From an uncultured Candidatus Saccharibacteria bacterium (lineage in GTDB: Bacteria > Patescibacteriota > Minisyncoccia > Minisyncoccales > GWA2-38-27): a stretch of 50,029 bases of DNA. Positions 1-50,029 of this stretch are shown piece by piece. Made by a program: the position numbers and the translations under genes. Under the pieces are notes generated by a model that saw nothing but the letters and a program-made list of their open reading frames with translations, did no database searches and was not told where the DNA came from. Numbering within the stretch: position 1 is the first letter of the stretch; each line of letters starts with the position of its first letter. Location of the stretch: the NCBI GenBank assembly GCA_964509645.1, contig CAZDXV010000001.1, positions 81,890-131,918 on the forward strand. Direction: 5' to 3'.

Positions 1-957
1 AAAAAAGTTTTAATTACAGGAGCTGCAGGATCTATAGGGGCGGAGCTTTCCCGCCAAATTGTGAAGTTTTCTCCCTCTGAACTTTCTCTTTTAGATCAGG
101 ATGAAACAGGAATATTTAATATTTCAAAAGAAATAAAAGAGATATTTCCCGATATTAAGATAAACTCTTTAGTAAGAGATGTAAGAGATAAAGAGGAGAT
201 AAGAAATGTTTTCTCCGAGCTGAAACCCGATGTTGTATTTCATGCTGCAGCTTACAAGCATGTTCCTCTAATGGAAGAGCAGCCCAAAGAGGCTGTAAAG
301 AATAATGTTTTCGGCACCAAGAATGTTGCCGAGGCCTCTTTAGAGAACAATGCGGAGAAATTTATCTTTATCTCTACAGACAAAGCAGTCAACCCTTCTT
401 CTGTTATGGGGTCTTCCAAAAGAATAGGGGAAATGATATGCCAAAATCTTAATCAGAAAAATCACACTAAGTTCATCTCTGTAAGATTCGGCAACGTTTT
501 AGACAGCAGAGGCAGCGTTATCCCTGTCTTTAAAGAGCAGATAAAAAGAGGAGGCCCGGTACAGGTTACCCATCCTGAAATGAAGAGATACTTTATGATG
601 ATACCGGAAGCTGTTCTCCTTGTTTTGCAGGCCTCTGAAATGGGAGAGGGAGGAGAAGTTTTTGTTCTTGATATGGGCAAACCCGTTAGAATATTGGATT
701 TGGCAAAAGAACTTATAAAGCTTTCAGGATTTGAACCAGACAGAGAGATTCCTATTGTTTTTACAGAACCTAGAGAAGGCGAAAAGCTTTTTGAAGAGCT
801 TTTAACAGCAGAAGAAGGAACAGAGTCCACTAAAAACCAGAGAATATTTAAAGCCAGATTAACTTCTGTTTCAGAAAACCATATTAACGATATTTTAGTG
901 AGATTGAAACAGGGAAATGAAGATATTAAGAGTTTGGTCAGAAAATATTTGTCTTAA
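1..957 (+). CDS. Polysaccharide biosynthesis protein, CapD/PglF-like NAD-dependent sugar 4,6-dehydratase (5'-partial, runs off the window start)
   Basis: The reading frame is open from nt 1 (KKVLITGAAGSIGAELSRQI) and in frame with the listed ORF at 61. It has a GxxGxxG Rossmann motif and an AAAYKHVP (YxxxK) catalytic motif, typical of CapD-type short-chain dehydratases. Confidence 0.8.
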   Translation, partial: KKVLITGAAGSIGAELSRQIVKFSPSELSLLDQDETGIFNISKEIKEIFPDIKINSLVRDVRDKEEIRNVFSELKPDVVFHAAAYKHVPLMEEQPKEAVKNNVFGTKNVAEASLENNAEKFIFISTDKAVNPSSVMGSSKRIGEMICQNLNQKNHTKFISVRFGNVLDSRGSVIPVFKEQIKRGGPVQVTHPEMKRYFMMIPEAVLLVLQASEMGEGGEVFVLDMGKPVRILDLAKELIKLSGFEPDREIPIVFTEPREGEKLFEELLTAEEGTESTKNQRIFKARLTSVSENHINDILVRLKQGNEDIKSLVRKYLS

Positions 958-998
958 ATTATTTGACCGTTGTTTAATATTTTCTTACAATAAAGTAT

Positions 999-1283
999 AT
1001 GAAGAAAGCTGAAAAAGAAATAAAGAAAATTATACATAGCTTTATTAATTCCAGTCAGTATAGAGTGTTTGTTTTTGGCTCTAGAGCAACCGGAAAAGCC
1101 AAGAGATATTCTGACTACGACATAGGAATTATAGGGAAAAAACCGCTTCCTTCTAAAATTAAAGTTTTAATTGAAGAAGCTTTAGAAGAATCAGATTTGC
1201 CCTTTAAGGTTGATATCGTTGATTTTAGCCAGCTCTCCTCCGGGTTTAAGGAAGTCGCTTTAGGAAAAACAAGAAACTTATGA
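999..1283 (+). CDS. Minimal nucleotidyltransferase (MNT, Pol-beta superfamily), antitoxin-like partner of the HEPN protein
   Basis: 94 aa with GSRATG...DYDIGI (GS-x-n-DxD NTase motif). It overlaps the next gene by 4 nt (ATGA). Confidence 0.8.
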   Translation: MKKAEKEIKKIIHSFINSSQYRVFVFGSRATGKAKRYSDYDIGIIGKKPLPSKIKVLIEEALEESDLPFKVDIVDFSQLSSGFKEVALGKTRNL

Positions 1284-1657
1284 CTAAATTAGAAAACTTA
1301 GTTAAGAATCTAAATAAGGCCAATCAAAGATTAAAAGAGGCAGTGAAAGAAAGCCCTACCAGAATGAACAAGGACGCTACCATTAAAAGATTTGAGTTTA
1401 CCTTTGAATTATCCTGGAAAGCTGTCCAAACTTATGTCAGAGAGCAGGGTTTGGACTATAAAAGTCCTAAGGGATGTTTAAGGGAGGCAGGAAGGCTGGA
1501 GTTGATTGAAGAATTGGAAAAGTGGTTTGAGTTCTTGGATAACCGTAACCTTATCAGCCATATTTATAACCAAAGAACAGCTGATAAAGTTTACAAGAAA
1601 ATTTTAAAGTTTCCTGAGGAAGTCGATAAATTGTTAAAAAAGCTGAAGGAAGCTTGA
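1280..1657 (+). CDS. HEPN-domain protein, HI0074-type 'nucleotidyltransferase substrate-binding' family
   Basis: 125 aa with an RNLISH motif (Rx4H, HEPN signature) near the C-terminus. Translationally coupled to the upstream MNT gene. Confidence 0.8.
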   Translation: MTKLENLVKNLNKANQRLKEAVKESPTRMNKDATIKRFEFTFELSWKAVQTYVREQGLDYKSPKGCLREAGRLELIEELEKWFEFLDNRNLISHIYNQRTADKVYKKILKFPEEVDKLLKKLKEA

Positions 1658-1726
1658 CAAAAGACATTTTATTTGCTAAGATACAAATGTGAGTGTGATC
1701 CTTTACGGATACTTCACGAAGTCGGC

Positions 1727-1761
1727 AAAAAACCTCATCATGCGAGGTTTTTTGCTTTTTT
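1727..1761 (+). terminator. Intrinsic terminator after the MNT-HEPN pair
   Basis: aaaaaacctc / gaggtttttt 10-bp stem with a 7-nt loop, followed by a T-run. Confidence 0.7.
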
Positions 1762-1883
1762 AATAAGAATATATTACAATATTACCAGGTCAGGAGGTAT
1801 GCACTCACAAAGACTTCTCTGTGGAGTAAACTCTCCTGGCCTTTTAATTTGATTTTTTTGTCTAAAAAAGAGAAGATTAAACA

Positions 1884-2762
1884 ATGGATATTAAAGAAAA
1901 ATTGAATGTAAAAGAAAATGTTCTGCTCTCAAAGCATACGACCTTTAAGATAGGGGGTCCTGCTCGTTATTTTTTTATTGCAGAAAACAAAGAAAATCTT
2001 AAAGAGGCAATTAAAACAGCTAAAGAATTAAATATTCCTTCTTTAATTTTAGGGCTGGGGAGCAATGTTTTAGTTTCAGACAAAGGTTTTGAGGGCTTGG
2101 TTATTAAAAATAAAGCTGATAATTTTGTTATAAATAACAATCTTTTAAGGGCAGAATCCGGAGCTCTTTTAGATAAGCTTTCAGAGGAAACCGTAAAAAG
2201 AGGATTGAAAGGACTGGAGAAAGCCAGCGGTATTCCCGGAACCGTAGGCGGGGCTGTTGCAGGAAATGCCGGATGGCCAAAAAGCGATTGGAGCATAAAA
2301 GATGTTTTTAAGGAAGGAGAGATTTTAATAGAGGGAAAAGCGGAAAAAAAAGATAAAGAATGGTTTGATTTTGGCTACAGAGAATCAAAGCTTAAGAAAA
2401 TTAAAGAGGCTGTAATTTTAGAAGTTTTTTTAGAGCTTGAAGAAGGCGTAGAAGAAGAATTAAAAGAAGAAAGAAGAGAAATATTGAAAATTAGGACAGA
2501 AAAGATTCCTCCCGGTTTTTCTGCAGGCTCTGTATTTAAAAATCCTCCGGGTAAAAGCGCCGGGTTTCTAATAGAATCGGCAGGGCTCAAGGGAAAAAGA
2601 ATGGGGGAGGCTCAGATTTCAGAAAAACATGCCAACTTTATAATTAATTTAGGGGGAGCTAAAGCAGAAGATGTTAAAGAACTTATCTCTTTGGCTAAAG
2701 AAAAAGTTAGAGAAAAATTTGGCATAGAGCTGGAAGAGGAAATTAGAATTATCGATGGATAA
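1884..2762 (+). CDS. murB: UDP-N-acetylenolpyruvoylglucosamine reductase
   Basis: 292 aa. The N-terminus HTTFKIGGPARYF plus GLGSNVLVSD, GIPGTVGGAV and AGSVFKNP are recognisable MurB FAD-binding and catalytic blocks. Confidence 0.9.
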   Translation: MDIKEKLNVKENVLLSKHTTFKIGGPARYFFIAENKENLKEAIKTAKELNIPSLILGLGSNVLVSDKGFEGLVIKNKADNFVINNNLLRAESGALLDKLSEETVKRGLKGLEKASGIPGTVGGAVAGNAGWPKSDWSIKDVFKEGEILIEGKAEKKDKEWFDFGYRESKLKKIKEAVILEVFLELEEGVEEELKEERREILKIRTEKIPPGFSAGSVFKNPPGKSAGFLIESAGLKGKRMGEAQISEKHANFIINLGGAKAEDVKELISLAKEKVREKFGIELEEEIRIIDG

Positions 2763-2792
2763 AAAGGTTTTTTATGGTAAAATAAGACTAGA

Positions 2793-3092
2793 ATGAGTAA
2801 AATTTCTTTAAGTAAAGGTATTTTTTGGGATGTAGATTACAAAGCTCTTGATTACAAAAAAGACGAGTATTTTATTGTAAAAAGAGTTTTAAATTATGGA
2901 GATGAAAAAGATTGGCGGGAAATTAAAAGAATCTACGGAATTTCAAAAATAAAAGAATTAGCTAAAGAAGTGGATTTTATCGATTGGAAAACTCTTAATT
3001 TTTGGAGCTTAATTTTAAATATTCCCATTAATTATTTTAAATGTACAAAGAAGTTTTCGAACCCAAAACAGAATATCTTCTTGAGAAGATAA
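2793..3092 (+). CDS. Small conserved hypothetical protein upstream of an AbiEii-type NTase (possible antitoxin partner)
   Basis: 99-aa ORF whose 3' end overlaps the ATG (3041) of the AbiEii-like gene. No motif recognised. Confidence 0.45.
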   Translation: MSKISLSKGIFWDVDYKALDYKKDEYFIVKRVLNYGDEKDWREIKRIYGISKIKELAKEVDFIDWKTLNFWSLILNIPINYFKCTKKFSNPKQNIFLRR

Positions 3093-3657
3093 AAGAAACC
3101 TCTGTATTTCAGGAATTTTATTTAGCCGGAGATACTGCCTTGGCTTTGCAATACGGTCACAGAAAGTCGATTGATTTATATTTTTTTCCGAAAAAATCTT
3201 TTCTGTTGAGAAAATAAAAAAGGAGCTTCTTTCTCTTGGAAAGCTAAGTATAGTTCGAGAAGAAAAGGATACTTTGAATTGTATCCTAGAAGGAGTAAGA
3301 CTTAGCTTTTTTGAGTACTCTTACAAAGTTCTCTATCCCTTTTTAGAGTTTGAAGGTTTAAAGATAGCAGATGAAAGAGATATAGCTTGTATGAAGCTGA
3401 GTGCTATTTCTTCACGGGGTAGCAGAAAGGACTTTATTGATATTTATTTTATTCTTAAAAAATATTCATTAAAGGAACTATTTGGTTTTTTTGAAGAAAA
3501 ATACGAAGGAATAAAATATAATAAAATACATCTTTTAAGAAGCTTAACTTTTTTTAAAGAGGCAGACAAAGAAGCGCCTCCCTTGATGCTTAAAGAAACT
3601 GACTGGGAGAAAGTAAAAAAAGAAATTGAAGAAAAAACCCAGAATTTTCTAAGGTAG
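3041..3657 (+). pseudogene. AbiEii/AbiGii-family nucleotidyltransferase toxin, interrupted by a frameshift in a T7 run
   Basis: The frame starting at ATG 3041 (MYKEVFEPKTEYLLEKIKETSVFQEFYLAGDTALALQYGHRKSIDLYFF) stops at 3215-3217. The reading continues sensibly in the -1 frame from about 3187 (SEKIFSVEKIKKELLSLGKLSIVREEKDTLNCILEGVRLSFFEY...) into the listed ORF 3274..3657. The switch point is the homopolymer ttttttt at 3181-3187. Confidence 0.65.
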
Positions 3658-3878
3658 CGTTATTAACAATTGACAAAAAGGGCAGGTATAGGAAAATTAA
3701 ATAAGGCTTTTGTTAATAGCTCGGTCAACTATTGCAAGAGTTATTTTCAATGCTCTTTTTAGAAGAGCTACTCAAATGGCCAAGAAGAAGGCAAAAAAGA
3801 AAAAATAGTTTTGAATTAAAACAGCTCCGCTTGAAAGCGGAGTTGTTTCTTTGATGATTTTTTGGTAAAATAAAACCT

Positions 3879-4298
3879 ATGAGAATACATATACAAACAA
3901 AAAATATAGAACTTTCAGAGGATATTGCAGAATACATAAAAGAAAAGATAGGAGAGCTTGATAAATTCATATCCTATCCCGAAGACGGAAAGAAAGAAGG
4001 AGGAAGATCTCCCGTTGAAGCATGGGTTGAAGTAGGAAGAACTACTTTTCACCACAGAAAGGGAGATGTTTACAGGGCAGAAGTTCAATTGAGCATTGGA
4101 GGAAAAAGCTTAAGAGCGGAATCTGAATCTGAAGACTTAAAAACTTCCATTACAGATGTTAAAGACGAACTCCAAAGAGAAGTAAAAAAGTTTAAAGGAA
4201 AGAAAGATACCATTGAAAGAAGAAGCAAGAGGATTATAAAGAAGTTAAGGAATATATCTCCTCTAGCCAGATTTAGAAAAAAAGACAAATTAGAGTAA
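3879..4298 (+). CDS. hpf: Ribosome hibernation promoting factor / RaiA (S30AE family)
   Basis: MRIHIQTKNIELSEDIAEYIKEKIGELDKF is the typical S30AE N-terminus. Located immediately upstream of secA, a common arrangement. Confidence 0.8.
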   Translation: MRIHIQTKNIELSEDIAEYIKEKIGELDKFISYPEDGKKEGGRSPVEAWVEVGRTTFHHRKGDVYRAEVQLSIGGKSLRAESESEDLKTSITDVKDELQREVKKFKGKKDTIERRSKRIIKKLRNISPLARFRKKDKLE

Positions 4299-4377
4299 TA
4301 AAAATGCCCCGATTGGGGCATTTTAGTTTTATTTTTGTATTTGAAAATTATTAAAAAAGAAGCTAAAATTAGGGATT

Positions 4378-6801
4378 ATGTCTTTATTTAAAAAGGTATT
4401 TGGAGATCCCAACCAGAAGTACTTAAAGAAAATACAGCCCTTAGTCGATAAGATCAATTCTTTAGAAGAAGAGGTTGAAAAGTTTTCTAATAAGGACTTT
4501 CAGGGAAAAACAGAAAAATTCAAAGGAAGAGTTAAAGAAGGGGAGTCTTTAGATAGTATTCTCCCGGAGGCTTTTGCTTTGGTAAGGGAGGCCTCTAAAA
4601 GAACTTTAGGCCAGAGGCATTACGACGTCCAGCTTATAGGAGGCATTGTTTTGCATCAAGGGAAAATAGCTGAAATGAAGACAGGGGAAGGAAAAACCTT
4701 GGCTGCCACCCTTTCTGTTTATTTAAATGCTTTAGAGGGAAAAGGAGCTCATGTGGTAACAGTAAATGATTATCTAGCCAAAAGAGATGCTGTTTGGATG
4801 GGACAGATATATAGTTTGCTTGGCCTGTCTGTGGGGTGTATTGCCCATGACGCAAGTTTTTTGTATGATCCTGAATTTAAATCAGAAGAAGAAGATGAAG
4901 AAAGAGACGAATTGGGGGGCTTTAAGGTAGTGGAGGACTATTTAAGGCCCGTTTCCAGAAAGGAAGCTTATTCTGCCGATATTACCTACGGAACAAACAA
5001 TGAACTAGGTTTTGACTATCTGAGAGACAACATGGCTTACTCCAAAAAAAAGCAGTCCCAGAGAGGCTTCCATTACGCCATTATTGACGAAATAGATTCT
5101 ATCTTAATAGACGAGGCCAGAACCCCTTTAATAATTTCAGGAGCTTCAGAAGAATCTACAGAAAAATACAAAGAGTTTGCTCAGATAGCTTCCCGTTTGG
5201 AACCGGAAAAGGACTATACTTTAGATGAGCAGACAAAATCTGTAGCTATTACAGAAGAGGGGCAGAATAAAATAGTCAGCATGCTTGGATCTGATCCCTG
5301 GGGGGAGAACGATATTACCACCACTCATCAGCTTGAAGCTGCTTTAAAAGCTAAAACCTATTTTATCAGAGATCAGAATTATGTGGTAAAAGAAGGAAAA
5401 ATTATAATAGTAGACGAATTTACAGGACGCTTAATGCCGGGCAGAAGATGGTCCGGAGGCATTCATCAGGCGGTTGAAGCCAAGGAGGGTTTAGAAGTTC
5501 AGAAAGAATCTCAAACTTACGCCACGATTACTTTTCAGAATTTTTTTAGAATGTATGATAAGCTCTCGGGTATGACGGGGACAGCTAAAACTTCCTCGGA
5601 AGAGTTTGATACAGTTTACAACCTTGAAGTAATAATAGTTCCGACCAATAAACTTTTAATAAGGAAGAGTTTGTCAGATAAGATATATAAAAATCTAGAG
5701 GTTAAGTTTAAAGCTACAGTGGAGGAGATAAAAAAAAGAAATGAAAAGGGGCAACCTCTTTTGGTGGGGACTGTCTCTATTGAAAACAACGAATATTTAG
5801 GAAAGCTTTTAGATAGAGAAGGAATCCCTCACCATATTTTAAACGCTAAAAACCACGAAAAAGAAGGAGAGATAATAGCTCAAGCAGGAAAGAAAGGAGC
5901 GGTTACAATAGCTACTAATATGGCAGGAAGAGGAGTTGATATTATTTTAGGAGGAAATCCTCCCGATCCAGAAGAACAGAAAGAAGTGAAAGACTTAGGA
6001 GGGCTCCACGTTATAGGAACAGAGAGGCATGAGGCCAGAAGAATAGATAATCAGCTTAGGGGAAGGGCTGGAAGACAGGGAGATCCCGGATCTTCCCAAT
6101 TCTTTGTTTCTTTAGAGGACGACTTAATGAGAGTATTTGGAGGAGACAGAATAAAATCTATTTTAGAAACCTTAAGGGTTCCAGAAGAAGAACCCATAGA
6201 AGCTAAAATGATTTCCCGGGCTATAGAGTCAGCTCAAGCCAAAGTTGAAGGTTTAAACTTTGACGCTAGAAAGCATGTTTTAGAATATGACAATGTGATG
6301 AACAAGCATAGAGAGGTTTTTTATAAAAAGAGACAAGAAGTTTTAAAAAAATCCGAAAGGGGAGAGTTAAAAGAAGATATAATTGAGATTATAGAGAGGT
6401 CAGGATTTAAAAAAGAAGATTACGAGAAAAGAGAAAAAGAAGTAGGGGAAGAGAATATGAGAAAAATAGAAAAGTTTGTTTATCTTAAAGTTTTAGATAC
6501 CCTATGGATAGAGCATTTAGAGAACATGGATCAGGTAAGAGACTCTGTAAGATTAAGAGCCTACGGGCAGCAGGATCCTTTAGTAGAGTATAAGAAAGAA
6601 GGGCATAGGATGTTTAGGAGCTTTTTAGAGGCGGTGGAAACTACCATAGCCCACAATATTCTAAAAGCAGAGCTTCAAAGACAAAATTCCCAGCCCCAAA
6701 GAAAAGAAGTGGGGAAAAGGAAGAAAGTTGGAAGGAACGAACCTTGTCCTTGCGGTTCTGGCAAGAAGTATAAAAAATGTTGTTGGCCTAAATATAATTA
6801 A
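4378..6801 (+). CDS. secA: Preprotein translocase ATPase SecA
   Basis: 807 aa with MKTGEGKTL (Walker A), DEIDSILIDEARTPLIIS, TNMAGRGVDI and the C-terminal zinc finger CPCGSGKKYKKCC. Confidence 0.97.
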   Translation: MSLFKKVFGDPNQKYLKKIQPLVDKINSLEEEVEKFSNKDFQGKTEKFKGRVKEGESLDSILPEAFALVREASKRTLGQRHYDVQLIGGIVLHQGKIAEMKTGEGKTLAATLSVYLNALEGKGAHVVTVNDYLAKRDAVWMGQIYSLLGLSVGCIAHDASFLYDPEFKSEEEDEERDELGGFKVVEDYLRPVSRKEAYSADITYGTNNELGFDYLRDNMAYSKKKQSQRGFHYAIIDEIDSILIDEARTPLIISGASEESTEKYKEFAQIASRLEPEKDYTLDEQTKSVAITEEGQNKIVSMLGSDPWGENDITTTHQLEAALKAKTYFIRDQNYVVKEGKIIIVDEFTGRLMPGRRWSGGIHQAVEAKEGLEVQKESQTYATITFQNFFRMYDKLSGMTGTAKTSSEEFDTVYNLEVIIVPTNKLLIRKSLSDKIYKNLEVKFKATVEEIKKRNEKGQPLLVGTVSIENNEYLGKLLDREGIPHHILNAKNHEKEGEIIAQAGKKGAVTIATNMAGRGVDIILGGNPPDPEEQKEVKDLGGLHVIGTERHEARRIDNQLRGRAGRQGDPGSSQFFVSLEDDLMRVFGGDRIKSILETLRVPEEEPIEAKMISRAIESAQAKVEGLNFDARKHVLEYDNVMNKHREVFYKKRQEVLKKSERGELKEDIIEIIERSGFKKEDYEKREKEVGEENMRKIEKFVYLKVLDTLWIEHLENMDQVRDSVRLRAYGQQDPLVEYKKEGHRMFRSFLEAVETTIAHNILKAELQRQNSQPQRKEVGKRKKVGRNEPCPCGSGKKYKKCCWPKYN

Positions 6802-6933
6802 AAGAATCCCCAAGCGTGTTAGCTCGGGGCTTTATTCGGCAGAAACCCTTGCCCCAAAGGACAATCACATTATCGCTATATCATATATAATTATTATTTT
6901 GTCAAGAAAAAGGATAATATGTGTGCATAAGTA

Positions 6934-6962
6934 TTGACTTATTCCTTTACTTCTGATACTAT
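6934..6962 (+). promoter_or_regulatory. Sigma-70-type promoter for the cold-shock gene
   Basis: TTGACT (6934-6939), a 17-nt spacer, then TACTAT (6957-6962). This leaves a 5' UTR of about 60 nt before ATG 7028. Confidence 0.5.
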
Positions 6963-7027
6963 TGTATTTGTTGTCGGGAGATGAAGTCGGATTTCTTTAG
7001 ACTAAATTAAAACTAAAATTAAATCTC

Positions 7028-7225
7028 ATGAAAGGCACAATTAAAAAGCTTACTGACAGAGGATTCGGATTTATTTCTCCGGAAGGAGAAGAAAAGGACT
7101 TGTTCTTTCATTCAAACGATCTTAAAGGTATTACCTTTGAAGAGTTAAATGAAGGAGACGAAGTTGAATTCGAAATGGGAGAATCAGATAAAGGCCCAAA
7201 AGCCACTGATGTAGCTCGCTCCTAA
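7028..7225 (+). CDS. Cold-shock protein (CspA family, S1-like OB fold)
   Basis: 65 aa. GTIKKLTDRGFGFISPEGEEKDLFFH contains the RNP-1-like GFGFI motif and the DLFFH motif. Confidence 0.9.
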   Translation: MKGTIKKLTDRGFGFISPEGEEKDLFFHSNDLKGITFEELNEGDEVEFEMGESDKGPKATDVARS

Positions 7226-7235
7226 CTGTTATTCA

Positions 7236-7273
7236 AACAAAAAACTCTTTGGAAACAAAGGGTTTTTTGTTTG
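7236..7273 (+). terminator. Intrinsic terminator after csp
   Basis: Hairpin aaaaaactctttg-gaaa-caaagggtttttt followed by Ts. Confidence 0.7.
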
Positions 7274-7299
7274 ACAAAAAATAATTATGAGAGTATAAT
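7271..7299 (+). promoter_or_regulatory. Consensus sigma-70 promoter
   Basis: TTGACA (7271-7276), a 17-nt spacer, then TATAAT (7294-7299), about 40 nt upstream of ATG 7340. Confidence 0.6.
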
Positions 7300-7339
7300 A
7301 GAAGCAAGCTGAACATTAAACCCTAATAAGGAGAAAAAG

Positions 7340-7567
7340 ATGATCGACGGGAGAATAGCTGAAGAAGGGGAGATTATTACCGTAGATACAAAAAAAGGAG
7401 AGGTCTTTATTACCACTCGAGACGGGCACCACAAAGCCCGCGCTCCCGAAGTAGGCGTTAACAATGTTGTTACCGCCTGCAACCACAAGGAGCCCCATTT
7501 GGGCATCTTTGCTGTTAAAACGCCCAAAGGGCTGACGGGTCAGTCCTTCCGAGCAGCTTGTCGTTAA
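7340..7567 (+). CDS. Hypothetical 75-aa protein with a GC-rich 3' two-thirds
   Basis: Strong SD (taaggag) 6 nt before the ATG, with its own consensus promoter and terminator. No family recognised. A spot count of 7421-7480 gives about 60% GC, with C-rich third codon positions unlike the neighbouring genes. Confidence 0.5.
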   Translation: MIDGRIAEEGEIITVDTKKGEVFITTRDGHHKARAPEVGVNNVVTACNHKEPHLGIFAVKTPKGLTGQSFRAACR

Positions 7568-7578
7568 GTTTATAGGGT

Positions 7579-7607
7579 CTAAGAGACAATCTCTTAGGCC
7601 TTTTTTT
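7579..7607 (+). terminator. Intrinsic terminator
   Basis: ctaagag-acaat-ctcttag hairpin followed by gcc and T7. Confidence 0.7.
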
Positions 7608-7629
7608 ATTCTTTGTTATAATAAAGAAT

Positions 7630-8109
7630 ATGAAGATAGGGATAATATCAGACACTCATGACAACTTGCCTAATTTTAAAAAGGCAGTTTCTTGGTTTAA
7701 AAAAAACAATATTCCTTTAATCATTCACTGCGGAGACATAACAAACCCCAATACTCTCAAAGAATCCTTAAAGAGCTTTTCGGGAAAGCTTAAAGGCGTT
7801 TTAGGAAATGCGGACAATGTTTATCAGTTTAAATTAGAAGATTACCAAACTTCCAAAACAGAGGTTTTTGAGAAGATAGGGGAGACGGGAAAAATAGCTT
7901 TTACCCATTATCCTTGGGAAGCTAAAAAGCTGGCTAAAACAGAAAAATATCAGGCAGTTTTTTTTGGGCATAGCCACAAGCCTTCTCAAAAAAAGGTTGG
8001 TAATTGTCTTTTAGTAAATCCCGGAAACATAGCCGGGATAATATTCAGGCCTTCTTTTGCGATTTTTAATACAGACAATAACAATTTAGAGCTTAAACTA
8101 ATACAATGA
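7630..8109 (+). CDS. YfcE/MJ0936-family metallophosphoesterase
   Basis: MKIGIISDTHDN, IHCGDI, GNAD and FGHSHKP are the calcineurin-like phosphoesterase metal-binding blocks. Confidence 0.85.
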   Translation: MKIGIISDTHDNLPNFKKAVSWFKKNNIPLIIHCGDITNPNTLKESLKSFSGKLKGVLGNADNVYQFKLEDYQTSKTEVFEKIGETGKIAFTHYPWEAKKLAKTEKYQAVFFGHSHKPSQKKVGNCLLVNPGNIAGIIFRPSFAIFNTDNNNLELKLIQ

Positions 8110-8747
8110 TATTTTTTCCCGTAGGCTGTTTAGTACTATTTCTTTTTATTCTTTTTTTGCCTCTTCTTTTGGCTTTGGGCTATTTTCAAGTTATTACTAT
8201 AGGTTTTGAAAACTTAGGATTTTCTCCTGAAATGACAATGGCTGTTTTTCTTTTAATGATAATAGCTTCGGCAATTAATATTCCTTTGACTAAAAAGAAA
8301 CTGGTTTATGAAAATAGATCTTTTTGGGGTCTTTTCAAATCTCCAAAAGTAAGGGTGTCTGGGATTGGAGTAAATATAGGAGGAGCTGTAATACCCCTTT
8401 TAATATCTCTTTATTTCCTTTTTAAAATTCCTTTGCTTCCCGCTTTTATGGGCATTCTTTCAATGACTCTTATTTGTAAATTCTTATCCAAAGTAATTCC
8501 CGAAAGGGGAATAGCTCTTCCTGCCTTAATCCCTCCTTTGTTTGCAGCTTTCATAGCTTTTGCTGTAGCTCCTAATTATATGGCGCCTACAGCTTTTGTT
8601 TCAGGAGTTTTGGGATCTTTGATAGGAGCTGATCTTTTGAATCTGAGGAAAGCTAGAAGAATGACTGAGGGTTTTATTTCTATCGGAGGAGCTGGCGTTT
8701 TTGACGGAATCTTCCTGACGGGGATAATATCTGCTTTGTTAGCTTAA
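8106..8747 (+). CDS. Polytopic membrane protein, DUF1614-like
   Basis: 213 aa, multi-TM, with the block GVNIGGAVIPLLISLYF. The DUF1614 assignment is from memory of the family. Overlaps the upstream gene by 4 nt. Confidence 0.5.
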   Translation: MIFFPVGCLVLFLFILFLPLLLALGYFQVITIGFENLGFSPEMTMAVFLLMIIASAINIPLTKKKLVYENRSFWGLFKSPKVRVSGIGVNIGGAVIPLLISLYFLFKIPLLPAFMGILSMTLICKFLSKVIPERGIALPALIPPLFAAFIAFAVAPNYMAPTAFVSGVLGSLIGADLLNLRKARRMTEGFISIGGAGVFDGIFLTGIISALLA

Positions 8748-8754
8748 AAAAAAG

Positions 8755-8784
8755 AGGCCGGTATGTGTTTTTGCATACCGGCCT
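8755..8784. terminator. Bidirectional terminator hairpin between convergent genes
   Basis: aggccggtatg / cataccggcct 11-bp perfect stem, with an A-run upstream and Ts downstream. Confidence 0.7.
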
Positions 8785-8788
8785 TTGG

Positions 8789-9409
8789 CTACCTAATCTC
8801 CAGTTCTCCTCTGATCAGCCGGAAGACGTGGTCCGGCTGGACTGGAATCTTGGTGTCGCCGACTTTGTTGCCCTCCTCGTCTTTTCGCCAGACAAGGCGG
8901 CGTCTTCCGTCGGGCTCTACCAGAGGGACCCGAGCTTCCAAATTGACGCTTAGGTGGCGGGCGTTCGGTACCCTTTCTCCGTCTTGGAAAAAGGGGTTTA
9001 GGAACACCCTCACCCTCCAGGCGGAGTCTGCAAGAAGTTTCTGGAGACCCCGGAGGACATCATCTCTCCTTTGCAGAAACTCCTTTGAGGCGGCATTGGT
9101 TCTGGCAAAAGAAAATCTTACCATTTGATACATCTTTCTGCCCCGATGGTCATCAGGGTGATGCCTCTGCTGGGAAAAAGCTCCCACCAGAGAGAACCCG
9201 TGCCGGAAGAGATCTTCAATGATGTTGTAGGTAGAGCATCGCTCCACGGGATCTAGCACTCTTTCACCTGTGCCGCCCCGTTTCCTTCTTTTGCTTTGCT
9301 CCCGGAATTTTTCAAAAGGTTCTTCTTTTACGGAAGGCGGGACCAGCTTTTTGTTAGAAAAACTGAACTGGATTACCACTACTCTAGTTTTCTCGTCGAT
9401 TACCTTCAT
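8789..9409 (-). CDS. Hypothetical protein encoded in a strongly GC-rich segment (possibly truncated or foreign)
   Basis: 206-aa ORF. A spot count of 8821-8880 gives about 60% GC against about 43% at 8581-8640. Shadow ORFs on the opposite strand fit the high GC. No motif recognised. The ORF ends right at the terminator hairpin. Confidence 0.45.
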   Translation of the reverse strand: MKVIDEKTRVVVIQFSFSNKKLVPPSVKEEPFEKFREQSKRRKRGGTGERVLDPVERCSTYNIIEDLFRHGFSLVGAFSQQRHHPDDHRGRKMYQMVRFSFARTNAASKEFLQRRDDVLRGLQKLLADSAWRVRVFLNPFFQDGERVPNARHLSVNLEARVPLVEPDGRRRLVWRKDEEGNKVGDTKIPVQPDHVFRLIRGELEIR

Positions 9410-9541
9410 TCCCTTCTCTCCTTATTTAGGTCTCAAGGTTCCTTTTCTGGTATTATAGCAGAAATATTACTATTGTCAAATAATATTCCTTCTTTTGCTT
9501 TTCAATTATCAATCTTTATGTTATGATAACGCTATACAAAA

Positions 9542-10894
9542 ATGAAAGGAAAGAGAACTACAACAACTTTTATACTTATCCTTGTACTGGCTTTTCTGGC
9601 TGGTACCTTAAGTTATCCTAATTATTTTAATAACGGGATAGACTTTATTAAATCCAAAACAGGAATAAGTTTTCCTCATTTTCCAGAAAAACCTTTTAAG
9701 CTGGGGCTTGACTTGCAAGGAGGAACTCATTTGGTTTATCAGGCAGACCTTTCTAATATTGAAACTGGAAAGTATGGTTCTGCTATGCAGGGATTGAGAG
9801 ATATTATAGAGAGAAGAGTTAATCTGTTTGGAGTTCAAGAGCCCGTAGTTCAGACAGAAAAAACAGGGGATCATTATCGGCTAATTGTAGAGCTGGCGGG
9901 AATAAAAGATCCTGCTCAAGCTATCAAAATGATAGGGGAGACTCCTTTTTTGGAGTTTAAAAAAGCGAGATCTGAAGAGGAGACGGAAAGAATATTATCT
10001 GAGACAGAAGAGGGAGAGATTCCTTTAGAAGATCCCTATTTCAAATCTACAGAGCTTACGGGGCAGTATTTAGAGAAAGCTGAGATGGTCTTTAACCAGA
10101 CTACAGGCCAGCCCTTAATTACTCTTACTTTTGACGATAGGGGGGCTGAAGTATTTGAAAGATTAACAGAAGAAAATGTAGGAAAAGTTTTAGCTATTTA
10201 TATAGATGGAGTTCCTATTTCAACTCCAGTAGTTCAGGATAAAATAACAGGAGGAGAGGCTCAGATAACAGGAGATTTCACGATTCAAGAAGCCAAAGAA
10301 CTGGCTAGAAATCTGAATGCGGGAGCTTTACCTGTTCCAATAGAGCTAGTTTCCCAGCAGTCAGTAGGACCTACCTTGGGAAGCAATTCTTTAGAAAAGA
10401 GTTTGGGGGCCGGTTTATACGGTTTTCTGGCTGTTATAATCTTTTTGGTAATCTTTTACAGATTGCCCGGACTCTTGGCTTCTCTGGCTTTAGCAATCTA
10501 TATTGCGATTATCCTTTCTTTATTCAAGCTGATTCCTGTTACTTTGACTTTGGCCGGGATTGGGGGCTTTATTCTTTCTATTGGAATGGCGGTGGACGCT
10601 AATGTATTGATATTTTCCAGAATAAAAGAGGAGCTTAAGAAAGACCAAAGCTTTTCAGTGGCTTTAGAGGAAGGGTTTAGAAGGAGCTGGCCTTCTATTA
10701 GAGACGGAAATATTACTACCTTGATTGTAGCTTTGATTCTTTTCTGGTTTGGAACCAGCTTTATAAAAGGATTTGCTTTCACCTTAAGCATAGGTATTTT
10801 GGTAAGTATGTTTTCTGCCATCTTTATAACTCAAACCCTTTTAAGAATGATAGCTAAGACTAGCATTACTAAGTTTAAAAAACTGTGGATATGA
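9542..10894 (+). CDS. secD: Protein-export membrane protein SecD
   Basis: 450 aa. LGLDLQGG near the N-terminus, a periplasmic domain, then a C-terminal 6-TM block with GMAVDANVLIFSRIKEE. Confidence 0.92.
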   Translation: MKGKRTTTTFILILVLAFLAGTLSYPNYFNNGIDFIKSKTGISFPHFPEKPFKLGLDLQGGTHLVYQADLSNIETGKYGSAMQGLRDIIERRVNLFGVQEPVVQTEKTGDHYRLIVELAGIKDPAQAIKMIGETPFLEFKKARSEEETERILSETEEGEIPLEDPYFKSTELTGQYLEKAEMVFNQTTGQPLITLTFDDRGAEVFERLTEENVGKVLAIYIDGVPISTPVVQDKITGGEAQITGDFTIQEAKELARNLNAGALPVPIELVSQQSVGPTLGSNSLEKSLGAGLYGFLAVIIFLVIFYRLPGLLASLALAIYIAIILSLFKLIPVTLTLAGIGGFILSIGMAVDANVLIFSRIKEELKKDQSFSVALEEGFRRSWPSIRDGNITTLIVALILFWFGTSFIKGFAFTLSIGILVSMFSAIFITQTLLRMIAKTSITKFKKLWI

Positions 10895-11760
10895 TAAGAT
10901 TTACAAAATACAGAAAAATATATTTTGCCTTTTCCGGGATTTTAATTTTAGCAAGCTTGGTTTTTCTTCTCGTTTTCGGCTTGAGGCCCGGAATAGATTT
11001 TACGGGAGGAAGCATAATGGAAATAGAGTTTCAAGAGAGGCCCTCAAATAAAGAAATAAAAGAGAGCTTGTCTCAGCTTGATTTGGGAGATCTTTATGTT
11101 CAAACCACAGAAGAGAAAGGAGTTATTTTGAGAATGAAGGATATTTCAGAAGAAACTCATCAGAAAATCCTTTCTCAGTTTGAAGAAGCGGAAGAAAAGA
11201 GATTCGAGCTTATAGGTCCTGTTATAGGAGAAGAGCTTAAAGAGAAGACTAAGATAGTGGTTATTCTTGCTCTTTTGGCTATGATAATATACATAGCCTT
11301 AGCTTTCAGAAGAATACAGAGACCCTTAAAGTCCTGGAAATACGGAGTAGTCAGCGTTTTGACTTTATGTCACGACATTCTTATTCCCTTGGGCGTGTTT
11401 TCATTATTGGGCAGATATTATAACGTAGAGATTACAATACCTGTTATTACAGCCCTCTTGGCTGTTTTGGGCTATTCTATAAACAACTCTGTAGTCGTTT
11501 TCGACAGAATAAGAGAAAACCTTTTTAGAAGGGGAGAAACTTTTGAAGAGACAGTGGATATCAGCCTGAACCAGACCTTGTCGCGCCAGATAAACACCTC
11601 CCTGACTACTTTATTTGTTTCCCTGGCTATTTTATTCTTTGGAGGCGCTACTCTCCATTTCTTTGCCTTAGCCCTAGTTCTGGGAATATTGGCTGGGACT
11701 TATTCCTCTATTTTTATTGCAGCTCCTCTTTTGGTAAGCTGGTTGAGATGGCGCTCTTGA
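10885..11760 (+). CDS. secF: Protein-export membrane protein SecF
   Basis: 291 aa with GIDFTGGS, YSINNSVVVFDRIREN and a typical SecF TM layout. Overlaps secD by 10 nt. Confidence 0.92.
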   Translation: MDMIRFTKYRKIYFAFSGILILASLVFLLVFGLRPGIDFTGGSIMEIEFQERPSNKEIKESLSQLDLGDLYVQTTEEKGVILRMKDISEETHQKILSQFEEAEEKRFELIGPVIGEELKEKTKIVVILALLAMIIYIALAFRRIQRPLKSWKYGVVSVLTLCHDILIPLGVFSLLGRYYNVEITIPVITALLAVLGYSINNSVVVFDRIRENLFRRGETFEETVDISLNQTLSRQINTSLTTLFVSLAILFFGGATLHFFALALVLGILAGTYSSIFIAAPLLVSWLRWRS

Positions 11761-11815
11761 CAATAAAGTTTTAAAATGTTTAAATAGAAAAACAATAACA
11801 TAATAGAATAAAAAC

Positions 11816-12820
11816 ATGAGTGTAAACTTCAAAAAAGTATCAAAAGACCTGTTAAAAACTTTAGACGAAAGAACCTCTAGCATAATAGAGAGGAGGTTTG
11901 GTTTGAATTCCGGAGAAGGGGAAACTCTGGAATCTATAGGAAGGTCTTACGGAATTACCAGAGAAAGAGTAAGACAAATAGAAAAAGAGGGTTTTAATAT
12001 TGTTAAAGATAGATCTGAGAAATATCCTCAAGTTTTTGAAGTTTTTAATAAAAGCTTAGATTTAGAGGGAGGATTAAAAAAAGAGGATTATCTCCTTTCT
12101 TCTTTTGGCAAAAACAGAAATGAAATTTATTTCCTTCTTAATTTAAATAAAGATCTGGAAAGGATTCCTGAAAGCGATGACTTTTATTCTTTCTGGATCA
12201 AGAAAGGACAAGACAAAAAAGAGGTTTACAGGGCCGTGAAGACAGCCTTAAAGAAGCTCAAAGAAGAAGGCGCTTCTTTAGGTGCAGAAGAGCTTTACAA
12301 CAGGATAAAGAAGAATGTATCTTTGGATAAAAAAGCCTTTATGTCGGTTTTAGAGGCCTCTAAAAAGACGGGGAAGAATCCAGAAGGGAAATATGGATTA
12401 ACAGAATGGGTTGAAGTAAGTCCTAGGGGCATAAAAGACAAAGCTTATCTGGTTCTTAAAAAAGAATCAGAGCCTCTTCACTTTACTAAAATAGCTTTTA
12501 ACATAGAAAAATCTCCTTTCTTTAAAGACAATAAAGTCCATACGGCGACAGTTCACAACGAGCTTATCAAAGATCCTAGGTTTGTTTTGGTAGGAAGAGG
12601 AATGTATGCCTTGAAAGATTGGGGATACGAGCCCGGAGTAGTTAAAGATGTCATATCCAAGGTTTTAAAAGAAGCTGAGAAACCCCTTACTAAAGAAGAA
12701 GTTTTAGAAAGGGTTTCCCAGAGAAGATACGTAAAAGAAAATACTGTCTTTTTAAATCTTCACGACAAGAAAAACTTTGAAAGAGATTCAGAAGGAAGGT
12801 ATACTGTAAGAGAGAGCTAA
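11816..12820 (+). CDS. Sigma-70 region-4 HTH protein with a C-terminal HARE-HTH-like domain
   Basis: The N-terminus ERRFGL...TLESIGRSYGITRERVRQIEKEG is a sigma region 4.2-type HTH. The C-terminal LHFTKIA...ATVHNELIKDPRFVLVGRGMYALKDWG resembles the RpoE-delta/HARE winged helix. Confidence 0.65.
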   Translation: MSVNFKKVSKDLLKTLDERTSSIIERRFGLNSGEGETLESIGRSYGITRERVRQIEKEGFNIVKDRSEKYPQVFEVFNKSLDLEGGLKKEDYLLSSFGKNRNEIYFLLNLNKDLERIPESDDFYSFWIKKGQDKKEVYRAVKTALKKLKEEGASLGAEELYNRIKKNVSLDKKAFMSVLEASKKTGKNPEGKYGLTEWVEVSPRGIKDKAYLVLKKESEPLHFTKIAFNIEKSPFFKDNKVHTATVHNELIKDPRFVLVGRGMYALKDWGYEPGVVKDVISKVLKEAEKPLTKEEVLERVSQRRYVKENTVFLNLHDKKNFERDSEGRYTVRES

Positions 12821-12856
12821 AAACTCTTTAAAAACTTAATTAGCTTGAGGAAACAA

Positions 12857-14206
12857 ATGTTTTCTGAAATTTTTGGATTTACTTTCGAGATTATTAATAA
12901 TCTTTTTAACTACACAAAACCTGGCCTAACAGTTGCCCGGGAGGTTTTTAAATCATGGTGGTGGCTTCCTTTGCCCTTTATTCTTTGGAGGCCTTTTTTA
13001 TTTCTTTGGCTTTGGTGGAGAAACGACGCATGGATGAAAAATCAGAAATTCATTATTCTGGAGATAATGATTCCCAAAGAGGTACTAAAACCAATGAGGG
13101 CTATGGAGACCGTAATGTTGGCTTTAAGGCAGTCAATTTATCAGCCACCCGACTGGTGGGAAAAGTGGATTGAGGGGCAGGTTCAGCTCTCTTACGGCTT
13201 TGAAATAGCCTCTATAGAGGGAGAGCCCCACTTTTTTATAAGAATGCCAGACTCTATGGAGCATATTGTGGAAGCTGCAATATATGCCCAGTATCCGGAT
13301 GCTGAAATATTTTTGGCGGACGACTATACAAAATATGTTCCGAGTAATATTCCTAGTAAGAACTGGGATCTGTGGGGGGCAGATTATAGGCCCCTAAAAC
13401 CAAATCCTTATCCCATTAAGACCTATGTGGATTTTGAAACAGAAAGAGAAGCTAAAGAGGAAAAAAGAATAGATCCTTTGGCCGGACTTCTTGAAGCCAT
13501 GGCCAAAGTAGGTCCAGGAGAGCAGTTATGGGTTCAATTTATAGCTACTCCTATAACAAATGGAGAGGTGCCTTGGATTACAGAAGGAAAAAAGATAAGG
13601 GACGAATTGTCAAAAAGGGAAACTAAAGACGAAAAAGGAAAGCCGATGATACTGGAAGCTTTAGATGTTGTTCTTTCAGGAGAGCCCCCTAGCGGTAAAA
13701 AAGATGAATCAAAAGATTTTCTTCCTCCAGAAATGAAGCTTACTCCGGGAGAAAGGGATATAGTTTCGGCGATTGAAAAAAAGATTTCAAAACCCGCCTT
13801 TTTAGTTACTTCTCGCTTTATATATCTAGGCAAAAAAGATGTTTTTTACAAACCTAAGCTTCGTTTGGTTTTTGGTTATTATTCTTCTTATGGAACAGAA
13901 AACTTGAATTATTTAGTTCCCTGGGGCGAGACTCTTACCAAAATACACAAGAGCTGGTTTTTACCTTTGAATTTGCTAAGGAATAGAAGGCTTTACTTAA
14001 GAAAAAGAAAGCTGTTTAGAAAATACAAGGCTCGTCTTTATCCTGTTTTTCCTGCTCCTCCCAAATATCCTTCTTCTTTTGTTTTGAATGTAGAGGAGTT
14101 TGCTAGCTTGTATCACTTTCCGGGGAGAGAAGTGGCTCCCACCCCCTTTATTAAAAGAGTTGAAACAAGAAAAGGGGAAGCTCCTTCAACCCTTCCCACA
14201 GAATAA
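12857..14206 (+). CDS. Conserved hypothetical membrane-anchored protein, partner of the downstream VirD4-like ATPase
   Basis: ATG 12857 has a gagga SD 5 nt upstream (the track starts at TTG 12845). N-terminal Trp-rich TM segment (WWWLPLPFILWRPFLFLWLWW). The stop lies 3 nt before the next start. Confidence 0.6.
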   Translation: MFSEIFGFTFEIINNLFNYTKPGLTVAREVFKSWWWLPLPFILWRPFLFLWLWWRNDAWMKNQKFIILEIMIPKEVLKPMRAMETVMLALRQSIYQPPDWWEKWIEGQVQLSYGFEIASIEGEPHFFIRMPDSMEHIVEAAIYAQYPDAEIFLADDYTKYVPSNIPSKNWDLWGADYRPLKPNPYPIKTYVDFETEREAKEEKRIDPLAGLLEAMAKVGPGEQLWVQFIATPITNGEVPWITEGKKIRDELSKRETKDEKGKPMILEALDVVLSGEPPSGKKDESKDFLPPEMKLTPGERDIVSAIEKKISKPAFLVTSRFIYLGKKDVFYKPKLRLVFGYYSSYGTENLNYLVPWGETLTKIHKSWFLPLNLLRNRRLYLRKRKLFRKYKARLYPVFPAPPKYPSSFVLNVEEFASLYHFPGREVAPTPFIKRVETRKGEAPSTLPTE

Positions 14207-14209
14207 TTT

Positions 14210-15829
14210 ATGTCAAAAGATATCAATTTTTTCGGACAGACAAATTACCGGAATATAAATAAGAAATTCGGTATAAAGACAGACGATAGGAGGCGCCACA
14301 TGTATGTTATAGGTAAGACCGGTATGGGAAAGACTGCCTTGTTGAAAAACATGGCTATTCAGGATATCCAGAACGGAAAAGGAATAGGGTTTGTTGACCC
14401 TCACGGAGAGGCGGCGGAAGAACTGCTTCATTTTGTTCCTTCTGAAAGAATTAACGATGTAGTATATTTTAATCCGGCAGATATTGACTATCCTATAGCT
14501 TTTAACGTTATGGAAAGGGTGGGCTTGGAACACAGGCACTTGGTGGCAGGAGGATTAATGGGCGTCTTTAAGAAAATCTGGCCCGATGTCTGGTCTGCCA
14601 GAATGGAATACATTTTAAATAACACAATTTTGGCTTTGCTGGAATATCCGGGATCTACTCTTTTGGGAATAAACAGGATGCTTTCTGATACGGATTATAG
14701 GTCAAAAGTCGTAGAAAAAATTACAGATCCTGTTATTAAAGCTTTCTGGGAAAAAGAGTTTGCCCGCTATGCTCAAAGATACGAAGTTGAAGCTACGGCG
14801 GCTATTCAGAACAAAGTAGGCCAGTTCATATCAGCGCCTGTTATTAGAAATATTATAGGGCAGGTAAAATCCTCAATGAACATAAGAAAGATTATGGATG
14901 AGAAAAAGATCCTGATTCTGAACCTTTCTAAAGGAAGGATAGGGGAGGACAATTCTACTTTGCTGGGAGCTTTACTTATTACCAAGCTTCAGTTGGCGGC
15001 TATGTCTCGAGTAGATATGCCGGAAGAAAAGAGGAACGATTTTTTCTTGTATGTAGATGAATTTCAGAACTTTGCCACAGAATCCTTTACTAATGTTTTA
15101 TCTGAAGCCAGAAAATACAGACTGGCTCTTATCTTGGGCCACCAGTATATAGCTCAGATGGAAGAGGCTGTTAGAGACGCTGTATTCGGTAATGTGGGAA
15201 CTCTGGCTTCTTTTCGGGTGGGAGCTGAAGATGCTGAATTTTTGGAAAAAGAATTTTCTCCTGAGTTTTATGCAGAGGATTTCTGTAATCTTCCCAAATA
15301 TCATATTTACTTAAAACTAATGATAGACGGGGTAGCAGGAAGACCCTTCTCTTCCAATACGCTTCCTCCTTTCCCTCTACCTCAAGAATCCCATGCGGAC
15401 AAGCTTATAAAGGTTTCCCGGGAGAGGTATGGAACCCCAAGAGAAGAGGTGGAAAAGAGCATTGCTGACTGGGCAGGCTTTATAGCAGAAGCTAAAGCTG
15501 ACAACAGCCAGGCGCCGGTTCTTCATAATGCTGTTTGTTCAGTTTGCGGAAAAGAAACAAAAGTTCCTTTCCCCCCCGACGGAAAGAGATCGGTTTACTG
15601 TAAGTCCTGTCTTAAAAAGGTAAGGAAGGGTGCGACATCTCCTGAAAAACCCAAAGAAGAAAAAGCTTCTTCTTCAGCTTCTTTAGAAAAAGCTTTAGAC
15701 GAGCAAACAGTTTCTTTTTCAGGATCTAAAAAAAATTCCAATAAGAAAAAGAAAAAAAAGGTTGATTTACCCGGTCTTAGAGAAACCCTAAAAGAGACTA
15801 TGAGCAAGTCTTCCGATGAAAACGCTTAA
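14210..15829 (+). CDS. VirD4/TraD/TraG-like (FtsK-HerA superfamily) P-loop ATPase with a C-terminal CxxC...CxxC zinc ribbon and a Lys-rich tail
   Basis: Walker A GKTGMGKT, Walker B FFLYVDEFQNF, LILGHQY. C-terminal CSVCGKETKVPFPPDGKRSVYCKSC (CxxC-x17-CxxC type ribbon). Confidence 0.7.
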   Translation: MSKDINFFGQTNYRNINKKFGIKTDDRRRHMYVIGKTGMGKTALLKNMAIQDIQNGKGIGFVDPHGEAAEELLHFVPSERINDVVYFNPADIDYPIAFNVMERVGLEHRHLVAGGLMGVFKKIWPDVWSARMEYILNNTILALLEYPGSTLLGINRMLSDTDYRSKVVEKITDPVIKAFWEKEFARYAQRYEVEATAAIQNKVGQFISAPVIRNIIGQVKSSMNIRKIMDEKKILILNLSKGRIGEDNSTLLGALLITKLQLAAMSRVDMPEEKRNDFFLYVDEFQNFATESFTNVLSEARKYRLALILGHQYIAQMEEAVRDAVFGNVGTLASFRVGAEDAEFLEKEFSPEFYAEDFCNLPKYHIYLKLMIDGVAGRPFSSNTLPPFPLPQESHADKLIKVSRERYGTPREEVEKSIADWAGFIAEAKADNSQAPVLHNAVCSVCGKETKVPFPPDGKRSVYCKSCLKKVRKGATSPEKPKEEKASSSASLEKALDEQTVSFSGSKKNSNKKKKKKVDLPGLRETLKETMSKSSDENA

Positions 15830-16976
15830 AGATTTTAAAGTTGAAAATAAAAGAGTGCTAGTTCGGTGCGATTTCAATGTTCCTTTAAAAGAAGGAGGGG
15901 TTGAGGAGGATTTCAGAATTAGGAAAGCTCTTCCTACCATAAAATATTTAATTGAAAACAAAGCTAAAGTTGTCTTAATGAGCCACTTAGGAAGACCCGG
16001 TGGGGAAAAGAAGGATGATATGTCTTTGAGTCCTGTCCAAGACAAGCTGACAGAACTCCTAGGTCTTTCTGTGGCAAAAGCTCCCGATTGCGTAGGCAGA
16101 AAGATAGAAAGAATGACAAAAAAAATAGAAAAAGGGGAGATTCTTCTTTTGGAAAACTTAAGATTTCACAAGGGAGAGGAAGAAAACGATCCTTCTTTTG
16201 TTAAAGATCTTGCTAGAATGGGGGATATATATATTAATGACGCTTTCGGGGTTTCTCACAGAGCTCATGCTTCTGTAAAGGGAATTGTTTCCTGTCTTCC
16301 TTCCGGGGCAGGTTTTCTTTTAGAGAAAGAGATAAAAGTCCTTTCTTCTGTAAGAGAAAAACCCTGGCGCCCCTTGGTAGCTGTTGTCGGAGGAACTAAA
16401 ATAGAGAGCAAGACCAAGCTTTTAAAAGAGTTTTTGGAAAAAGCGGACCATCTTCTAATAGGAGGGAAAATAGCCAACGCTATTCTGACTGTAAAAGGAA
16501 TTATTGTAGGAAAGCCGTGGCCGTCAGAGAAAGCTGTAAAAGAGATTGAAAAGCTTGATTTTACTTCAACTAAAATGCACCTTCCCTTGGATGCTATAGC
16601 CTCCCCCGATATGACCGGTAAAGAATATACCAGAGAGGCCGCTTCTGCTAAATTAAGAAAAGACGAAAACTTATTGGACATAGGACCTGAAACCGTAAAG
16701 GTGTTTTCCAAAGTGATTAAAGAAGCAAAAATGGTTGTTTGGGCCGGTCCTTTGGGGTATTTTGAACAGAAGCCCTTTGACAAGGGAACTAAAGAAATAG
16801 CTGAAGCTATTGTCAAAAACCACAAAGCGTATAAAATAGTCGGAGGAGGAGACACCATATCAGCTATATCATCTTTTGATTTATTAGAAGGTTTTGATCA
16901 TGTTTCTACCGGAGGAGGAGCTATGCTCCAGTTTCTATCAGGAGAGAAACTGCCGGGCTTGGAAGCGTTAAAATAA
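15816..16976 (+). CDS. pgk: Phosphoglycerate kinase
   Basis: 386 aa with RCDFNVP, SHLGRP, NDAFGVSHRAHAS and STGGGA blocks. Overlaps the upstream gene by 14 nt. Confidence 0.95.
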   Translation: MKTLKDFKVENKRVLVRCDFNVPLKEGGVEEDFRIRKALPTIKYLIENKAKVVLMSHLGRPGGEKKDDMSLSPVQDKLTELLGLSVAKAPDCVGRKIERMTKKIEKGEILLLENLRFHKGEEENDPSFVKDLARMGDIYINDAFGVSHRAHASVKGIVSCLPSGAGFLLEKEIKVLSSVREKPWRPLVAVVGGTKIESKTKLLKEFLEKADHLLIGGKIANAILTVKGIIVGKPWPSEKAVKEIEKLDFTSTKMHLPLDAIASPDMTGKEYTREAASAKLRKDENLLDIGPETVKVFSKVIKEAKMVVWAGPLGYFEQKPFDKGTKEIAEAIVKNHKAYKIVGGGDTISAISSFDLLEGFDHVSTGGGAMLQFLSGEKLPGLEALK

Positions 16977-16977
16977 C

Positions 16978-18126
16978 ATGGAAATAAAGAATTTAAAAAA
17001 AGCAGCTAAAAGAGTATTAAAAGCTGTTAAAAAAGGAGAAAATATAATTGTTTACGGCGACGCTGATTTGGACGGCGTCTCTTCTGTTATAATAGCAGAG
17101 GAAGCTGTAAGAAATGCCGGAAAAAGAGTTGATTTAGTTCATTTTCCAGACAGGGAGATAGAAGGCCACGGCCTTACTTTTGACTCTTTGAAGTTTTTAA
17201 AAGATTACGCCCCGGCTCTTTTAATAGTTTTGGATTGCGGAATAGCTTCTTTTGAAGAGATTAAAAAAGCCAATGATTTAGGGCTTGAGGTTATTGTTAT
17301 AGACCATCACGAAATTTTAGATAAGCTTCCTGAAGCTTCTATTATTGTAGATCCTAAACAAAAAGGTGATAAATATCCCTTTAAGCAATTTTGCGCTGCC
17401 GGATTGGCTTTTAAATTTGCAGAAGAGCTTTTAGGGGATAAAATGACGGGAGCATTAAGAAAGGACTTTTTGGAACTGGCAGCTATAGCTACCGTGGCAG
17501 ATAAAATGCCCCAGACAGACGATAACGAGCTGATAATAGAGGAGGGTTTGTCTACTATAGAGAGCAGCTGGCGTCCCGGTCTTCAGGCCTTATTGAATTT
17601 AAAAGAGTTTAAGAACCTGGAGATAAAGAATAAAGTAAACAAAATTAATTCTCTTCTTAATGTAAGAGATATTGAAGAAAGGATGCCGGCAGCCTACAGG
17701 ATTCTTACAGCACCAGACAGCAGAGAGGCTAAAGAATTATCTTCCCTGCTTTATGAAAAAGGCCTAGAAAGAAAAGAGAAGATATCTGAAATGATAGATG
17801 AGATTGAAAGAAAGATTTACGGAAAAGAGGAGCCCTTAGTTTTTGAAGGAAGTTCTGACTGGCCTGTTCTTCTTTTGGGGGTGGCAGCTTCCATTATTGT
17901 GAAAAGAATAGAAAAGCCCATATTTTTGTATCAAAAGAAAGGAAAAAAAGCGAGAGCTGGAATTAGAGCTCCTTCGGGTTATAACGTAGTAGAGGCCATG
18001 AAGGCCTGCTCTCCTTATTTGGAAGCTTTCGGAGGACATCCGCAGGCAGCAGGCTTTTCAACAGACCTTAAAAAACTGCCGGATTTAAAAGAATGTTTAA
18101 CTGAGTATTTTGAAAATAATGAATAA
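16978..18126 (+). CDS. DHH/DHHA1-family phosphoesterase, short RecJ-like
   Basis: GDADLDGVSS (motif I/II), VIVIDHHE (DHH) and GGHPQAAG (DHHA1 GGGH-like). Confidence 0.75.
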   Translation: MEIKNLKKAAKRVLKAVKKGENIIVYGDADLDGVSSVIIAEEAVRNAGKRVDLVHFPDREIEGHGLTFDSLKFLKDYAPALLIVLDCGIASFEEIKKANDLGLEVIVIDHHEILDKLPEASIIVDPKQKGDKYPFKQFCAAGLAFKFAEELLGDKMTGALRKDFLELAAIATVADKMPQTDDNELIIEEGLSTIESSWRPGLQALLNLKEFKNLEIKNKVNKINSLLNVRDIEERMPAAYRILTAPDSREAKELSSLLYEKGLERKEKISEMIDEIERKIYGKEEPLVFEGSSDWPVLLLGVAASIIVKRIEKPIFLYQKKGKKARAGIRAPSGYNVVEAMKACSPYLEAFGGHPQAAGFSTDLKKLPDLKECLTEYFENNE

Positions 18127-18562
18127 GATAATAATACATACAGACGGAGCTTCAAAGGGAAACCCCGGTCCCGGAGGAATAGGAGTTGTTTTTTGTAATG
18201 AAAAAGGACAGGTTATAAAAAAGTATTCTGAGTACTTGGGAGACAAAGTTACCAACAACGAAGCAGAATACAAAGCTGTTGTCTTTGCTTTGAAAAAGTT
18301 TAAAGCTCTTTTTAGTAAAAAACTAGCTAAGAGTACGGATGTTCAAATAATTTCAGATTCAGAGCTGCTGGTAAAACAGTTAAATGGAAAGTACAAGGTA
18401 TTAGATGAAAAAATCCAGCCCCTCTTTTTGAAAATTTGGAATTTAAAGTTTGACTTCAGAAAAGTAAGCTTTAAATCTGTTAAAAGAGATAAAAACAAAG
18501 AAGCTGACAGTTTGGCTAATAAGGCCGTTGAGGAAAAGAGAGAGGAATTGAAGTTGTTTTAG
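18119..18562 (+). CDS. rnhA: Ribonuclease HI (type 1 RNase H)
   Basis: IIIHTDGASKGNPGPGGIG, NNEAEY, SDSELLV and NKEADSLAN carry the DEDD catalytic residues. ATG 18119 overlaps the upstream stop (ATGAATAA); the track starts at TTG 18110. Confidence 0.85.
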   Translation: MNKIIIHTDGASKGNPGPGGIGVVFCNEKGQVIKKYSEYLGDKVTNNEAEYKAVVFALKKFKALFSKKLAKSTDVQIISDSELLVKQLNGKYKVLDEKIQPLFLKIWNLKFDFRKVSFKSVKRDKNKEADSLANKAVEEKREELKLF

Positions 18563-18570
18563 GAATATTA

Positions 18571-18597
18571 AAAAACTGCCTTCTTGAGGCAGTCTTT
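18571..18597. terminator. Bidirectional terminator shared by rnhA (+) and rnpB (-)
   Basis: ctgcct-tcttg-aggcag hairpin flanked by an A-run and a T-run. Confidence 0.65.
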
Positions 18598-18602
18598 TAA
18601 TA

Positions 18603-18925
18603 TCCCGGCAAGACCGTAAGCCGAATTCTGTTTTATGTGATCATCTATCTTTGCGAACTACTTTTTCCAGAAAAATGAGTCGTTTCTCGTTTTTCTGGTT
18701 TGTTCTTGCACCCAGAAAGGATTTAGCCGTTTCATTTCTGCGTTGCCGCAGAAGTATTCCTTGAAGGAATCATTAAGCGTTTCCGCCTAATGCGTTTCTG
18801 TTCGCACCTCTACTCCTTTTGGAGCGGCAGTTTTATCAACTGCTCCTGTTTAGAGCTCTTTTTGAGCAATGGGTGTTCGGACTTTCCTCTCCTTGTGTAA
18901 GGAGCGATCACTCATCTTACCGGGA
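18603..18925 (-). ncRNA. rnpB: RNase P RNA (bacterial type)
   Basis: The reverse complement contains both universally conserved P4 strands: GAGGAAAGUCCG (plus-strand cggactttcctc at 18878-18889) and ACAGAAUUCGGCUUACGG (plus-strand ccgtaagccgaattctgt at 18614-18631). The termini cccggtaag / cttgccggg can form P1. The region has no ORF and is locally GC-enriched. Confidence 0.9.
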
Positions 18926-19005
18926 TAGTTTTATTGTATCAGATTATGCTTTTTTGTCAACAGGTTTGAGTTATTATTACTTTTAAGATAAAATAGTAGA
19001 TTAAG

Positions 19006-20676
19006 ATGATAAAAAGAATCTTTAATTCAGAGACAAAGACAGTTACTTTTGCTGCCCTTTTAATAGCGGCTTCTGTTTTTATAAGCCGTGTTTTGGGTTT
19101 GGTTAGAGATAGGCTTTTAGCCGGGCGCTTTGGGGCGGGAGAGGAGCTTGATATCTATTTTGCGGCTTTTCGTATTCCAGATTTTATTTACGGTATTTTG
19201 ATTGTTGGAGGAATTACAGCAGCTTTTCTTCCTGTCTTTTCTGAATATTTTAATAAAAGAGAGGGGAAAGAGTGGCCCGATAAAGCTTTGGAGTTTGTTT
19301 CTAATGTGATTAATTCTTTTTTAGTTCTGCTTGTTTTAATATGCGGTATTCTGGCTCTTCTTACTCCTTTCCTTATTCGTTTTATAGCTCCTGGATTTTC
19401 GGAGGCCGGCAGAGAGCTTACTATTGATCTAACCAGAATAATGTTTTTAAGTCCTGTTTTGTTTGGGATTTCTTCTATCTTTTCTGGCGTTCTTCATTAT
19501 TTTAATAGGTTTTTGGCTTACTCTTTGGCTCCCATACTTTATAACTTAGGAATAATATTCGGTATTTTGTTTTTAGTTCCTTTATTCGGCGTTTACGGTT
19601 TAGTTTACGGAGTTATCTTGGGAGCTCTTTTTCATCTCTTAATACAGATTCCGGCAGCTTTGTCTGCCGGGTTTAAATACCGACTTATTTTAAACTTTAA
19701 GTTTCCTGGTTTAGTTAAGCTTTTATACTTAATGATTCCCAGGACCATAGGAACTGCGGCCTACCATATTAATTTAATAGTAATAACTTCTATAGCTTCT
19801 ACTTTGGCTGTAGGAAGCATTGCTATTTTCAACTTTTCTAATAATCTTCATTATGTTCCTATAGGCTTAATCGGAGTTTCTTTTGCGGTTTCCTCTTTTC
19901 CTGTTTTTTCTCGTTTTTGGGCTAACGGCCAAAGAAAAGAATTTTTGGATAACTTTTCTTTGTCTTTTCGCCAGATTATTTTTTTAATAGTTCCTGTTAT
20001 TTTTTTAATGTTTTTATTACGAGCTCAAATAGTACGTCTAGTTTTGGGAACAGGGGAGTTTGGATGGTGGGAAACTCGTTTAACAGCAGCTTGTTTAGGG
20101 CTCTTTGCTCTGGGTATTTTCGGAGGAAGTCTGAATCCTCTTTTGATACGCGCTTTTTTTGCTTTGCAGGATACCAAGACCCCTGTTTTAATAAGCGTTT
20201 TTTCTATGGCTTTGAATATTGTTTTAAGCTTCCTTTTTGTTTTTCTCTTGAAAGGATCTTTTTTGAGAGATTTCTTTGTCCAAGTTTTAAGACTAAAAGG
20301 TATTGAAAACATATCTGTTATAGGGCTGCCTTTGGCTTTGTCTCTGGCTGTCAGTTCGCAGCTTTTGCTTTTGTTTTTCTTTTTGTATAAAAAAATAGGG
20401 GATTTTAGGATAAGAGGCATTTTGGATTCTTTTGAAAGAGTGTTTTCTGCTTCTCTTGTTATGATAGCCGTATCCTATCTTGTCCGTCAGTTTACAGGGA
20501 GATTTTTAAGTCTTACTAATTTCTGGGAGGTTTTTCTGCAGACCTTGCTTACAATTCTTTCTGGAGCCCTCGTTTATTTTATTCTGGTTTTTGTTTTTAG
20601 GTCTCCTGAAACCGCTATCTTAAAATCATCCTTTTTAAAAAGATTTTTTTCTTTAAATGGACCAAAAAAAGATTAA
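19006..20676 (+). CDS. murJ: Lipid II flippase MurJ (MviN)
   Basis: 556 aa, about 14 TM segments. The N-terminus SRVLGLVRDRLLAGRFGAGEELDIYFAAFRIPDF is diagnostic of MurJ. Confidence 0.9.
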   Translation: MIKRIFNSETKTVTFAALLIAASVFISRVLGLVRDRLLAGRFGAGEELDIYFAAFRIPDFIYGILIVGGITAAFLPVFSEYFNKREGKEWPDKALEFVSNVINSFLVLLVLICGILALLTPFLIRFIAPGFSEAGRELTIDLTRIMFLSPVLFGISSIFSGVLHYFNRFLAYSLAPILYNLGIIFGILFLVPLFGVYGLVYGVILGALFHLLIQIPAALSAGFKYRLILNFKFPGLVKLLYLMIPRTIGTAAYHINLIVITSIASTLAVGSIAIFNFSNNLHYVPIGLIGVSFAVSSFPVFSRFWANGQRKEFLDNFSLSFRQIIFLIVPVIFLMFLLRAQIVRLVLGTGEFGWWETRLTAACLGLFALGIFGGSLNPLLIRAFFALQDTKTPVLISVFSMALNIVLSFLFVFLLKGSFLRDFFVQVLRLKGIENISVIGLPLALSLAVSSQLLLLFFFLYKKIGDFRIRGILDSFERVFSASLVMIAVSYLVRQFTGRFLSLTNFWEVFLQTLLTILSGALVYFILVFVFRSPETAILKSSFLKRFFSLNGPKKD

Positions 20677-22426
20677 TTTTTGCATTATTTCCCATATTGA
20701 TCACGGCAAGTCTACTTTAGCTGACCGTTTTTTGGAGCTGACCGGAGCTTTGAAGGGAAAAAAAATGAGACCCCAGTTTTTAGATTCAATGGATTTAGAA
20801 AGAGAAAGGGGGATTACTATAAAGCTTCAGCCCGTTAGAATAGAGTACAAGGGATATGTTTTGAATTTAGTGGATACTCCCGGCCACGTTGACTTTTCTT
20901 ACGAGGTTTCTAGATCTCTGGCTGCTGTAGAGGGAGCTGTTCTTTTGGTTGACGCTTCAAAAGGGATTCAGGCTCAAACATTGGCTAATCTGGAGTTGGC
21001 CCAGAAGCAAGATATTATTGTGATTCCGGCGGTAAATAAAATAGATCTTCCTCAGGGCCGGGTTGAAGAAACGGTAAAAGAAGTGGCAGATCTCCTTAAT
21101 ATTCCAAAAGAGGAGGTTTTAAAGATTTCAGCCAAAAAAGGGACTAACGTAGAAAAGCTTTTAGACAGAATTGTAGAAAAAATACCACCTTCAGAGGAAA
21201 ATTTAGACAGGCCTTTCAGAGCTTTGGTTTTCGATTCCGAGTACGATCTTTACAAAGGAGTTATAGCTTTTGTTAGAGTGGTAGACGGAGAGATTTTTAA
21301 AGGAGACAAGATAAGCTTTTTTGAAACAAAAGGAGAAGGAGATGTTAAGGACTTAGGATTTTTTGTTCCTGAGTTTTTATCTAAAAAAAAGCTTTCTGCC
21401 GGAGAAGTTGGCTATATTGCTACCGGGATTAAAGAAACAGGAGAGAGAAGAGTGGGAGATACTATTTTTAAGAAAGGGGACTCTATAGAACCCTTGTCCG
21501 GATACAAGGAGCCTCAGCCTATGGTTTTTACCAGTCTTTATCCTGAGAAGCCAAACGATTACGATTTGCTTAAAGAGGCCTTAGGAAAGCTTGAACTTAA
21601 TGATCCTTCTTTTACAGCAGAGCCTGAAACCAAGGAAGCTTTGGGAAGAGGATTTAGGTGCGGTTTTTTGGGCACTCTTCATGCGGAGATAATATCAGAA
21701 AGGCTAAAAAGGGAGTTTTCTTTAGACCTTGTGATATCCTCTCCTTCTGTTGTTTACTTTATAGAAAAAAGAGGAGAAGAGGAGAAAATATATTCGGCTT
21801 CCGACTGGCCTGATCCTACCGAAATAGACAAAGCCAAAGAACCCTGGGTAGAGCTTGAGATAATAAGTCCGGTTAAGTTCACGGGAGAGGTTTTAGAGCT
21901 TGCCAACAGTCTGGATGGCCAATACGCAGAGAGCCGCTATCTTGGCACAGAAAGGCTCATTGTAGTTTACGAAGCTCCTTTAAGGGAAATAATATCCGGC
22001 TTTTATGATAAGCTGAAAAGCTCCACAGAAGGCTTTGCTTCTTTGAATTACCGCTTTATAGGGTATAAGGAAGCTGATTTGGTAAAGCTGGAGATATTAA
22101 TAGCCGGAGTAAAAGAAGAGGCCTTTTCTAAAATAGTTCCAGAACATAAGGCTTTTTCTGAGGGGAAAAGCTTAGTTAAAAAGCTGAAAAAACATCTTCC
22201 GCCTCAGCAGTTTTCTGTGGCTTTGCAGGCTGTTGTAGGAGGAAAGATAATAGCCAGAGAAACCATTAGAGCCAGAAGAAAAGACGTTACATCTTCTTTA
22301 TACGGGGGAGACTACTCTCGCAAAAGAAAGCTTTTAGAGAAACAGAAGAAAGGAAAAAAGATGTTAAAAGAAAAAGGAAGGGTTAATATTCCTTCCAGTG
22401 TCTTTTTAAAGGTTTTTAAGGGTTGA
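20657..22426 (+). CDS. lepA: Elongation factor 4 (LepA)
   Basis: NFCIISHIDHGKSTLADR (G1), DTPGHVDF (G3), NKID (G4) and the LepA-specific C-terminal domain ...GGDYSRKRKLLEKQKKGKK. Confidence 0.95.
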   Translation: MDQKKINFCIISHIDHGKSTLADRFLELTGALKGKKMRPQFLDSMDLERERGITIKLQPVRIEYKGYVLNLVDTPGHVDFSYEVSRSLAAVEGAVLLVDASKGIQAQTLANLELAQKQDIIVIPAVNKIDLPQGRVEETVKEVADLLNIPKEEVLKISAKKGTNVEKLLDRIVEKIPPSEENLDRPFRALVFDSEYDLYKGVIAFVRVVDGEIFKGDKISFFETKGEGDVKDLGFFVPEFLSKKKLSAGEVGYIATGIKETGERRVGDTIFKKGDSIEPLSGYKEPQPMVFTSLYPEKPNDYDLLKEALGKLELNDPSFTAEPETKEALGRGFRCGFLGTLHAEIISERLKREFSLDLVISSPSVVYFIEKRGEEEKIYSASDWPDPTEIDKAKEPWVELEIISPVKFTGEVLELANSLDGQYAESRYLGTERLIVVYEAPLREIISGFYDKLKSSTEGFASLNYRFIGYKEADLVKLEILIAGVKEEAFSKIVPEHKAFSEGKSLVKKLKKHLPPQQFSVALQAVVGGKIIARETIRARRKDVTSSLYGGDYSRKRKLLEKQKKGKKMLKEKGRVNIPSSVFLKVFKG

Positions 22427-22555
22427 CTTGATTGAAAACAAGGAAAAAAAGGGCTAGAATAAAGGAGCAAGCACAAAGGAAAACATGCTTATTACAACTA
22501 GGGATATTAAGATAATCCAAACTGTTTTGAATACTTTTTGTTGATTCATAGTTTT

Positions 22556-22933
22556 ATGGTAGCAAAAAAAAGGAAAAAGGAAAAATCTAATTTATTCTCT
22601 GTATTGTTTCTTCTGTTGTTTTTCCTTTTAATTGCGGTTTTTTTAGGAATTACTAACTGGCGATTGAGTAAAAAGAGATCGGAACTCAATTCTAGAATAA
22701 CGGAGATTAAAGAAAATATCAAGCACTCTGAAGATAAAAAAGGAATTTTAGAGGAAAATCTTTCTAAAGCAGGAAGCCAACAGTTTATAGAAGAAAAAGC
22801 CAGAGAGGATCTGGGCTTTAAGAAGCCTAATGAAGATATGATAGTTATTACAAGAGAAGAGGAAGAGAAAGAAACAGAGGAAGAGAAAGAAAAGAAAGAG
22901 TGGTGGGAAAAGCTTAAGTTCTGGGATTATTAA
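22556..22933 (+). CDS. Septum formation initiator (FtsB/DivIC-like)
   Basis: One N-terminal TM segment, a coiled coil, and the FIEEKAREDLGFKKPNEDMIVI block typical of DivIC/FtsB. ATG 22556 is preferred over TTG 22538. Confidence 0.7.
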   Translation: MVAKKRKKEKSNLFSVLFLLLFFLLIAVFLGITNWRLSKKRSELNSRITEIKENIKHSEDKKGILEENLSKAGSQQFIEEKAREDLGFKKPNEDMIVITREEEEKETEEEKEKKEWWEKLKFWDY

Positions 22934-22934
22934 G

Positions 22935-23008
22935 GCGGGATTAGTATAACGGCAGTACGTAACCTTCCCAAGGTTGAAGCGCCGGTTCGATTCCGGTATC
23001 CCGCTCCA
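22935..23008 (+). tRNA. tRNA-Gly (anticodon CCC), CCA encoded
   Basis: Acceptor GCGGGAT/ATCCCGC, anticodon arm taacc-TTCCCAA-ggttg, T arm gccgg-TTCGATT-ccggt, 3' TCCA. Confidence 0.9.
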
Positions 23009-23080
23009 GCCAGCGTAGCTCAGGGGCAGAGCAACTCTTTCGTAAAGAGTAGGCCGTCAGTTCGAATCTGACCGCTGGCT
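23009..23080 (+). tRNA. tRNA-Thr (anticodon CGU), CCA not encoded
   Basis: Acceptor GCCAGCG/CGCTGGC, D arm tagctcaggggcagagca, anticodon arm actct-TTCGTAA-agagt, T arm gtcag-TTCGAAT-ctgac. It directly abuts tRNA-Gly. Confidence 0.9.
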
Positions 23081-23141
23081 CAATATATTGACTTTTCTTT
23101 TTGTAATGATAGAAAGAAAATGAACTGGAAAGGAGAAAGAA

Positions 23142-23348
23142 ATGAATAACTGCATAGTCAGTTGCTCTAGTTGCGGAACATGGATAGCTTCTTACGGGGT
23201 TGTCATCTCTTTCCTTAGTTCTAAAGAGAGAAAAAAGCTTTGGCTTAAGATTCAGAGAGAAGAAGAAGTTATCGTTAAATTTTTCGGAAAGTGTCCTCGA
23301 TGCACTGGTTGGGGAGACCGGAACTTATCTGCCAAGCTTGACGTTTAA
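23142..23348 (+). CDS. Small zinc-ribbon protein (hypothetical)
   Basis: 68 aa with CSSC...CPRC Cys pairs. SD ggagaaag upstream and the terminator ggtgctc-tagaa-ggagcacc plus T-run immediately downstream. Confidence 0.5.
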   Translation: MNNCIVSCSSCGTWIASYGVVISFLSSKERKKLWLKIQREEEVIVKFFGKCPRCTGWGDRNLSAKLDV

Positions 23349-23442
23349 TGGGTGCTCTAGAAGGAGCACCCCTTTTTTTGACATTCTGTTCTTTTTTCTG
23401 TATTATAACTTTGGTACATTGGAAACTTTAAGGAGAGAGAAA

Positions 23443-23844
23443 ATGAGAATGAGGGTAAGAACGGAGATTAGGCGGTTTCTTGAGAGAGAAGGTTCGCCTT
23501 TGTTTGCTGAGATTGAGGGCAAGATTGTGATCGAATGTTATTTTTCTGGAAATTGCTACGAGAAAGAGTTTTGTTTTCTTTTTGCCGGAGTGGATACCGG
23601 TTGGCATTATTTTCGAGTGGAAAAAGAAGGTGAAATATTTTTAGAAGCTCAAAACCTGATAAAATTAAAATTCTTGCTTTCTGATGCCGAGCGTCGCCTT
23701 ATTGACTTTTTCTTATCTTATATTTCCAACTGTATGAATGAGGCTTGGGAAGAAAGAAGAGAAAAAATCGGAACTTCCAGCGTGAATCTTGAAAGGGAGG
23801 TTTCCGAGGAGACTAAGGCCTTTTTAGACTTTCTGCTTGCCTGA
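23443..23844 (+). CDS. Hypothetical protein
   Basis: ATG 23443 is preceded by the aaggagagag SD and by TTGACA-N17-TATTAT at about 23380-23408. The longer track ORF from 23200 overlaps the previous gene and terminator, so the internal start is preferred. Confidence 0.5.
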   Translation: MRMRVRTEIRRFLEREGSPLFAEIEGKIVIECYFSGNCYEKEFCFLFAGVDTGWHYFRVEKEGEIFLEAQNLIKLKFLLSDAERRLIDFFLSYISNCMNEAWEERREKIGTSSVNLEREVSEETKAFLDFLLA

Positions 23845-24017
23845 GAACAAAAGGTAAGCTTTACAGATTCTTTCTCTTGACATAAATAACATGCCATGCC
23901 ATGCTAAGATCAATAGTGTTCTTAGCGAGAATGGCGAGGGGCTTTCTCGCAGGGGGCGATCTAAGTTTTGGTCGCCCCTTTTTTTATTCTCTAAAATATG
24001 GTATCTTAAAGTAAGAT

Positions 24018-25122
24018 ATGGCAGATTTAAAGGAAAAAATAGGGGAATTGGAAAAAAAGCTCCAGCATTTGCTGGACTGTCTTTGACGTTGAGGAGAAAA
24101 AAAAGAAAATAAAAGAATTTGAAAATGAGATTCAGAAGTCTGATTTCTGGGATGATAAAAACAGGGCAGCTTCTGTAAACCAGGAGCTTTCAGATTTAAA
24201 AGAAGAGGTTGAAGGGCTGGAAGAGATAGAAAAAGAGCTTTCTGAAATAAAAGAATTAAGCGATATTTCAGAAGAGGACGATCTTTTTTCTGAAATAGAA
24301 GAGAAAATATCTTCTTTAGAGAAGAGAATAAGGAAAGAAGAGTTTAAAACCTTTCTTTCTGGAAAGTATGATAAAAAGAACGCTATTTTACAGATACTTT
24401 CAGGAGCCGGAGGAGTTGACGCTCAGGATTGGGCTACAATACTTTTAAGGATGTATCAGAGATACTGCCAGAGAAAAGGATTCTCCTTTGAAGTTATAGA
24501 TCAGTCTTTTGGAGAAGGAGGAGGCCCTGACGGGAGAATAGGGACTAAATCTGCTACAATAAAGATTAAAGGATCCTATGCCTACGGTCTTTTTAAAAAA
24601 GAATCAGGAGTTCACCGCTTGGTGAGAATATCTCCCTTTTCAGCTAAGAGCCTGCGCCATACTTCTTTTGCTTTAGTAGAGGTTCTTCCCGTGATAGGAA
24701 AGGAAGAGGTTGAAGTAAAGCCCGAGGATTTAAAGGTAGATACTTTCAAAGCTTCAGGACCTGGAGGCCAGTATGTTAATAAAAGAGAATCTGCTATAAG
24801 GATAACCCATATTCCTACGGGAGTTGTAGTAAGCTCTCAAGCGGAAAGACTGCAGGGAAAGAACAGGGAGAAGGCAATGGAGGTTCTTTATTCTAAATTG
24901 TATAAGCTGGAAGAAGAAAAGAAAGAAAAGGAGCTTAAAAAAGTGAAAGGCGGAAATGTGTCCGTTTCCTGGGGAAACCAGATAAGATCCTACGTTCTTC
25001 ATCCTTATCAAATGGTAAAGGATTTAAGAACGGATGTTGAAACTTCCAGTGTTGAAGATGTTCTAGACGGAGATTTAGACCAATTTATTCTATCTGAAGT
25101 CAAATTAAATGATAAAGGTTAA
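24018..25122 (+). CDS. prfB: Peptide chain release factor 2, needing a programmed +1 frameshift: join(24018..24083,24085..25122)
   Basis: Frame 0 reads MADLKEKIGELEKKLQHLLDCL then UGA. The +1 frame continues DVEEKKKKIKEFENEIQKSDFWDD... into the listed ORF. RF2-specific SPF tripeptide (RISPFSA) and GGQ motif (SGPGGQYVN) are present. Confidence 0.93.
24081..24087 (+). promoter_or_regulatory. RF2 autoregulatory +1 frameshift site CUU UGA C
   Basis: ctt tga c at 24081-24087, identical to the canonical prfB slippery site. The frame changes from 0 to +1 exactly here. Confidence 0.9.
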
Positions 25123-25801
25123 AGGAGTCAGTAAAATATATCCTTCTTCTGAAAACGGGCCTACAGTGGCTTTGGATAATGTTTCTTTTGAGATAAAAGG
25201 AAAAGAGTTTGTTTCTTTGGTTGGAAGGTCGGGAGCGGGTAAGACTACTCTCTTGAAGATGATTTTAGGAGAGGAGTTTCCTACAGAGGGAGCAGTTGAG
25301 TTTGACGGGGTTGATGTTCCTTCTCTTAAGAAAGGGGAGCTTCCTCTCTTGAGAAGGAGAATAGGGACGGTTTTTCAGGATTACAAGCTTTTTGAGAATA
25401 AGACAGCTTATGAGAATGTAGCTTACGGCATGGAGGTTATAGGAGCTTCAGACAAAGAGATAAAAAGGGATGTTCCCCAGGTTTTAGAGCTTGTAGGATT
25501 GGGAGACAAATACTGCAACTTCCCGGCTGAGCTGTCAGGAGGAGAGAAGCAGAGATTGGGAATAGCCAGAGCTTTAATACACAGGCCGGATGTAATCTTA
25601 GCTGACGAGCCTACAGGGAACCTTGATCCTTACCACACGCATGATATTATCCGGTTGCTGATTAAGATATATCAGATGGACACTACTGTTATTCTGGCTA
25701 CTCACGACAAAGAGGTTATTAATTCTCTGGGCAAAAGAGTTATTACTTTAGACAAAGGAAAGGTTGTAAGAGATGAAGAAAGAGGAAGATTTGTATTATG
25801 A
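25109..25801 (+). CDS. ftsE: Cell-division ABC transporter ATP-binding protein FtsE
   Basis: GRSGAGKTT (Walker A), LSGGEKQR (signature), ILADEPTGNLD (Walker B). Followed by ftsX. Confidence 0.9.
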   Translation: MIKVKGVSKIYPSSENGPTVALDNVSFEIKGKEFVSLVGRSGAGKTTLLKMILGEEFPTEGAVEFDGVDVPSLKKGELPLLRRRIGTVFQDYKLFENKTAYENVAYGMEVIGASDKEIKRDVPQVLELVGLGDKYCNFPAELSGGEKQRLGIARALIHRPDVILADEPTGNLDPYHTHDIIRLLIKIYQMDTTVILATHDKEVINSLGKRVITLDKGKVVRDEERGRFVL

Positions 25802-26706
25802 TGACATCTTTAAAAAGAGTAATTAAATCGGGTCTTAAGGGGTTTTTAAGAAATACAGGGTTAACTGTAGCCACTCTTTTTATAATGCTCATGGTTATAT
25901 TCCTAATATCCTCTCTTTATCTTTTTAATCAGGCCGCAGACATATTAATATCTTCAATTCAAGATAAAGTAGATATTTCAGTTTATTTTAAAGATACTAC
26001 TTCTTCTCAGGATATAATTGAGTTTAAGTCGGAGTTGGATAACATGGAAGAGGTAAAGAATGTAGAGTATGTTACCAAAGAGGACGCTTTAGCTTCTTTT
26101 ACGGAAAGGCACAAGGATGATCCTGTTTTAATGGAGTCTTTGGCAGAGCTTGGAGCCAATCCTTTTTTAGCTTCTTTGAATATTAGGGCTTCTCAAGCTT
26201 CTCAGTACGAGCAGATAAACAGTTTTCTTGAGGATTCTTCTCTTGCTTCTTCAATTGAGAAGATAGATTATTACAGGAGAAAGCCTGTTATAGATAAGCT
26301 CTTTTCTTTAACTTCTTCTTTGAATAAAGGGGGATTGGTGTTTAGCTTAGTATTGGGTGTTATAGCTGTATTGGTAGCTTTTAATACTATAAGGATAGCT
26401 ATTTACAATTCAAAAGAGGAGATATCTGTTATGAGATTGGTTGGAGCTTCCAACTGGTTTATACGAGGTCCTTTTGTAATTCAGGGAATCATATCAGGTT
26501 TGGCTGCAGTTGTCATAGCTTTGATTTTAAGCTTGGTTCTTTCTTACTTTTTAGATTCTACAATAAGGGAGATAGCTCCTGATATTTCTATATTCCGTCT
26601 CTTTGTAGGGAACTTCTGGGTTTTGCTGTTAATTCAATTGTTGGTTGGAATAGGGTTAGGGGCTTTGTCCAGTTTGATAGCTGTTAGGAAGTATTTGAAG
26701 ATTTAA
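25798..26706 (+). CDS. ftsX: Cell-division permease FtsX
   Basis: 302 aa. N-terminal TM segment, a periplasmic domain (YVTKEDAL...NP), and three C-terminal TM segments with MRLVGASNWFIRGPF. Confidence 0.9.
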   Translation: MMTSLKRVIKSGLKGFLRNTGLTVATLFIMLMVIFLISSLYLFNQAADILISSIQDKVDISVYFKDTTSSQDIIEFKSELDNMEEVKNVEYVTKEDALASFTERHKDDPVLMESLAELGANPFLASLNIRASQASQYEQINSFLEDSSLASSIEKIDYYRRKPVIDKLFSLTSSLNKGGLVFSLVLGVIAVLVAFNTIRIAIYNSKEEISVMRLVGASNWFIRGPFVIQGIISGLAAVVIALILSLVLSYFLDSTIREIAPDISIFRLFVGNFWVLLLIQLLVGIGLGALSSLIAVRKYLKI

Positions 26707-26707
26707 T

Positions 26708-26776
26708 TGCCGGGTCATCTAATGGTAGGATACATGGTTCTGGACCATGGTATCTAGGTTCGAGTCCTAGCCCGGC
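26708..26776 (+). tRNA. tRNA-Gln (anticodon CUG)
   Basis: Acceptor GCCGGGT/GCCCGGC, anticodon arm catgg-TTCTGGA-ccatg, T arm ctagg-TTCGAGT-cctag, short 3-bp D stem. CCA is not encoded. Confidence 0.85.
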
Positions 26777-26832
26777 AGCAAACTTGTGATTGGTTCGAGA
26801 GATCGATATAGTTTAAATTCTAATTGAAAAAA

Positions 26833-27360
26833 ATGACAAATTGGACATTTAAGCAAAAATCAGATAATGATTTTATGGATTCTTTTTCTCCAGAAGTAAA
26901 GAAATATCTTGGTATTAAAGACGGGTTTCCCTCTGGAGATCCGGCACGTTGGTTATTAGATTCCTTTCAATTAATTAGTAAAGATTGGTCAAATAGTTAT
27001 GGTGATTATTCTTTTCTTGTGGTGCCAGCCTCTAAGGCTTTAGAATATTGGATTTTTAAAATTGCTGAGGATTTAGGTGTAAATACAAAAACAACAGATA
27101 AGGTTGGTGTAGTGATAGAGCGAATGGAGAAGGAGGTTGGGAAAATAACTAGTTTTCAAAATGAAAAAGAAAAGGAAGTTATTCAAAGAGATATAAATTT
27201 TTTAAAGAATTTTGTGAAAGAATATAGACATAACATTGTGCATTGCAGGAAGAAAATAGAAGGTATAGGTGCAGCAAAGAATAAAATAGCGACGATTTAC
27301 GAGAAGATCAATTCTATTACAGAAAAGTTGATTAATATAGAAAAAATTCATAGGGAATAA
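26833..27360 (+). CDS. Hypothetical protein with a HEPN-like Rx4H motif (candidate RNase/defence protein)
   Basis: 175 aa from ATG 26833. It has a C-terminal EYRHNIVHC (R-x4-H) in a predicted helical protein. It is the first gene after tRNA-Gln in the AT-rich region. Confidence 0.4.
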   Translation: MTNWTFKQKSDNDFMDSFSPEVKKYLGIKDGFPSGDPARWLLDSFQLISKDWSNSYGDYSFLVVPASKALEYWIFKIAEDLGVNTKTTDKVGVVIERMEKEVGKITSFQNEKEKEVIQRDINFLKNFVKEYRHNIVHCRKKIEGIGAAKNKIATIYEKINSITEKLINIEKIHRE

Positions 27361-27380
27361 ATATTTTAGTTAGTTTTGAG

Positions 27381-27412
27381 ACAAAAACCTCGGTTTTAGC
27401 CGAGGTTTTTGT
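27381..27412. terminator. Bidirectional terminator between convergent genes
   Basis: acaaaaacctcgg-ttttag-ccgaggtttttgt, a perfect 13-bp stem. Confidence 0.75.
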
Positions 27413-27484
27413 TCCTCATGGACACAGTATATTTTTTCACAAAAATACCCAATAATAGGTCTGTTGGTACTTGGCTATGCCAGC

Positions 27485-28318
27485 TTATTTAATCGCAGGA
27501 TGTTCCCAGTATGTTTTAGATGTGTTAGGGATGTCGCTTGTAAGAAAGTTTTCCCAATTTATTTTTTCCCAGCTTTCTTTTGTTACTGTTACCATCATTA
27601 CTTTACTTATGCTTTCATTTCCATGCTGATCTACTAAATTCAAGTATGGTTGAAATACAATGCTGCTTATTTTTTTGTCTAGTACTCCAGGCAATTCCTG
27701 TAATAATTTTTTAATATCTGTCCACATTCCTCGGCGCGTCATAGCAGTGGTAAGGTTTTCGTCTGCTGTGTAGCTTATCCATAATTCATCGTTTTCAATA
27801 ACAATCTCTCTTATTCTTTTTTCTTCCATATTTGTTTTTTCGCCCATAATTTCAATTATTTTGCTCTCTATTTTTCTTTCCGGGGTATCTTCTTTAGTTG
27901 TGTGCTGTATATTAGTCTCGGCAGAAGAGTTACTACTTGTCTCCACCTTTTTATCTTTCCCTCCAATTATCAAGATAAAGACTATCAGCAAGAAAAAGAA
28001 TATCCCTAATAATATTTTTTTTGCTGTTTTATCTCTTTTTCTCTTATTTTTATTTTTACTATTTTTTTCGATGGTTTCAGTTTTCCCTTGCAAAAAACTT
28101 ATTAAAGCCTTTCTTTCGTTAGAGTCTTTAATTTGGAATTCTATCTTTTTGTTTCCGGAACTTGTTATTGCAATTTTTCCTAGAAGTTTATTTTCTGAAA
28201 CTGAAGATATTTGCTTCTTTTTAATGAATTCTTTTTTAGAGATTCCTTCTAATTCTACTCCCTCCTTATAAACTCTTAATTTGGAACCGAGTCTTTTGTA
28301 TTCTTTTAGAATTTCCAT
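27485..28318 (-). CDS. Membrane protein with an N-terminal bacterial PH-like domain (hypothetical)
   Basis: 277 aa. The N-terminal ~80 aa (RVYKEGVEL...ISSVSENKLLGKIAITSSGNKKIEFQI) resembles YokE/bPH modules. This is followed by a basic linker, one TM segment (ILLGIFFFLLIVFILIIGG) and a C-terminal soluble domain. Confidence 0.5.
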   Translation of the reverse strand: MEILKEYKRLGSKLRVYKEGVELEGISKKEFIKKKQISSVSENKLLGKIAITSSGNKKIEFQIKDSNERKALISFLQGKTETIEKNSKNKNKRKRDKTAKKILLGIFFFLLIVFILIIGGKDKKVETSSNSSAETNIQHTTKEDTPERKIESKIIEIMGEKTNMEEKRIREIVIENDELWISYTADENLTTAMTRRGMWTDIKKLLQELPGVLDKKISSIVFQPYLNLVDQHGNESISKVMMVTVTKESWEKINWENFLTSDIPNTSKTYWEHPAIK

Positions 28319-28387
28319 GGTTTATTTATTTTTTTAAGTTATGTTAACGACCTTTTAAATTATCAGCTCTATTTTTTAGAGTTTCGT

Positions 28388-28473
28388 ACTATAAAGCCCC
28401 CGCGAGGTTTTATAGTCCGAAGACTATCGGCTATGCACACCGCCCCACGGGGGCTTGATAAGTGTGCATAGCC
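28388..28473 (-). other. Nested or alternative inverted repeats (candidate structured 5' leader RNA of the 27485..28318 gene)
   Basis: 12-bp perfect stem ggctatgcacac (28429-28440) / gtgtgcatagcc (28462-28473). Hairpin atagtc-cgaa-gactat (28412-28427; a UUCG loop on the minus strand). Competing pairings: actataaa (28388-28395)/tttatagt (28409-28416) and gcccccg (28396-28402)/cgggggc (28448-28454). A TATAAT lies on the minus strand at about 28492-28497. Confidence 0.4.
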
Positions 28474-28842
28474 TATTCAGTTGTTATTTAATTATACATC
28501 TTTAAATATCATTTTTCGATAAATTTTTTAATTAGGTGTTTTGCTTGCTTTTTACTATCAATTTTGCTTTCTGTTTCTTTTTCGTTGTTTATATCCAAAA
28601 CATTGCTTCTGAATATCTTCTATCTTCTATTTTACTTTTGGTTCGTTTGAACTAACTTTGTCTATTATTTTCAAGAGGACTGAGAAGGAGTGTCTTCTTT
28701 TAGCTTTTCTACTATCAAAGCGCATCTTATAGAAGATTTATCAGGCAGGTTTTTTATTTTTATTTTTACACGTCCCTTAAATTAGTTTAAAATAGTAATG
28801 TATAAAAGTAAACTATTGTAAACTCATTTATTGGTAGAAGGT

Positions 28843-29205
28843 ATGGAATTAATAAAAGAGTTATTTTTTTGTTTATCAATCTTCCTTAATATATTGGGCA
28901 CATATTATATTGCTAAGTCTTTGTTTTTTGATGCTCTTGCTCTCCCTCTCTGTCTCAAAAAATTAAGGAAAAAGAAAATCTCCTTAATGGAGAAAGCTTC
29001 AGCGCTATTGTTTGGGATAAGCGCAGATGACTTTTTAAAAAAATTTTCACCGAACAGAGATCTATCTAAGAAGGATATAAAGAAAATACGTGATAGGATG
29101 GCCCCCATAAAAGGTTTCGCATTAATTTCTTTGTCTCTGTTAATACAACTTTGCTTTTTTGTTAATCCAGTAGATGTTTGTAGAAAAATAATTTCGTGTT
29201 TTTGA
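28843..29205 (+). CDS. Small membrane protein (hypothetical)
   Basis: 120 aa from ATG 28843, with two hydrophobic segments. Followed by a terminator hairpin. Confidence 0.4.
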   Translation: MELIKELFFCLSIFLNILGTYYIAKSLFFDALALPLCLKKLRKKKISLMEKASALLFGISADDFLKKFSPNRDLSKKDIKKIRDRMAPIKGFALISLSLLIQLCFFVNPVDVCRKIISCF

Positions 29206-29209
29206 AATA

Positions 29210-29240
29210 AAAATCTCGGCTTTAGCCGAGATTTTCTTTT
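29210..29240 (+). terminator. Intrinsic terminator
   Basis: aaaatctcggc-ttta-gccgagatttt. Confidence 0.7.
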
Positions 29241-29348
29241 CTCTAGAAGGACGGCAATCCCTTCATCGATCACTTCATAGAAGTATCCGGGCAGCGAGCC
29301 GTGATAGGACTTTCTGCTGTCAGAGAAAATAGATTTTCTGCTCCTCAA
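29238..29348 (-). pseudogene. Possible remnant of a RelE/ParE-type toxin gene
   Basis: The minus-strand translation ...SIFSDSRKSYHGSLPGYFYEVIDEGIAVLLEKRK resembles the C-terminal beta-strands of ParE/RelE toxins (Y-R-x-x-Y-x-V-x-D-x-x-I-x-V-L pattern). The segment is locally GC-richer than its surroundings, and the rest of the track ORF is antisense to the 28843 gene. Confidence 0.25.
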
Positions 29349-29487
29349 AATGGATTGAGAAGTTTAGTGTGGCAAAAGGTAAGAAAGGTGTCAAACGTCT
29401 TTAGCTGCTACGTGATATAGATACCAGACTAATTTTATTATAACAGAACTTGTGAAAGGTAGACGAATTTATTGATAATATTTTTTC

Positions 29488-30210
29488 TTATTCTAATTTA
29501 ATCTTACAATCACTTCCTTCGGCACATTCGTAATAGATTGTTATTTTCTCTATTTCGGCGGGCTTTAAAGAAGAAATGAATGTATTTACTACTATTACAG
29601 AATCATCTTTGAAAAGTGGAAACCAATTAACAGCTAAAGGAGTTTTATTTTCTGAATAGGGAATAGTTGGCAAATAGGGAATATTATTTACTGCGTATAG
29701 TAGCCGGGTGATTGTGTCTGCTGGTATTTTCAAGCTTTGTGGTCTAAAAAGATGACCACCGACGCCATTTAATGCAACATAAAGGCTTTCATATTGGGTT
29801 AGGGGCTTCCCGTTAACCGAAGCTTCAGCATATAGATAAATGCGTGCAAATTCTCCCTTTGATATCATTTTTTTCCTATAGGTAATTATTTTTTCTATTT
29901 TTGCTCCAGGGACCCAGCTGGTTACATTTTTAATTATTTCCAAAGAGTTCAGGTCTTCAAGAGAATCATAATCTGGATATTCAGAAGGCTTAGGTTCGGG
30001 CTTTTCTGTAAGATGACAAGAATCGTCCCACCAATAGAAACCATGCTGTTGGCACATGCTTTCAGTATCACAAAGGTATATATGCTTTTTATTACAACCG
30101 ACATCTTTTTCAGATTTTTCAACCAAAAAAGAAATTGCGTATGTTGCAATAACAACAACAAGCGCCATTAATAATAAATGTTTAATTATTGTTGCTATTT
30201 TGTTCGGCAT
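29488..30210 (-). CDS. Hypothetical membrane-anchored or secreted Cys-containing protein
   Basis: 240 aa with an N-terminal signal anchor (LLLMALVVVIATYAISFLV). No family recognised. Confidence 0.5.
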   Translation of the reverse strand: MPNKIATIIKHLLLMALVVVIATYAISFLVEKSEKDVGCNKKHIYLCDTESMCQQHGFYWWDDSCHLTEKPEPKPSEYPDYDSLEDLNSLEIIKNVTSWVPGAKIEKIITYRKKMISKGEFARIYLYAEASVNGKPLTQYESLYVALNGVGGHLFRPQSLKIPADTITRLLYAVNNIPYLPTIPYSENKTPLAVNWFPLFKDDSVIVVNTFISSLKPAEIEKITIYYECAEGSDCKIKLE

Positions 30211-30559
30211 GATTAAACTTAAACCAAGTTATAGCCTTATTTATAAGAAACAATAGGGGAATAAATAACAAAAGAAATAAAAACTTATATTTTAAGGGGA
30301 TAGTTATCTTTTTTTCAGTTATTATTTCTATTATTTTAAGGGTTCCCCACCAGAGAACGCTGATAGTTATTCCTATAATTGGTAAAATGAAAGGCTCTTT
30401 AACTTTAGCACCAAATGCATTAGGCATTATTAAATCGGATAGCAAAAGGCTATTAACTCCAAATAAGATTATGTTAAGTCCTTCCAGCGTTGTGTTGTTT
30501 CCAGGATCTTTCTTCATCCAGAGGTGCCATTTTTCAAGATAGCCTTTAATTTTTCTCAA
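30182..30559 (-). CDS. Hypothetical small polytopic membrane protein
   Basis: 125 aa with 3 hydrophobic segments. Overlaps the downstream gene by 29 nt, so probably co-transcribed. Confidence 0.45.
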   Translation of the reverse strand: MRKIKGYLEKWHLWMKKDPGNNTTLEGLNIILFGVNSLLLSDLIMPNAFGAKVKEPFILPIIGITISVLWWGTLKIIEIITEKKITIPLKYKFLFLLLFIPLLFLINKAITWFKFNHAEQNSNNN

Positions 30560-30723
30560 AGTTGTTATTTAATTTATGGGTTTTAGCATTAGATTGCTTT
30601 CTTTTTAGATATTACACCTCTGATTTTAAAAATCAATGTTTTGTTGCACGTAACAAAACGGAACCTTCTATAATTTGTTGAAAAAGAGATGGAAAAGGAG
30701 TAAGGTGGAATATAAAAAGATTA

Positions 30724-31695
30724 ATGGGTAAACACGAAAGAGAACAAATCGAAAAGGCGGAGAAAATTATTATTAAACTCCTAAATTCTAAAAAAATAAA
30801 TGGTGCTGATAAAAATAATCCTTGGGTCAGCCATACTTTTAATATGGCCGACAGGATCCGAAAGGATTTTTCAAATATTAAAAAAGCCGAGCACTTGGGA
30901 AATCGCTATGACAATACAGGAGATATTCTAATCCTTGCTGATAAAGATGAGTTTTTTATTGAGATAAAAATGAGTGAAACGAAAAAAGGGGTTGGGACTA
31001 AAGCTAATATCGGCCAGGATGCTCTTGCAGATAATAATCTTTTTAAAGGGAACGCTATGAAATGGAGCGATTTTAGAAAAAACAGAAAGCATAATAGGTG
31101 GGTTGATAAATATTTAGACGAATTTATGAGATATCCTAAAAAAGTTCTAAGGATAAAAAACTCTGTTTCAAGAAGGGAAGAGAAAGCTAGGCACTTAAGA
31201 AAATTGCGGAAAAAAGGTAATAAGAAAGCTACAGATATTCTTTTAAGAATTCGTGAAAAAGATAAGAAAGAAAAAATAGATTATTTAAATTATTTAGAAA
31301 GTTTTAAACAAGATAAAGAGAAGATTAGAAGATTTCTTGTTTTAATAATGTTAGGAATTCACAGAAAAGAAACTATTAGAGAATTTATAGAAAATGATAA
31401 TTTTTTGCGGGAAGCCCGGAATCTTTTTGTATATTACAGTAATACCAAAAGAGGAAAAATTATTGTTCGAAGAGAAGATGTAGGAAGCAAGATAAGAAAA
31501 ATACTTAATACTTTTTCGGAATTTAGAATAATTTTTCCTAAAAGGACTACTCATTGTAAATTAATAGGCATAAGAGGGAAAAATCAACAGCCCCTTTTGC
31601 AGATAGTTTTTCACTGGAAAAATATTGCTCAAGGAATTAAAACACCCTGTCTTAATATTTTTGATTTATCAAGTAATATCTTCACTAAATATTAA
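30724..31695 (+). CDS. Putative type II restriction endonuclease (PD-(D/E)XK-like)
   Basis: 323 aa. GDILILADKDEFFIEIKMS fits a D...E-x-K catalytic motif. It converges on, and overlaps by 11 nt, the 3' end of the DNA methyltransferase gene. No closer family recognised. Confidence 0.55.
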   Translation: MGKHEREQIEKAEKIIIKLLNSKKINGADKNNPWVSHTFNMADRIRKDFSNIKKAEHLGNRYDNTGDILILADKDEFFIEIKMSETKKGVGTKANIGQDALADNNLFKGNAMKWSDFRKNRKHNRWVDKYLDEFMRYPKKVLRIKNSVSRREEKARHLRKLRKKGNKKATDILLRIREKDKKEKIDYLNYLESFKQDKEKIRRFLVLIMLGIHRKETIREFIENDNFLREARNLFVYYSNTKRGKIIVRREDVGSKIRKILNTFSEFRIIFPKRTTHCKLIGIRGKNQQPLLQIVFHWKNIAQGIKTPCLNIFDLSSNIFTKY

Positions 31696-33523
31696 TAGGA
31701 AAAAGTTTCTCTAGCTCTGTTTTTGAAATTTGAGTATTTCCTGTAATGTTTTTTATAAATTCTAGTTTTTCCTTAGAGGAAAGTTGACTTGCAATTTTAC
31801 CGAGAGTTATTTTTTTAGAAGCTTTATTTTTTGTAAGTTTCATTCTTATTTGTTTCTGATTAGAAGAAGGAAAAATTACATTTACATGGTTTTCAGCGAT
31901 AAACTTCATTCGCGGAGGTATTACGGCTGCTTTCAACTTGGATGATTTTACAGATCCAGTGATTCTGTTTACTACTATAGCAGGGCCTATATCATAATTA
32001 TTTGTTTTGACATATTGAGGTTTTTTCCTCTCTGCCAATGATAACCTTAGTCCTTTCTCTGTAATATTATGTGCCCAAATCAAAGGGACTCCTTTTTTTG
32101 GATTATTGGTTAGAAGTTCTTTATTTTTATTCCAAACCAATCTTCCTGTTTTTGCCTCAAAATCCAAATCATGGAGCGTGACGCTTTTTTTAAAGGATTT
32201 TTGTAAATATTGAGGGTTTTCGCTAAAAATTAGAATGCCATTTTTTTTGAAAATGTAGTTTCCTTTATTTTTACCCTTTTTAAGGACAATCAACATTGTT
32301 GATTGAAGAGCTTTGTTAAAGAGCTTAGGATCATCTAATACGTGCAAGTATTCAATGTTTGTATTTTCTACTATGTATTCTCTTAATTTGGAAAAATAAG
32401 CTCCGTTGTTCATTGAGGGAGGGACAACATAAGCCAGGCAGCCTCCTTTTTTGAGCCATTTAATTCCTTGATAGATGAATAAACTAAAAATATTTACTCT
32501 TCCGTTGATTATTTCTCTGAATTTATCTTTTATCTCGTCCGATGGAGAAAATTCATAATAGGGGGGATTACCGATTACAAAGTCGTATTTACCGTAGTCT
32601 TCGTTTAATAGGGAATCAGTTTTTTTAATTGTAGCTTCCGGAATAATTTTTCTTGCTATATTAGCTAGGTTTTTATCGATATCCCATCCGAACAGATCAG
32701 GATTTTTGAAGTGTTTTTTAGCTGTGACTAAGAATTCGCCGGTTCCATTGGCAGGATCTAGAATTTTTGGATTGTTTTTATTTTTCGGAAGTTTATCAAT
32801 TAAAGCCTTTCTTATTGATCTGGGGGTGAAATATTGTCCGAATGACTTTCTGTGTTTTATATCTGTTTTTTCCATATATTCTATTGTAGCGTCGTTAAAC
32901 TCTTTTTCTTTTGTTTTTTCTTTTAATTCTTTAAAATTTCGGATGACACTAACAACTTTGCCTTGAATAGCGAGTTCTTTTGTAAAAATGGGTTTGATTT
33001 TGGGATTAGCGGGCTGAAGCCTGAAACCGCCCCTTTCTTTATATATCTTTTTAAGGGTTACTTCGTTTTCATTTATTAAAGCTATAACAGTTTCTTCGTT
33101 TTCAGCAGTTGGCTGTTTTCTAATTACTACAATATCTCCGTTAAAAATTCCTTCCTCAATCATACTATTTCCTTGGACTTTTAAGGCATAATGTCTCCCT
33201 GTTTTTGACAGTTGAGATTTAGAGACTTCTACTGTTTCAGAATCTTCAATAGCCTCAATAGGTTCTCCGGCAGCGATAGTTCCCGCCAGAGGAAGGCTTA
33301 CTAGATTATTTTTTTTATTTCCATTTAATTCTATAGATCTATGCTGGTTTTCGGTTTTTCTCAAGCATCCCTTCTCTTTTAGTGATTCTACGTGTTGGTG
33401 AACCGTAGAAACAGAAGACAACCTAAATTTTCTTTTTATTTCTTCTAAAGAAGGGGAATAATCATTTTCTTCAATATATTCTTCAATATAGTCTAGTATC
33501 TGTTTTTGCCTTTTAGTAAGCAT
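31685..33523 (-). CDS. Fusion protein: full-length LexA repressor (aa 1-197) plus gamma-class N6-adenine DNA methyltransferase (TaqI/Eco57I-like, aa ~215-612)
   Basis: LexA part: the winged HTH (SPSLEEIKRKFRLSSVSTVHQHVESLKEKG), LPLAGTIAAGEP (Ala85-Gly86 cleavage site), VQGNSM (Ser120), VTLKK (Lys158), ending GKVVSVIRNF like the LexA C-terminus. MTase part: FGQYFTP, ILDPANGTGEF (motif I), VIGNPPY (motif IV) and a TaqI_C-like target recognition region. No stop codon occurs between the two parts. Confidence 0.8.
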   Translation of the reverse strand: MLTKRQKQILDYIEEYIEENDYSPSLEEIKRKFRLSSVSTVHQHVESLKEKGCLRKTENQHRSIELNGNKKNNLVSLPLAGTIAAGEPIEAIEDSETVEVSKSQLSKTGRHYALKVQGNSMIEEGIFNGDIVVIRKQPTAENEETVIALINENEVTLKKIYKERGGFRLQPANPKIKPIFTKELAIQGKVVSVIRNFKELKEKTKEKEFNDATIEYMEKTDIKHRKSFGQYFTPRSIRKALIDKLPKNKNNPKILDPANGTGEFLVTAKKHFKNPDLFGWDIDKNLANIARKIIPEATIKKTDSLLNEDYGKYDFVIGNPPYYEFSPSDEIKDKFREIINGRVNIFSLFIYQGIKWLKKGGCLAYVVPPSMNNGAYFSKLREYIVENTNIEYLHVLDDPKLFNKALQSTMLIVLKKGKNKGNYIFKKNGILIFSENPQYLQKSFKKSVTLHDLDFEAKTGRLVWNKNKELLTNNPKKGVPLIWAHNITEKGLRLSLAERKKPQYVKTNNYDIGPAIVVNRITGSVKSSKLKAAVIPPRMKFIAENHVNVIFPSSNQKQIRMKLTKNKASKKITLGKIASQLSSKEKLEFIKNITGNTQISKTELEKLFPINI

Positions 33524-33570
33524 ATTAAGATTATTAACAGCTTAATTTATTATATCATATAATACCGAAA

Positions 33571-33587
33571 GAAAACCGAAAGTTTTC
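33571..33587. promoter_or_regulatory. Palindromic candidate operator GAAAAC-N5-GTTTTC in the LexA-MTase promoter region
   Basis: gaaaaccgaaagttttc lies 48-64 nt upstream of the minus-strand ATG (33523), next to a minus-strand TATAAT (plus-strand attata at about 33550-33555). The form resembles Cheo-type LexA boxes (GAAC-N4-GTTC). Confidence 0.4.
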
Positions 33588-34234
33588 CACATGCTTTTTC
33601 CTTGATTTTATTTCGAGGATCGTGATATATTGGAATAATTAAAAGGGGTTTTAGCCCCGACTACGAAAATTACTCTGTAATCTTCAGCCGGGGTTAACCG
33701 GCTTGTTTAATTTTGTAAATTATATGAGTAAGAAAATAAAACCAAATAAGCCAAAGTTCATGACTGCGGAAAAATCGGTCGATTAGCTTGTAAGTTCTAT
33801 AATTTCATAAGAGAAAAGATTAAGATAGTAGGAGATTCTAAGTAATAAGCTAGATAAAAATGAAAAAAAGTTTAAAAAGTAGAGAACAATTTGTAAAACA
33901 AGTAGCTTATTTTTCTCGGTGCTCAAAAGGGCTTTAAATACGAAGAAATGATTAAATGGATAGATAAAAAACTTAAAAGGGACTGGAATGAGAAAATTAC
34001 TTTACCGAGAGCAAAAATAATAATGCAGAAGAAGTATAAAGCAATAAGCTTAATAATAGATTCTGCAAGGAAATATACTTAAAAAGAACCTAAAATCGGG
34101 AAAAAGGGACAAGTCTCGAATATTCAAGGAATTTGGCTTTTTAATAAAAACTAATTGAAAAAAAAGATTATGAGTTTTAGAAAAGCGGCAATAAAAGTTT
34201 TGGAAAAATTCAAAAGACTTCTTAAAAACTGAAT

Positions 34235-34669
34235 ATGGAACACGTTGCAATAATGAAAAAGTCTTGGGGGTTGCTTCCTAAAATCTTGACAGGAGAAAAA
34301 TCAGTGGAATCTCGTTGGTATAAAAACAGAACTGTTCCTTGGAATAAGATAAAAAGGGGAGATAATGTATATTTTAAGAATTCAGGAGAACCAGTAAAGA
34401 TCAAAACATCTGTTTCGGAGGTTTTACAACTTTCCGAACTTACTCCCGAAGAGGTTAAGAAAATATTATTTAAATACAGGGTCCAAGATGGATTAAAAGC
34501 AGATGAGTTAGATAAATATTATAAATTATTCCGGGATAAAAACTATTGTTTATTGGTATTTCTTAAAAATCCCAAGAAAGTAAAGCCGTTTAAGATAGAT
34601 AAGGCAGGATATGGAACTATGTCTGCCTGGATAACTGTTGATAACATCAAAAAATTAATTAAGAAATAG
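34235..34669 (+). CDS. ASCH-domain protein (PUA-like fold)
   Basis: 144 aa. The N-terminal HVAIMKKSWGLLPKILTGEKSVESRW matches the ASCH pattern (h-h-s-h-k-x-x-h-h-x-x-I-l-x-G-x-K-x-x-E-x-R). Confidence 0.65.
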   Translation: MEHVAIMKKSWGLLPKILTGEKSVESRWYKNRTVPWNKIKRGDNVYFKNSGEPVKIKTSVSEVLQLSELTPEEVKKILFKYRVQDGLKADELDKYYKLFRDKNYCLLVFLKNPKKVKPFKIDKAGYGTMSAWITVDNIKKLIKK

Positions 34670-34942
34670 AATTTATGGGGAAGTTTTCGAAGGAAAATAA
34701 TATTTTTGGGATTAGAAAAAGTTGGCTTTGTAGATTTTTTTTACAAGTTTAACAGCATGTATACAAGTTGCTATACTTTGTATACATTATAAGAAAGATG
34801 TAAACAAACTATTCATGGCAAAAAAGATTAAAATATATTATAAATCTTTTTGGATCATACAAAAGAAATTCGAAAATTAATCAAGAGTAACGGTAGCATC
34901 CATCCCGGGCGAAACTACTTTTAGATCCTCGGCAATAAAAAG

Positions 34943-34971
34943 TCGCCAAAAAGGCGATTTTTTGATAAAAT
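34943..34971 (+). repeat. 29-bp perfect direct repeat, copy 1 (terminator hairpin plus ttgataaaat)
   Basis: tcgccaaaaaggcgattttttgataaaat, identical to 44084-44112. Confidence 0.95.
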
Positions 34972-34979
34972 TATTGTAT

Positions 34980-35606
34980 ATGAGTATAATTTGTATTTTT
35001 GGAGATAGTATTGCTTGGGGAGCTTCTGATTCTGAGAAGGGAGGTTGGGTTGAACGTCTGAAGGTTTTTATGGGGGAAAACTATAACAGCGATGTCTATA
35101 ATCTCGGCATTTCTGGAGATAAGACCCCGAATATTTTAAAAAGATTTAAATTAGAAGCAAAAGCAAGAACAAAAGAAGCAGAAGATGTTGTTTTTATTTT
35201 TGCCATTGGCATCAATGATTCTTGTTTTGTGCGCAGTAAAAATGGTTTAATGATACAGCCGAAAAAATTTAAAGCGAACATAGAAAGGATAATAAAACAA
35301 GCGAAAGCGATAACCCCAAAAATTATTTTTATAGGATTAAATCCGGTTGATGAATCAAAAACCACGCCGATTTCTTGGGACACTGGTAAATCTTATAAAA
35401 ATGAGAATATAAAAAAACATGATGAAATTATAAAACTTATTTGCAAAGAGAAAAAGGTTTATTTTGTTGGAATTTTTAAAAACTGGATAGAGTCAAATTA
35501 TAAAGAATTATTAGAAGATGGCTTGCATCCGAATGTGGCTGGTCACAAAAGAATATTTGAAGCAGTGCAGAGTTTTTTAATTAAGAAAAAAATAATTAAA
35601 ATTTAG
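34980..35606 (+). CDS. SGNH/GDSL-family hydrolase
   Basis: The N-terminus MSIICIFGDSIAWG (GDS block I), GINDS (block III) and DGLHPN (block V, DxxH). ATG 34980 is preferred over TTG 34962. Confidence 0.8.
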   Translation: MSIICIFGDSIAWGASDSEKGGWVERLKVFMGENYNSDVYNLGISGDKTPNILKRFKLEAKARTKEAEDVVFIFAIGINDSCFVRSKNGLMIQPKKFKANIERIIKQAKAITPKIIFIGLNPVDESKTTPISWDTGKSYKNENIKKHDEIIKLICKEKKVYFVGIFKNWIESNYKELLEDGLHPNVAGHKRIFEAVQSFLIKKKIIKI

Positions 35607-35990
35607 CCAATTAATTTTGGAAAAAATAACCCAAAATTTAAAAATTAATTTAAAAATCCCACCGGCAGAGCAAAGTACATTACGAAGGGAGTAAAAAATA
35701 TAGAAAAGAAAAATAATAAGGAATTTTTTCATGTATTGTACCCTCCGCAATGTATTCTGCAAAATAACCTTGAAAATTATTAAAATTTTTAATATACTGA
35801 ACAATATAATAATAACCAAATTCAAAAAAGGTCAATGGAATTCTAAATATAAAACAGAAATAATTGTCTTATTAATACAATAAAAAGACATAAGCAAAAA
35901 TTAAAGATTAACGAAAAACAGCTTGGTGTTATAAAATGTATATCTTGAACAAAAGTATCCTAACAATTAAAAAATAAGGAAATAAATAGA

Positions 35991-37322
35991 ATGGAAAGAA
36001 TTTTAAGCGCAGAAATAACAAAACATATAGGCAAAACGGTAAAGCTCTCTGGCTGGGTTGATTCCATAAGGTCTCATGGAAAGATTGTTTTTATTGATCT
36101 TCGTGATAGGAGTGGAATTGCACAATTGGTTTGCGTTCCACAAAATAAAGAAGTTTACGAACTTGTCAAAAAGGTTCATCCCGAGTGGGTAATAACAGTG
36201 ACTGGATTTGTATCTAAGCGACCACCAAAAATGATAAACCCAAAGATAAAAACTGGAGAAGTGGAAATTTCTTCAAAAGAAATAAAGATACTTTCCGAAG
36301 CCGAAACTCCGCCTATTCCAGTATGCCAAGAAGAAATTCAAGAATCTAACATCGATAAAAGAATGGGTTGGAGATGGCTTGATTTGAGGAGATCAGAAAA
36401 ACGCCTAATTTTTGAAGTATGGACAACTATGGAACAGGGATGGCGGGAATATCTCATGAAACAAGAATATATCGAAATATATTCGCCCAAACTAATGAAC
36501 GCCCCCAGTGAATCGGGAGCCGAGCTATTCGAAGTTGATTATTTCGATCAAAAAGCCTATTTAGCTCAATCTCCTCAATTCTATAAGCAAATGGCAATGG
36601 CTGCTGGTTTCGAAAAAGTATTTGAATTTGCTCCTGCATTCAGGGCAGACCCCTCTTTTACCTCAAGACATTGCACAGAATTTACATCTTATGATGCAGA
36701 GATTTCTTTTATAGAATCTCATCAAGATGTTATGCATGCTTTAGAAGAAATGATTGTTGCTACTCTTTCTGCTGTCGAGAAAAAACACGGCCAAGAAATT
36801 GAGCAGGCTTATGGAAGAAAATTAGTTGTTCCTACAATTCCATTTCCTCAAGTTACAATGATGCAGGCAAAAAAAATACTTCAAGAATTAGGGATACCCA
36901 GCAAAGAAAGAGGAGATCTTAGTCCCGAAGAAGAAAGAGCTCTTAGCGAGTATATATTAAAAGAAAAAGGGCATGAATTTGTATTTGTGACGGAATATCC
37001 ATCGACGGTTCGCCCCTTTTATCATATGAGACTAGAAACTGACCCAAGTCTTACTAAAAGCTTTGATCTTCTATGGAATGGATTGGAAATTACCACTGGC
37101 GCACAAAGGGAACATAGATACAATATTCTAAAAAAGCAAGCTCAAGAAAAGGGTATAGATTTTGAACAGATTCGTAACTATTTGAATTTTTTTAGATATG
37201 GCTGTCCTCCTCATGGGGGATTCGGACTTGGCCCTTCACGAATGTTGATGAAAATTCTGAACCTGGATAATATACGAGAAACTACATTTATTTATCGAGG
37301 CGTGAAAAGACTAACTCCTTAA
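35991..37322 (+). CDS. aspS: Aspartyl-tRNA synthetase, archaeal/eukaryote-type short form (class IIb)
   Basis: 443 aa. N-terminal OB anticodon-binding domain (GWVDSIRSHGKIVFIDLRDRSG), LAQSPQFYKQ, motif 2 FRADPSFTSRHCTEFTSYDAE, motif 3 GGFGLGPSRMLM, C-terminal RLTP. Asp versus Asn specificity is judged from the QSPQ block only. Confidence 0.75.
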   Translation: MERILSAEITKHIGKTVKLSGWVDSIRSHGKIVFIDLRDRSGIAQLVCVPQNKEVYELVKKVHPEWVITVTGFVSKRPPKMINPKIKTGEVEISSKEIKILSEAETPPIPVCQEEIQESNIDKRMGWRWLDLRRSEKRLIFEVWTTMEQGWREYLMKQEYIEIYSPKLMNAPSESGAELFEVDYFDQKAYLAQSPQFYKQMAMAAGFEKVFEFAPAFRADPSFTSRHCTEFTSYDAEISFIESHQDVMHALEEMIVATLSAVEKKHGQEIEQAYGRKLVVPTIPFPQVTMMQAKKILQELGIPSKERGDLSPEEERALSEYILKEKGHEFVFVTEYPSTVRPFYHMRLETDPSLTKSFDLLWNGLEITTGAQREHRYNILKKQAQEKGIDFEQIRNYLNFFRYGCPPHGGFGLGPSRMLMKILNLDNIRETTFIYRGVKRLTP

Positions 37323-37335
37323 CTCAAAGTTAAAT

Positions 37336-37366
37336 AACCTGCGATATCTCCCGCAGGTTATTTTTT
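37336..37366 (+). terminator. Intrinsic terminator after aspS
   Basis: aacctgcg-atatctcc-cgcaggtt followed by a and T6. Confidence 0.75.
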
Positions 37367-37396
37367 AAGTTCAAGGAAGTTGTTAAATAATTAAAA

Positions 37397-38614
37397 ATGC
37401 GTTATAATGCGAAACAAATGAAAGGCAAAAATACCATAAGATTTCCGAATTATTTAAACGGCAAAACTATTACCGTGCCCTTTAATAACGACTTTAAACT
37501 TATCTCTAAGTTAGGAGAATTATTAAAACCTCCTTTGCCATTTGAAATATCTATTTATTTTGCACCTAATCCTTTAATATCTACTGCAGGAAGGCGATTT
37601 CCTGGTTATGAAAATTTTATAGAAAAGCATAAAAAATTTCAAAATAATAAATTCAATCAGATATTAATTAAAGCATTAAAGGAAGCAAAAAGTTATGGAT
37701 TTACAACTAATCTATTATTAAATAATATTTTACTAGGAATGGCTCATGACAATAAAACACTTGTTCGTGATATTAAAAAAATTCAGAATTATCTAGAAAG
37801 ATTATACAAAACAGGATATTTAGACAAAGTGACTATCGGTAATCCTTATTTATTAGAACTTATCAATTGGAATAAACTAAAAAATCTTGAGATAAAGACA
37901 TCTGTTAATTTTCAAATTAAAAATGCGAAAACAATTGAGATATTAAATATACTTTCTGATAATTGGTTAGAGAAAAATAGATTAACCACCATTGAAATAC
38001 AAAAAGATTTATTACGAGATTTAGAAATATTAAAAAAAATAAAGAAAACAATAAAAGACAAAATAAAACTCTCGATTATTATTAATGAAGGATGTATAAC
38101 TAGTTGTCCATATCAATTGGTTCATCAAATTCATGCTTTCACTACACCCATAGATGCGTTACCCTGTTTTAATAAAGATTTCAAATTTGCTATTGCGAAG
38201 TGTAAATATATTACACGTTCTGCTCCTTGGAAAATCTTTGATTCAAATTGGATTTTGCCGGGACATCTAAAATATTATAAAAATTTAATTGATGAATTTA
38301 AACTAACTGATAGAAATGATTCAACAGAAATAATTTTAAATACTGTAAGAGCTTATATCAGTGGCCAATATGACAAAAAGAATTTATGCAAATTGATAAG
38401 TTTATTGAATATGGAGGAGTTTTTATTTCCAGAATCTGTTCTTGGAAAAAACTTTTTTAAAAAAATTACTTCGGATAGAAAACCCAGTGATAAGTATTAT
38501 AAAAAACTTTGGGAAAAACTAGTAATTTATAATAAAAACAAGGGTGTGAAAGGCGGTATAAAAATCAAAGGTTTACACAAAAGTAATTTACACCATTTTA
38601 TTGGGAATTATTAA
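37397..38614 (+). CDS. Cys-rich hypothetical protein, possibly a peptidase-U32-like TIM barrel (Fe-S?)
   Basis: 405 aa. The order of blocks (NLLLNN..., KVTIGNPYLLELI, LEIKTSVNFQIKN, IIINEGCITSCPY, later CKY) resembles the U32 family layout, but the PROSITE U32 signature is not matched exactly. No CxxxCxxC. Confidence 0.3.
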   Translation: MRYNAKQMKGKNTIRFPNYLNGKTITVPFNNDFKLISKLGELLKPPLPFEISIYFAPNPLISTAGRRFPGYENFIEKHKKFQNNKFNQILIKALKEAKSYGFTTNLLLNNILLGMAHDNKTLVRDIKKIQNYLERLYKTGYLDKVTIGNPYLLELINWNKLKNLEIKTSVNFQIKNAKTIEILNILSDNWLEKNRLTTIEIQKDLLRDLEILKKIKKTIKDKIKLSIIINEGCITSCPYQLVHQIHAFTTPIDALPCFNKDFKFAIAKCKYITRSAPWKIFDSNWILPGHLKYYKNLIDEFKLTDRNDSTEIILNTVRAYISGQYDKKNLCKLISLLNMEEFLFPESVLGKNFFKKITSDRKPSDKYYKKLWEKLVIYNKNKGVKGGIKIKGLHKSNLHHFIGNY

Positions 38615-38636
38615 TATCTAAAATATCTATGTTGCA

Positions 38637-39968
38637 ATGTTGATTGATAGTTGTGCCAAAATTAGTAAAATATCTAAGACACCTATTAAAAAAAAGGTGG
38701 ATTATATTATAAATATAGAATCTAATCCTTCAAAATGGGATAGAATTTTGTCTGTTAACTATAAAAATATTTTTATAGCAATAGGTATTTCACCGGAAAG
38801 AGCGATTATTTACAATAATGAAATAGAAAAAAAATTATTAAAATTGATTAAAAAAAATAAAATAATTGCTATAGGAGTGATCGGATTAGATTATCGTAAT
38901 AAAAAAGCGTCTAAAAATATTCAAAAAAAGATTTTTCAAAGACAACTTGTTTTAGCAAAAGAAAACAATTTACCAGTAATCATATCTTGCCTAAACTCCT
39001 ATCAAGATTGCTATGAGATTTTAAAAAAGATTTATAAAGATAAAGATAAAATAAAAGGAGTTATAAATTTTAGTTCTGAAAATGAGAAACAAATTAAATC
39101 TTTTATCGATTTCGGCATGTTTGTTTCTTTTTCTGGCGATATTATATCTAGAAAAAATAAAAAAGCAGCAAAAATTATACCCTTAATTCCTCAGAATAAA
39201 TTATTGATACGAAGTCTAAATTTTAAAAATAAGAATGAAGACTATAGTAAACTTATTTCTAGCATTAAAAAATCCTTGGAGAAAATTGCTTTAATAAGAA
39301 AAAAAATTAGCGTTGAGGATATTGCTAGAATAGTTAGTTATAACGCTATTTCCCTTTTTCGATTACCTGTTGAGTTAAAAGATAAATACACATACAAAAT
39401 AAGAAATTCTCTTTATATCAATTTAACCAATAGATGTACTAATAAATGTGATTTTTGTCCGCGCCTTGAAGAGCCAGTCGTTAAAGGATATTACTTAGAA
39501 TTAAAAAAAGAACCTACAGCTAAAGAAGTAATCAAGGAAATAGATGATCCTAAAAAATTTGACGAAATTGTTTTTTGTGGCTATGGAGAACCAACAATAC
39601 GACTGAGAACAATGAAAAAAATAGCTAAATGGATTAAAAAAAATGGCGGTAAGACAAGGCTTAATACTAATGGGCTTGGCAGTCTTATCGCGGGTTATAA
39701 TGTAGTTCCTCAACTAAAAGGATTATTTGATACAATTTCTGTAAGTTTAAATTTTCACAATAAAAATTTATATTTAAAACATTGTCATCCTATTTTTGGT
39801 GAAAAAACATGGAAGGGAATATTAACATTTATAGAAGAAACCAAAAAAGTCACTCCTAAAGTTGTTCTGACTGTGGTCGAGAAATATAAAGATGTAGACG
39901 TAAATAAATGCCAAAAAATAGCAAATAGATTAAAAGTTGATCTCAGAAAAAGAACTTATTATGAGTAA
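38637..39968 (+). CDS. Fusion: degenerate TatD-like domain (aa ~1-240) plus radical SAM domain (aa ~255-443, 'TatD-associated radical SAM' type)
   Basis: The TatD-like blocks are present but substituted: LIDSCAK (vs DxHxH), AIGVIGLDY (vs GExGLD), PVIISCL (vs PvviHxR), VINFSS (vs HCF), LLIRSLN (vs lLlETDxP). C-terminal: LYINLTNRCTNKCDFC (CxxxCxxC), VFCGYGEPT, RLNTNG. Confidence 0.65.
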   Translation: MLIDSCAKISKISKTPIKKKVDYIINIESNPSKWDRILSVNYKNIFIAIGISPERAIIYNNEIEKKLLKLIKKNKIIAIGVIGLDYRNKKASKNIQKKIFQRQLVLAKENNLPVIISCLNSYQDCYEILKKIYKDKDKIKGVINFSSENEKQIKSFIDFGMFVSFSGDIISRKNKKAAKIIPLIPQNKLLIRSLNFKNKNEDYSKLISSIKKSLEKIALIRKKISVEDIARIVSYNAISLFRLPVELKDKYTYKIRNSLYINLTNRCTNKCDFCPRLEEPVVKGYYLELKKEPTAKEVIKEIDDPKKFDEIVFCGYGEPTIRLRTMKKIAKWIKKNGGKTRLNTNGLGSLIAGYNVVPQLKGLFDTISVSLNFHNKNLYLKHCHPIFGEKTWKGILTFIEETKKVTPKVVLTVVEKYKDVDVNKCQKIANRLKVDLRKRTYYE

Positions 39969-40803
39969 AAAGGAAATAAATATCCCCTTTGCCGCAATTC
40001 AATTAACCAGTAGATGTAATTTAAATTGTGATTTCTGTTTTCGACGTCTTAACATAGATGAAGTTTCTTTTAATCAAATAAAGGAGGTCATAAAAAAATT
40101 AGCAGAATATAACACAACAACTTTAGTGTTGTCAGGAGGTGAGCCTCTTTTAGTTAAGGATATTAAAAAAATATTAAAATTTGCGAGAAATTTAGGAATA
40201 AAAACCGTTCTTCAATCAAATGGAATTTTATTGAAGAGAAAACTAAACTCTTTCGCCCCTTACATTAATTGGATTTCCCTTTCATTAGATGGTTATAATG
40301 AGCAAACTAATGCAACAATGAGAAGCTCTAAACAACTTAGAGCCACTATAGAAGTTCTTCCTTTGATTAAAAAACATAATATCAAAATAAAATTAGGAAC
40401 AGTTGTAACTAAGAAAAATTATAAGAATATTAAAGACATCGGAAAATTAATTCAACCGTATGTCACAATCTGGAAGTTATATCAATTCTATCCGAGAGCG
40501 CATACTTGTGCTCATAAAAATAAAAATCAGTTTATTATTGATGATCGCACTTTTTTGAAAATAGCTAAACAAATCCGTCGTGCCTTCCCTAAGCTATCCA
40601 TTTCAACTCATTCGGTTAAAGAATTTGATAAAAGCCCGTGTCTTTTAATGAATCCAAATGGAGATGTTTATATTACTCAAAATGCCAAAGATTACTTTAT
40701 TGGGAATTTAGTCAAAAAGCCAGATAAATTTGTTGAAAATTACAGAAAAATGAATATTTTCTCAGAGATAAATAAAAACTTTAATAAAACTTATAAAGAT
40801 TAA
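39961..40803 (+). CDS. Small radical SAM enzyme (no SPASM domain; viperin/MoaA-like core)
   Basis: LTSRCNLNCDFCF (CxxxCxxC), LSGGEPLL, LQSNG, SLSLDG, KLGTVV, then IWKLYQFYP, which resembles the viperin RWKVFQ block. ATG 39961 overlaps the upstream stop (ATGAGTAA). Confidence 0.7.
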   Translation: MSKKEINIPFAAIQLTSRCNLNCDFCFRRLNIDEVSFNQIKEVIKKLAEYNTTTLVLSGGEPLLVKDIKKILKFARNLGIKTVLQSNGILLKRKLNSFAPYINWISLSLDGYNEQTNATMRSSKQLRATIEVLPLIKKHNIKIKLGTVVTKKNYKNIKDIGKLIQPYVTIWKLYQFYPRAHTCAHKNKNQFIIDDRTFLKIAKQIRRAFPKLSISTHSVKEFDKSPCLLMNPNGDVYITQNAKDYFIGNLVKKPDKFVENYRKMNIFSEINKNFNKTYKD

Positions 40804-40807
40804 AAAT

Positions 40808-41440
40808 ATGAAAAATCGTGGCCAATACGACAGTGAATATAAAAATTGTTCTTGTTTCTGGGGATCTGATCCAAGCAAGTATGTCAAATTAATACCCAAT
40901 TATATTTCCTCGGGGCGAGTTCTTGATTTAGGAGCTGGAGAAGGTAAAAATAGTTTTTATCTTGCTTCATTGGGATTTAGGGTAGTAGCAATTGATGTGT
41001 CTTTATACGCTATCAGAAATTTTATCAATAGAGCGATTAAGGAAAGCGATAATAAGAAATCAAAAGTTGAAAACATTGATATAATATATGCTGATATAAC
41101 AGATTGGCCTCTGGCTGATAAATTCGATGTTGTAATATCTTACGGACTTTTACATTGTTTAAATTCCGAAAAAGAAATAGCCTTGCTAATAAAAAAAATG
41201 AAAGTAGCAACCAAAAAAGAGGGGATAAATGTAATTTGCACTTTTACTAATGAACTAGGAATACCCAAAATACAAGACTATCTCAATCCGACGCTCTTGT
41301 CTAAAACGGCTTTAAAGAAAAAACATTATAATGATTGGCAAATACTTAATTACGAGTCTGATATAATTGAACATAAGCATCCTACTTTTAACAAATTACA
41401 TAAACATAGCGTTTGTAGAATGATAGCAAGAAAAAAATGA
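40808..41440 (+). CDS. Class I SAM-dependent methyltransferase, TehB-like
   Basis: VLDLGAGEGKNSFYLASLGFRVVAIDVS (motif I plus an acidic residue at the end of beta-2), DVVISYGLLHCL. Confidence 0.75.
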   Translation: MKNRGQYDSEYKNCSCFWGSDPSKYVKLIPNYISSGRVLDLGAGEGKNSFYLASLGFRVVAIDVSLYAIRNFINRAIKESDNKKSKVENIDIIYADITDWPLADKFDVVISYGLLHCLNSEKEIALLIKKMKVATKKEGINVICTFTNELGIPKIQDYLNPTLLSKTALKKKHYNDWQILNYESDIIEHKHPTFNKLHKHSVCRMIARKK

Positions 41441-41444
41441 ATTA

Positions 41445-42929
41445 ATGTTGAAAATTATCAATAATATTAAGAAATCTATTAAGGAGAGTTTTTTTGATGA
41501 TAAATCTTCGCGGGAAATAAGGAAATGGATTATAGGTAATATAAAATTTAAGAATTCTATCTCTTATAGAGAGGCTTCTTATGCCGTAATGAACCCTACT
41601 GATTTTTGTCCAGTTGGTTGTCCTTATTGTATGTACTCTTCACATAAATTTAAAAAATCTAGAATTAGTAAAAAGCTAATGCAATCTTTCGTTAAAATTG
41701 CTAATCAAGCAAAATTAAAAATGCTTGTATTTTCCGGAGGTGGGGAACCGTTTGAAAATCTAGAGCAAATGTTACAAGCAATTGAAAACATTGAATCTCT
41801 AAAAGATGTAATCATAATAAGTAGTGGTTATTTTGCTAAAAATCCTAAAACTACCAAAGATATCCTAGATAAAATTTATAATGTTGCTAATATTGGAAGG
41901 CAAAGAAAAAATTTTGGAAAAGTGACTATTACCTTAAGAGTTAGCCGAGATTCTTCTCAGTGTAAAGTTATTCCGCTCGAAAATTTAGTTAATATAATAA
42001 ATTATACAATTAGGAAAAACGACTCTTCAAAAATTCGTATTTTAATAAGAACAATATTAAGTTACAGGGAAAATGAGGATTTAAAATTAGCCAAAAAATT
42101 AAATTTTAATCTATTACCCCAGAAAGATAAAAAGAATATTTATAAAAATTTACCTATTATTGATGGACTTCCGACAAGGTGGCTAATAGATAAAAAAGAA
42201 AAAATAGAAATTCCTATAATTTATAAACCATTATATTTTATGGGAAGAGCTAAAAATAAAAATGCTCGAAATAGATATTCTTTATGGAAAATTATTAAAT
42301 CAGAGAAGAGATCAGGTACTTCCTTTAATCCATGCATAAGAGGGCCTAAGGGTGAAGGGCACAATTATTACGAAACTATTCTAAATGGTTATTATTTTTG
42401 GAAAAGAAATATTAAAAAAATAATATATGATACTCCAAAATATAAAACCAGAAAGGAATTAGCACTATATGTTCCAGCGTCTGGCAATATTTTAATTAAT
42501 AATGGAGTACCCGATATTGCTCCGAATCTTAATAAAATAAAAAGTTGGCCCCAATTTTTAAAAATAATCTATAATGATCCTGTTCAAAGATTATTAATTG
42601 AGAAAGGCCCTTTTTTTATTAAATCTATTGCCGAAGAAGTTGAAGAGAATCTAGCTACAAAAATAGAAAAAACTAATTTTGTGTTTGCAGTTTCCTTATT
42701 TAGCTTAAAAACATCATCATTAAGATTATATATTACCTTGCGTGCATTACAATATTATTATAAAAATAATCAAATAAAAATTAATAAGTCTTTGATTAGA
42801 AAATTAGTAGAAACAGATAGAAAGTATTATATAAATTTATATAATAAATGGAAAAATCGCTTTGGTAATAAAGTAATTGAAAAACCATCTATTGATCCTA
42901 TAACTGGAGATACTTCAAGTCTTTTTTAA
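41445..42929 (+). CDS. Large radical SAM protein with a long uncharacterised C-terminal extension
   Basis: NPTDFCPVGCPYCMY (CxxxCxxC) and FSGGGEPF. 494 aa. No second Cys cluster typical of SPASM or twitch domains is visible. Confidence 0.65.
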   Translation: MLKIINNIKKSIKESFFDDKSSREIRKWIIGNIKFKNSISYREASYAVMNPTDFCPVGCPYCMYSSHKFKKSRISKKLMQSFVKIANQAKLKMLVFSGGGEPFENLEQMLQAIENIESLKDVIIISSGYFAKNPKTTKDILDKIYNVANIGRQRKNFGKVTITLRVSRDSSQCKVIPLENLVNIINYTIRKNDSSKIRILIRTILSYRENEDLKLAKKLNFNLLPQKDKKNIYKNLPIIDGLPTRWLIDKKEKIEIPIIYKPLYFMGRAKNKNARNRYSLWKIIKSEKRSGTSFNPCIRGPKGEGHNYYETILNGYYFWKRNIKKIIYDTPKYKTRKELALYVPASGNILINNGVPDIAPNLNKIKSWPQFLKIIYNDPVQRLLIEKGPFFIKSIAEEVEENLATKIEKTNFVFAVSLFSLKTSSLRLYITLRALQYYYKNNQIKINKSLIRKLVETDRKYYINLYNKWKNRFGNKVIEKPSIDPITGDTSSLF

Positions 42930-43008
42930 AAAATATTTAAAGGATATGATTTACTAAAGAGAAAACCAATACAAGATTTACAGGATTTTTTAAAAACATT
43001 AAAACACG

Positions 43009-44016
43009 ATGTATAAAATTAGACCCAATTATAAAATTAATATTAGTAATACCGATATTAACAAAATAGAAAAAATTATTTTCAGGGAAATTGGGTTTAA
43101 AATTAAATTAATAAAAGATAATTCTAATTTAAGAGGTAAAATTTTTAAAACATCTTTTTCAAAGAGAAAACAATATTTTTTAAAGCTTGAACCAGTTAAT
43201 TATTATTCTGAAGCAGAAATTTTAGAAGGAATTCGGAAAATATCAGATCTGCCAGTGCCTAAAGTTATTTGGTATAAAACACGGATATGTAAAGATTATC
43301 ACGCTTTTCTTCTTGAAAGATTGTCGGGTCAAACATTAAACAAAGTTCTGCTTGCGGATAAAAAAAGTTCTCATCATATAGCTAAATTGATAGGGCAAAT
43401 TCTGGCTAAAATTCATTCATTTAAATTTGATACACAAGGATTGCTTAACCGAAAAGGGGAATTAAGAAAAATCTCAGAATCTATCGATAATTTAGTTGGT
43501 GAAAATCTAAAATATTCTTTCGGAATCATTAATGAAAATTATAAATGGTGTAAGAAAAATAAAGTTGACATCAAGGAAAGTTTTTTGTACTCATTTGATA
43601 TTATTAAGAGATTAAAAAAATCAAACAATAAAAAACTTTGTCTTCTGCATGGAGATCTGAAACCATCACATTTTTTCATCAGCAAGGAGAATAGTTACAG
43701 TTATAATGTTTCTGGAATTATTGATTGGGAAGAGTCAATAATTGGAAATCCAGCGTTAGATATAGCTCATTTATTTTTCCAATCCGAGCCCGAAGATCTA
43801 ATTTTTTTAAAAAACGTGTGGAATTCTTATAAAAAATCAACTGATTTTATTCCAACAATACACTGCATCTCAAATTATTTTTTACTGACTTTTTTAATTC
43901 ATTTATCGTATTATGCCGAATATAATATAAAACTACCGGACAGAATGTATCAATTGACAAAAAATCTCAATAGCATTGATACTATAAACAAGTTTTTTAA
44001 CAGAATTTTAGAATAA
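43009..44016 (+). CDS. APH/ChoK-family phosphotransferase (kinase)
   Basis: LCLLHGDLKPSHFFI (Brenner HxDxxxxN-like catalytic loop) and IIDWEESIIGNPALDIAH (DxE/DFG-equivalent). Confidence 0.75.
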   Translation: MYKIRPNYKINISNTDINKIEKIIFREIGFKIKLIKDNSNLRGKIFKTSFSKRKQYFLKLEPVNYYSEAEILEGIRKISDLPVPKVIWYKTRICKDYHAFLLERLSGQTLNKVLLADKKSSHHIAKLIGQILAKIHSFKFDTQGLLNRKGELRKISESIDNLVGENLKYSFGIINENYKWCKKNKVDIKESFLYSFDIIKRLKKSNNKKLCLLHGDLKPSHFFISKENSYSYNVSGIIDWEESIIGNPALDIAHLFFQSEPEDLIFLKNVWNSYKKSTDFIPTIHCISNYFLLTFLIHLSYYAEYNIKLPDRMYQLTKNLNSIDTINKFFNRILE

Positions 44017-44083
44017 ATATATATGCAGAAAATTCAGACAAAAACAAGGAAATATATTTAAAAGAAACCTAAGAGATTTAAAA

Positions 44084-44112
44084 TCGCCAAAAAGGCGATT
44101 TTTTGATAAAAT
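44084..44112 (+). repeat. 29-bp perfect direct repeat, copy 2
   Basis: tcgccaaaaaggcgattttttgataaaat, identical to 34943-34971 and 9141 bp downstream of it. Confidence 0.95.
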
Positions 44113-44124
44113 AAATCAAGAAAC

Positions 44125-44241
44125 ATGAAAAAATATTCTTGTAAAAGAGCCAAAAAAGGAAAAACTGCATATCGGACGCCAAGCAAGTTTATTTACAAGA
44201 AAGCTTTAAAGTCCAAAAAGAATAAAGTTAGAAAAAAATAG
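44125..44241 (+). CDS. Possible 38-aa highly basic peptide
   Basis: MKKYSCKRAKKGKTAYRTPSKFIYKKALKSKKNKVRKK. It is below the ORF-track cutoff, has no convincing SD, and lies between repeat copy 2 and the helicase gene. Confidence 0.2.
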   Translation: MKKYSCKRAKKGKTAYRTPSKFIYKKALKSKKNKVRKK

Positions 44242-44262
44242 CGGAAGGTTAACATTTAAGTT

Positions 44263-45891
44263 ATGACTCAAGAACAGGCATTAAATATATTAAAGCTTGG
44301 ATATAATGTATTTTTAACAGGCGCTCCCGGAAGCGGGAAAACTTTTCTGTTAAATAAATACATTGATTATTTAAAAGATAACGGAAAAGGCGCAGCAATT
44401 ACAGCTTCTACGGGTATTGCCGCTACTCATATGGGAGGAGTAACAATACATTCTTTTACGGGTATGGGCATTAAAGAAAGCTTAAATGATGGAGATATTA
44501 GGAAATTACAGAGAAGGCCTTATCTTAGAAAAAGATTTCGGAAAACCAATGTTCTTGTAATTGATGAAATTTCAATGCTTCATAGCTTTCAATTTGACTT
44601 GATTGACCGGATTTGTCGGGCTTTTAAAAACAGATTGAAGCCCTTTGGCGGAATGCAGGTTGTTTGTTCCGGGGATTTGTTTCAGCTTCCTCCAGTTCAA
44701 AAAACAAGGGAAACAGCTCATTTTGTTGTTGAGTCGGAAGCATGGAAGAATATGGGTATAAAGGTTTGCTACTTAGAAGGGCAGTATCGCCAGAAAGGAG
44801 GAGACTTATCTCTTTTGCTTAACTGTATTCGCAATAATGCAGTTGAAGAGGCAAGGGCGATATTGTTTAATGTAAAGCGCGAAAAAGGCGCTTTCTCTAT
44901 TGCTCCGACAAAATTATACACCCATAATATAGATGTGGATATTATTAATAATGCTGAATTGAGCAAAATAGACGAAAAGGAATTCGTCTATTATATGCAT
45001 TCAAGGGGCAATGAAAAGATTGCTTCTTTTTTGCGAAAGAATTGTTTGGCTCCCGAAGAATTAGTGCTTAAAAGGGGAGCTAAGGTAATGTTTGTAAAAA
45101 ATAACTTTGATGAAGGTTATGTTAACGGCACCTTGGGTAAAGTGATAGACTTTGACGAAGGAGGTCTGCCGGTTGTAAAAACATTTTCTGGCAATCATAT
45201 TGTCGCTGACTCTGCAAGATGGACGCTTGAAGAAGACGGGCAAGTTAAAGCTGAGGTCAGTCAAATTCCTCTTCGCCCTGCCTGGGCGATAACAGTCCAT
45301 AAAAGCCAGGGTATGAATCTTGATGCTGCGGAAATTGATCTTTCTAAGTCCTTTATTAGGGGTATGGGCTATGTTGCCTTATCTCGATTAAGACAATTTT
45401 CCGGATTAAAGCTTTTAGGGATTAACGAAACAGCTCTTTTAATAAATCAAGAGATATTAGAATTAGATAAAACCTTTAAGCAAATGTCTAAAAAAGCAGT
45501 TAAAGAGCTTGAGAGTTTCTCTTATGAGAAAAAAGAAAAAGAGCAAAGAAAGTTTCTGTCTTCTTTGCCTGAAAGTGGAAAGGGCAAAAGGAAAAATCAT
45601 ATTTCTACCCACAAACAAACCAAATCTCTTATTGAGGATAAATTATCCATAAAAGAGATTGCCAAAAAGAGAGGTCTGAATGAAAATACTATTTTGCAGC
45701 ATTTAGAGAAAATGGTAGCTAACGGAGAAAGGATTGATTTAGAATACTTAAAAATGCCAGAAGAGCGTTTTGAGCAGATAAAAACGGCATTTGAAGAGAT
45801 AGGAGATTATAAATTAAAACCGGTGCGGGAAGTTCTTGGACAAGGTTTTTCTTATCAAGAATTAAGATTAGCTCGCTTATTTATCCAATAA
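44263..45891 (+). CDS. PIF1/RecD-like SF1B DNA helicase with a C-terminal HTH/HRDC-like tail
   Basis: VFLTGAPGSGKTF (Walker A), VLVIDEISM (Walker B), GDLFQLPPV, ITVHKSQG. The C-terminal LSIKEIAKKRGLNENTILQHLEKM block is typical of Pif1-family helix-turn-helix tails. Confidence 0.85.
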   Translation: MTQEQALNILKLGYNVFLTGAPGSGKTFLLNKYIDYLKDNGKGAAITASTGIAATHMGGVTIHSFTGMGIKESLNDGDIRKLQRRPYLRKRFRKTNVLVIDEISMLHSFQFDLIDRICRAFKNRLKPFGGMQVVCSGDLFQLPPVQKTRETAHFVVESEAWKNMGIKVCYLEGQYRQKGGDLSLLLNCIRNNAVEEARAILFNVKREKGAFSIAPTKLYTHNIDVDIINNAELSKIDEKEFVYYMHSRGNEKIASFLRKNCLAPEELVLKRGAKVMFVKNNFDEGYVNGTLGKVIDFDEGGLPVVKTFSGNHIVADSARWTLEEDGQVKAEVSQIPLRPAWAITVHKSQGMNLDAAEIDLSKSFIRGMGYVALSRLRQFSGLKLLGINETALLINQEILELDKTFKQMSKKAVKELESFSYEKKEKEQRKFLSSLPESGKGKRKNHISTHKQTKSLIEDKLSIKEIAKKRGLNENTILQHLEKMVANGERIDLEYLKMPEERFEQIKTAFEEIGDYKLKPVREVLGQGFSYQELRLARLFIQ

Positions 45892-45915
45892 TTTTTAGAA
45901 AAAGAAAATTTAATT

Positions 45916-46052
45916 ATGGAAAACAAACCAAAAGTCGGAATCGAGTAATGATTTTTAAAGACAGAAAAATCCTTTTAGGAAATATAGGAAGAGAGAAGGA
46001 TTTAAAAGATATTGAGCTGGTAAAGAACTATTTAAAGAATATAGAGCAATAA
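45916..46052 (+). pseudogene. Degraded remnant of a NUDIX hydrolase gene
   Basis: MENKPKVGIE-stop, then in another frame VMIFKDRKILLGN... Together these mimic the usual NUDIX N-terminus KPKVGIGVMIFKDGKILLGKR. The Nudix box itself is absent. Confidence 0.4.
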
Positions 46053-46154
46053 AAGTTTACTCTTTTTTGGAGCTGTAGATCTTCTTTAAACATAAGAAGA
46101 TTTTGTTTTTGCATAATAAAATATGATAGAATAAAGAAAAATAACTATAAAATT

Positions 46155-47072
46155 ATGAAGAACAAAATTACTATCATTGGGGCCGGTTTAGTAGGAAGCA
46201 CTACAGCTTACAGTTTAATTTCTACTGACATAACGGAAGAAATTGCTTTGATTGACGTTAAAAAGAAATTAGTTGAGTCTCAGGTAATGGACCTTCAGCA
46301 CTCGGTTCCTTTCTGGGGCTATACAAACGTTAAAGTGGGTACATATCAAGACATAAAAGACAGCAAGATTGCAATTATTTGTTGCGGAGCTGCTCAAAAA
46401 CCAGGAGAAACTCGGCTGGATTTACTTAAAAAGAATAGTCTTATTATTAAGGAAGTGGTTTCTAAAGTTTTTAATTTGAATCCAGATATAATTGTTCTTA
46501 TGGTAACCAACCCCGTAGATATTTTAACTTATCTTTCAATAAAGATGTTTCCTCAAAAAAAGAACAAGATTTTCGGTTCGGGAACAATATTAGACTCTGC
46601 CCGCTTCCGTTTGCTTTTAAGCCAGTATTTAAAAGTTAATCCAAAAAGTATTCATGCCTATATAGTAGGAGAGCATGGAGACAGCGAGCTTCCTCTATGG
46701 AGCACAGCAAGCATAGGCAATGCTCCCATTGATAAATTTAAGAAAATTTCTGCTCAAAAGAAGGAAGAGATCTTTAATGAGGCAAAGAACGCAGCCTATG
46801 CTATTATTGAAGGAAAACAGGCTACTTATTACGCTATTTCAGCAGGAGTTACTTCTATAGCGAAAGCTGTTCTTTTCGATAAGAGAACGGTTTTGCCAGT
46901 TTCTTATCTATTGCAAGGAGAATACGGGATTAAAGATATCTGTCTTAGTGTGCCTACTGTTGTTGGCAAAGAAGGAATAGTTGGCAGAATCGAACTTGAT
47001 ATTTCAAAGAAAGAAAAGAGTTTGCTTAAAAAATCAGCTAAGAAATTGAAAGAGGTTGCAGAGGAGATATAA
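46155..47072 (+). CDS. ldh: L-lactate dehydrogenase
   Basis: ITIIGAGLVGS (NAD-binding), GAAQKPGETRLDL (Gln at the LDH/MDH discriminator position, so LDH), VTNPVD, GEHGDS. Confidence 0.88.
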   Translation: MKNKITIIGAGLVGSTTAYSLISTDITEEIALIDVKKKLVESQVMDLQHSVPFWGYTNVKVGTYQDIKDSKIAIICCGAAQKPGETRLDLLKKNSLIIKEVVSKVFNLNPDIIVLMVTNPVDILTYLSIKMFPQKKNKIFGSGTILDSARFRLLLSQYLKVNPKSIHAYIVGEHGDSELPLWSTASIGNAPIDKFKKISAQKKEEIFNEAKNAAYAIIEGKQATYYAISAGVTSIAKAVLFDKRTVLPVSYLLQGEYGIKDICLSVPTVVGKEGIVGRIELDISKKEKSLLKKSAKKLKEVAEEI

Positions 47073-47137
47073 ATGATTGGCTTTGTTTTCGGGTCAAAGA
47101 GCCTGACTTCTTTGTATAATAGTGTTAATATTTAATT

Positions 47138-47827
47138 ATGGAGAAACTGGAAAGGATTGTAAAAATCTTAAAAACAGACTTTGTTACTCACGACGTAAAA
47201 AGGTTTGTTTTGATTAAACCGGAAGATTTAGAGTTTGTCTCGGGCCAGGCAGCTCATATTTCAATTAATGAAGGAAAATGGAAGAGCGAAGAGAGGCCTT
47301 TTACATTTACTTCTTTAAATGAGGATTTAGTATTAGAGTTTATCATAAAGGGTTACCCTGAACATAAGGGAGTTACTCAAAAACTTCATAGTTTAGCTTC
47401 AGGAGACGAATTGATTCTAAAAGATGTATTTGGAACTATAAATTATAAAGGAAAGGGGACTTTTATTGCAGGAGGAGCTGGAATTACTCCTTTTATAGCT
47501 ATTCTAAGACAGTTGAGAAGAGAGGGGAGTTTAGAAGGAAACAGGTTGTTTTTTTCTAACAAAAAAGAAGAAGATATTATTTTAGAAAAAGAATTTAAGG
47601 ATATGTTTAAGGAGAATTCTGCTGATTTAGTTTTAACTCTTACGGAAGAAAGCAAAGAAGGATATGAGAATAAGCTGATAGATAAAAACTTTATTGAAAA
47701 ATATATTAAGGATTTTAATCAAAACTTCTATTTATGCGGTCCTCCTAAAATGGTAGAGGACTTAACTGAAGTACTAAAGGATCTTGGAGCGGGTGTAGAT
47801 TCTTTGGTATTTGAAGGCAAAAAGTAG
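47138..47827 (+). CDS. FNR-like FAD/NAD(P)-binding oxidoreductase
   Basis: RPFTFTS (RxYS-type FAD motif), GGAGITPF (NAD(P) binding), YLCGPPKM. Confidence 0.75.
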   Translation: MEKLERIVKILKTDFVTHDVKRFVLIKPEDLEFVSGQAAHISINEGKWKSEERPFTFTSLNEDLVLEFIIKGYPEHKGVTQKLHSLASGDELILKDVFGTINYKGKGTFIAGGAGITPFIAILRQLRREGSLEGNRLFFSNKKEEDIILEKEFKDMFKENSADLVLTLTEESKEGYENKLIDKNFIEKYIKDFNQNFYLCGPPKMVEDLTEVLKDLGAGVDSLVFEGKK

Positions 47828-47852
47828 TGTTTATTTTACTAAGGTATTAAAG

Positions 47853-47897
47853 GTTAACTATCGACAGTTATGTTAACTTAAGTTAACATAGGTTAAC
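47853..47897. promoter_or_regulatory. Operator-like array of four GTTAAC hexamers including a perfect 20-bp palindrome
   Basis: GTTAAC at 47853, 47872, 47882 and 47892 (the last three at 10-bp phasing). atgttaactt|aagttaacat at 47870-47889 is a perfect palindrome. It ends 9 nt before the ATG of the HTH gene. Confidence 0.55.
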
Positions 47898-47905
47898 TTT
47901 AGATT

Positions 47906-48163
47906 ATGAATAAAGAATTCTTTTCTACAACTGAATTAGCTGAACTTCTTGGTATAAGCAGGATAGCTGTTTACAAGAGAATCAAAAAGGGAAAAATCAA
48001 GGCTAAAAAAATAGCCGGTAATTATGTTATAGAAAGAAAAGACCTTGGAGGTATTTTAGACAAAGAGTTTACCGATAAAGATAAGAAAGAAATAGAGGAG
48101 GTGGTAAAAAAGACAGTCGAAGAATACGGTGAAACCTTGGAATTGCTAGGTAAAAATGATTGA
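47906..48163 (+). CDS. Excisionase/MerR-type helix-turn-helix DNA-binding protein
   Basis: FSTTELAELLGISRIAVYKRIKKGKIKAKKIAGNYVIERKDL is the 'excisionase family DNA binding domain' pattern. Confidence 0.75.
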   Translation: MNKEFFSTTELAELLGISRIAVYKRIKKGKIKAKKIAGNYVIERKDLGGILDKEFTDKDKKEIEEVVKKTVEEYGETLELLGKND

Positions 48164-48313
48164 AACAGTTTCCCTGAATATATTGCTTTCATTCTGGCAA
48201 AGTATTTTCAGTCGGCAATGTCTATGCTTAACTTCTATATCAATAGAGTGGGGGAGAGCCTTCCTTCAGATAAGAAGAAGATGTTAGAAAGAAGTAGTCC
48301 TCCTGTTTTTTGA
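48164..48313 (+). pseudogene. C-terminal remnant of a DUF3175-like gene
   Basis: The translation ...AKYFQSAMSMLNFYINRVGESLPSDKKKMLERS matches my memory of the conserved DUF3175 C-terminus (SAMSML-x-FYINRAGK-x-L). It has no start codon and begins right after the TGA of the HTH gene, in the same frame. Confidence 0.4.
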
Positions 48314-48455
48314 TTTTTATTCCTTGTGTAGTAGGCTTTTCAAAATAGAAAGGTGAGAGATGTTTCCTTTTTATTGACTTGAAAAGTTATTGTGTTAAGC
48401 TTGTATATGCACTTTAACATCTTAAATGGACAAGAAGATATGAAAGGAGAGACCC

Positions 48456-48941
48456 ATGGAGTCGAAAGTGGGAGGCAGCAGGATTTTAGTCATTATTGCC
48501 GGGCTGATTTTGGGAGCTATTTTAGGAATGTGGATCTATGGCTTTGAAGGAATGTTTCTTGCCTTTGGCCCTTGGTGGGAGATTGAAGATAATAAACCAC
48601 CCCCAGAGGAGATAAGAACAGCTTTCTTTGCAGATGTATGCTGGTACGGTCTTTCATCTGGCTTGATAGTGGGGTTTATAGCGGGTTTAGTTTTCCCCTT
48701 TTTGAGTTCGACAGGCCATATGGCAAAGAGCATAGGTTGTACTTTGTTTCTTGTTATTACTCCTCTAGTTTGGTGGACCCAGGGGCATAATCTTGCTTAT
48801 ATGGGAGCTGGATTCATAACTTTATCAGTTTTAGGGACCTTGATTGTTTTTCTATTTACGATTCCAATAAGCGGCTTTTTCGGATCTGTAATAGAACCTC
48901 TTCTGAAAGAAAAGGGAATAAGAATCAGAGAGGAGGCGTAA
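48456..48941 (+). CDS. Hypothetical polytopic membrane protein
   Basis: 161 aa with 4 hydrophobic segments. SD aaaggagag upstream. The stop lies 1 nt before the next ATG. Confidence 0.55.
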   Translation: MESKVGGSRILVIIAGLILGAILGMWIYGFEGMFLAFGPWWEIEDNKPPPEEIRTAFFADVCWYGLSSGLIVGFIAGLVFPFLSSTGHMAKSIGCTLFLVITPLVWWTQGHNLAYMGAGFITLSVLGTLIVFLFTIPISGFFGSVIEPLLKEKGIRIREEA

Positions 48942-48942
48942 C

Positions 48943-49956
48943 ATGAACAAGGCCAACGTTGTCTTTTATTCTCTTGTTTTTATTGGCAATCTGTTGATAG
49001 CCACAGAGTGGGCAAAGTACGGCATTCTGGAGATCGGAATTCAAAGACCGGCTAACAAAAGGGCTTTTCTCGGTTTATTTTTCGGAATTTCTGCAATGTT
49101 TTTTTCTATAATTCTTGATAAGTACTACGAGATCAACCCTTACCAGTCTTCCTACAAAGTTTATGTTATTTTTGTGGTTCTCGGGGTTCCTCTTGTCTGG
49201 CTTCTTTTTTTCAGATATGTTTTAATCCCTAAGGGTCTTTTTGATTTTAACAAAGCCCGCACAAGAACAGTTTACTGGGCTTTGAGCAATTACCGCCCCG
49301 GTGTTAAAAACGACGAAGAGAAAGCCAGGAACCTAAGAGAGTTTGGATTTGCTCAGGACGCTTTAAGAAGGTTTAAAAAAGCGATTAAACTTCAGGGAAG
49401 AGGAGATTTGGTTCATAGAGTGGAGAAAACTCTTCAGCTTACAGACAACTTCTGCGATTACTACGATTACTACAGGATTAGTTGTCCTGTTTGCCCTTCA
49501 CCCATTAATCTTCCCAAGGTAAGAAGTCATAACTTTTCCGGTGCCTGTAATATGTGCGGTTCTTTTGTAACAGCTAGAATTGAAGGATATAAAGTCTTTC
49601 TGGCAGCCGATCTTACTAGGTCTATTCGTTCTCCTAACAAGGGAAATTGGTATAATGTTGCCGTAGCTTACGAAGAAATGGCTTGGCTTTACAGAATGAT
49701 GAATATGTTTGATGAAGCTTTGGAAGCTCTAGAAAAAGCTATGGATATAGCAGAGGATCTCTTAAAAAGGAGTCCCAGAACAGAGAAATATCTTTCTTTA
49801 AAAAGCCTGATTATTTTCAGGAGAGCTGAGATAAACCATATTCTAGGAAATGTTGAAAGAGCAAGAGAAGAATATAAGGAGAGTCTTTCCTTGGACAGGG
49901 AATTAAAGAATGAGGAAGGCATAGAGACTATCGAATATTTACTCAATCAATTATAA
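48943..49956 (+). CDS. Membrane-anchored protein with a zinc ribbon and TPR-like repeats (hypothetical)
   Basis: N-terminal TM segments, CPVCPSP...CNMCGS Cys pairs, and C-terminal helical repeats (AVAYEEMAWLYRMMNMFDEALEALEKAMDIAE). Confidence 0.55.
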   Translation: MNKANVVFYSLVFIGNLLIATEWAKYGILEIGIQRPANKRAFLGLFFGISAMFFSIILDKYYEINPYQSSYKVYVIFVVLGVPLVWLLFFRYVLIPKGLFDFNKARTRTVYWALSNYRPGVKNDEEKARNLREFGFAQDALRRFKKAIKLQGRGDLVHRVEKTLQLTDNFCDYYDYYRISCPVCPSPINLPKVRSHNFSGACNMCGSFVTARIEGYKVFLAADLTRSIRSPNKGNWYNVAVAYEEMAWLYRMMNMFDEALEALEKAMDIAEDLLKRSPRTEKYLSLKSLIIFRRAEINHILGNVERAREEYKESLSLDRELKNEEGIETIEYLLNQL

Positions 49957-49978
49957 CGGAGCTTCGGCTCCGTTTTTA
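49956..49978 (+). terminator. Intrinsic terminator
   Basis: acggagc-ttcg-gctccgt followed by a T-run. Confidence 0.75.
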
Positions 49979-50029
49979 TTTGACAAAGATTAATTAGAGA
50001 TGTATTTTTAACTTAGTAGCTTTCAAGTA

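Follow-up and report, generated by a model that had tools for sequence, protein, structure and literature searches.

The stretch of DNA analysed here, 50,029 nucleotides long and referred to as the window, contains two convergent genes, one encoding a LexA repressor joined to a DNA methyltransferase (MTase) and the other a candidate restriction endonuclease. Their layout is the following:

31685..33523, minus strand: LexA-MTase fusion gene, 612 amino acids plus stop, a single open reading frame (ORF) with Pfam and NCBIfam domains
32903..32932, minus strand: Lys/Glu-rich linker of ca 10 residues (198-207), between the LexA end ...VIRNF197 and the MTase start
30724..31695, plus strand: PD-(D/E)XK restriction endonuclease candidate, 323 amino acids, convergent with the MTase gene and overlapping it by 11 nt (31685-31695)

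The fusion ORF begins with ATG and has no internal stop (translation table 11), and the Pfam matches on the 612-residue protein are LexA_DNA_bind (residues 2-62), Peptidase_S24 (78-191), N6_Mtase (218-457) and Eco57I (283-402). The single frame and these domains bear out the in-frame fusion that had been read by the first-pass annotation of this DNA, and the 11-nt overlap given there is exact. No stop or frameshift separates the two halves here, and the junction is gap-free in an alignment of 120 homologues from independent assemblies. Unfused MTase orthologues, which share 40-63% identity and are found in many phyla, start 10-20 residues ahead of the conserved ETLEY...RKSLGQYFTP segment.

The LexA half consists of these elements:

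33338..33523, minus strand: LexA winged-HTH (wHTH) DNA-binding domain, residues 1-62 (PF01726, E = 1e-17, residues 2-62)
within the wHTH, minus strand: recognition helix, approximately residues 39-50, with specificity residue Gln43 (alignment with E. coli LexA)
32951..33292, minus strand: S24 autoprotease and dimerisation domain, residues 78-191 (PF00717, E = 4e-29)
33266-33271, minus strand: predicted cleavage site Ala85-Gly86 (from the sequence)
33164-33166, minus strand: Ser120 of the predicted Ser/Lys dyad (from the sequence)
33050-33052, minus strand: Lys158 of the predicted Ser/Lys dyad (from the sequence)

The NCBIfam lexA equivalog TIGR00498 matches this half with 189.1 bits against a cutoff of 110.95, over model positions 4-202 of 203, and residues 2-196 align end to end with the LexA structures of T. 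maritima and E. coli. The wHTH aligns with PDB entries 3k2z, 1jhh and 3jso, and since the alignment offset to E. coli LexA is +2, Gln43 corresponds to E. coli Glu45. Ala85, Gly86, Ser120 and Lys158 were found to be invariant in three alignments (A2, A3 and A5), which cover the fusion family and, in two independent sets, MTases of other classes that carry a LexA head; the S24 dyad is thus conserved. The residues and motifs named in the first-pass annotation are all present, each without variation or with at least 99% conservation in the sets of 120 and 48 homologues, and its reading of a full LexA holds in view of the equivalog-level score, the intact cleavage site and the dyad.

The other half of the protein is the enzyme:

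31688..32902, minus strand: gamma-class N6-adenine DNA methyltransferase, residues 208-612 (PF02384, PF07669; PADLOC MTase_II)

Its motifs follow the order X (FGQYFTP, 228-234), I (DPANGTGEF, 256-264) and IV (NPPY, 319-322), each at least 99% conserved, which together with the two Pfam families confirms the gamma-class N6-adenine assignment. The fold matches M.TaqI, CamA and M.BseCI with a Foldseek probability of 1.0 over approximately 430-560 aligned columns, at an identity of only ca 16%; motif order X-I-IV with NPPY is common to all of them. The overall fold gives a TM of 0.55 to M.TaqI, normalised to the target, with low AF2 confidence past approximately residue 460. The TaqI_C-like recognition domain that had been proposed is not confirmed: Pfam TaqI_C has no match on the fusion protein, and the model of the C-terminal recognition domain is poor, although the structural alignment with M.TaqI takes in the whole MTase half. 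A palindrome-avoidance scan of the window for the target of the restriction-modification (R-M) system was uninformative.

The nuclease is matched by no Pfam, NCBIfam or PADLOC model. The D67...E80-x-K82 motif is invariant in its family, in agreement with the PD-(D/E)XK-like partner suggested before, and the AF2 model has a pLDDT of 87.6. The best PDB match is the restriction endonuclease HinP1I, with a probability of 0.98 but a TM of 0.31-0.38, which is weak evidence for the fold. A homologue of the nuclease gene adjoins the MTase gene convergently in 22 of 26 fused loci and also in at least 12 unfused loci of other bacterial and archaeal phyla, while three relatives (L012, L028 and L044) have no nuclease partner. 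Because the two genes travel together across phyla, they can be regarded as a genuine R-M pair, as had been claimed, and because many bacterial and archaeal phyla have the pair without LexA, it looks from these comparisons like a mobile Type II cassette that acquired its LexA head in Patescibacteria.

Upstream of the nuclease gene the following region was noted:

30638..30674, plus strand: nuclease-gene promoter region with the inverted repeat GTTTTGTT-N6-AACAAAAC (30638-30659), then TATAAT (30669-30674), from the sequence

The inverted repeat is not kept upstream of the nuclease orthologues, where no conserved operator was found. A small HTH-type gene lies upstream of the nuclease gene in six relatives (L003, L008, L009, L018, L023 and L029), and that of L003/L004 is assigned to HTH_3 by Pfam; the copy in the window has no such gene. 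Since some relatives thus keep a C-protein ahead of the nuclease gene, the LexA head appears to be an addition to C-protein control and not a substitute for it.

A database search for LexA-MTase fusions recovered more than 120 full-length homologues in independent assemblies, with the same architecture and all catalytic motifs kept. The fusion, which had been treated as a single oddity, is in fact one of a large Patescibacteria-wide set; AP024682.1 and the Nealsonbacteria genome that encodes XOA42984.1 are among the complete genomes with a fusion. On long proteins that carry the related LexA head, a DNA MTase is present in 38 of 38 and 48 of 48 cases in two independent samples. The partners belong to the beta, alpha/D12, gamma and C5 classes, i.e. 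all four sampled in Patescibacteria; they were assigned by Pfam and best score, motif-regex and iterative jackhmmer searches having failed or merged classes. Fused forms outnumber stand-alone ones both among close relatives (approximately 50 vs 24 of 80) and among cluster representatives (approximately 38 vs 10), and one genome can have several heads: L020 is in tandem with L014, and a single MAG has both L009 and L044. Plasmid, phage and PADLOC searches returned matches that were MTase-only or LexA-only. As the close LexA heads on viral contigs are mostly stand-alone, the fusion is not mainly a phage feature.

The promoter of the fused gene contains three elements:

33565..33581, minus strand: putative LexA box, direct repeat TTTCGG-N5-TTTCGG with an 11-bp period, covering the -35/spacer region
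33549..33557, minus strand: extended -10 element TGATATAAT, 25 nt upstream of the ATG, read from the sequence
33583..33591, minus strand: DnaA-box-like element TGTGGAAAA (TGTGGATAA / TTATCCACA in relatives), abutting the LexA box

The exact direct repeat occurs once in the window, and almost every lineage has the element ahead of its fused genes. In 948 kb of flanking DNA, 39 of the 49 near-consensus matches lie at most 250 nt from a LexA-head start codon. In 50 of 53 fused genes a -10-like hexamer comes 0-13 nt after the box, such that the box abuts or overlaps the -10 element; in 14 of 82 boxes, including those of relatives L003, L004 and L018, the box is inverted and located downstream of the -10. 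Stand-alone lexA genes of the same clade (L130, L154 and L159) have the same box. No convincing further boxes were found outside lexA-type genes in a regulon search of the 948 kb of flanks and the 50-kb window, and there are no recA or uvr genes within the window. The DnaA-box-like element, also a single copy in the window, is present in 50 of 74 fused promoters as compared to 5 of 38 stand-alone lexA promoters (Fisher p = 3e-8).

The operators of LexA dimers are as a rule inverted repeats. For Alphaproteobacteria a direct-repeat LexA box, GTTC-N7-GTTC, is established (PMC8565304), and its 11-bp period is that of the box of the fusion. We have also considered a palindromic LexA box in the window promoter, GAAAAC-N5-GTTTTC, and rejected it, the direct repeat being conserved across lineages instead.

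The box was found to co-vary with the recognition helix. Residue 43 partitions perfectly with half-site positions 5-6: Gln or Glu occurs with GG (35/35), Phe, Tyr or His with GA or TA (34/34), and Lys with GC (5/5). This comparison took in gamma, beta, alpha and C5 fusions as well as stand-alone forms, and among all 205 positions of the head it is residue 43 that has the highest mutual information with the half-site. It is important to point out that the promoter lies next to the head and is passed on with it, for which reason part of the covariation could be due to co-inheritance. The idea of methylase autoregulation raised in the first-pass annotation gains comparative support from this direct-repeat box, through its place at the core promoter and its covariation with the recognition helix.

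From the sequence comparisons we consider it rather probable that the LexA head serves as a self-cleavable autorepressor of the methylase gene in a Type II R-M pair, and that its damage-induced de-repression would lead to restriction alleviation. We infer the DNA binding, the repression, the RecA-dependent cleavage, the direction of the effect and the SOS coupling of the methylase as follows. The head most likely dimerises and binds TTTCGG-N5-TTTCGG at its own promoter. Because the predicted box covers the -35/spacer region there, the methylase would repress its own synthesis, with a high output upon entering a naive cell and homeostasis afterwards. Activated RecA would then trigger self-cleavage of the fusion, which is to be expected from the strict conservation of the Ala-Gly site and the Ser/Lys dyad, and the DNA-binding domain would be released from the S24-MTase body. 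The promoter would in this way be de-repressed and the methylase output raised, and convergent transcription might lower the nuclease output too. In net effect, DNA damage would alleviate restriction in a Type II system. Degradation of the S24-MTase fragment after cleavage could reverse this outcome, and a resident stand-alone LexA of the same specificity would also repress the fusion promoter.

Another option is that the fused protein is the principal or only LexA of the cell and rules the whole SOS regulon, the methylase being a passenger; loss of the cassette would then remove SOS repression, making it an addiction device. The head is indeed a LexA equivalog by score, NCBI names such fusion proteins 'transcriptional repressor LexA', and fused forms are in excess among close relatives. 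Because same-clade stand-alone lexA genes share the box, the fused head should recognise any genomic SOS box. We nevertheless find this scenario unlikely, as boxes were seen only before lexA-type genes in the flanks and window searched, some genomes have two or more heads, the cassettes look mobile, and the diversification of half-sites would hardly be tolerable for a regulon-wide repressor.

The conserved cleavage machinery could also act as a kill switch, in which RecA activation, e.g. by broken phage or host DNA, destabilises the S24-MTase fragment, methylation drops and the stable nuclease attacks the chromosome, comparable to abortive infection or post-segregational killing. ClpXP and Lon degrade the fragments of cleaved LexA in E. 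coli, and the N-terminal fragment of the fusion would have ...IAA as its last residues, which we take to be similar to the ...VAA degron of E. coli. R-M systems are moreover described as behaving like toxin-antitoxin modules in which the methylase is the antitoxin (PMC3874152). De-repression of the promoter, on the other hand, would resupply full-length methylase at once, and three relatives have no nuclease partner at all; we regard the kill switch as quite improbable.

To an even smaller extent do we credit the case where the head only binds DNA and dimerises, in the service of constitutive autoregulation or tethering and comparable to the N-terminal region of M.SsoII, with self-cleavage having no signalling role. 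Protease-free autoregulating MTases exist (PMC3874152), and the operator evidence by itself needs no cleavage. However, throughout the fused families examined (well over 100 sequences, four MTase classes) the Ala-Gly site, Ser120 and Lys158 never vary, which is hard to account for unless proteolysis is under selection. Finally, it can for all practical purposes be ruled out that misassembly, a frameshift or the loss of a stop codon in one contig created the fusion, because in spite of frameshifted or split genes in a few relatives (L018, L044 and L055) the same ORF with its gap-free junction recurs in the independent JGI, ENA, NCBI and Logan assemblies, with 23 uninterrupted species-representative copies, at 53-98% identity.

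The autorepressor that we favour shares with the SOS repressor LexA (MEROPS S24; TIGR00498) the wHTH and S24 domains, the Ala-Gly site, the Ser/Lys dyad and a box at its own promoter. It differs in bearing a 405-residue DNA methyltransferase covalently at its C-terminus, and in a regulon that is seen only at its own promoter within the flanks and window searched. M.SsoII-type autoregulators are C5 enzymes whose N-terminal region is short, and they are not known to carry a protease. Self-repression at the promoter is documented for M.EcoRII, M.SsoII and M.ScrFI (PMC3874152). As in these enzymes and M.Ecl18kI, the methylase polypeptide itself would hold the promoter-repressing DNA-binding function and set the M:R balance. 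The parallel is functional only, since the present protein is a gamma-class N6-adenine MTase with a full 197-residue LexA including the protease domain; the fusions carry a whole LexA, predicted to be signal-cleavable, on gamma, beta, alpha and C5 enzymes.

C-protein R-M systems likewise have a dedicated HTH regulator that times R and M, with specificity classes that can make systems incompatible, but C-proteins are encoded by separate genes, usually upstream of R. Lambda CI and SXT SetR, also of the S24 type, are RecA-sensitive self-cleaving repressors that put a mobile module under SOS control; these are free-standing phage or ICE repressors and not enzyme-fused. With Type I restriction alleviation, where ClpXP degrades HsdR, the link would lie in the proposed shielding of new unmodified host DNA during repair, the mechanism being a wholly different one. 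We know of no Type II equivalent of damage-induced restriction alleviation.

The fusion architecture is apparently undescribed, as had been supposed: no description was found in the searchable full-text literature. A 2017 study by Sanchez-Osuna, Barbe and Erill (Environ Microbiol 19:3465), which lies outside that search, reportedly treats the SOS network of Patescibacteria. Public labels of 'LexA' or 'methyltransferase' alone would mislead reconstructions of SOS regulons and censuses of R-M systems.

In an R-M system the toxic nuclease has to be kept in balance with the protective methylase, for which C-proteins, self-repressing methylases and antisense RNAs are the known means of control. A methylase with an intact RecA-sensitive LexA would directly link the DNA-damage signal to the balance of a Type II system, and the fusion would provide a concrete case on which to test restriction alleviation in Type II systems or, as the alternative, damage-triggered suicide. 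The code relating residue 43 to the half-site provides a natural system for the evolution of LexA specificity and for the reading of direct repeats by a LexA dimer. A wider scenario is conceivable, and we offer it tentatively: Patescibacteria may have recruited the SOS repressor repeatedly as a cis-fused, damage-cleavable controller of every R-M methylase class. Helix and operator specificities would have split into orthogonal groups (Q/E-GG, F/Y/H-GA or TA, K-GC) acting like C-protein incompatibility groups, DnaA-type boxes would couple methylase supply to damage and replication, and some reduced genomes may have the fusion as their only LexA, tying SOS to R-M maintenance. Patescibacteria have tiny genomes and few CRISPR systems and are thought to lean heavily on R-M; with LexA heads on all four methylase families sampled in such hosts, the fusion may be a principal way of regulating R-M across a large part of the bacterial tree.

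The open reading frame at 31685..33523 on the minus strand of the window runs uninterrupted from an ATG start over 612 amino acids, with no internal stop, and the fusion proposed in the first-pass annotation is thus a single gene. Pfam assigns four domains to its product:

Residues 2-62, LexA DNA-binding domain (LexA_DNA_bind)
Residues 78-191, S24 peptidase (Peptidase_S24)
Residues 218-457, N6-adenine methyltransferase (N6_Mtase)
Residues 283-402, Eco57I domain (Eco57I)

The N-terminal part, called the head below, scores 189 bits against TIGR00498, the NCBIfam equivalog model for LexA (cutoff 111), which is matched almost end to end, and the LexA crystal structures of T. maritima and E. coli align to residues 2-196 without large gaps. 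Pfam domains, model score and structure alignment thus agree with the earlier reading of a complete LexA. The residues named there are also where they had been placed, namely Ala85-Gly86, Ser120, Lys158, FGQYFTP, DPANGTGEF and NPPY. The gamma class of the methyltransferase (MTase) was likewise borne out, but the TaqI_C-type recognition domain was not, as Pfam does not call TaqI_C in this protein. The AlphaFold model is poor past approximately residue 460; the MTase half as a whole superimposes on M.TaqI, CamA and M.BseCI in structure comparison. A linker of ca 10 residues joins the two halves almost directly.

A search of 5.8 billion proteins yielded at least 120 full-length homologues of 601-639 amino acids from JGI, ENA, NCBI and Logan assemblies, with 66-73% identity and the identical domain set. 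They show at least 99% conservation at the cleavage site, at the Ser/Lys dyad and in MTase motifs X, I and IV, conservation is about equal in the two halves, and the junction, singled out earlier as the point to verify, is gap-free in homologues from several assembly sources. Among the GTDB species representatives scanned, the arrangement occurs in 26 genomes, with the frame uninterrupted in 23 (53-98% identity). Taken together, the homologues, the conserved motifs, the gap-free junction and the 26 genomes indicate that the fusion is real and under purifying selection. All informative record titles are from Patescibacteria (Nealson-, Portnoy-, Wolfe-, Buchanan-, Magasanik- and Doudnabacteria, and Paceibacterota). 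Apparent frameshifts were seen in some of the related loci (L001-L160, homologous genes with their flanks in other assemblies): in the LexA N-terminal domain of L018 (AP024682.1, a complete genome; 10001-10589), in the MTase of L055 (10487-11688), and in the nucleases of L016 (5356-6299) and L005 (1910-2877), the last in a relative 98% identical to the window organism. Parts of the cassette have either decayed in these loci or been sequenced with errors.

We now turn to the convergent neighbour at 30724..31695 on the plus strand, whose 11-nt overlap with the fused gene is exact. It has no match in Pfam, NCBIfam, PADLOC or PDB sequences, and the ca 210 members of its family are all labelled hypothetical; D67...E80-x-K82 is invariant among them. 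The AlphaFold model is confident (pLDDT 87.6), and its best PDB match is the restriction enzyme HinP1I (probability 0.98, with a weak TM of only 0.31-0.38), the remaining weak matches likewise being PD-(D/E)XK nucleases. The strongest evidence for a restriction-modification pair is the genomic pairing. A homologue of the nuclease adjoins the MTase convergently in 22 of 26 fused loci, and a LexA-free pair is found in Aminicenantes, Acidobacteriota, Chloroflexi, Zixibacteria and several archaea (40-63% identity to the window MTase, 29-45% to the nuclease). The pairing claimed at first reading is upheld by this together with the motif and the weak fold match. The occurrence of the LexA-free pair in other bacterial phyla and archaea further indicates that the two genes form a horizontally mobile Type II cassette, and that the LexA head was acquired inside Patescibacteria.

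Five fused loci (L003, L008, L009, L018, L023) and one unfused locus (L029) have a small gene, probably encoding a C-protein, immediately before the nuclease gene; it is HTH_3 by Pfam in L003/L004 and is recognised elsewhere by a conserved C-terminal peptide. The window copy has no small HTH-type gene at this position. Before its nuclease gene, within 30638-30674 (plus strand), a perfect inverted repeat, GTTTTGTT-N6-AACAAAAC, is closely followed by TATAAT; the repeat is not conserved upstream of nuclease orthologues. No terminator is predicted between the convergent genes. A plus-strand terminator-like hairpin at 33686-33703, just past the methylase promoter, could stop read-through from the nuclease gene that runs antisense over the whole methylase gene.

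The surroundings are ordinary chromosome (murB, secA, secDF, pgk, murJ, lepA, prfB, ftsEX, a class II aminoacyl-tRNA synthetase gene and ldh). Four other genes of the window are unusual:

11816-12820, plus strand, protein joining Sigma70 region 4 and HARE-HTH
14210-15829, plus strand, TrwB/TraG/HerA-like NTPase with a treble-clef zinc finger
26824-27360, plus strand, frame weakly matching the RnlA-toxin DNA-binding domain
27485-28318, minus strand, ORFan with a weak PADLOC PD-T4-6 match

LexA-MTase fusion is a general phenomenon. In an exhaustive HMMER search with the head against 1.84 billion cluster representatives, its closest relatives (41-68% identity) are mostly N-termini of 331-890-residue proteins that do not match the window MTase, and LexA proteins of ca 200 residues make up only about ten clusters. 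All 38 long proteins examined carry LexA_DNA_bind, S24 and a DNA MTase (N6_N4_Mtase 26, D12 5, Eco57I/N6_Mtase 5, C5 DNA_methylase 2). In an independent scan of metagenome contigs by head-only alignment, ca 50 of 80 heads are fused; both LexA domains are present in 48/48 fused frames, with MTase matches to N6_N4_Mtase (30), C5 (6), D12 (6) and gamma (5). Neither set shows any variation at Ala-Gly, Ser or Lys. The fusions sought in databases thus exist on gamma, beta, alpha/D12 and C5 MTases, labelled at source 'transcriptional repressor LexA' or 'site-specific DNA-methyltransferase'. No record among 72,556 plasmids and 50,697 phages covers both halves, and close heads on IMG/VR contigs are mostly stand-alone.

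An apparent second LexA near the gene in L020, L014 and L046 proved to be a further fusion. In L020 (7338-9761) and L014 (171-2241), a second cassette immediately upstream of the gamma fusion joins LexA to a D12 (Dam-like, alpha-class) MTase, so that a single locus holds two LexA heads. Each D12 fusion has its own convergent 264-residue partner, without Pfam or PADLOC match and presumably the nuclease of that cassette. The L020 cassette has its own TTTCGG-N5-TTTCGG promoter, while that of L014 has lost N-terminus and promoter at a contig end. L046 (6482-9871) encodes a 1129-residue triple fusion, in which a LexA head precedes a beta N6_N4_Mtase and a gamma N6_Mtase that includes TaqI_C. After it come an orthologue of the window MTase in unfused form and a convergent 308-residue gene that is unrelated; much the same unfused cassette is present in L042, together with a divergent 220-residue LexA-like gene. 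In L026 (9393-11240) the MTase half is 70% and the head only 35% identical to the window protein; Pfam finds S24 and not LexA_DNA_bind, the promoter has no direct repeat, and the protein looks like a case of a swapped DNA-binding module. In five loci (L090, L122, L114, L126, L044) a 'stand-alone' lexA is directly followed by an MTase frame; these are operon or split forms, which look like either fusion precursors or fission products.

A tandem direct repeat of 11-bp period precedes the fused gene in almost every lineage. The window box, TTTCGG-N5-TTTCGG at 33565-33581, is the sole exact copy in 50 kb, and that of L010, L013 and L017 is GTTC-N7-GTTC, spaced as in the LexA box established for Alphaproteobacteria (PMC8565304). 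Of 53 fused genes whose box is forward-oriented, 50 have a -10-like hexamer 0-13 nt after the proximal half-site, which places the distal half-site at about -35; a dimer bound at the predicted box would therefore occlude RNA polymerase. Across 948 kb of Patescibacteria DNA there are 49 near-consensus sites, and for 39 of them a LexA-head start codon is no more than 250 nt away. In ten loci (L003, L004, L018, L106, L113, L116, L122, L126, L130, L152) the box is inverted (AATCGAAAATAAATCGAAA) and sits after the -10 element and before the start codon, adjoining a conserved GTCAA, an operator geometry unlike the majority's.

Both half-site copies vary together among loci, and they vary with head residue 43, which aligns with the base-contacting Glu45 of E. 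coli LexA. At half-site positions 5-6, GG goes with Q/E (35/35), GA or TA with F/Y/H (34/34) and GC with K (5/5), a perfect partition that extends to gamma, beta, alpha, C5 and stand-alone forms alike. Among the 205 head positions, mutual information is highest at residue 43 (1.35 of 1.75 bits, a signal that co-inheritance of promoter and head could inflate), followed by residues 57, 47 and 41, all in the DNA-binding domain. Despite possible co-inheritance, the concentration of covariation on a contact residue of the recognition helix speaks for binding of the box by the head. Co-resident cassettes with unlike boxes (L020 with TTTCGG and TATCGG; L009 with L044) might, speculatively, form orthogonal specificity groups analogous to C-protein incompatibility.

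A DnaA-box-like 9-mer, TGTGGA[A/T]AA (complement of TT[A/T]TCCACA), flanks the window box at 33583-33591 (minus strand) and recurs in L001-L025 and L085-L160 promoters, once or twice and in either orientation. Of the fused-gene promoters 50/74 have it, versus 5/38 of those of stand-alone lexA genes (Fisher p = 3e-8; background 0.018 per 140 nt), a difference that points to control of the methylase genes linked to replication.

In the model that the evidence supports best, the methylase represses itself through a repressor module that the SOS signal can cut off. Architecture, gene pairing, conservation, box position and covariation are observed; head binding, repression, RecA-dependent cleavage and its consequence are inferred. 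The head would bind the box, so that the methylase represses its own promoter, and RecA-dependent cleavage would then sever the repressor module. M.SsoII and M.EcoRII follow the same self-repression logic (PMC3874152), to which the window fusion would add a LexA-type switch. Could the fusion instead be the cell's global LexA? The LexA score of the head favours this, and the box is shared with true stand-alone lexA genes (L130, L154, L159), for which reason it is probably the general LexA box of the clade. However, genomes can carry multiple heads, the cassette is mobile and its specificity diversified, and a search of the window and the 948 kb found no box before genes other than those of lexA type. 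Another option is that cleavage destabilises the methylase and leads to nuclease-mediated death. A third option, that cleavage is irrelevant, is made less likely by the invariance of the catalytic residues.

The two components are already known, as are the two regulatory ideas. What appears to be new is the covalent LexA-MTase combination, together with its occurrence on all MTase classes, in line with the earlier impression of an undescribed architecture: our full-text literature search, with a Patescibacteria SOS-network paper outside its scope, found no LexA-MTase fusions. In the self-repression model, the favoured outcome of cleavage is de-repression and more methylase, with the nuclease possibly lowered through convergent transcription, which would amount to Type II restriction alleviation during repair.

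Follow-up and report, generated by a model that had tools for sequence, protein, structure and literature searches.

The 9.1 kb lying between two identical 29-bp direct repeats in the window (the whole stretch of 50,029 nt of DNA that was analysed) is a real insertion that is absent from co-occurring sister strains. The repeat itself is a conserved putative terminator/promoter module of many Patescibacteria genomes and no private att site, and since the insertion is bounded by the repeats, the module also marks a recombination joint. Insertion most likely took place by recombination through identical modules, with loss most likely by the same route. Patescibacteria have tiny genomes with few recognisable mobile elements, and gene exchange between their strains is poorly understood. 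The window provides a nucleotide-exact natural case, in which one strain possesses a 9-kb segment, including a radical-SAM operon and a tRNA synthetase gene, that its neighbours lack.

The 29-mer TCGCCAAAAAGGCGATTTTTTGATAAAAT was located by exact search of the window on the + strand at 34943-34971 (M1) and 44084-44112 (M2), with a start-to-start spacing of 9141 bp. These are the only two matches in the window even with up to 3 mismatches, and zero occurrences were obtained in 100 dinucleotide-preserving shuffles. Both the coordinates of the identical repeats given in the original prediction and its judgement that a 29-nt match is unlikely by chance are therefore confirmed. When one mismatch is allowed (G at 34942, A at 44083), the repeat extends to 33 nt (34939-34971 vs 44080-44112). 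An older, decayed copy of tail and module (..AACCTAAAATCGGGAAAAAGGGA; 34066..34110, + strand) is without T-tract and without -10 box. The tail of the block (44020..44083, + strand) is like the left flank at 34040-34110 (ATGCAGAA ... CAAGGAAATATAYTTAAAA..AACCTAA), a repeat family at 89%.

The strain-specific block (34972..44083, + strand) comprises 9,112 bp and, together with one module copy, forms a unit of 9,141 bp. Its first gene encodes a GDSL-family hydrolase (34980..35606, + strand; PF13472, 3.8e-26); the ATG lies 8 nt past M1, by which the gene is predicted to be driven. Downstream are a non-discriminating AspRS of 443 aa (35991..37322, + strand), a type usual for the lineage, a strong intrinsic terminator behind it (37332..37363, + strand; -16.6 kcal/mol), and a six-gene operon (37397..44016, + strand) with the order weak U32-like, TatD-radical SAM, radical SAM, TehB-type methyltransferase, radical SAM, and APH-type kinase. 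Pfam and the ORFs bear out the gene content named in the original prediction (GDSL hydrolase, AspRS, and radical-SAM operon). Its statement that no integrase or transposase lies inside the block agrees with the Pfam scan of the eight block proteins, in which no recombinase domain was found. No integrase was found by Pfam in the Pif1 helicase or five left-hand variable-region proteins, or by eye in the other ORFs of the window, and the 25 longest inverted-repeat pairs listed include none that connects the two ends of the block as inverted terminal repeats. In the GC and codon-usage profile that had been suggested as a check, the block lies below the core, with a GC of 0.286 vs 0.377 and a GC3 of 0.17-0.27 vs 0.31-0.36 for core genes; the operon GC of 0.269 is the window minimum (GC3 0.17-0.25). 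The AspRS is 60-68% identical to AspRS of Nealsonbacteria and Staskawiczbacteria, with the closest at 88%, and it precedes the same operon in the relatives L082 and L083. The closest AspRS-operon cluster, that of L082 (AspRS 88%), is without module and without GDSL gene, and no donor locus was found in which two modules enclose the block. The block AspRS is of the lineage's housekeeping type, an observation that counts against the insertion model in that the strain either has two AspRS or lost the original.

The left anchor of the surrounding region is a tRNA-Gln(ctg) gene (26708..26779, + strand) behind prfB-ftsE-ftsX, a frame also present in the related loci L059, L127, and L112, and a variable, lower-GC region extends from this tRNA to M2. 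A LexA-methyltransferase fusion (31685..33523, - strand) combines a DNA-binding domain and an S24 peptidase (full LexA) with an N6-adenine DNA methyltransferase. The conserved right flank (44125..45891, + strand) consists of a 38-codon basic ORF (44125-44241, + strand), whose ATG is 12 nt from M2, followed by a Pif1+HTH_40 helicase (44263-45891, + strand); a Pif1-like helicase just beyond copy 2 and outside the block had been predicted. The 38-codon ORF was rejected as the N-terminus of Pif1 because two stops lie between them, though the frame is the same. An exact-protein look-up of Pif1 returned no record. Gene order around Pif1 was compared in 80 genomes and the three closest homologues (75-78%), in which synteny is so shuffled that no close outgroup could be defined, and none of the 80 relatives (representative genomes) had a block gene in the 10 kb upstream of Pif1. 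LexA (- strand) is located 0.6-4.9 kb upstream of Pif1 in L012, L019, L075, and L003; the corresponding distance in the window is inside this range in the empty form (1.6 kb) and outside it in the filled form (10.7 kb). For L059, tRNA-Gln to Pif1 is only 3 kb.

Alleles were compared in Logan contigs, not reads, for which depths of short unitigs are noisy. X1 is the source sample, X2 and X3 are sister samples (~2% divergent), and X4 is from an unrelated study (~5% divergent). One-copy (empty) alleles consisting of left flank, one module, and right flank were found in X2, X3, and X4 as well as in minor haplotypes of X1, with exactly 9141 bp missing; the single-repeat 'empty site' that the original prediction had proposed to look for is thus present in X2, X3, and X4. 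The X2 empty allele is a 1365-bp contig with a depth of 8.0, the X3 empty contig has a depth of 6.5, and the loose ends of these contigs are the opposite flank, letter for letter. The empty joint is 34938->44080 in X2 and X3 ('both = 3') and 34942->44084 in X4 ('both = 29'), and the relative in X4 has 15 nt in place of 44116-44261. The spacer left of M1 is unchanged between filled and empty alleles. Identical direct repeats, a one-copy product, and a joint within the identity, as in repeat-mediated recombination, are all present.

The filled form in X1 has one k-mer path at each junction with no alternative neighbour, and the block has a depth of 8.1-8.25 compared with 9.25 and 9.5 for the flanks, the left-junction flow (3.7 minus 2) being below the block depth of 8.1. 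Block depth is ~2.5 in X2/X3, where the empty form is at 6.5-8. No further module copy was suggested in the X1 contigs, a result of little weight as bare 29-nt matches are possibly unreported. At position -1, the filled allele has G and every major empty allele has A, a difference that calls for a SNP or for a crossover immediately to the left of the module. A 31-mer in X1 with the form G+29mer+A and a depth of 2, which carries the filled haplotype's left-flank marker on one side and the right flank on the other, fits occasional loss of the block through recombination of M1 with M2. A circle or tandem junction would have the form ..GATTTAAAA + 29-mer + TATTGTAT.. (A+29mer+T); it was not found among X1-X3 Logan contigs, which is weak evidence because contigs drop rare forms. 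For 35600-38700 (AspRS and the first operon gene), no diverged copy at >=80% identity was found in the X2/X3 sister populations; this search returned fragments of ~20-70 nt and short X2/X3 contigs identical to the window, with X1's own long contig unlisted.

Judged from its bases, the 29-mer reads as a compact module of hairpin terminator, T-tract, and extended -10 box (TGnTAnAAT). M1 (+ strand) and the identical M2 (+ strand) contain the hairpin TCGCC-AAAAA-GGCGA, T6, and the putative extended -10 box TGATAAAAT. The terminator part has 5 G/C-rich pairs, extended by A-U pairs and followed by T6, and the RNA hairpin folds with -13.7 kcal/mol for M1 and -11.1 kcal/mol for M2 (z ~ -3.8); this is a G+C-rich stem-loop directly before a U-run on the transcribed strand, as in an intrinsic terminator. 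The promoter scan of the window gave TCGCCA-17-TAAAAT with TG at the module, and the invariant TG, T, A, and final T of an extended -10 box are present. Each copy had been described originally as a hairpin with T6, which holds, and the shared TTGATAAAAT as extra sequence; the latter is not arbitrary but reads as the TG-extended -10 box of a promoter. Position-wise counts in 22 non-exact module copies gave a near-invariant stem, T-tract, TG, and T-A-x-A-A-T, with variation in the loop, the N of TGn, the third -10 base, and A15->G, and the A15->G variants keep pairing (U.G) on the sense strand only. An ATG is positioned 6-9 nt after the -10 box in 29 of 54 distinct module instances, most commonly at 6 nt, and for this reason the module fits a predicted promoter of the leaderless type. 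Rfam at the gathering threshold identified three tRNAs and nothing else in the whole window; at an E-value threshold, the array loci described below gave a single sub-threshold match, which was to the terminator portion of an sRNA of Aggregatibacter. A search of RNA sequencing runs for the locus gave no match.

With A or G at position 26, the 29-mer was found in 35 contigs from many metagenomes and in ~26 unrelated contexts, and a scan of viral contigs for the module gave no match. The original prediction had allowed that the bracketing would be coincidental if the 29-mer were a common terminator module; it is widespread, and the bracketing is still meaningful. An attL/attR-type duplication or a recombination substrate had also been proposed, of which the presence or absence of the segment as a unit stands and the private attL/attR pair falls because of the wide distribution of the module. 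Given that no integrase, circle junction, or inverted terminal repeats were found, homology-driven recombination explains the window equally well as attL/attR chemistry.

The proposed mechanism has a transcriptional and a recombinational part. Hairpin and T-run would terminate upstream transcription, and the same T-run would lead into the extended -10 box, starting a leaderless or near-leaderless mRNA of the next gene. One module would stand before Pif1 in the resident state, at the far edge of the tRNA-Gln-anchored variable region, and in the window lineage a foreign 9.1-kb segment (module, GDSL, AspRS, and radical-SAM operon) would have been inserted at this Pif1-side module. The module of the incoming DNA and the resident module would recombine by a Campbell-type single crossover or an equivalent homology-anchored event; after a single crossover through the module, both sides of the segment inevitably carry an identical copy of it, and recombination between M1 and M2 would excise the block and restore the one-copy site. 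We consider gain and loss through module recombination at the Pif1-side module to be moderately probable. We infer that the direction was gain, that the intermediate was circular or linear, and that joining was by the 29-33 bp of identity and not by a dedicated enzyme. This length is close to the minimum that RecA-type recombination requires in E. coli. M1 and M2 are the same at all six positions that differ among other module copies, which indicates that the insertion is recent. A donor-derived tract to the right of M2 was considered and rejected, divergence from the sister being lowest beside M2 (2 differences/308 nt).

Gain is preferred over loss because lineages at both ~2% and ~5% divergence are empty at this site, because no block gene is near Pif1 in the 80 relatives and the empty-form LexA-Pif1 spacing is relative-like, because block GC3 is low and the sisters have no copy of 35600-38700 at >=80%, and because tRNA-Gln and Pif1 are only 3 kb apart in L059. 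If the block were instead ancestral, the one-copy alleles would be deletions, by recombination or slippage, between two old, independent promoter modules. In favour of this, deletion between direct repeats of 29-33 bp is a classical event, the G+29mer+A word points to such deletions taking place, and the AspRS and radical-SAM operon form a conserved linked cluster in relatives and so are not exotic. However, no fewer than two lineages, at 2% and 5% divergence, would have to have undergone an identical precise deletion, unless the tree contradicts the divergences, and the AspRS would be lost from sister populations in which no other copy is present at >=80%. The GC3 of the block is also foreign to the core, no outgroup has block genes beside Pif1, and two old modules of independent origin would seldom carry the same base at each of the six variable positions; ancestral presence with deletion is accordingly regarded as improbable. 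A coincidental bracketing or an assembly chimera of two copies of a common module is very improbable. The module is common in the group and the X1 Logan contigs break at both copies, but these breaks result from coexisting filled and empty forms; each filled junction has a single k-mer path, the block in X1 is at flank depth and in X2/X3 well below the empty form, and in three data sets the repeat forms the exact boundary of the indel.

A more serious alternative, although still doubtful, is that the module is one arm of the site of a dedicated cassette system whose recombinase is encoded elsewhere, with the 9.1-kb block as a large cassette. Related Parcubacteria have arrays of 3-6 modules, one ahead of each gene or gene pair and all gene-oriented (L105/L133, L127, L130, L111, L115, L116, L107, and L089), with units that are single genes of 0.6-2 kb with their own promoter. 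The arrays in L127, L101, and L112 begin right after tRNA-Gln behind prfB-ftsE-ftsX, as in the window, and the sequence GGTTCYAAC..CCCCAGC stands before many modules, forming a clean tRNA 3' half in L114 and L096. A DUF218 unit of 980 bp is common to L105, L133, L108, and L114 (94-99% identity) with neighbours differing on both sides, and L105 and L133 are 99.25% identical across 6.1 kb and diverge exactly after CCCCAGC. These features, all of which speak for cassettes, suggest as a tentative possibility an undescribed Parcubacteria system of module-headed, strain-shuffled single-gene units with a tail like the 3' half of tRNA-Gln, in which the block would be large cargo, units would accumulate in arrays downstream of prfB-ftsE-ftsX-tRNA-Gln, and the recombinase would be encoded outside the array. 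Against this, no tyrosine or serine recombinase was found in the window or, by ORF lists and selected Pfam scans, beside the arrays, and the only candidates near related loci are IS481-type transposases (L105 and L082). Filled and empty alleles share the spacer left of M1, which places the joint inside the 33-nt repeat and not at the tRNA-like motif; this motif is absent from the right end of the block, and no second tRNA-Gln half was found in the window at up to 7 substitutions. Modules also occur within conserved synteny without breakpoints (e.g., L107 vs L110), and the repeats may just supply 70 nt of homology for ordinary recombination.

Among known systems, Prochlorococcus tycheposon islands (bioRxiv 10.1101/2020.12.28.424599) are similar in that the variable region begins at a tRNA (here tRNA-Gln) and has conserved flanks, partial-tRNA-like repeats lie between cargo units (here in related genomes), coexisting strains differ by whole units, and cargo genes are small metabolic and defence-type genes. 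They differ in that no tyrosine recombinase, replication/packaging, or other hallmark gene was seen here, related arrays consist of 0.6-2 kb single-gene units with their own promoter, and the newest insertion in the window occupies the tRNA-distal end of the region and is bounded by the module, not by partial tRNAs. Integron arrays (attC, IntI) share with the related arrays co-oriented single-gene units with a conserved 70-75-nt repeat between them, and the same unit behind different neighbours in near-identical strains. In contrast to integrons, no IntI, attI, or platform promoter was seen in the window and array loci (ORF lists and selected Pfam scans), each unit has its own promoter, and the array is anchored on a tRNA gene; by inspection, the 74-nt composite has no R''/R' pair (RYYYAAC...GTTRRRY), and attC was rejected. 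Correia elements and uptake-sequence terminators of Neisseria are intergenic repeats carrying promoters or terminators. Like these, the module is a short conserved intergenic element that serves as transcription signal and recombination substrate; unlike them, it has no terminal inverted repeats or TA duplication, a far lower copy number, and a fixed distance to the start codon. Also rejected were a DNA transposon with target-site duplication (no transposase in the block, block ends not paired by any of the 25 longest inverted repeats listed, and the 29 bp are a pre-existing conserved module), a dif/Xer site (11-6-11 dyad absent), a LexA operator (palindrome absent upstream of the LexA gene, and genes behind modules mutually unrelated), and a DNA uptake sequence (29-mer far too rare).

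Repeat-mediated deletion and Campbell-type integration share with the window identical direct repeats that bound a segment, an empty allele with one copy, no need for a recombinase gene in the segment, and a low-depth hybrid recombinant. They differ in that 29-33 bp is very short for 9-kb events and that the repeat here is a predicted lineage-wide terminator/promoter module and no leftover of an event or IS copy. With a putatively functional module of this kind ahead of its genes, the genome carries ready-made portable homology. If modules are general landing pads, as the related arrays suggest, each module-bearing gene would be portable with its own promoter, and this would account for the way gene order is shuffled around conserved anchors in the group. 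The module also provides a testable promoter/terminator consensus for these mostly unculturable organisms.

The window belongs to a Patescibacterium of the Parcubacteria type and comes from the metagenome of a microbial mat. Core genes (secA, secDF, pgk, lepA, prfB, ftsE, ftsX) fill positions 1-26.7 kb, and a tRNA-Gln lies at 26708-26779. The original prediction had two identical 29-bp direct repeats bounding an inserted segment of 9.1 kb (the block). Both copies of the 29-mer, TCGCCAAAAAGGCGATTTTTTGATAAAAT, were confirmed on the + strand at 34943-34971 (M1) and 44084-44112 (M2); no third match turns up in the window when up to 3 mismatches are allowed, and shuffled sequence contained none. 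If one mismatch (G34942 vs A44083) is tolerated, the two copies match over 33 nt. The gene content was also as predicted: a GDSL hydrolase gene behind M1, AspRS followed by a strong terminator of its own, and an operon of six genes whose products include three radical-SAM proteins, a TehB-type methyltransferase, and an APH-type kinase. No recombinase domain was found in the block, in agreement with the predicted lack of an integrase or transposase, and the Pif1+HTH_40 helicase indeed lies outside it, past M2. Comparison of composition across the boundaries sets the block below both the core and the right flank, with GC at 0.286 (0.315 from tRNA-Gln to M1) vs 0.377 in the core and 0.356 right of M2, and GC3 at 0.17-0.25 in the operon and 0.27 in AspRS vs 0.31-0.36 in core genes.

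Words of the block were present at 99% in the source run (X1) and at only 7-9% in two sister samples of the same study (X2 and X3). An empty site with one repeat copy was found in both sister samples (~2% divergent) and in an aquatic metagenome from an unrelated study (X4; ~5% divergent). The X2 contig (1365 bp, depth 8.0) covers 34159-34938 and then 44080-44387, and X3 has the same joint (34938 to 44080) at depth 6.5. The loose ends of these contigs match the opposite flank letter for letter, and ~2% of their positions differ from the window, so they belong to a sister strain. What X2 and X3 contain of the block is confined to short, window-identical contigs at depth ~2.5, which represent the window strain as a minority. 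In the X4 relative, the joint runs from 34942 to 44084, with 29 nt that fit either side; another X4 contig has 15 nt in place of 44116-44261. The left flank in X1 has two haplotypes, C34927/G34942 and T34927/A34942. G+29mer leads into the block or, at depth 2, directly into the right flank, and AAAA+29mer+A, followed by the right flank, is fed by both the block end and the A-haplotype. Since no further neighbours were seen among the k-mer words at these junctions, the filled form is not an assembly chimera, and the breaks in the Logan contigs of X1 are branch points between filled and empty alleles. The search for junctions across the repeats, done on contigs, thus gave the deletion type (G+29mer+A), and the circle type (A+29mer+T) was absent among the X1 junction words.

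With A or G allowed at position 26, a scan of JGI metagenome contigs recovered the 29-mer in 35 of them, in ~26 unrelated sequence contexts. Fuzzy search of 1.5 Mb of retrieved DNA gave 22 more non-exact copies, and eight shuffled patterns gave none. Among these, the stem, T-run, TG, and T-A-x-A-A-T are near-invariant; variation falls in four places, namely the loop (positions 8-10), A15 to G (which preserves a U.G pair on the sense strand only), the N of TGn, and the third -10 base. Folding energies of the hairpin are -11 to -14 kcal/mol. An ATG lies 6-9 nt past the -10 box, most commonly 6 nt, in 29 of 54 distinct instances; as this is the expected transcription start, it is read as marking a leaderless or near-leaderless mRNA. 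On sequence grounds, we read the 29-mer as an intrinsic terminator whose T-run leads into the extended -10 promoter of such an mRNA. M1 would then drive the GDSL gene (ATG 8 nt behind), and M2 would drive a 38-codon ORF and Pif1 (ATG 12 nt behind). A similar promoter at 3858 in the window (T-run/TGGTAAAAT/7-nt/ATG) lacks the conserved TCGCC hairpin. A shallow literature search found no description of the module or of its arrays. The 38-codon ORF (44125-44262 region) is very basic and in the Pif1 frame with two stop codons in between, and Pif1 in the window is 20-57 residues shorter than its closest homologues. Logan contigs from X2 (917 bp) and X3 (6874 bp) carry the module (31 nt, 1 mismatch) of another organism of the same mat with unrelated flanks, immediately behind ..GCGCGGTTCGAGCGGTCCGCTCAAAG, another tRNA-like motif. 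A good promoter-like sequence (TTAACA-17-TATACT with TG) occupies 34749-34777 in the 270-nt non-coding stretch between a 144-aa ORF and M1 (34670-34942), where 34897-34922 also weakly resembles the tRNA-like motif. A small RNA or a 21-codon peptide may be encoded in this stretch, with the M1 hairpin as its end.

The prediction of an inserted segment bounded by repeats was thus right in substance, as the repeat and the presence/absence of the block are both real. The attL/attR reading was not borne out: the repeat is a conserved, putative transcription module doubling as portable homology, and no enzyme specific to the joint site was found. The possibility that the 29-mer is a common terminator module held insofar as it is not private to this locus; the bracketing is not coincidental, given the empty-site alleles. 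The spacer from the left flank to M1 is the same in filled and empty alleles, which places the joint inside the 33-nt repeat. By the simplest route, a module on incoming DNA would recombine with the resident module, either by one crossover involving a circle or by a comparable event anchored by homology; M1 x M2 recombination would remove the block, and no site-specific enzyme would be required. An older, decayed duplicate of the block tail plus module at 34066-34110 indicates an earlier rearrangement at the same spot.

A dedicated cassette system is a rival reading. Some Parcubacteria contigs carry three to six modules in a row, one ahead of each gene or gene pair (loci L105 1-9770, L133, L127 6867-10905, L130 6995-10903, L111, L115, L116, L107, and L089), and in L127, L101, and L112 the row begins immediately behind prfB-ftsE-ftsX-tRNA-Gln. 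Most array modules are preceded by a motif resembling the 3' half of tRNA-Gln, GGTTCYAAC...CCCCAGC (or ...GGGAGC), which in L114 and L096 is a clean tRNA 3' half. The cargo consists of small enzymes (HAD, NUDIX, DUF218, deaminase, RNase T, NYN) and a reverse transcriptase. L105, L133, L108, and L114 have in common, at 94-99% identity amid different neighbours, a 980-bp unit (module, DUF218 gene, tRNA-like motif), and L105 and L133, 99.25% identical over 6.1 kb, diverge exactly after CCCCAGC. Near-identical strains have one array unit behind different neighbours. This looks like cassette shuffling, whether by a dedicated recombinase or by 70-nt repeats merely supplying homology. The arrays are close in spirit to integron arrays but show no integrase or attC cores and have a promoter on each unit; they are also close in spirit to the tRNA-anchored islands built by tycheposons (bioRxiv 10.1101/2020.12.28.424599). 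For the window, cassette shuffling is kept as a rival because the joint there is not at the tRNA-like motif. The conserved spacer TCGAGAGAYCGAGATACA stands behind tRNA-Gln or the tRNA-like motif in several genomes (L101, L112, L092, L127), and its window counterpart (26780-26812) has TCGAGAGATCGATATAG at 26795 without a module behind.

Gain of the block in the window lineage is favoured over loss, because the empty state is found at both 2% and 5% divergence and block genes are absent within 10 kb upstream of Pif1 in relatives (0 of 80 representative genomes; none in the whole 3.0-kb interval of L059, a Staskawiczbacteria genome). A LexA gene lies on the opposite strand 0.6-4.9 kb upstream of Pif1 in L012, L019, L075, and L003, and the LexA-Pif1 distance of the empty form (1.6 kb), not that of the filled form (10.7 kb), is inside this range, which also argues for gain. 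So do the GC3 of the block, foreign to the core, the lack of any copy of AspRS plus the first operon gene at ≥80% identity in the sister populations (X2, X3), and the agreement of M1 and M2 at all six positions variable among other module copies, as expected for two products of one event. The G+29mer+A word in X1 fits occasional reversal of the insertion. Counted against gain, the block AspRS is the ordinary non-discriminating type of the lineage, and a relative with 88% AspRS identity keeps AspRS and this operon together as a conserved cluster, there in different chromosomal surroundings and next to an IS481-type transposase. The block thus counts as cargo typical of the lineage that came from a more distant relative, rather than as exotic DNA, and the window strain either carries a second AspRS gene or has lost the original. 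Across the loci L082 (10001-18280), L083, and L084, the relative with the 88% identical AspRS (L082) has the operon of window 35991-44016 behind it, in the order weak U32-like, TatD-radical SAM, radical SAM, TehB methyltransferase, radical SAM, APH kinase. Another relative has AspRS, two further class IIb synthetase paralogues, a HIT-family gene, and an unannotated 397-aa gene close in size to that of the U32-like protein. The conserved linkage of AspRS and operon may hint at a pathway for tRNA or nucleotide modification.

The interval from tRNA-Gln to Pif1 is a variable region, since L059 has the same frame (tRNA-Gly, tRNA-Thr, prfB, ftsE, ftsX, tRNA-Gln, Pif1) and the length of the interval differs between genomes, from 3.0 kb in L059 through 8.3 kb in strains with the empty site to 17.5 kb in the window. 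In L059, a Y-family polymerase (dinB-like) gene in this interval (7228-8900) seems, from translations inspected by eye, split by an insertion-sequence transposase. The first window gene past tRNA-Gln (26824-27360) matches the DNA-binding domain of the RnlA/RNase LS toxin (PF19034, 6.6e-07), which hints that a defence or toxin gene heads the region. A complete LexA (DNA-binding domain and S24 self-cleaving peptidase) is fused to an Eco57I-type N6-adenine DNA methyltransferase at 31685-33523 (-), adjoining a 323-aa protein without a Pfam match at 30724-31695 (+), possibly its nuclease partner; the fusion could act as a restriction-modification system that responds to DNA damage. In L019, the first ~280 residues of a 623-aa protein match the LexA part and the methyltransferase start. 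Positions 33545-34158 form a second strain-variable spot, where the X2 and X3 sister contigs are no longer similar left of ~34147 and a 44-codon ORF region has two haplotypes in X1.

Follow-up and report, generated by a model that had tools for sequence, protein, structure and literature searches.

We tentatively read the genes following aspS in the window (the whole 50,029-nucleotide stretch of DNA analysed here) as one version of a rare, conserved and horizontally mobile biosynthetic cluster of CPR/Patescibacteria, with a pathway that could lead to a C5- and ribose-modified cytidine nucleotide acting on or through aspartyl-tRNA synthetase (AspRS), analogous to the albomycin warhead and to cytidine-type microcin C. 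The substrate would be a free pyrimidine nucleotide, most likely a cytidine one. Family and fold assignments are given below as they were found, while the steps of the mechanism are drawn from resemblance to those families and folds.

The original prediction described an orphan six-gene operon beginning after the aspS terminator. All six same-strand ORFs are present (Table 1), separated by the predicted 22, -8, 4, 4 and 79 nt, and the three cysteine motifs and the IWKLYQF block are found in the translations. The three CxxxCxxC proteins are radical-SAM enzymes by profile as well (Pfam Radical_SAM 49.0, 82.1 and 30.8 bits in gene order, gathering score 29.5). A terminator-like element does follow aspS, and the one closing the block is, as proposed, a repeat copy: the two copies have about 33 bp in common with one mismatch, where none would be expected by chance. 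The block is indeed AT-rich (26-31% GC versus 35-41% in its neighbours), but the 47% quoted for the backbone was a local spot value. GC3 is 17-25% in the six genes and 27-39% in neighbouring genes, and cluster GC also differs from the flanks in most related loci. What did not hold is the six-gene unit itself: the core comprises just three of its genes, the U32-like gene alternates between loci with a second kind of partner, and the TatD/radical-SAM fusion and the APH kinase can be absent. Nor can aspS be left outside: it is part of the conserved unit, and no other feature of the system is as consistent as the linkage to AspRS. In L006 the homologues of aspS and of the first cluster gene are just 18 nt apart, without the hairpin-containing gap of the window. 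A promoter-like -10 element overlaps position 37397, where the first ORF begins, and the true start of this ORF may be Met8 (37418); database gene calls for it are 398 aa long. The third ORF has an alternative TTG start at 39937.

Table 1. Features of the cluster and its borders (positions in the window)
Feature	Position	Strand	Basis
aspS, archaeal-type non-discriminating aspartyl-tRNA synthetase	35991..37322	+	NCBIfam NF003483 484.9 bits, cutoff 353
Terminator-like hairpin between aspS and first cluster gene	37332..37363	+	12-pair stem, T run
U32-fold Cys-containing protein	37397..38614	+	Pfam Peptidase_U32 16 bits, under the 22.4 cutoff
TatD-like/TIGR04038 radical-SAM fusion, CTNKCDFC	38637..39968	+	TatD_DNase E 1.9e-35; TIGR04038 250 bits, cutoff 129.7
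Viperin-like radical-SAM enzyme, core gene; CNLNCDFC, WKLYQF	39961..40803	+	PADLOC pVip E 6e-34; NCBIfam viperin 109 bits, under the 180 cutoff
TehB-like class I SAM-dependent methyltransferase, core gene	40808..41440	+	Pfam TehB 71.9 bits, cutoff 20.4
494-aa radical-SAM enzyme, signature gene; CPVGCPYC	41445..42929	+	Pfam Radical_SAM 30.8 bits
APH-family (aminoglycoside-phosphotransferase-fold) kinase, accessory	43009..44016	+	Pfam APH 62.5 bits, cutoff 23.2
Terminator-like hairpin closing the block, one copy of a ~33-bp repeat	44080..44104	+	Second copy 34939-34963

We compared 16 related loci from about 13 lineages, all named ones being CPR bacteria. The genes are kept together in other genomes as a core with variable partners: the viperin-like radical-SAM enzyme, the SAM methyltransferase and a 450-530 aa EpeE-like radical-SAM enzyme form a trio found in about 13 lineages. 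It is accompanied either by the U32-fold Fe-S protein, which is the architecture of the window, or by a homologue of MilA (type B). Type-B homologues of the window's viperin-like enzyme and methyltransferase are 28% (E 7e-36) and 25% (E 3e-15) identical to them, and identity of the signature protein across loci falls to 33%. The cluster is rare, with only 4 of 185,579 species representatives possessing it, and in accordance with the original prediction the set matches no described pathway in profile searches.

The 494-aa signature enzyme is an EpeE/YydG-like core joined to a novel conserved C-terminal half. In its family only three cysteines are conserved, while RGxxGEGHNYYE, NFVF and DPIxG are invariant or almost so; it has 34 relatives among 5.8e9 proteins and 45 representatives at E<1e-30 among 1.84e9. 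The U32-fold protein, with only 46 relatives among 5.8e9 proteins, gave an AF2 model (pLDDT 84) whose top PDB match is the U32 peptidase Mk0906 (5D88; E 1e-6, TM 0.67), and C233, C237 and C269 are invariant in its family. It is a putative Fe-S hydroxylase, possibly prephenate-dependent. The fusion protein consists of a TatD-like part (residues ~1-245) and a small radical-SAM part (residues ~250-443). The metal ligands of the former are substituted (E to V, H to S, H to N, HxH to CxK) or, for one D, lost, so by its sequence this domain is degenerate and predicted to be catalytically dead; it is shortened in L014 and almost missing in L008. The top PDB match of the APH kinase is APH(2'')-Id (E 2e-6), and outside the window its gene was found only in L006/L007.

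The earlier preference for small-molecule chemistry over peptide maturation is supported, since the relatives point to pyrimidine nucleotides: a MilA-like partner, a core enzyme whose nearest relatives of solved structure are viperins, and Nudix, HD, CYTH and Ham1 proteins encoded nearby or fused. The type-B partner scores 102 bits against MilA, a CMP 5-hydroxymethylase, and 39 bits against thymidylate synthase, with the catalytic Cys aligned.

In 11 lineages the distance from the cluster to an AspRS gene is no more than about 0.7 kb; in two others (L002 and L012) it is 4-6 kb, and the AspRS there is bacterial-type. Every locus tested with NCBIfam possesses an AspRS above the curated cutoff beside the cluster, in varying orientations. 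L001, L004/5, L010/11 and L013 each have two or three class IIb synthetase genes at the flanks of the cluster, with AsnRS-like genes in L001 and L013, and some extra copies have a foreign GC3 (59% versus 25-34% in L004, 75% versus 30-50% in L010, 27-28% versus ~10% in L013). The window carries a single AspRS of native-like composition with the QSPQ motif and motifs 2 and 3 intact. All AspRS copies have canonical catalytic motifs, thus nothing marks them as resistant or biosynthetic. Two AspRS types together with AsnRS are known in bacteria for tRNA-dependent asparagine synthesis (Thermus, Deinococcus), therefore the extra copies need not signify resistance.

Other neighbours vary. MccF-clade S66 peptidases adjoin the AspRS genes in L004/5 and L013 and match MccF or MccF-like structures at E 1e-42 to 1e-116, versus 1e-13 to 1e-19 for LdcA. 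A HIT protein gene is near the cluster in L001, and an efflux-type MFS transporter lies between the signature gene and AspRS in L017, the sole locus with an exporter; no MccF-like, HIT or exporter genes were found within the window's 50 kb. Nudix, CYTH, Ham1 and HIT genes are neighbours in some loci, and in P0162 the signature enzyme carries a fused HD domain. S66, HIT, CYTH and Nudix genes are widespread in housekeeping roles, and the L004 and L014 CYTH genes, being close homologues, do not count as independent evidence. Chorismate mutase adjoins the cluster in four type-A lineages, joined in L014 by shikimate kinase and chorismate synthase, and is absent from the window itself. Defence-type neighbours were also observed: L004 has a restriction-modification methylase and an HKD+Snf2 protein, L001 a mad3/LmuB-like ATPase, and L012 a NACHT protein.

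If the favoured cytidine-nucleotide reading is right, the pyrimidine C5 would be functionalised by the U32-fold Fe-S protein acting as a prephenate-using hydroxylase, or in the sister architecture by the MilA-like CMP 5-hydroxymethylase, with chorismate mutase near type-A clusters possibly supplying prephenate. The TehB-like methyltransferase could then cap or methylate the product, and the viperin-like enzyme could act on the ribose by 4'-H abstraction and dehydration-type chemistry. The EpeE-like 494-aa enzyme and the small TIGR04038 enzyme would perform further radical steps, e.g. epimerisation or rearrangement, and the APH-type kinase may phosphorylate an intermediate or the product. The result would be an aminoacyl-adenylate-like antimetabolite which targets AspRS or is completed by one, and the adjacent AspRS gene or genes might be an insensitive self-protecting copy, a supplier of activated aspartate, or both, a role that would mirror AbmK and AbmF of albomycin biosynthesis. 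For joining aspartate to the nucleotide, no MccB/ThiF-like, ATP-grasp or AbmH/AbmD-like gene was found in any locus. CPR genomes are not known as producers of nucleoside antibiotics, nor are microcin C producers known to use an AspRS copy for immunity.

The albomycin abm cluster of Streptomyces encodes a radical-SAM enzyme, a methyltransferase, a kinase and two homologues of SerRS, and has a cytidine-derived nucleoside as its substrate; both homologues of the target synthetase lie within it, AbmK providing immunity and aminoacyl-adenylate and AbmF condensation (PMC9032320). The likeness to the biosynthesis of its warhead SB-217452 is one of proposed scaffold, a cytidine-derived nucleoside, and of gene content: a radical-SAM enzyme (AbmJ), a methyltransferase (AbmI), a kinase homologue (AbmG) and synthetase genes at the cluster, here one to three of AspRS type, some xenologous. 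Unlike there, the proposed target is AspRS instead of SerRS, PLP enzymes (AbmH, AbmD), carbamoyltransferase and siderophore module are missing, the radical-SAM enzymes (viperin-like, EpeE-like, TIGR04038) are of unrelated family, and the host is a CPR bacterium. Microcin C-type compounds are peptidyl-nucleotide inhibitors of AspRS; their cytidylate/carboxymethyl variants are tailored through cxSAM, made from SAM and prephenate, and producers are protected by MccF, an S66 peptidase, or MccH, a HIT hydrolase, and export the compound through an MFS pump (PMC8323819). The proposed pathway would share with them AspRS as target, a cytidine nucleotide and prephenate-dependent tailoring, and genes for MccF-clade peptidases, a HIT protein, an MFS pump or chorismate mutase are found near some of the clusters. 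However, no locus here has an MccA precursor or the ThiF-like adenylyltransferase MccB, and microcin C clusters are without radical-SAM enzymes. Mildiomycin/blasticidin-type pathways have in common with our loci the MilA-like CMP 5-hydroxymethylase of type-B clusters and a core radical-SAM family resembling the cytosylglucuronate decarboxylase BlsE (E 9e-18; BlsE/MilG), but MilB/BlsM nucleosidase, CGA synthase, aminotransferase and ATP-grasp genes are missing here, and the window has a U32-like protein instead of a MilA-like enzyme. TrhP (tRNA U34) and RlhA (rRNA C2501) are prephenate-dependent U32 proteins that hydroxylate U or C at C5 (PMC6599085, PMC5727448). These and UbiU/UbiV share the U32 fold, conserved Cys and, near relatives' clusters, chorismate mutase with the window protein, which differs in falling under the Pfam gathering cutoff, in having just three invariant Cys and in lacking chorismate mutase in the window.

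That TrhP and RlhA, the characterised U32-family hydroxylases of pyrimidine C5, act on RNA also suits a pathway building a hypermodified anticodon-loop pyrimidine of tRNA(Asp)/tRNA(Asn), e.g. a C5-hydroxylated, methylated and radical-modified U or C. The AspRS and AsnRS-like enzymes inherited along with it would then have adapted to recognise the modified tRNA. Such a pathway, which we consider unlikely, would fit the neighbourhood theme of Asx-tRNA charging, the weak top NCBIfam match of the type-B methyltransferase to CmoB (28.7 bits), weak RlmN matches of the signature enzyme and the RNA/DNA exonuclease nature of TatD relatives. However, MilA/ThyA-family enzymes and viperins take free mononucleotides or NTPs as substrates, the cluster has no transglycosylase or other enzyme for insertion, none of the clusters has a tRNA gene next to it, and the TatD domain appears dead. 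Rarity and foreign composition would be unusual for a core translation function, and the MFS pump, MccF-like peptidases and Nudix/HD/Ham1 partners suit small molecules better.

The core radical-SAM enzyme raises another reading, that of viperin-type antiviral defence in which a cellular NTP would become a decorated 3'-deoxy-3',4'-didehydro chain terminator blocking phage polymerases, fed or decorated by the kinase and other enzymes. PADLOC pVip models match it (E 6e-34 to 2e-37), the nine best PDB hits of its family profile are all viperins or viperin-like (E 7e-24 to 1e-20), it shares the WK(L/V)(Y/F)Q motif of pVips, and defence-type genes, foreign composition and patchy distribution are in accordance with such a role. 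We nevertheless regard it as distinctly unlikely: the protein reaches only the 109 bits of Table 1 against the curated NCBIfam viperin cutoff of 180 (43-51 bits in type B), its C-terminal ~70 residues fail to align with viperins, and the kinase is not of the viperin-type nucleotide kinases, no CMP/UMP-type kinase being present. The known pVips act alone or with a kinase and not with three more enzymes, and this reading leaves the linkage of a multi-enzyme operon to AspRS, the MccF-like peptidases and the efflux pump without explanation. A RiPP reading, in which a short precursor peptide that escaped recognition would undergo epimerisation, cross-linking, methylation or phosphorylation, is hardly credible, although the top curated match of the signature enzyme is the peptide epimerase EpeE/YydG, as is the top PDB match of its AF2 model (pLDDT 84; E 3e-7, TM 0.65-0.69), the APH kinase weakly matches the class V lanthipeptide kinase LxmK, and generic sactipeptide-maturase matches are present. 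As originally noted, there is no precursor: across ten related loci, neither the gaps nor the sequence beside the cluster contain a conserved small ORF. The radical-SAM proteins of the block have no SPASM match, the 494-aa and 280-aa families show no extra conserved Cys cluster, no RRE, protease or leader-type gene recurs across loci, and the recurring partners are nucleotide enzymes.

The AspRS linkage of the cluster alters its likely biology, and the adjacency of the synthetase gene suggests that the product is an antimetabolite, so far uncharacterised, that is directed at AspRS or made with its help.

The six open reading frames of the cluster lie on one strand and are separated by 22, -8, 4, 4 and 79 nt, which reproduces the layout described in the original prediction. 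Their GC content is 26-31% (GC3 17-25%) while adjoining genes have 35-41% (GC3 27-39%), so the AT-rich nature of the block in relation to its backbone is also borne out. The same is true of both borders: a strong hairpin followed by a T run lies between aspS and the first gene, and the terminator at the other end is one of two copies of a repeat of ~33 bp. The start of protein 1 may be Met8 instead of the first codon of the ORF, and no riboswitch or known RNA element was found by Rfam within or adjoining the cluster.

Features in and around the cluster, in window coordinates
Feature	Position	Strand	Remark
tRNA-Gly(CCC), tRNA-Thr(CGU)	22935-23081		ARAGORN
AT-rich stretch upstream of aspS	27000-36000		28-33% GC
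LexA-methyltransferase fusion	31685-33523	-	612 aa
Second copy of hairpin repeat	34939-34963
aspS	35991-37322	+	aspartyl-tRNA synthetase (AspRS)
Hairpin with T run	37332-37363		3' of aspS
Protein 1, U32-like	37397-38614	+	405 aa
Protein 2, TatD-like/radical-SAM	38637-39968	+
Protein 3, viperin-like	39961-40803	+
Protein 4, TehB-like methyltransferase	40808-41440	+
Protein 5, radical-SAM (signature protein)	41445-42929	+	494 aa
Protein 6, APH-fold kinase	43009-44016	+
Closing hairpin, repeat copy	44080-44104
Basic ORF	44125-44241	+	38 aa, MKKYSCKRAKKGKTAYRTPSKFIYKKALKSKKNKVRKK
PIF1/RecD-like helicase	44263-45891	+

Several other features of the surroundings deserve mention. The AT-rich stretch upstream of aspS contains many ORFs without a Pfam match and forms, together with the cluster, a low-GC region of ~17 kb which includes both copies of the hairpin repeat. 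Within this stretch lies an unusual fusion of a complete LexA (DNA-binding domain and S24 peptidase) with an Eco57I/MmeI-type N6 DNA methyltransferase domain, which suggests a methylase under SOS-type self-cleavage control. Directly 3' of the closing hairpin and of a -10-like TAAAAT, a very basic ORF may encode a small protein of ribosomal-protein type, and it has no conserved counterpart beside the cluster at other loci. The helicase gene immediately downstream encodes a C-terminal HTH_40 domain and gives moderate matches to defence-associated RecD-like models. Further away, two tRNA genes are adjacent with zero spacer.

The 494-aa radical-SAM protein is rare: 34 relatives turned up in 5.8e9 proteins, and a profile search run exhaustively against 1.84e9 representatives gave 45 at E<1e-30 (~20 of them full length). 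Of 185,579 species-representative genomes 4 contain it, of which three are labelled as CPR bacteria (two Saccharibacteria, one Staskawiczbacteria) and one as Bacteroidetes. The 17 loci retrieved for comparison (designated by L numbers, ~13 lineages) show two architectures. In type A (the window, L003-L008, L013 and L014) a U32-like gene, with or without the TatD/radical-SAM fusion, is followed by the viperin-like, TehB-like methyltransferase and 494-aa radical-SAM genes. Type B (L001, L002, L009-L012 and L015) combines the signature radical-SAM enzyme with a homologue of the viperin-like enzyme (28% identity, E 7e-36), one of the methyltransferase (25% identity) and a protein of thymidylate-synthase (ThyA) fold. 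These two architectures indicate that the core consists of three genes, joined by either the U32-like or the ThyA-fold protein as fourth member. The expectation that all six families travel together thus holds for the core trio, which is kept across loci, and fails for the rest: the U32-like gene is swapped, the TatD fusion is variable and the APH kinase is restricted to the window and L006/7. In the 12.3-kb locus L013 the genes can be read through only with UGA as Gly (table 25), and its database translations have Trp at positions where homologues keep an invariant Gly, which indicates an SR1/Gracilibacteria-type code in that cluster-bearing lineage. A metagenomic protein of 1879 aa (P0162) has the 494-aa protein, as a homologue of full length, fused to HD and DUF218 domains; a nucleotidyltransferase domain in its middle region, considered because of an HxGH-like motif seen by eye, received no support from Pfam.

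Radical-SAM membership was accepted where a CxxxCxxC motif, seen in the translation, was accompanied by a Pfam PF04055 score of at least the gathering cutoff of 29.5 bits, and all three proteins originally pointed out for this motif passed (49.0, 82.1 and 30.8 bits). No SPASM domain was found in them, nor a further conserved Cys cluster in the families of the 494-aa and 280-aa proteins, in accordance with the original prediction. Protein 2 had been recognized as a radical-SAM enzyme, which stands, while its fused TatD-like domain had been missed. Residues 251-441 match TIGR04038 with 250 bits (NCBIfam cutoff 129.7). When aligned with TatD structures, the other domain lacks the metal ligands of the nuclease (HxH, a bridging Glu, two His and Asp): Glu is replaced by Val, the two His by Ser and Asn, no residue stands for Asp, and DSCAK is found at the N-terminal motif. 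Relatives have a shortened TatD domain or hardly any (L014, L008). This loss of ligands and erosion indicate that the TatD domain is vestigial and that function resides in the radical-SAM half.

The viperin-like reading of protein 3 holds with respect to its solved relatives, and the protein stays outside the curated viperin family. PADLOC pVip models match it with E 6e-34, and when its family profile was compared with PDB the top nine matches were viperins or viperin-like proteins (E 7e-24 to 1e-20), followed by Tes (2e-19), so that over the radical-SAM core, the WKxFQ strand included, no solved structure is nearer to it than those of viperins. Its score of 109.2 bits is nevertheless below the equivalog cutoff of NCBIfam NF038283 (180 bits), as are those of type-B homologues (51.4 and 43.2 bits). 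The alignment with viperins ends at approximately residue 207 of 280, leaving the C-terminal ~70 residues unaligned; in viperins, whose product is ddhNTP, the C-terminal region binds the NTP triphosphate. For the radical-SAM core of protein 5 the nearest match is EpeE/YydG, a peptide epimerase (E 3e-7), and the only conserved Cys of the protein are the three radical-SAM ones. High conservation also marks its novel C-terminal half, which contains the motifs RGxxGEGHNYYE, NFVF and DPIxG.

As for the remaining proteins, protein 1 fails the gathering cutoff of PF01136 (16 bits, E 0.0076, residues 126-183 only, cutoff 22.4) and its family profile found no match among PDB sequences; fold comparison alone succeeded. 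Its AF2 model (pLDDT 84) is matched best by Mk0906 (5D88), a U32 peptidase (E 1e-6, TM 0.67 on target), and the protein is thus predicted to have the U32 TIM-barrel fold. The family possesses three invariant Cys, C233, C237 and C269. Pfam agrees with the original assignment of protein 4 as a TehB-like class I methyltransferase; we also considered a CmoA-type cxSAM synthase, and no CmoA model was among the 25 NCBIfam matches listed (weakest E 1.1e-3). The kinase assignment of protein 6 was likewise confirmed (PF01636 62.5 bits, cutoff 23.2), with HGDLKPSH and IDWE, for a catalytic loop of HGD...N type, seen in translation, and it reached no curated resistance or equivalog model of NCBIfam.

Clues to the substrate come from the alternative fourth members. 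The type-B ThyA-fold protein, whose gene is absent from the window, scores 102 bits to MilA (5B6D/5JNH) and at most 39 bits to thymidylate synthases, with the catalytic Cys aligned, and by this measure is a MilA-like protein, that is, a putative CMP 5-hydroxymethylase. The characterised U32 proteins, TrhP and RlhA, perform C5 hydroxylation of uridine or cytidine and require prephenate (PMC6599085, PMC5727448). A chorismate mutase gene lies beside the cluster in four type-A lineages (L004/5, L006/7, L008 and L014); in L006 it is situated inside the operon, at the position of the window's 79-nt gap, and in L014, from a CPR genome, the cluster has on its two sides (2934-6080 and 12850-13586) genes for shikimate kinase, chorismate synthase and chorismate mutase as well as an AroA-like fragment, which together appear to be a partial late-shikimate route dedicated to prephenate. 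Two putative, chemically analogous C5 modifiers swapped on the same core, the U32-like protein with chorismate mutase or the MilA-like protein, amount to a natural experiment on the substrate and point to a pyrimidine, and the relationship with MilA points to a free cytidine nucleotide. Viperins act on NTPs, and their being the nearest solved family of a core enzyme agrees with a pyrimidine-nucleotide substrate. So do the HD fusion in P0162 and the neighboring genes, i.e. Nudix 3' of the signature gene in L013, CYTH, Ham1 and pyrophosphatase in L004 and L014, HIT in L001 and phosphoribosyltransferase in L006. The original preference for nucleotide over peptide chemistry is therefore supported by the MilA-like partner, the viperin relatives and the nucleotide-hydrolase neighbors.

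The original prediction had placed aspS outside the unit, which does not hold, since an AspRS gene was found near the cluster at every locus. In 11 lineages it is at most ~0.7 kb away, and can be upstream, downstream, convergent or divergent. Adjacency that is kept through such rearrangement, while the signature protein is only 33-40% identical between lineages, indicates functional coupling and not inherited synteny. All AspRS copies tested with NCBIfam are above the cutoff for the archaeal-type non-discriminating enzyme; in L002 and L012 a bacterial-type AspRS is located 4-6 kb off. In L001, L004/5, L010/11 and L013 the cluster is surrounded by synthetase genes of class IIb, two or three in number; two paralogue clades are kept across L001, L010/11 and L013, and L001 and L013 also contain a divergent gene of AsnRS type. 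Some extra copies among these paired or triple genes are of foreign composition, with a GC3 of 59% against 25-34% in adjoining genes in L004 (genes at 5854-7206), 75% against 30-50% in L010 (genes at 12655-15423), where the cluster itself has 56-66%, and 27-28% against ~10% in L013 (genes at 7185-9828). In such tiny genomes these AspRS and AsnRS-like copies look, by composition, like recent horizontal acquisitions. The window shows a single AspRS of native-looking composition. Two AspRS types together with AsnRS also occur in bacteria for tRNA-dependent asparagine synthesis, which weakens the case for extra copies as a sign of an antimetabolite. Degenerate AspRS paralogues were considered, and the catalytic motifs are canonical in all copies, with no signature of resistance or new function; a dedicated tRNA, as in a pyl-like system, was also considered, and no tRNA gene adjoins any cluster.

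For microcin C, the classical AspRS inhibitor, the known means of immunity and export are MccF (S66), MccH (a HIT hydrolase) and a pump of the MFS type, and in its cytidine type a carboxymethyl group is made from SAM and prephenate (PMC8323819). S66 peptidases adjoining AspRS genes in L004/5 and L013 belong to the MccF clade (E 1e-42 to 1e-116 for structures of MccF and MccF-like proteins, vs 1e-13 to 1e-19 for LdcA), and in L017 an efflux-type MFS transporter lies between the signature gene and AspRS. S66, HIT, CYTH and Nudix neighbors belong to common housekeeping families, which weakens them as an argument for an AspRS-directed product, and the window has none of the MccF-like, HIT or exporter genes, nor the chorismate mutase, CYTH or Nudix genes that were looked for. 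A cluster of microcin C type would have MccB, a ThiF/E1-like nucleotidyltransferase, and an MccA peptide; no ThiF-family gene is present in the Pfam list of any locus and no conserved precursor was found in the gaps of ten loci, so the cluster is not of that type, and no aspartate-joining enzyme was identified at the loci. The albomycin cluster, which makes a cytidine-derived seryl-adenylate mimic, encodes a radical-SAM enzyme along with a methyltransferase and a homologue of a kinase; of its two SerRS homologues, the first confers immunity and supplies the adenylate while the second carries out condensation (PMC9032320). In aaRS-inhibitor clusters of the albomycin, mupirocin or borrelidin type, self-resistance comes from an extra, divergent copy of the target synthetase in or next to the biosynthetic genes; here, extra copies of AspRS type, some with foreign GC3, were found in the four groups of loci with several synthetases. 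Precedents exist for a cluster that makes a nucleoside antimetabolite and includes copies of the synthetase under attack; the enzyme set, the swappable C5 modifiers and the CPR hosts are without precedent.

The genes present and their conservation, their assignment to families and folds, the linkage and the compositional anomalies are observed; from these we infer, as the best-supported reading, a mobile pathway which would tailor a free cytidine-type nucleotide, whose product would act on AspRS or be completed by it. Every chemical step, the identity of the product and its target are part of this proposal. Put broadly, as tailoring of a free pyrimidine nucleotide functionally coupled to AspRS, this is probable. 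That the product is an AspRS-directed antimetabolite, with AspRS copies that are self-protecting or biosynthetic, is a tentative proposal, and it is rather doubtful that three radical-SAM enzymes of a mobile CPR pathway yield specifically a novel C5- and ribose-modified cytidine nucleotide as AspRS antimetabolite, with xenologous AspRS as immunity and/or partner. The gene set could alternatively be attributed to modification of tRNA(Asp/Asn), which would fit the Asx-tRNA neighborhood and the RNA precedent of U32 enzymes and, if true, would mean a new tRNA(Asp/Asn) hypermodification co-evolving with its synthetase. We consider it unlikely, because it leaves the MilA-like enzyme, the efflux pump and the rarity and foreign composition of the cluster unaccounted for, no insertion enzyme is present, and no tRNA gene adjoins any cluster.

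A viperin-type antiviral system would agree with the pVip matches and with the defence-island contexts of some loci, but AspRS and the extra enzymes would have no explanation in it and the curated viperin cutoff is missed, which makes it more unlikely still. A RiPP cluster is highly improbable: as originally stated, no precursor is present, and the gaps between the genes of ten loci were searched for conserved small ORFs, with none found. No profile, structure or literature search matched the gene set to a described pathway, in accordance with the original prediction, and nothing was found in the literature on TIGR04038, on TatD with radical SAM and viperin, or on viperin-like proteins with thymidylate synthase in Patescibacteria.

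If free-nucleotide tailoring directed at AspRS is the true function, the cluster would represent a chemically new class of nucleotide antimetabolites directed at aminoacyl-tRNA synthetases and the first aaRS-inhibitor pathway from the CPR radiation. The viperin scaffold would have been used anew in secondary metabolism, its radical chemistry drawn into multi-step biosynthesis rather than stand-alone antiviral defence, and prephenate-dependent U32 hydroxylation would include a free nucleotide among its substrates in addition to RNA and quinones. For the ultra-small CPR bacteria this would also be the first concrete case of specialised self-protection or chemical warfare.
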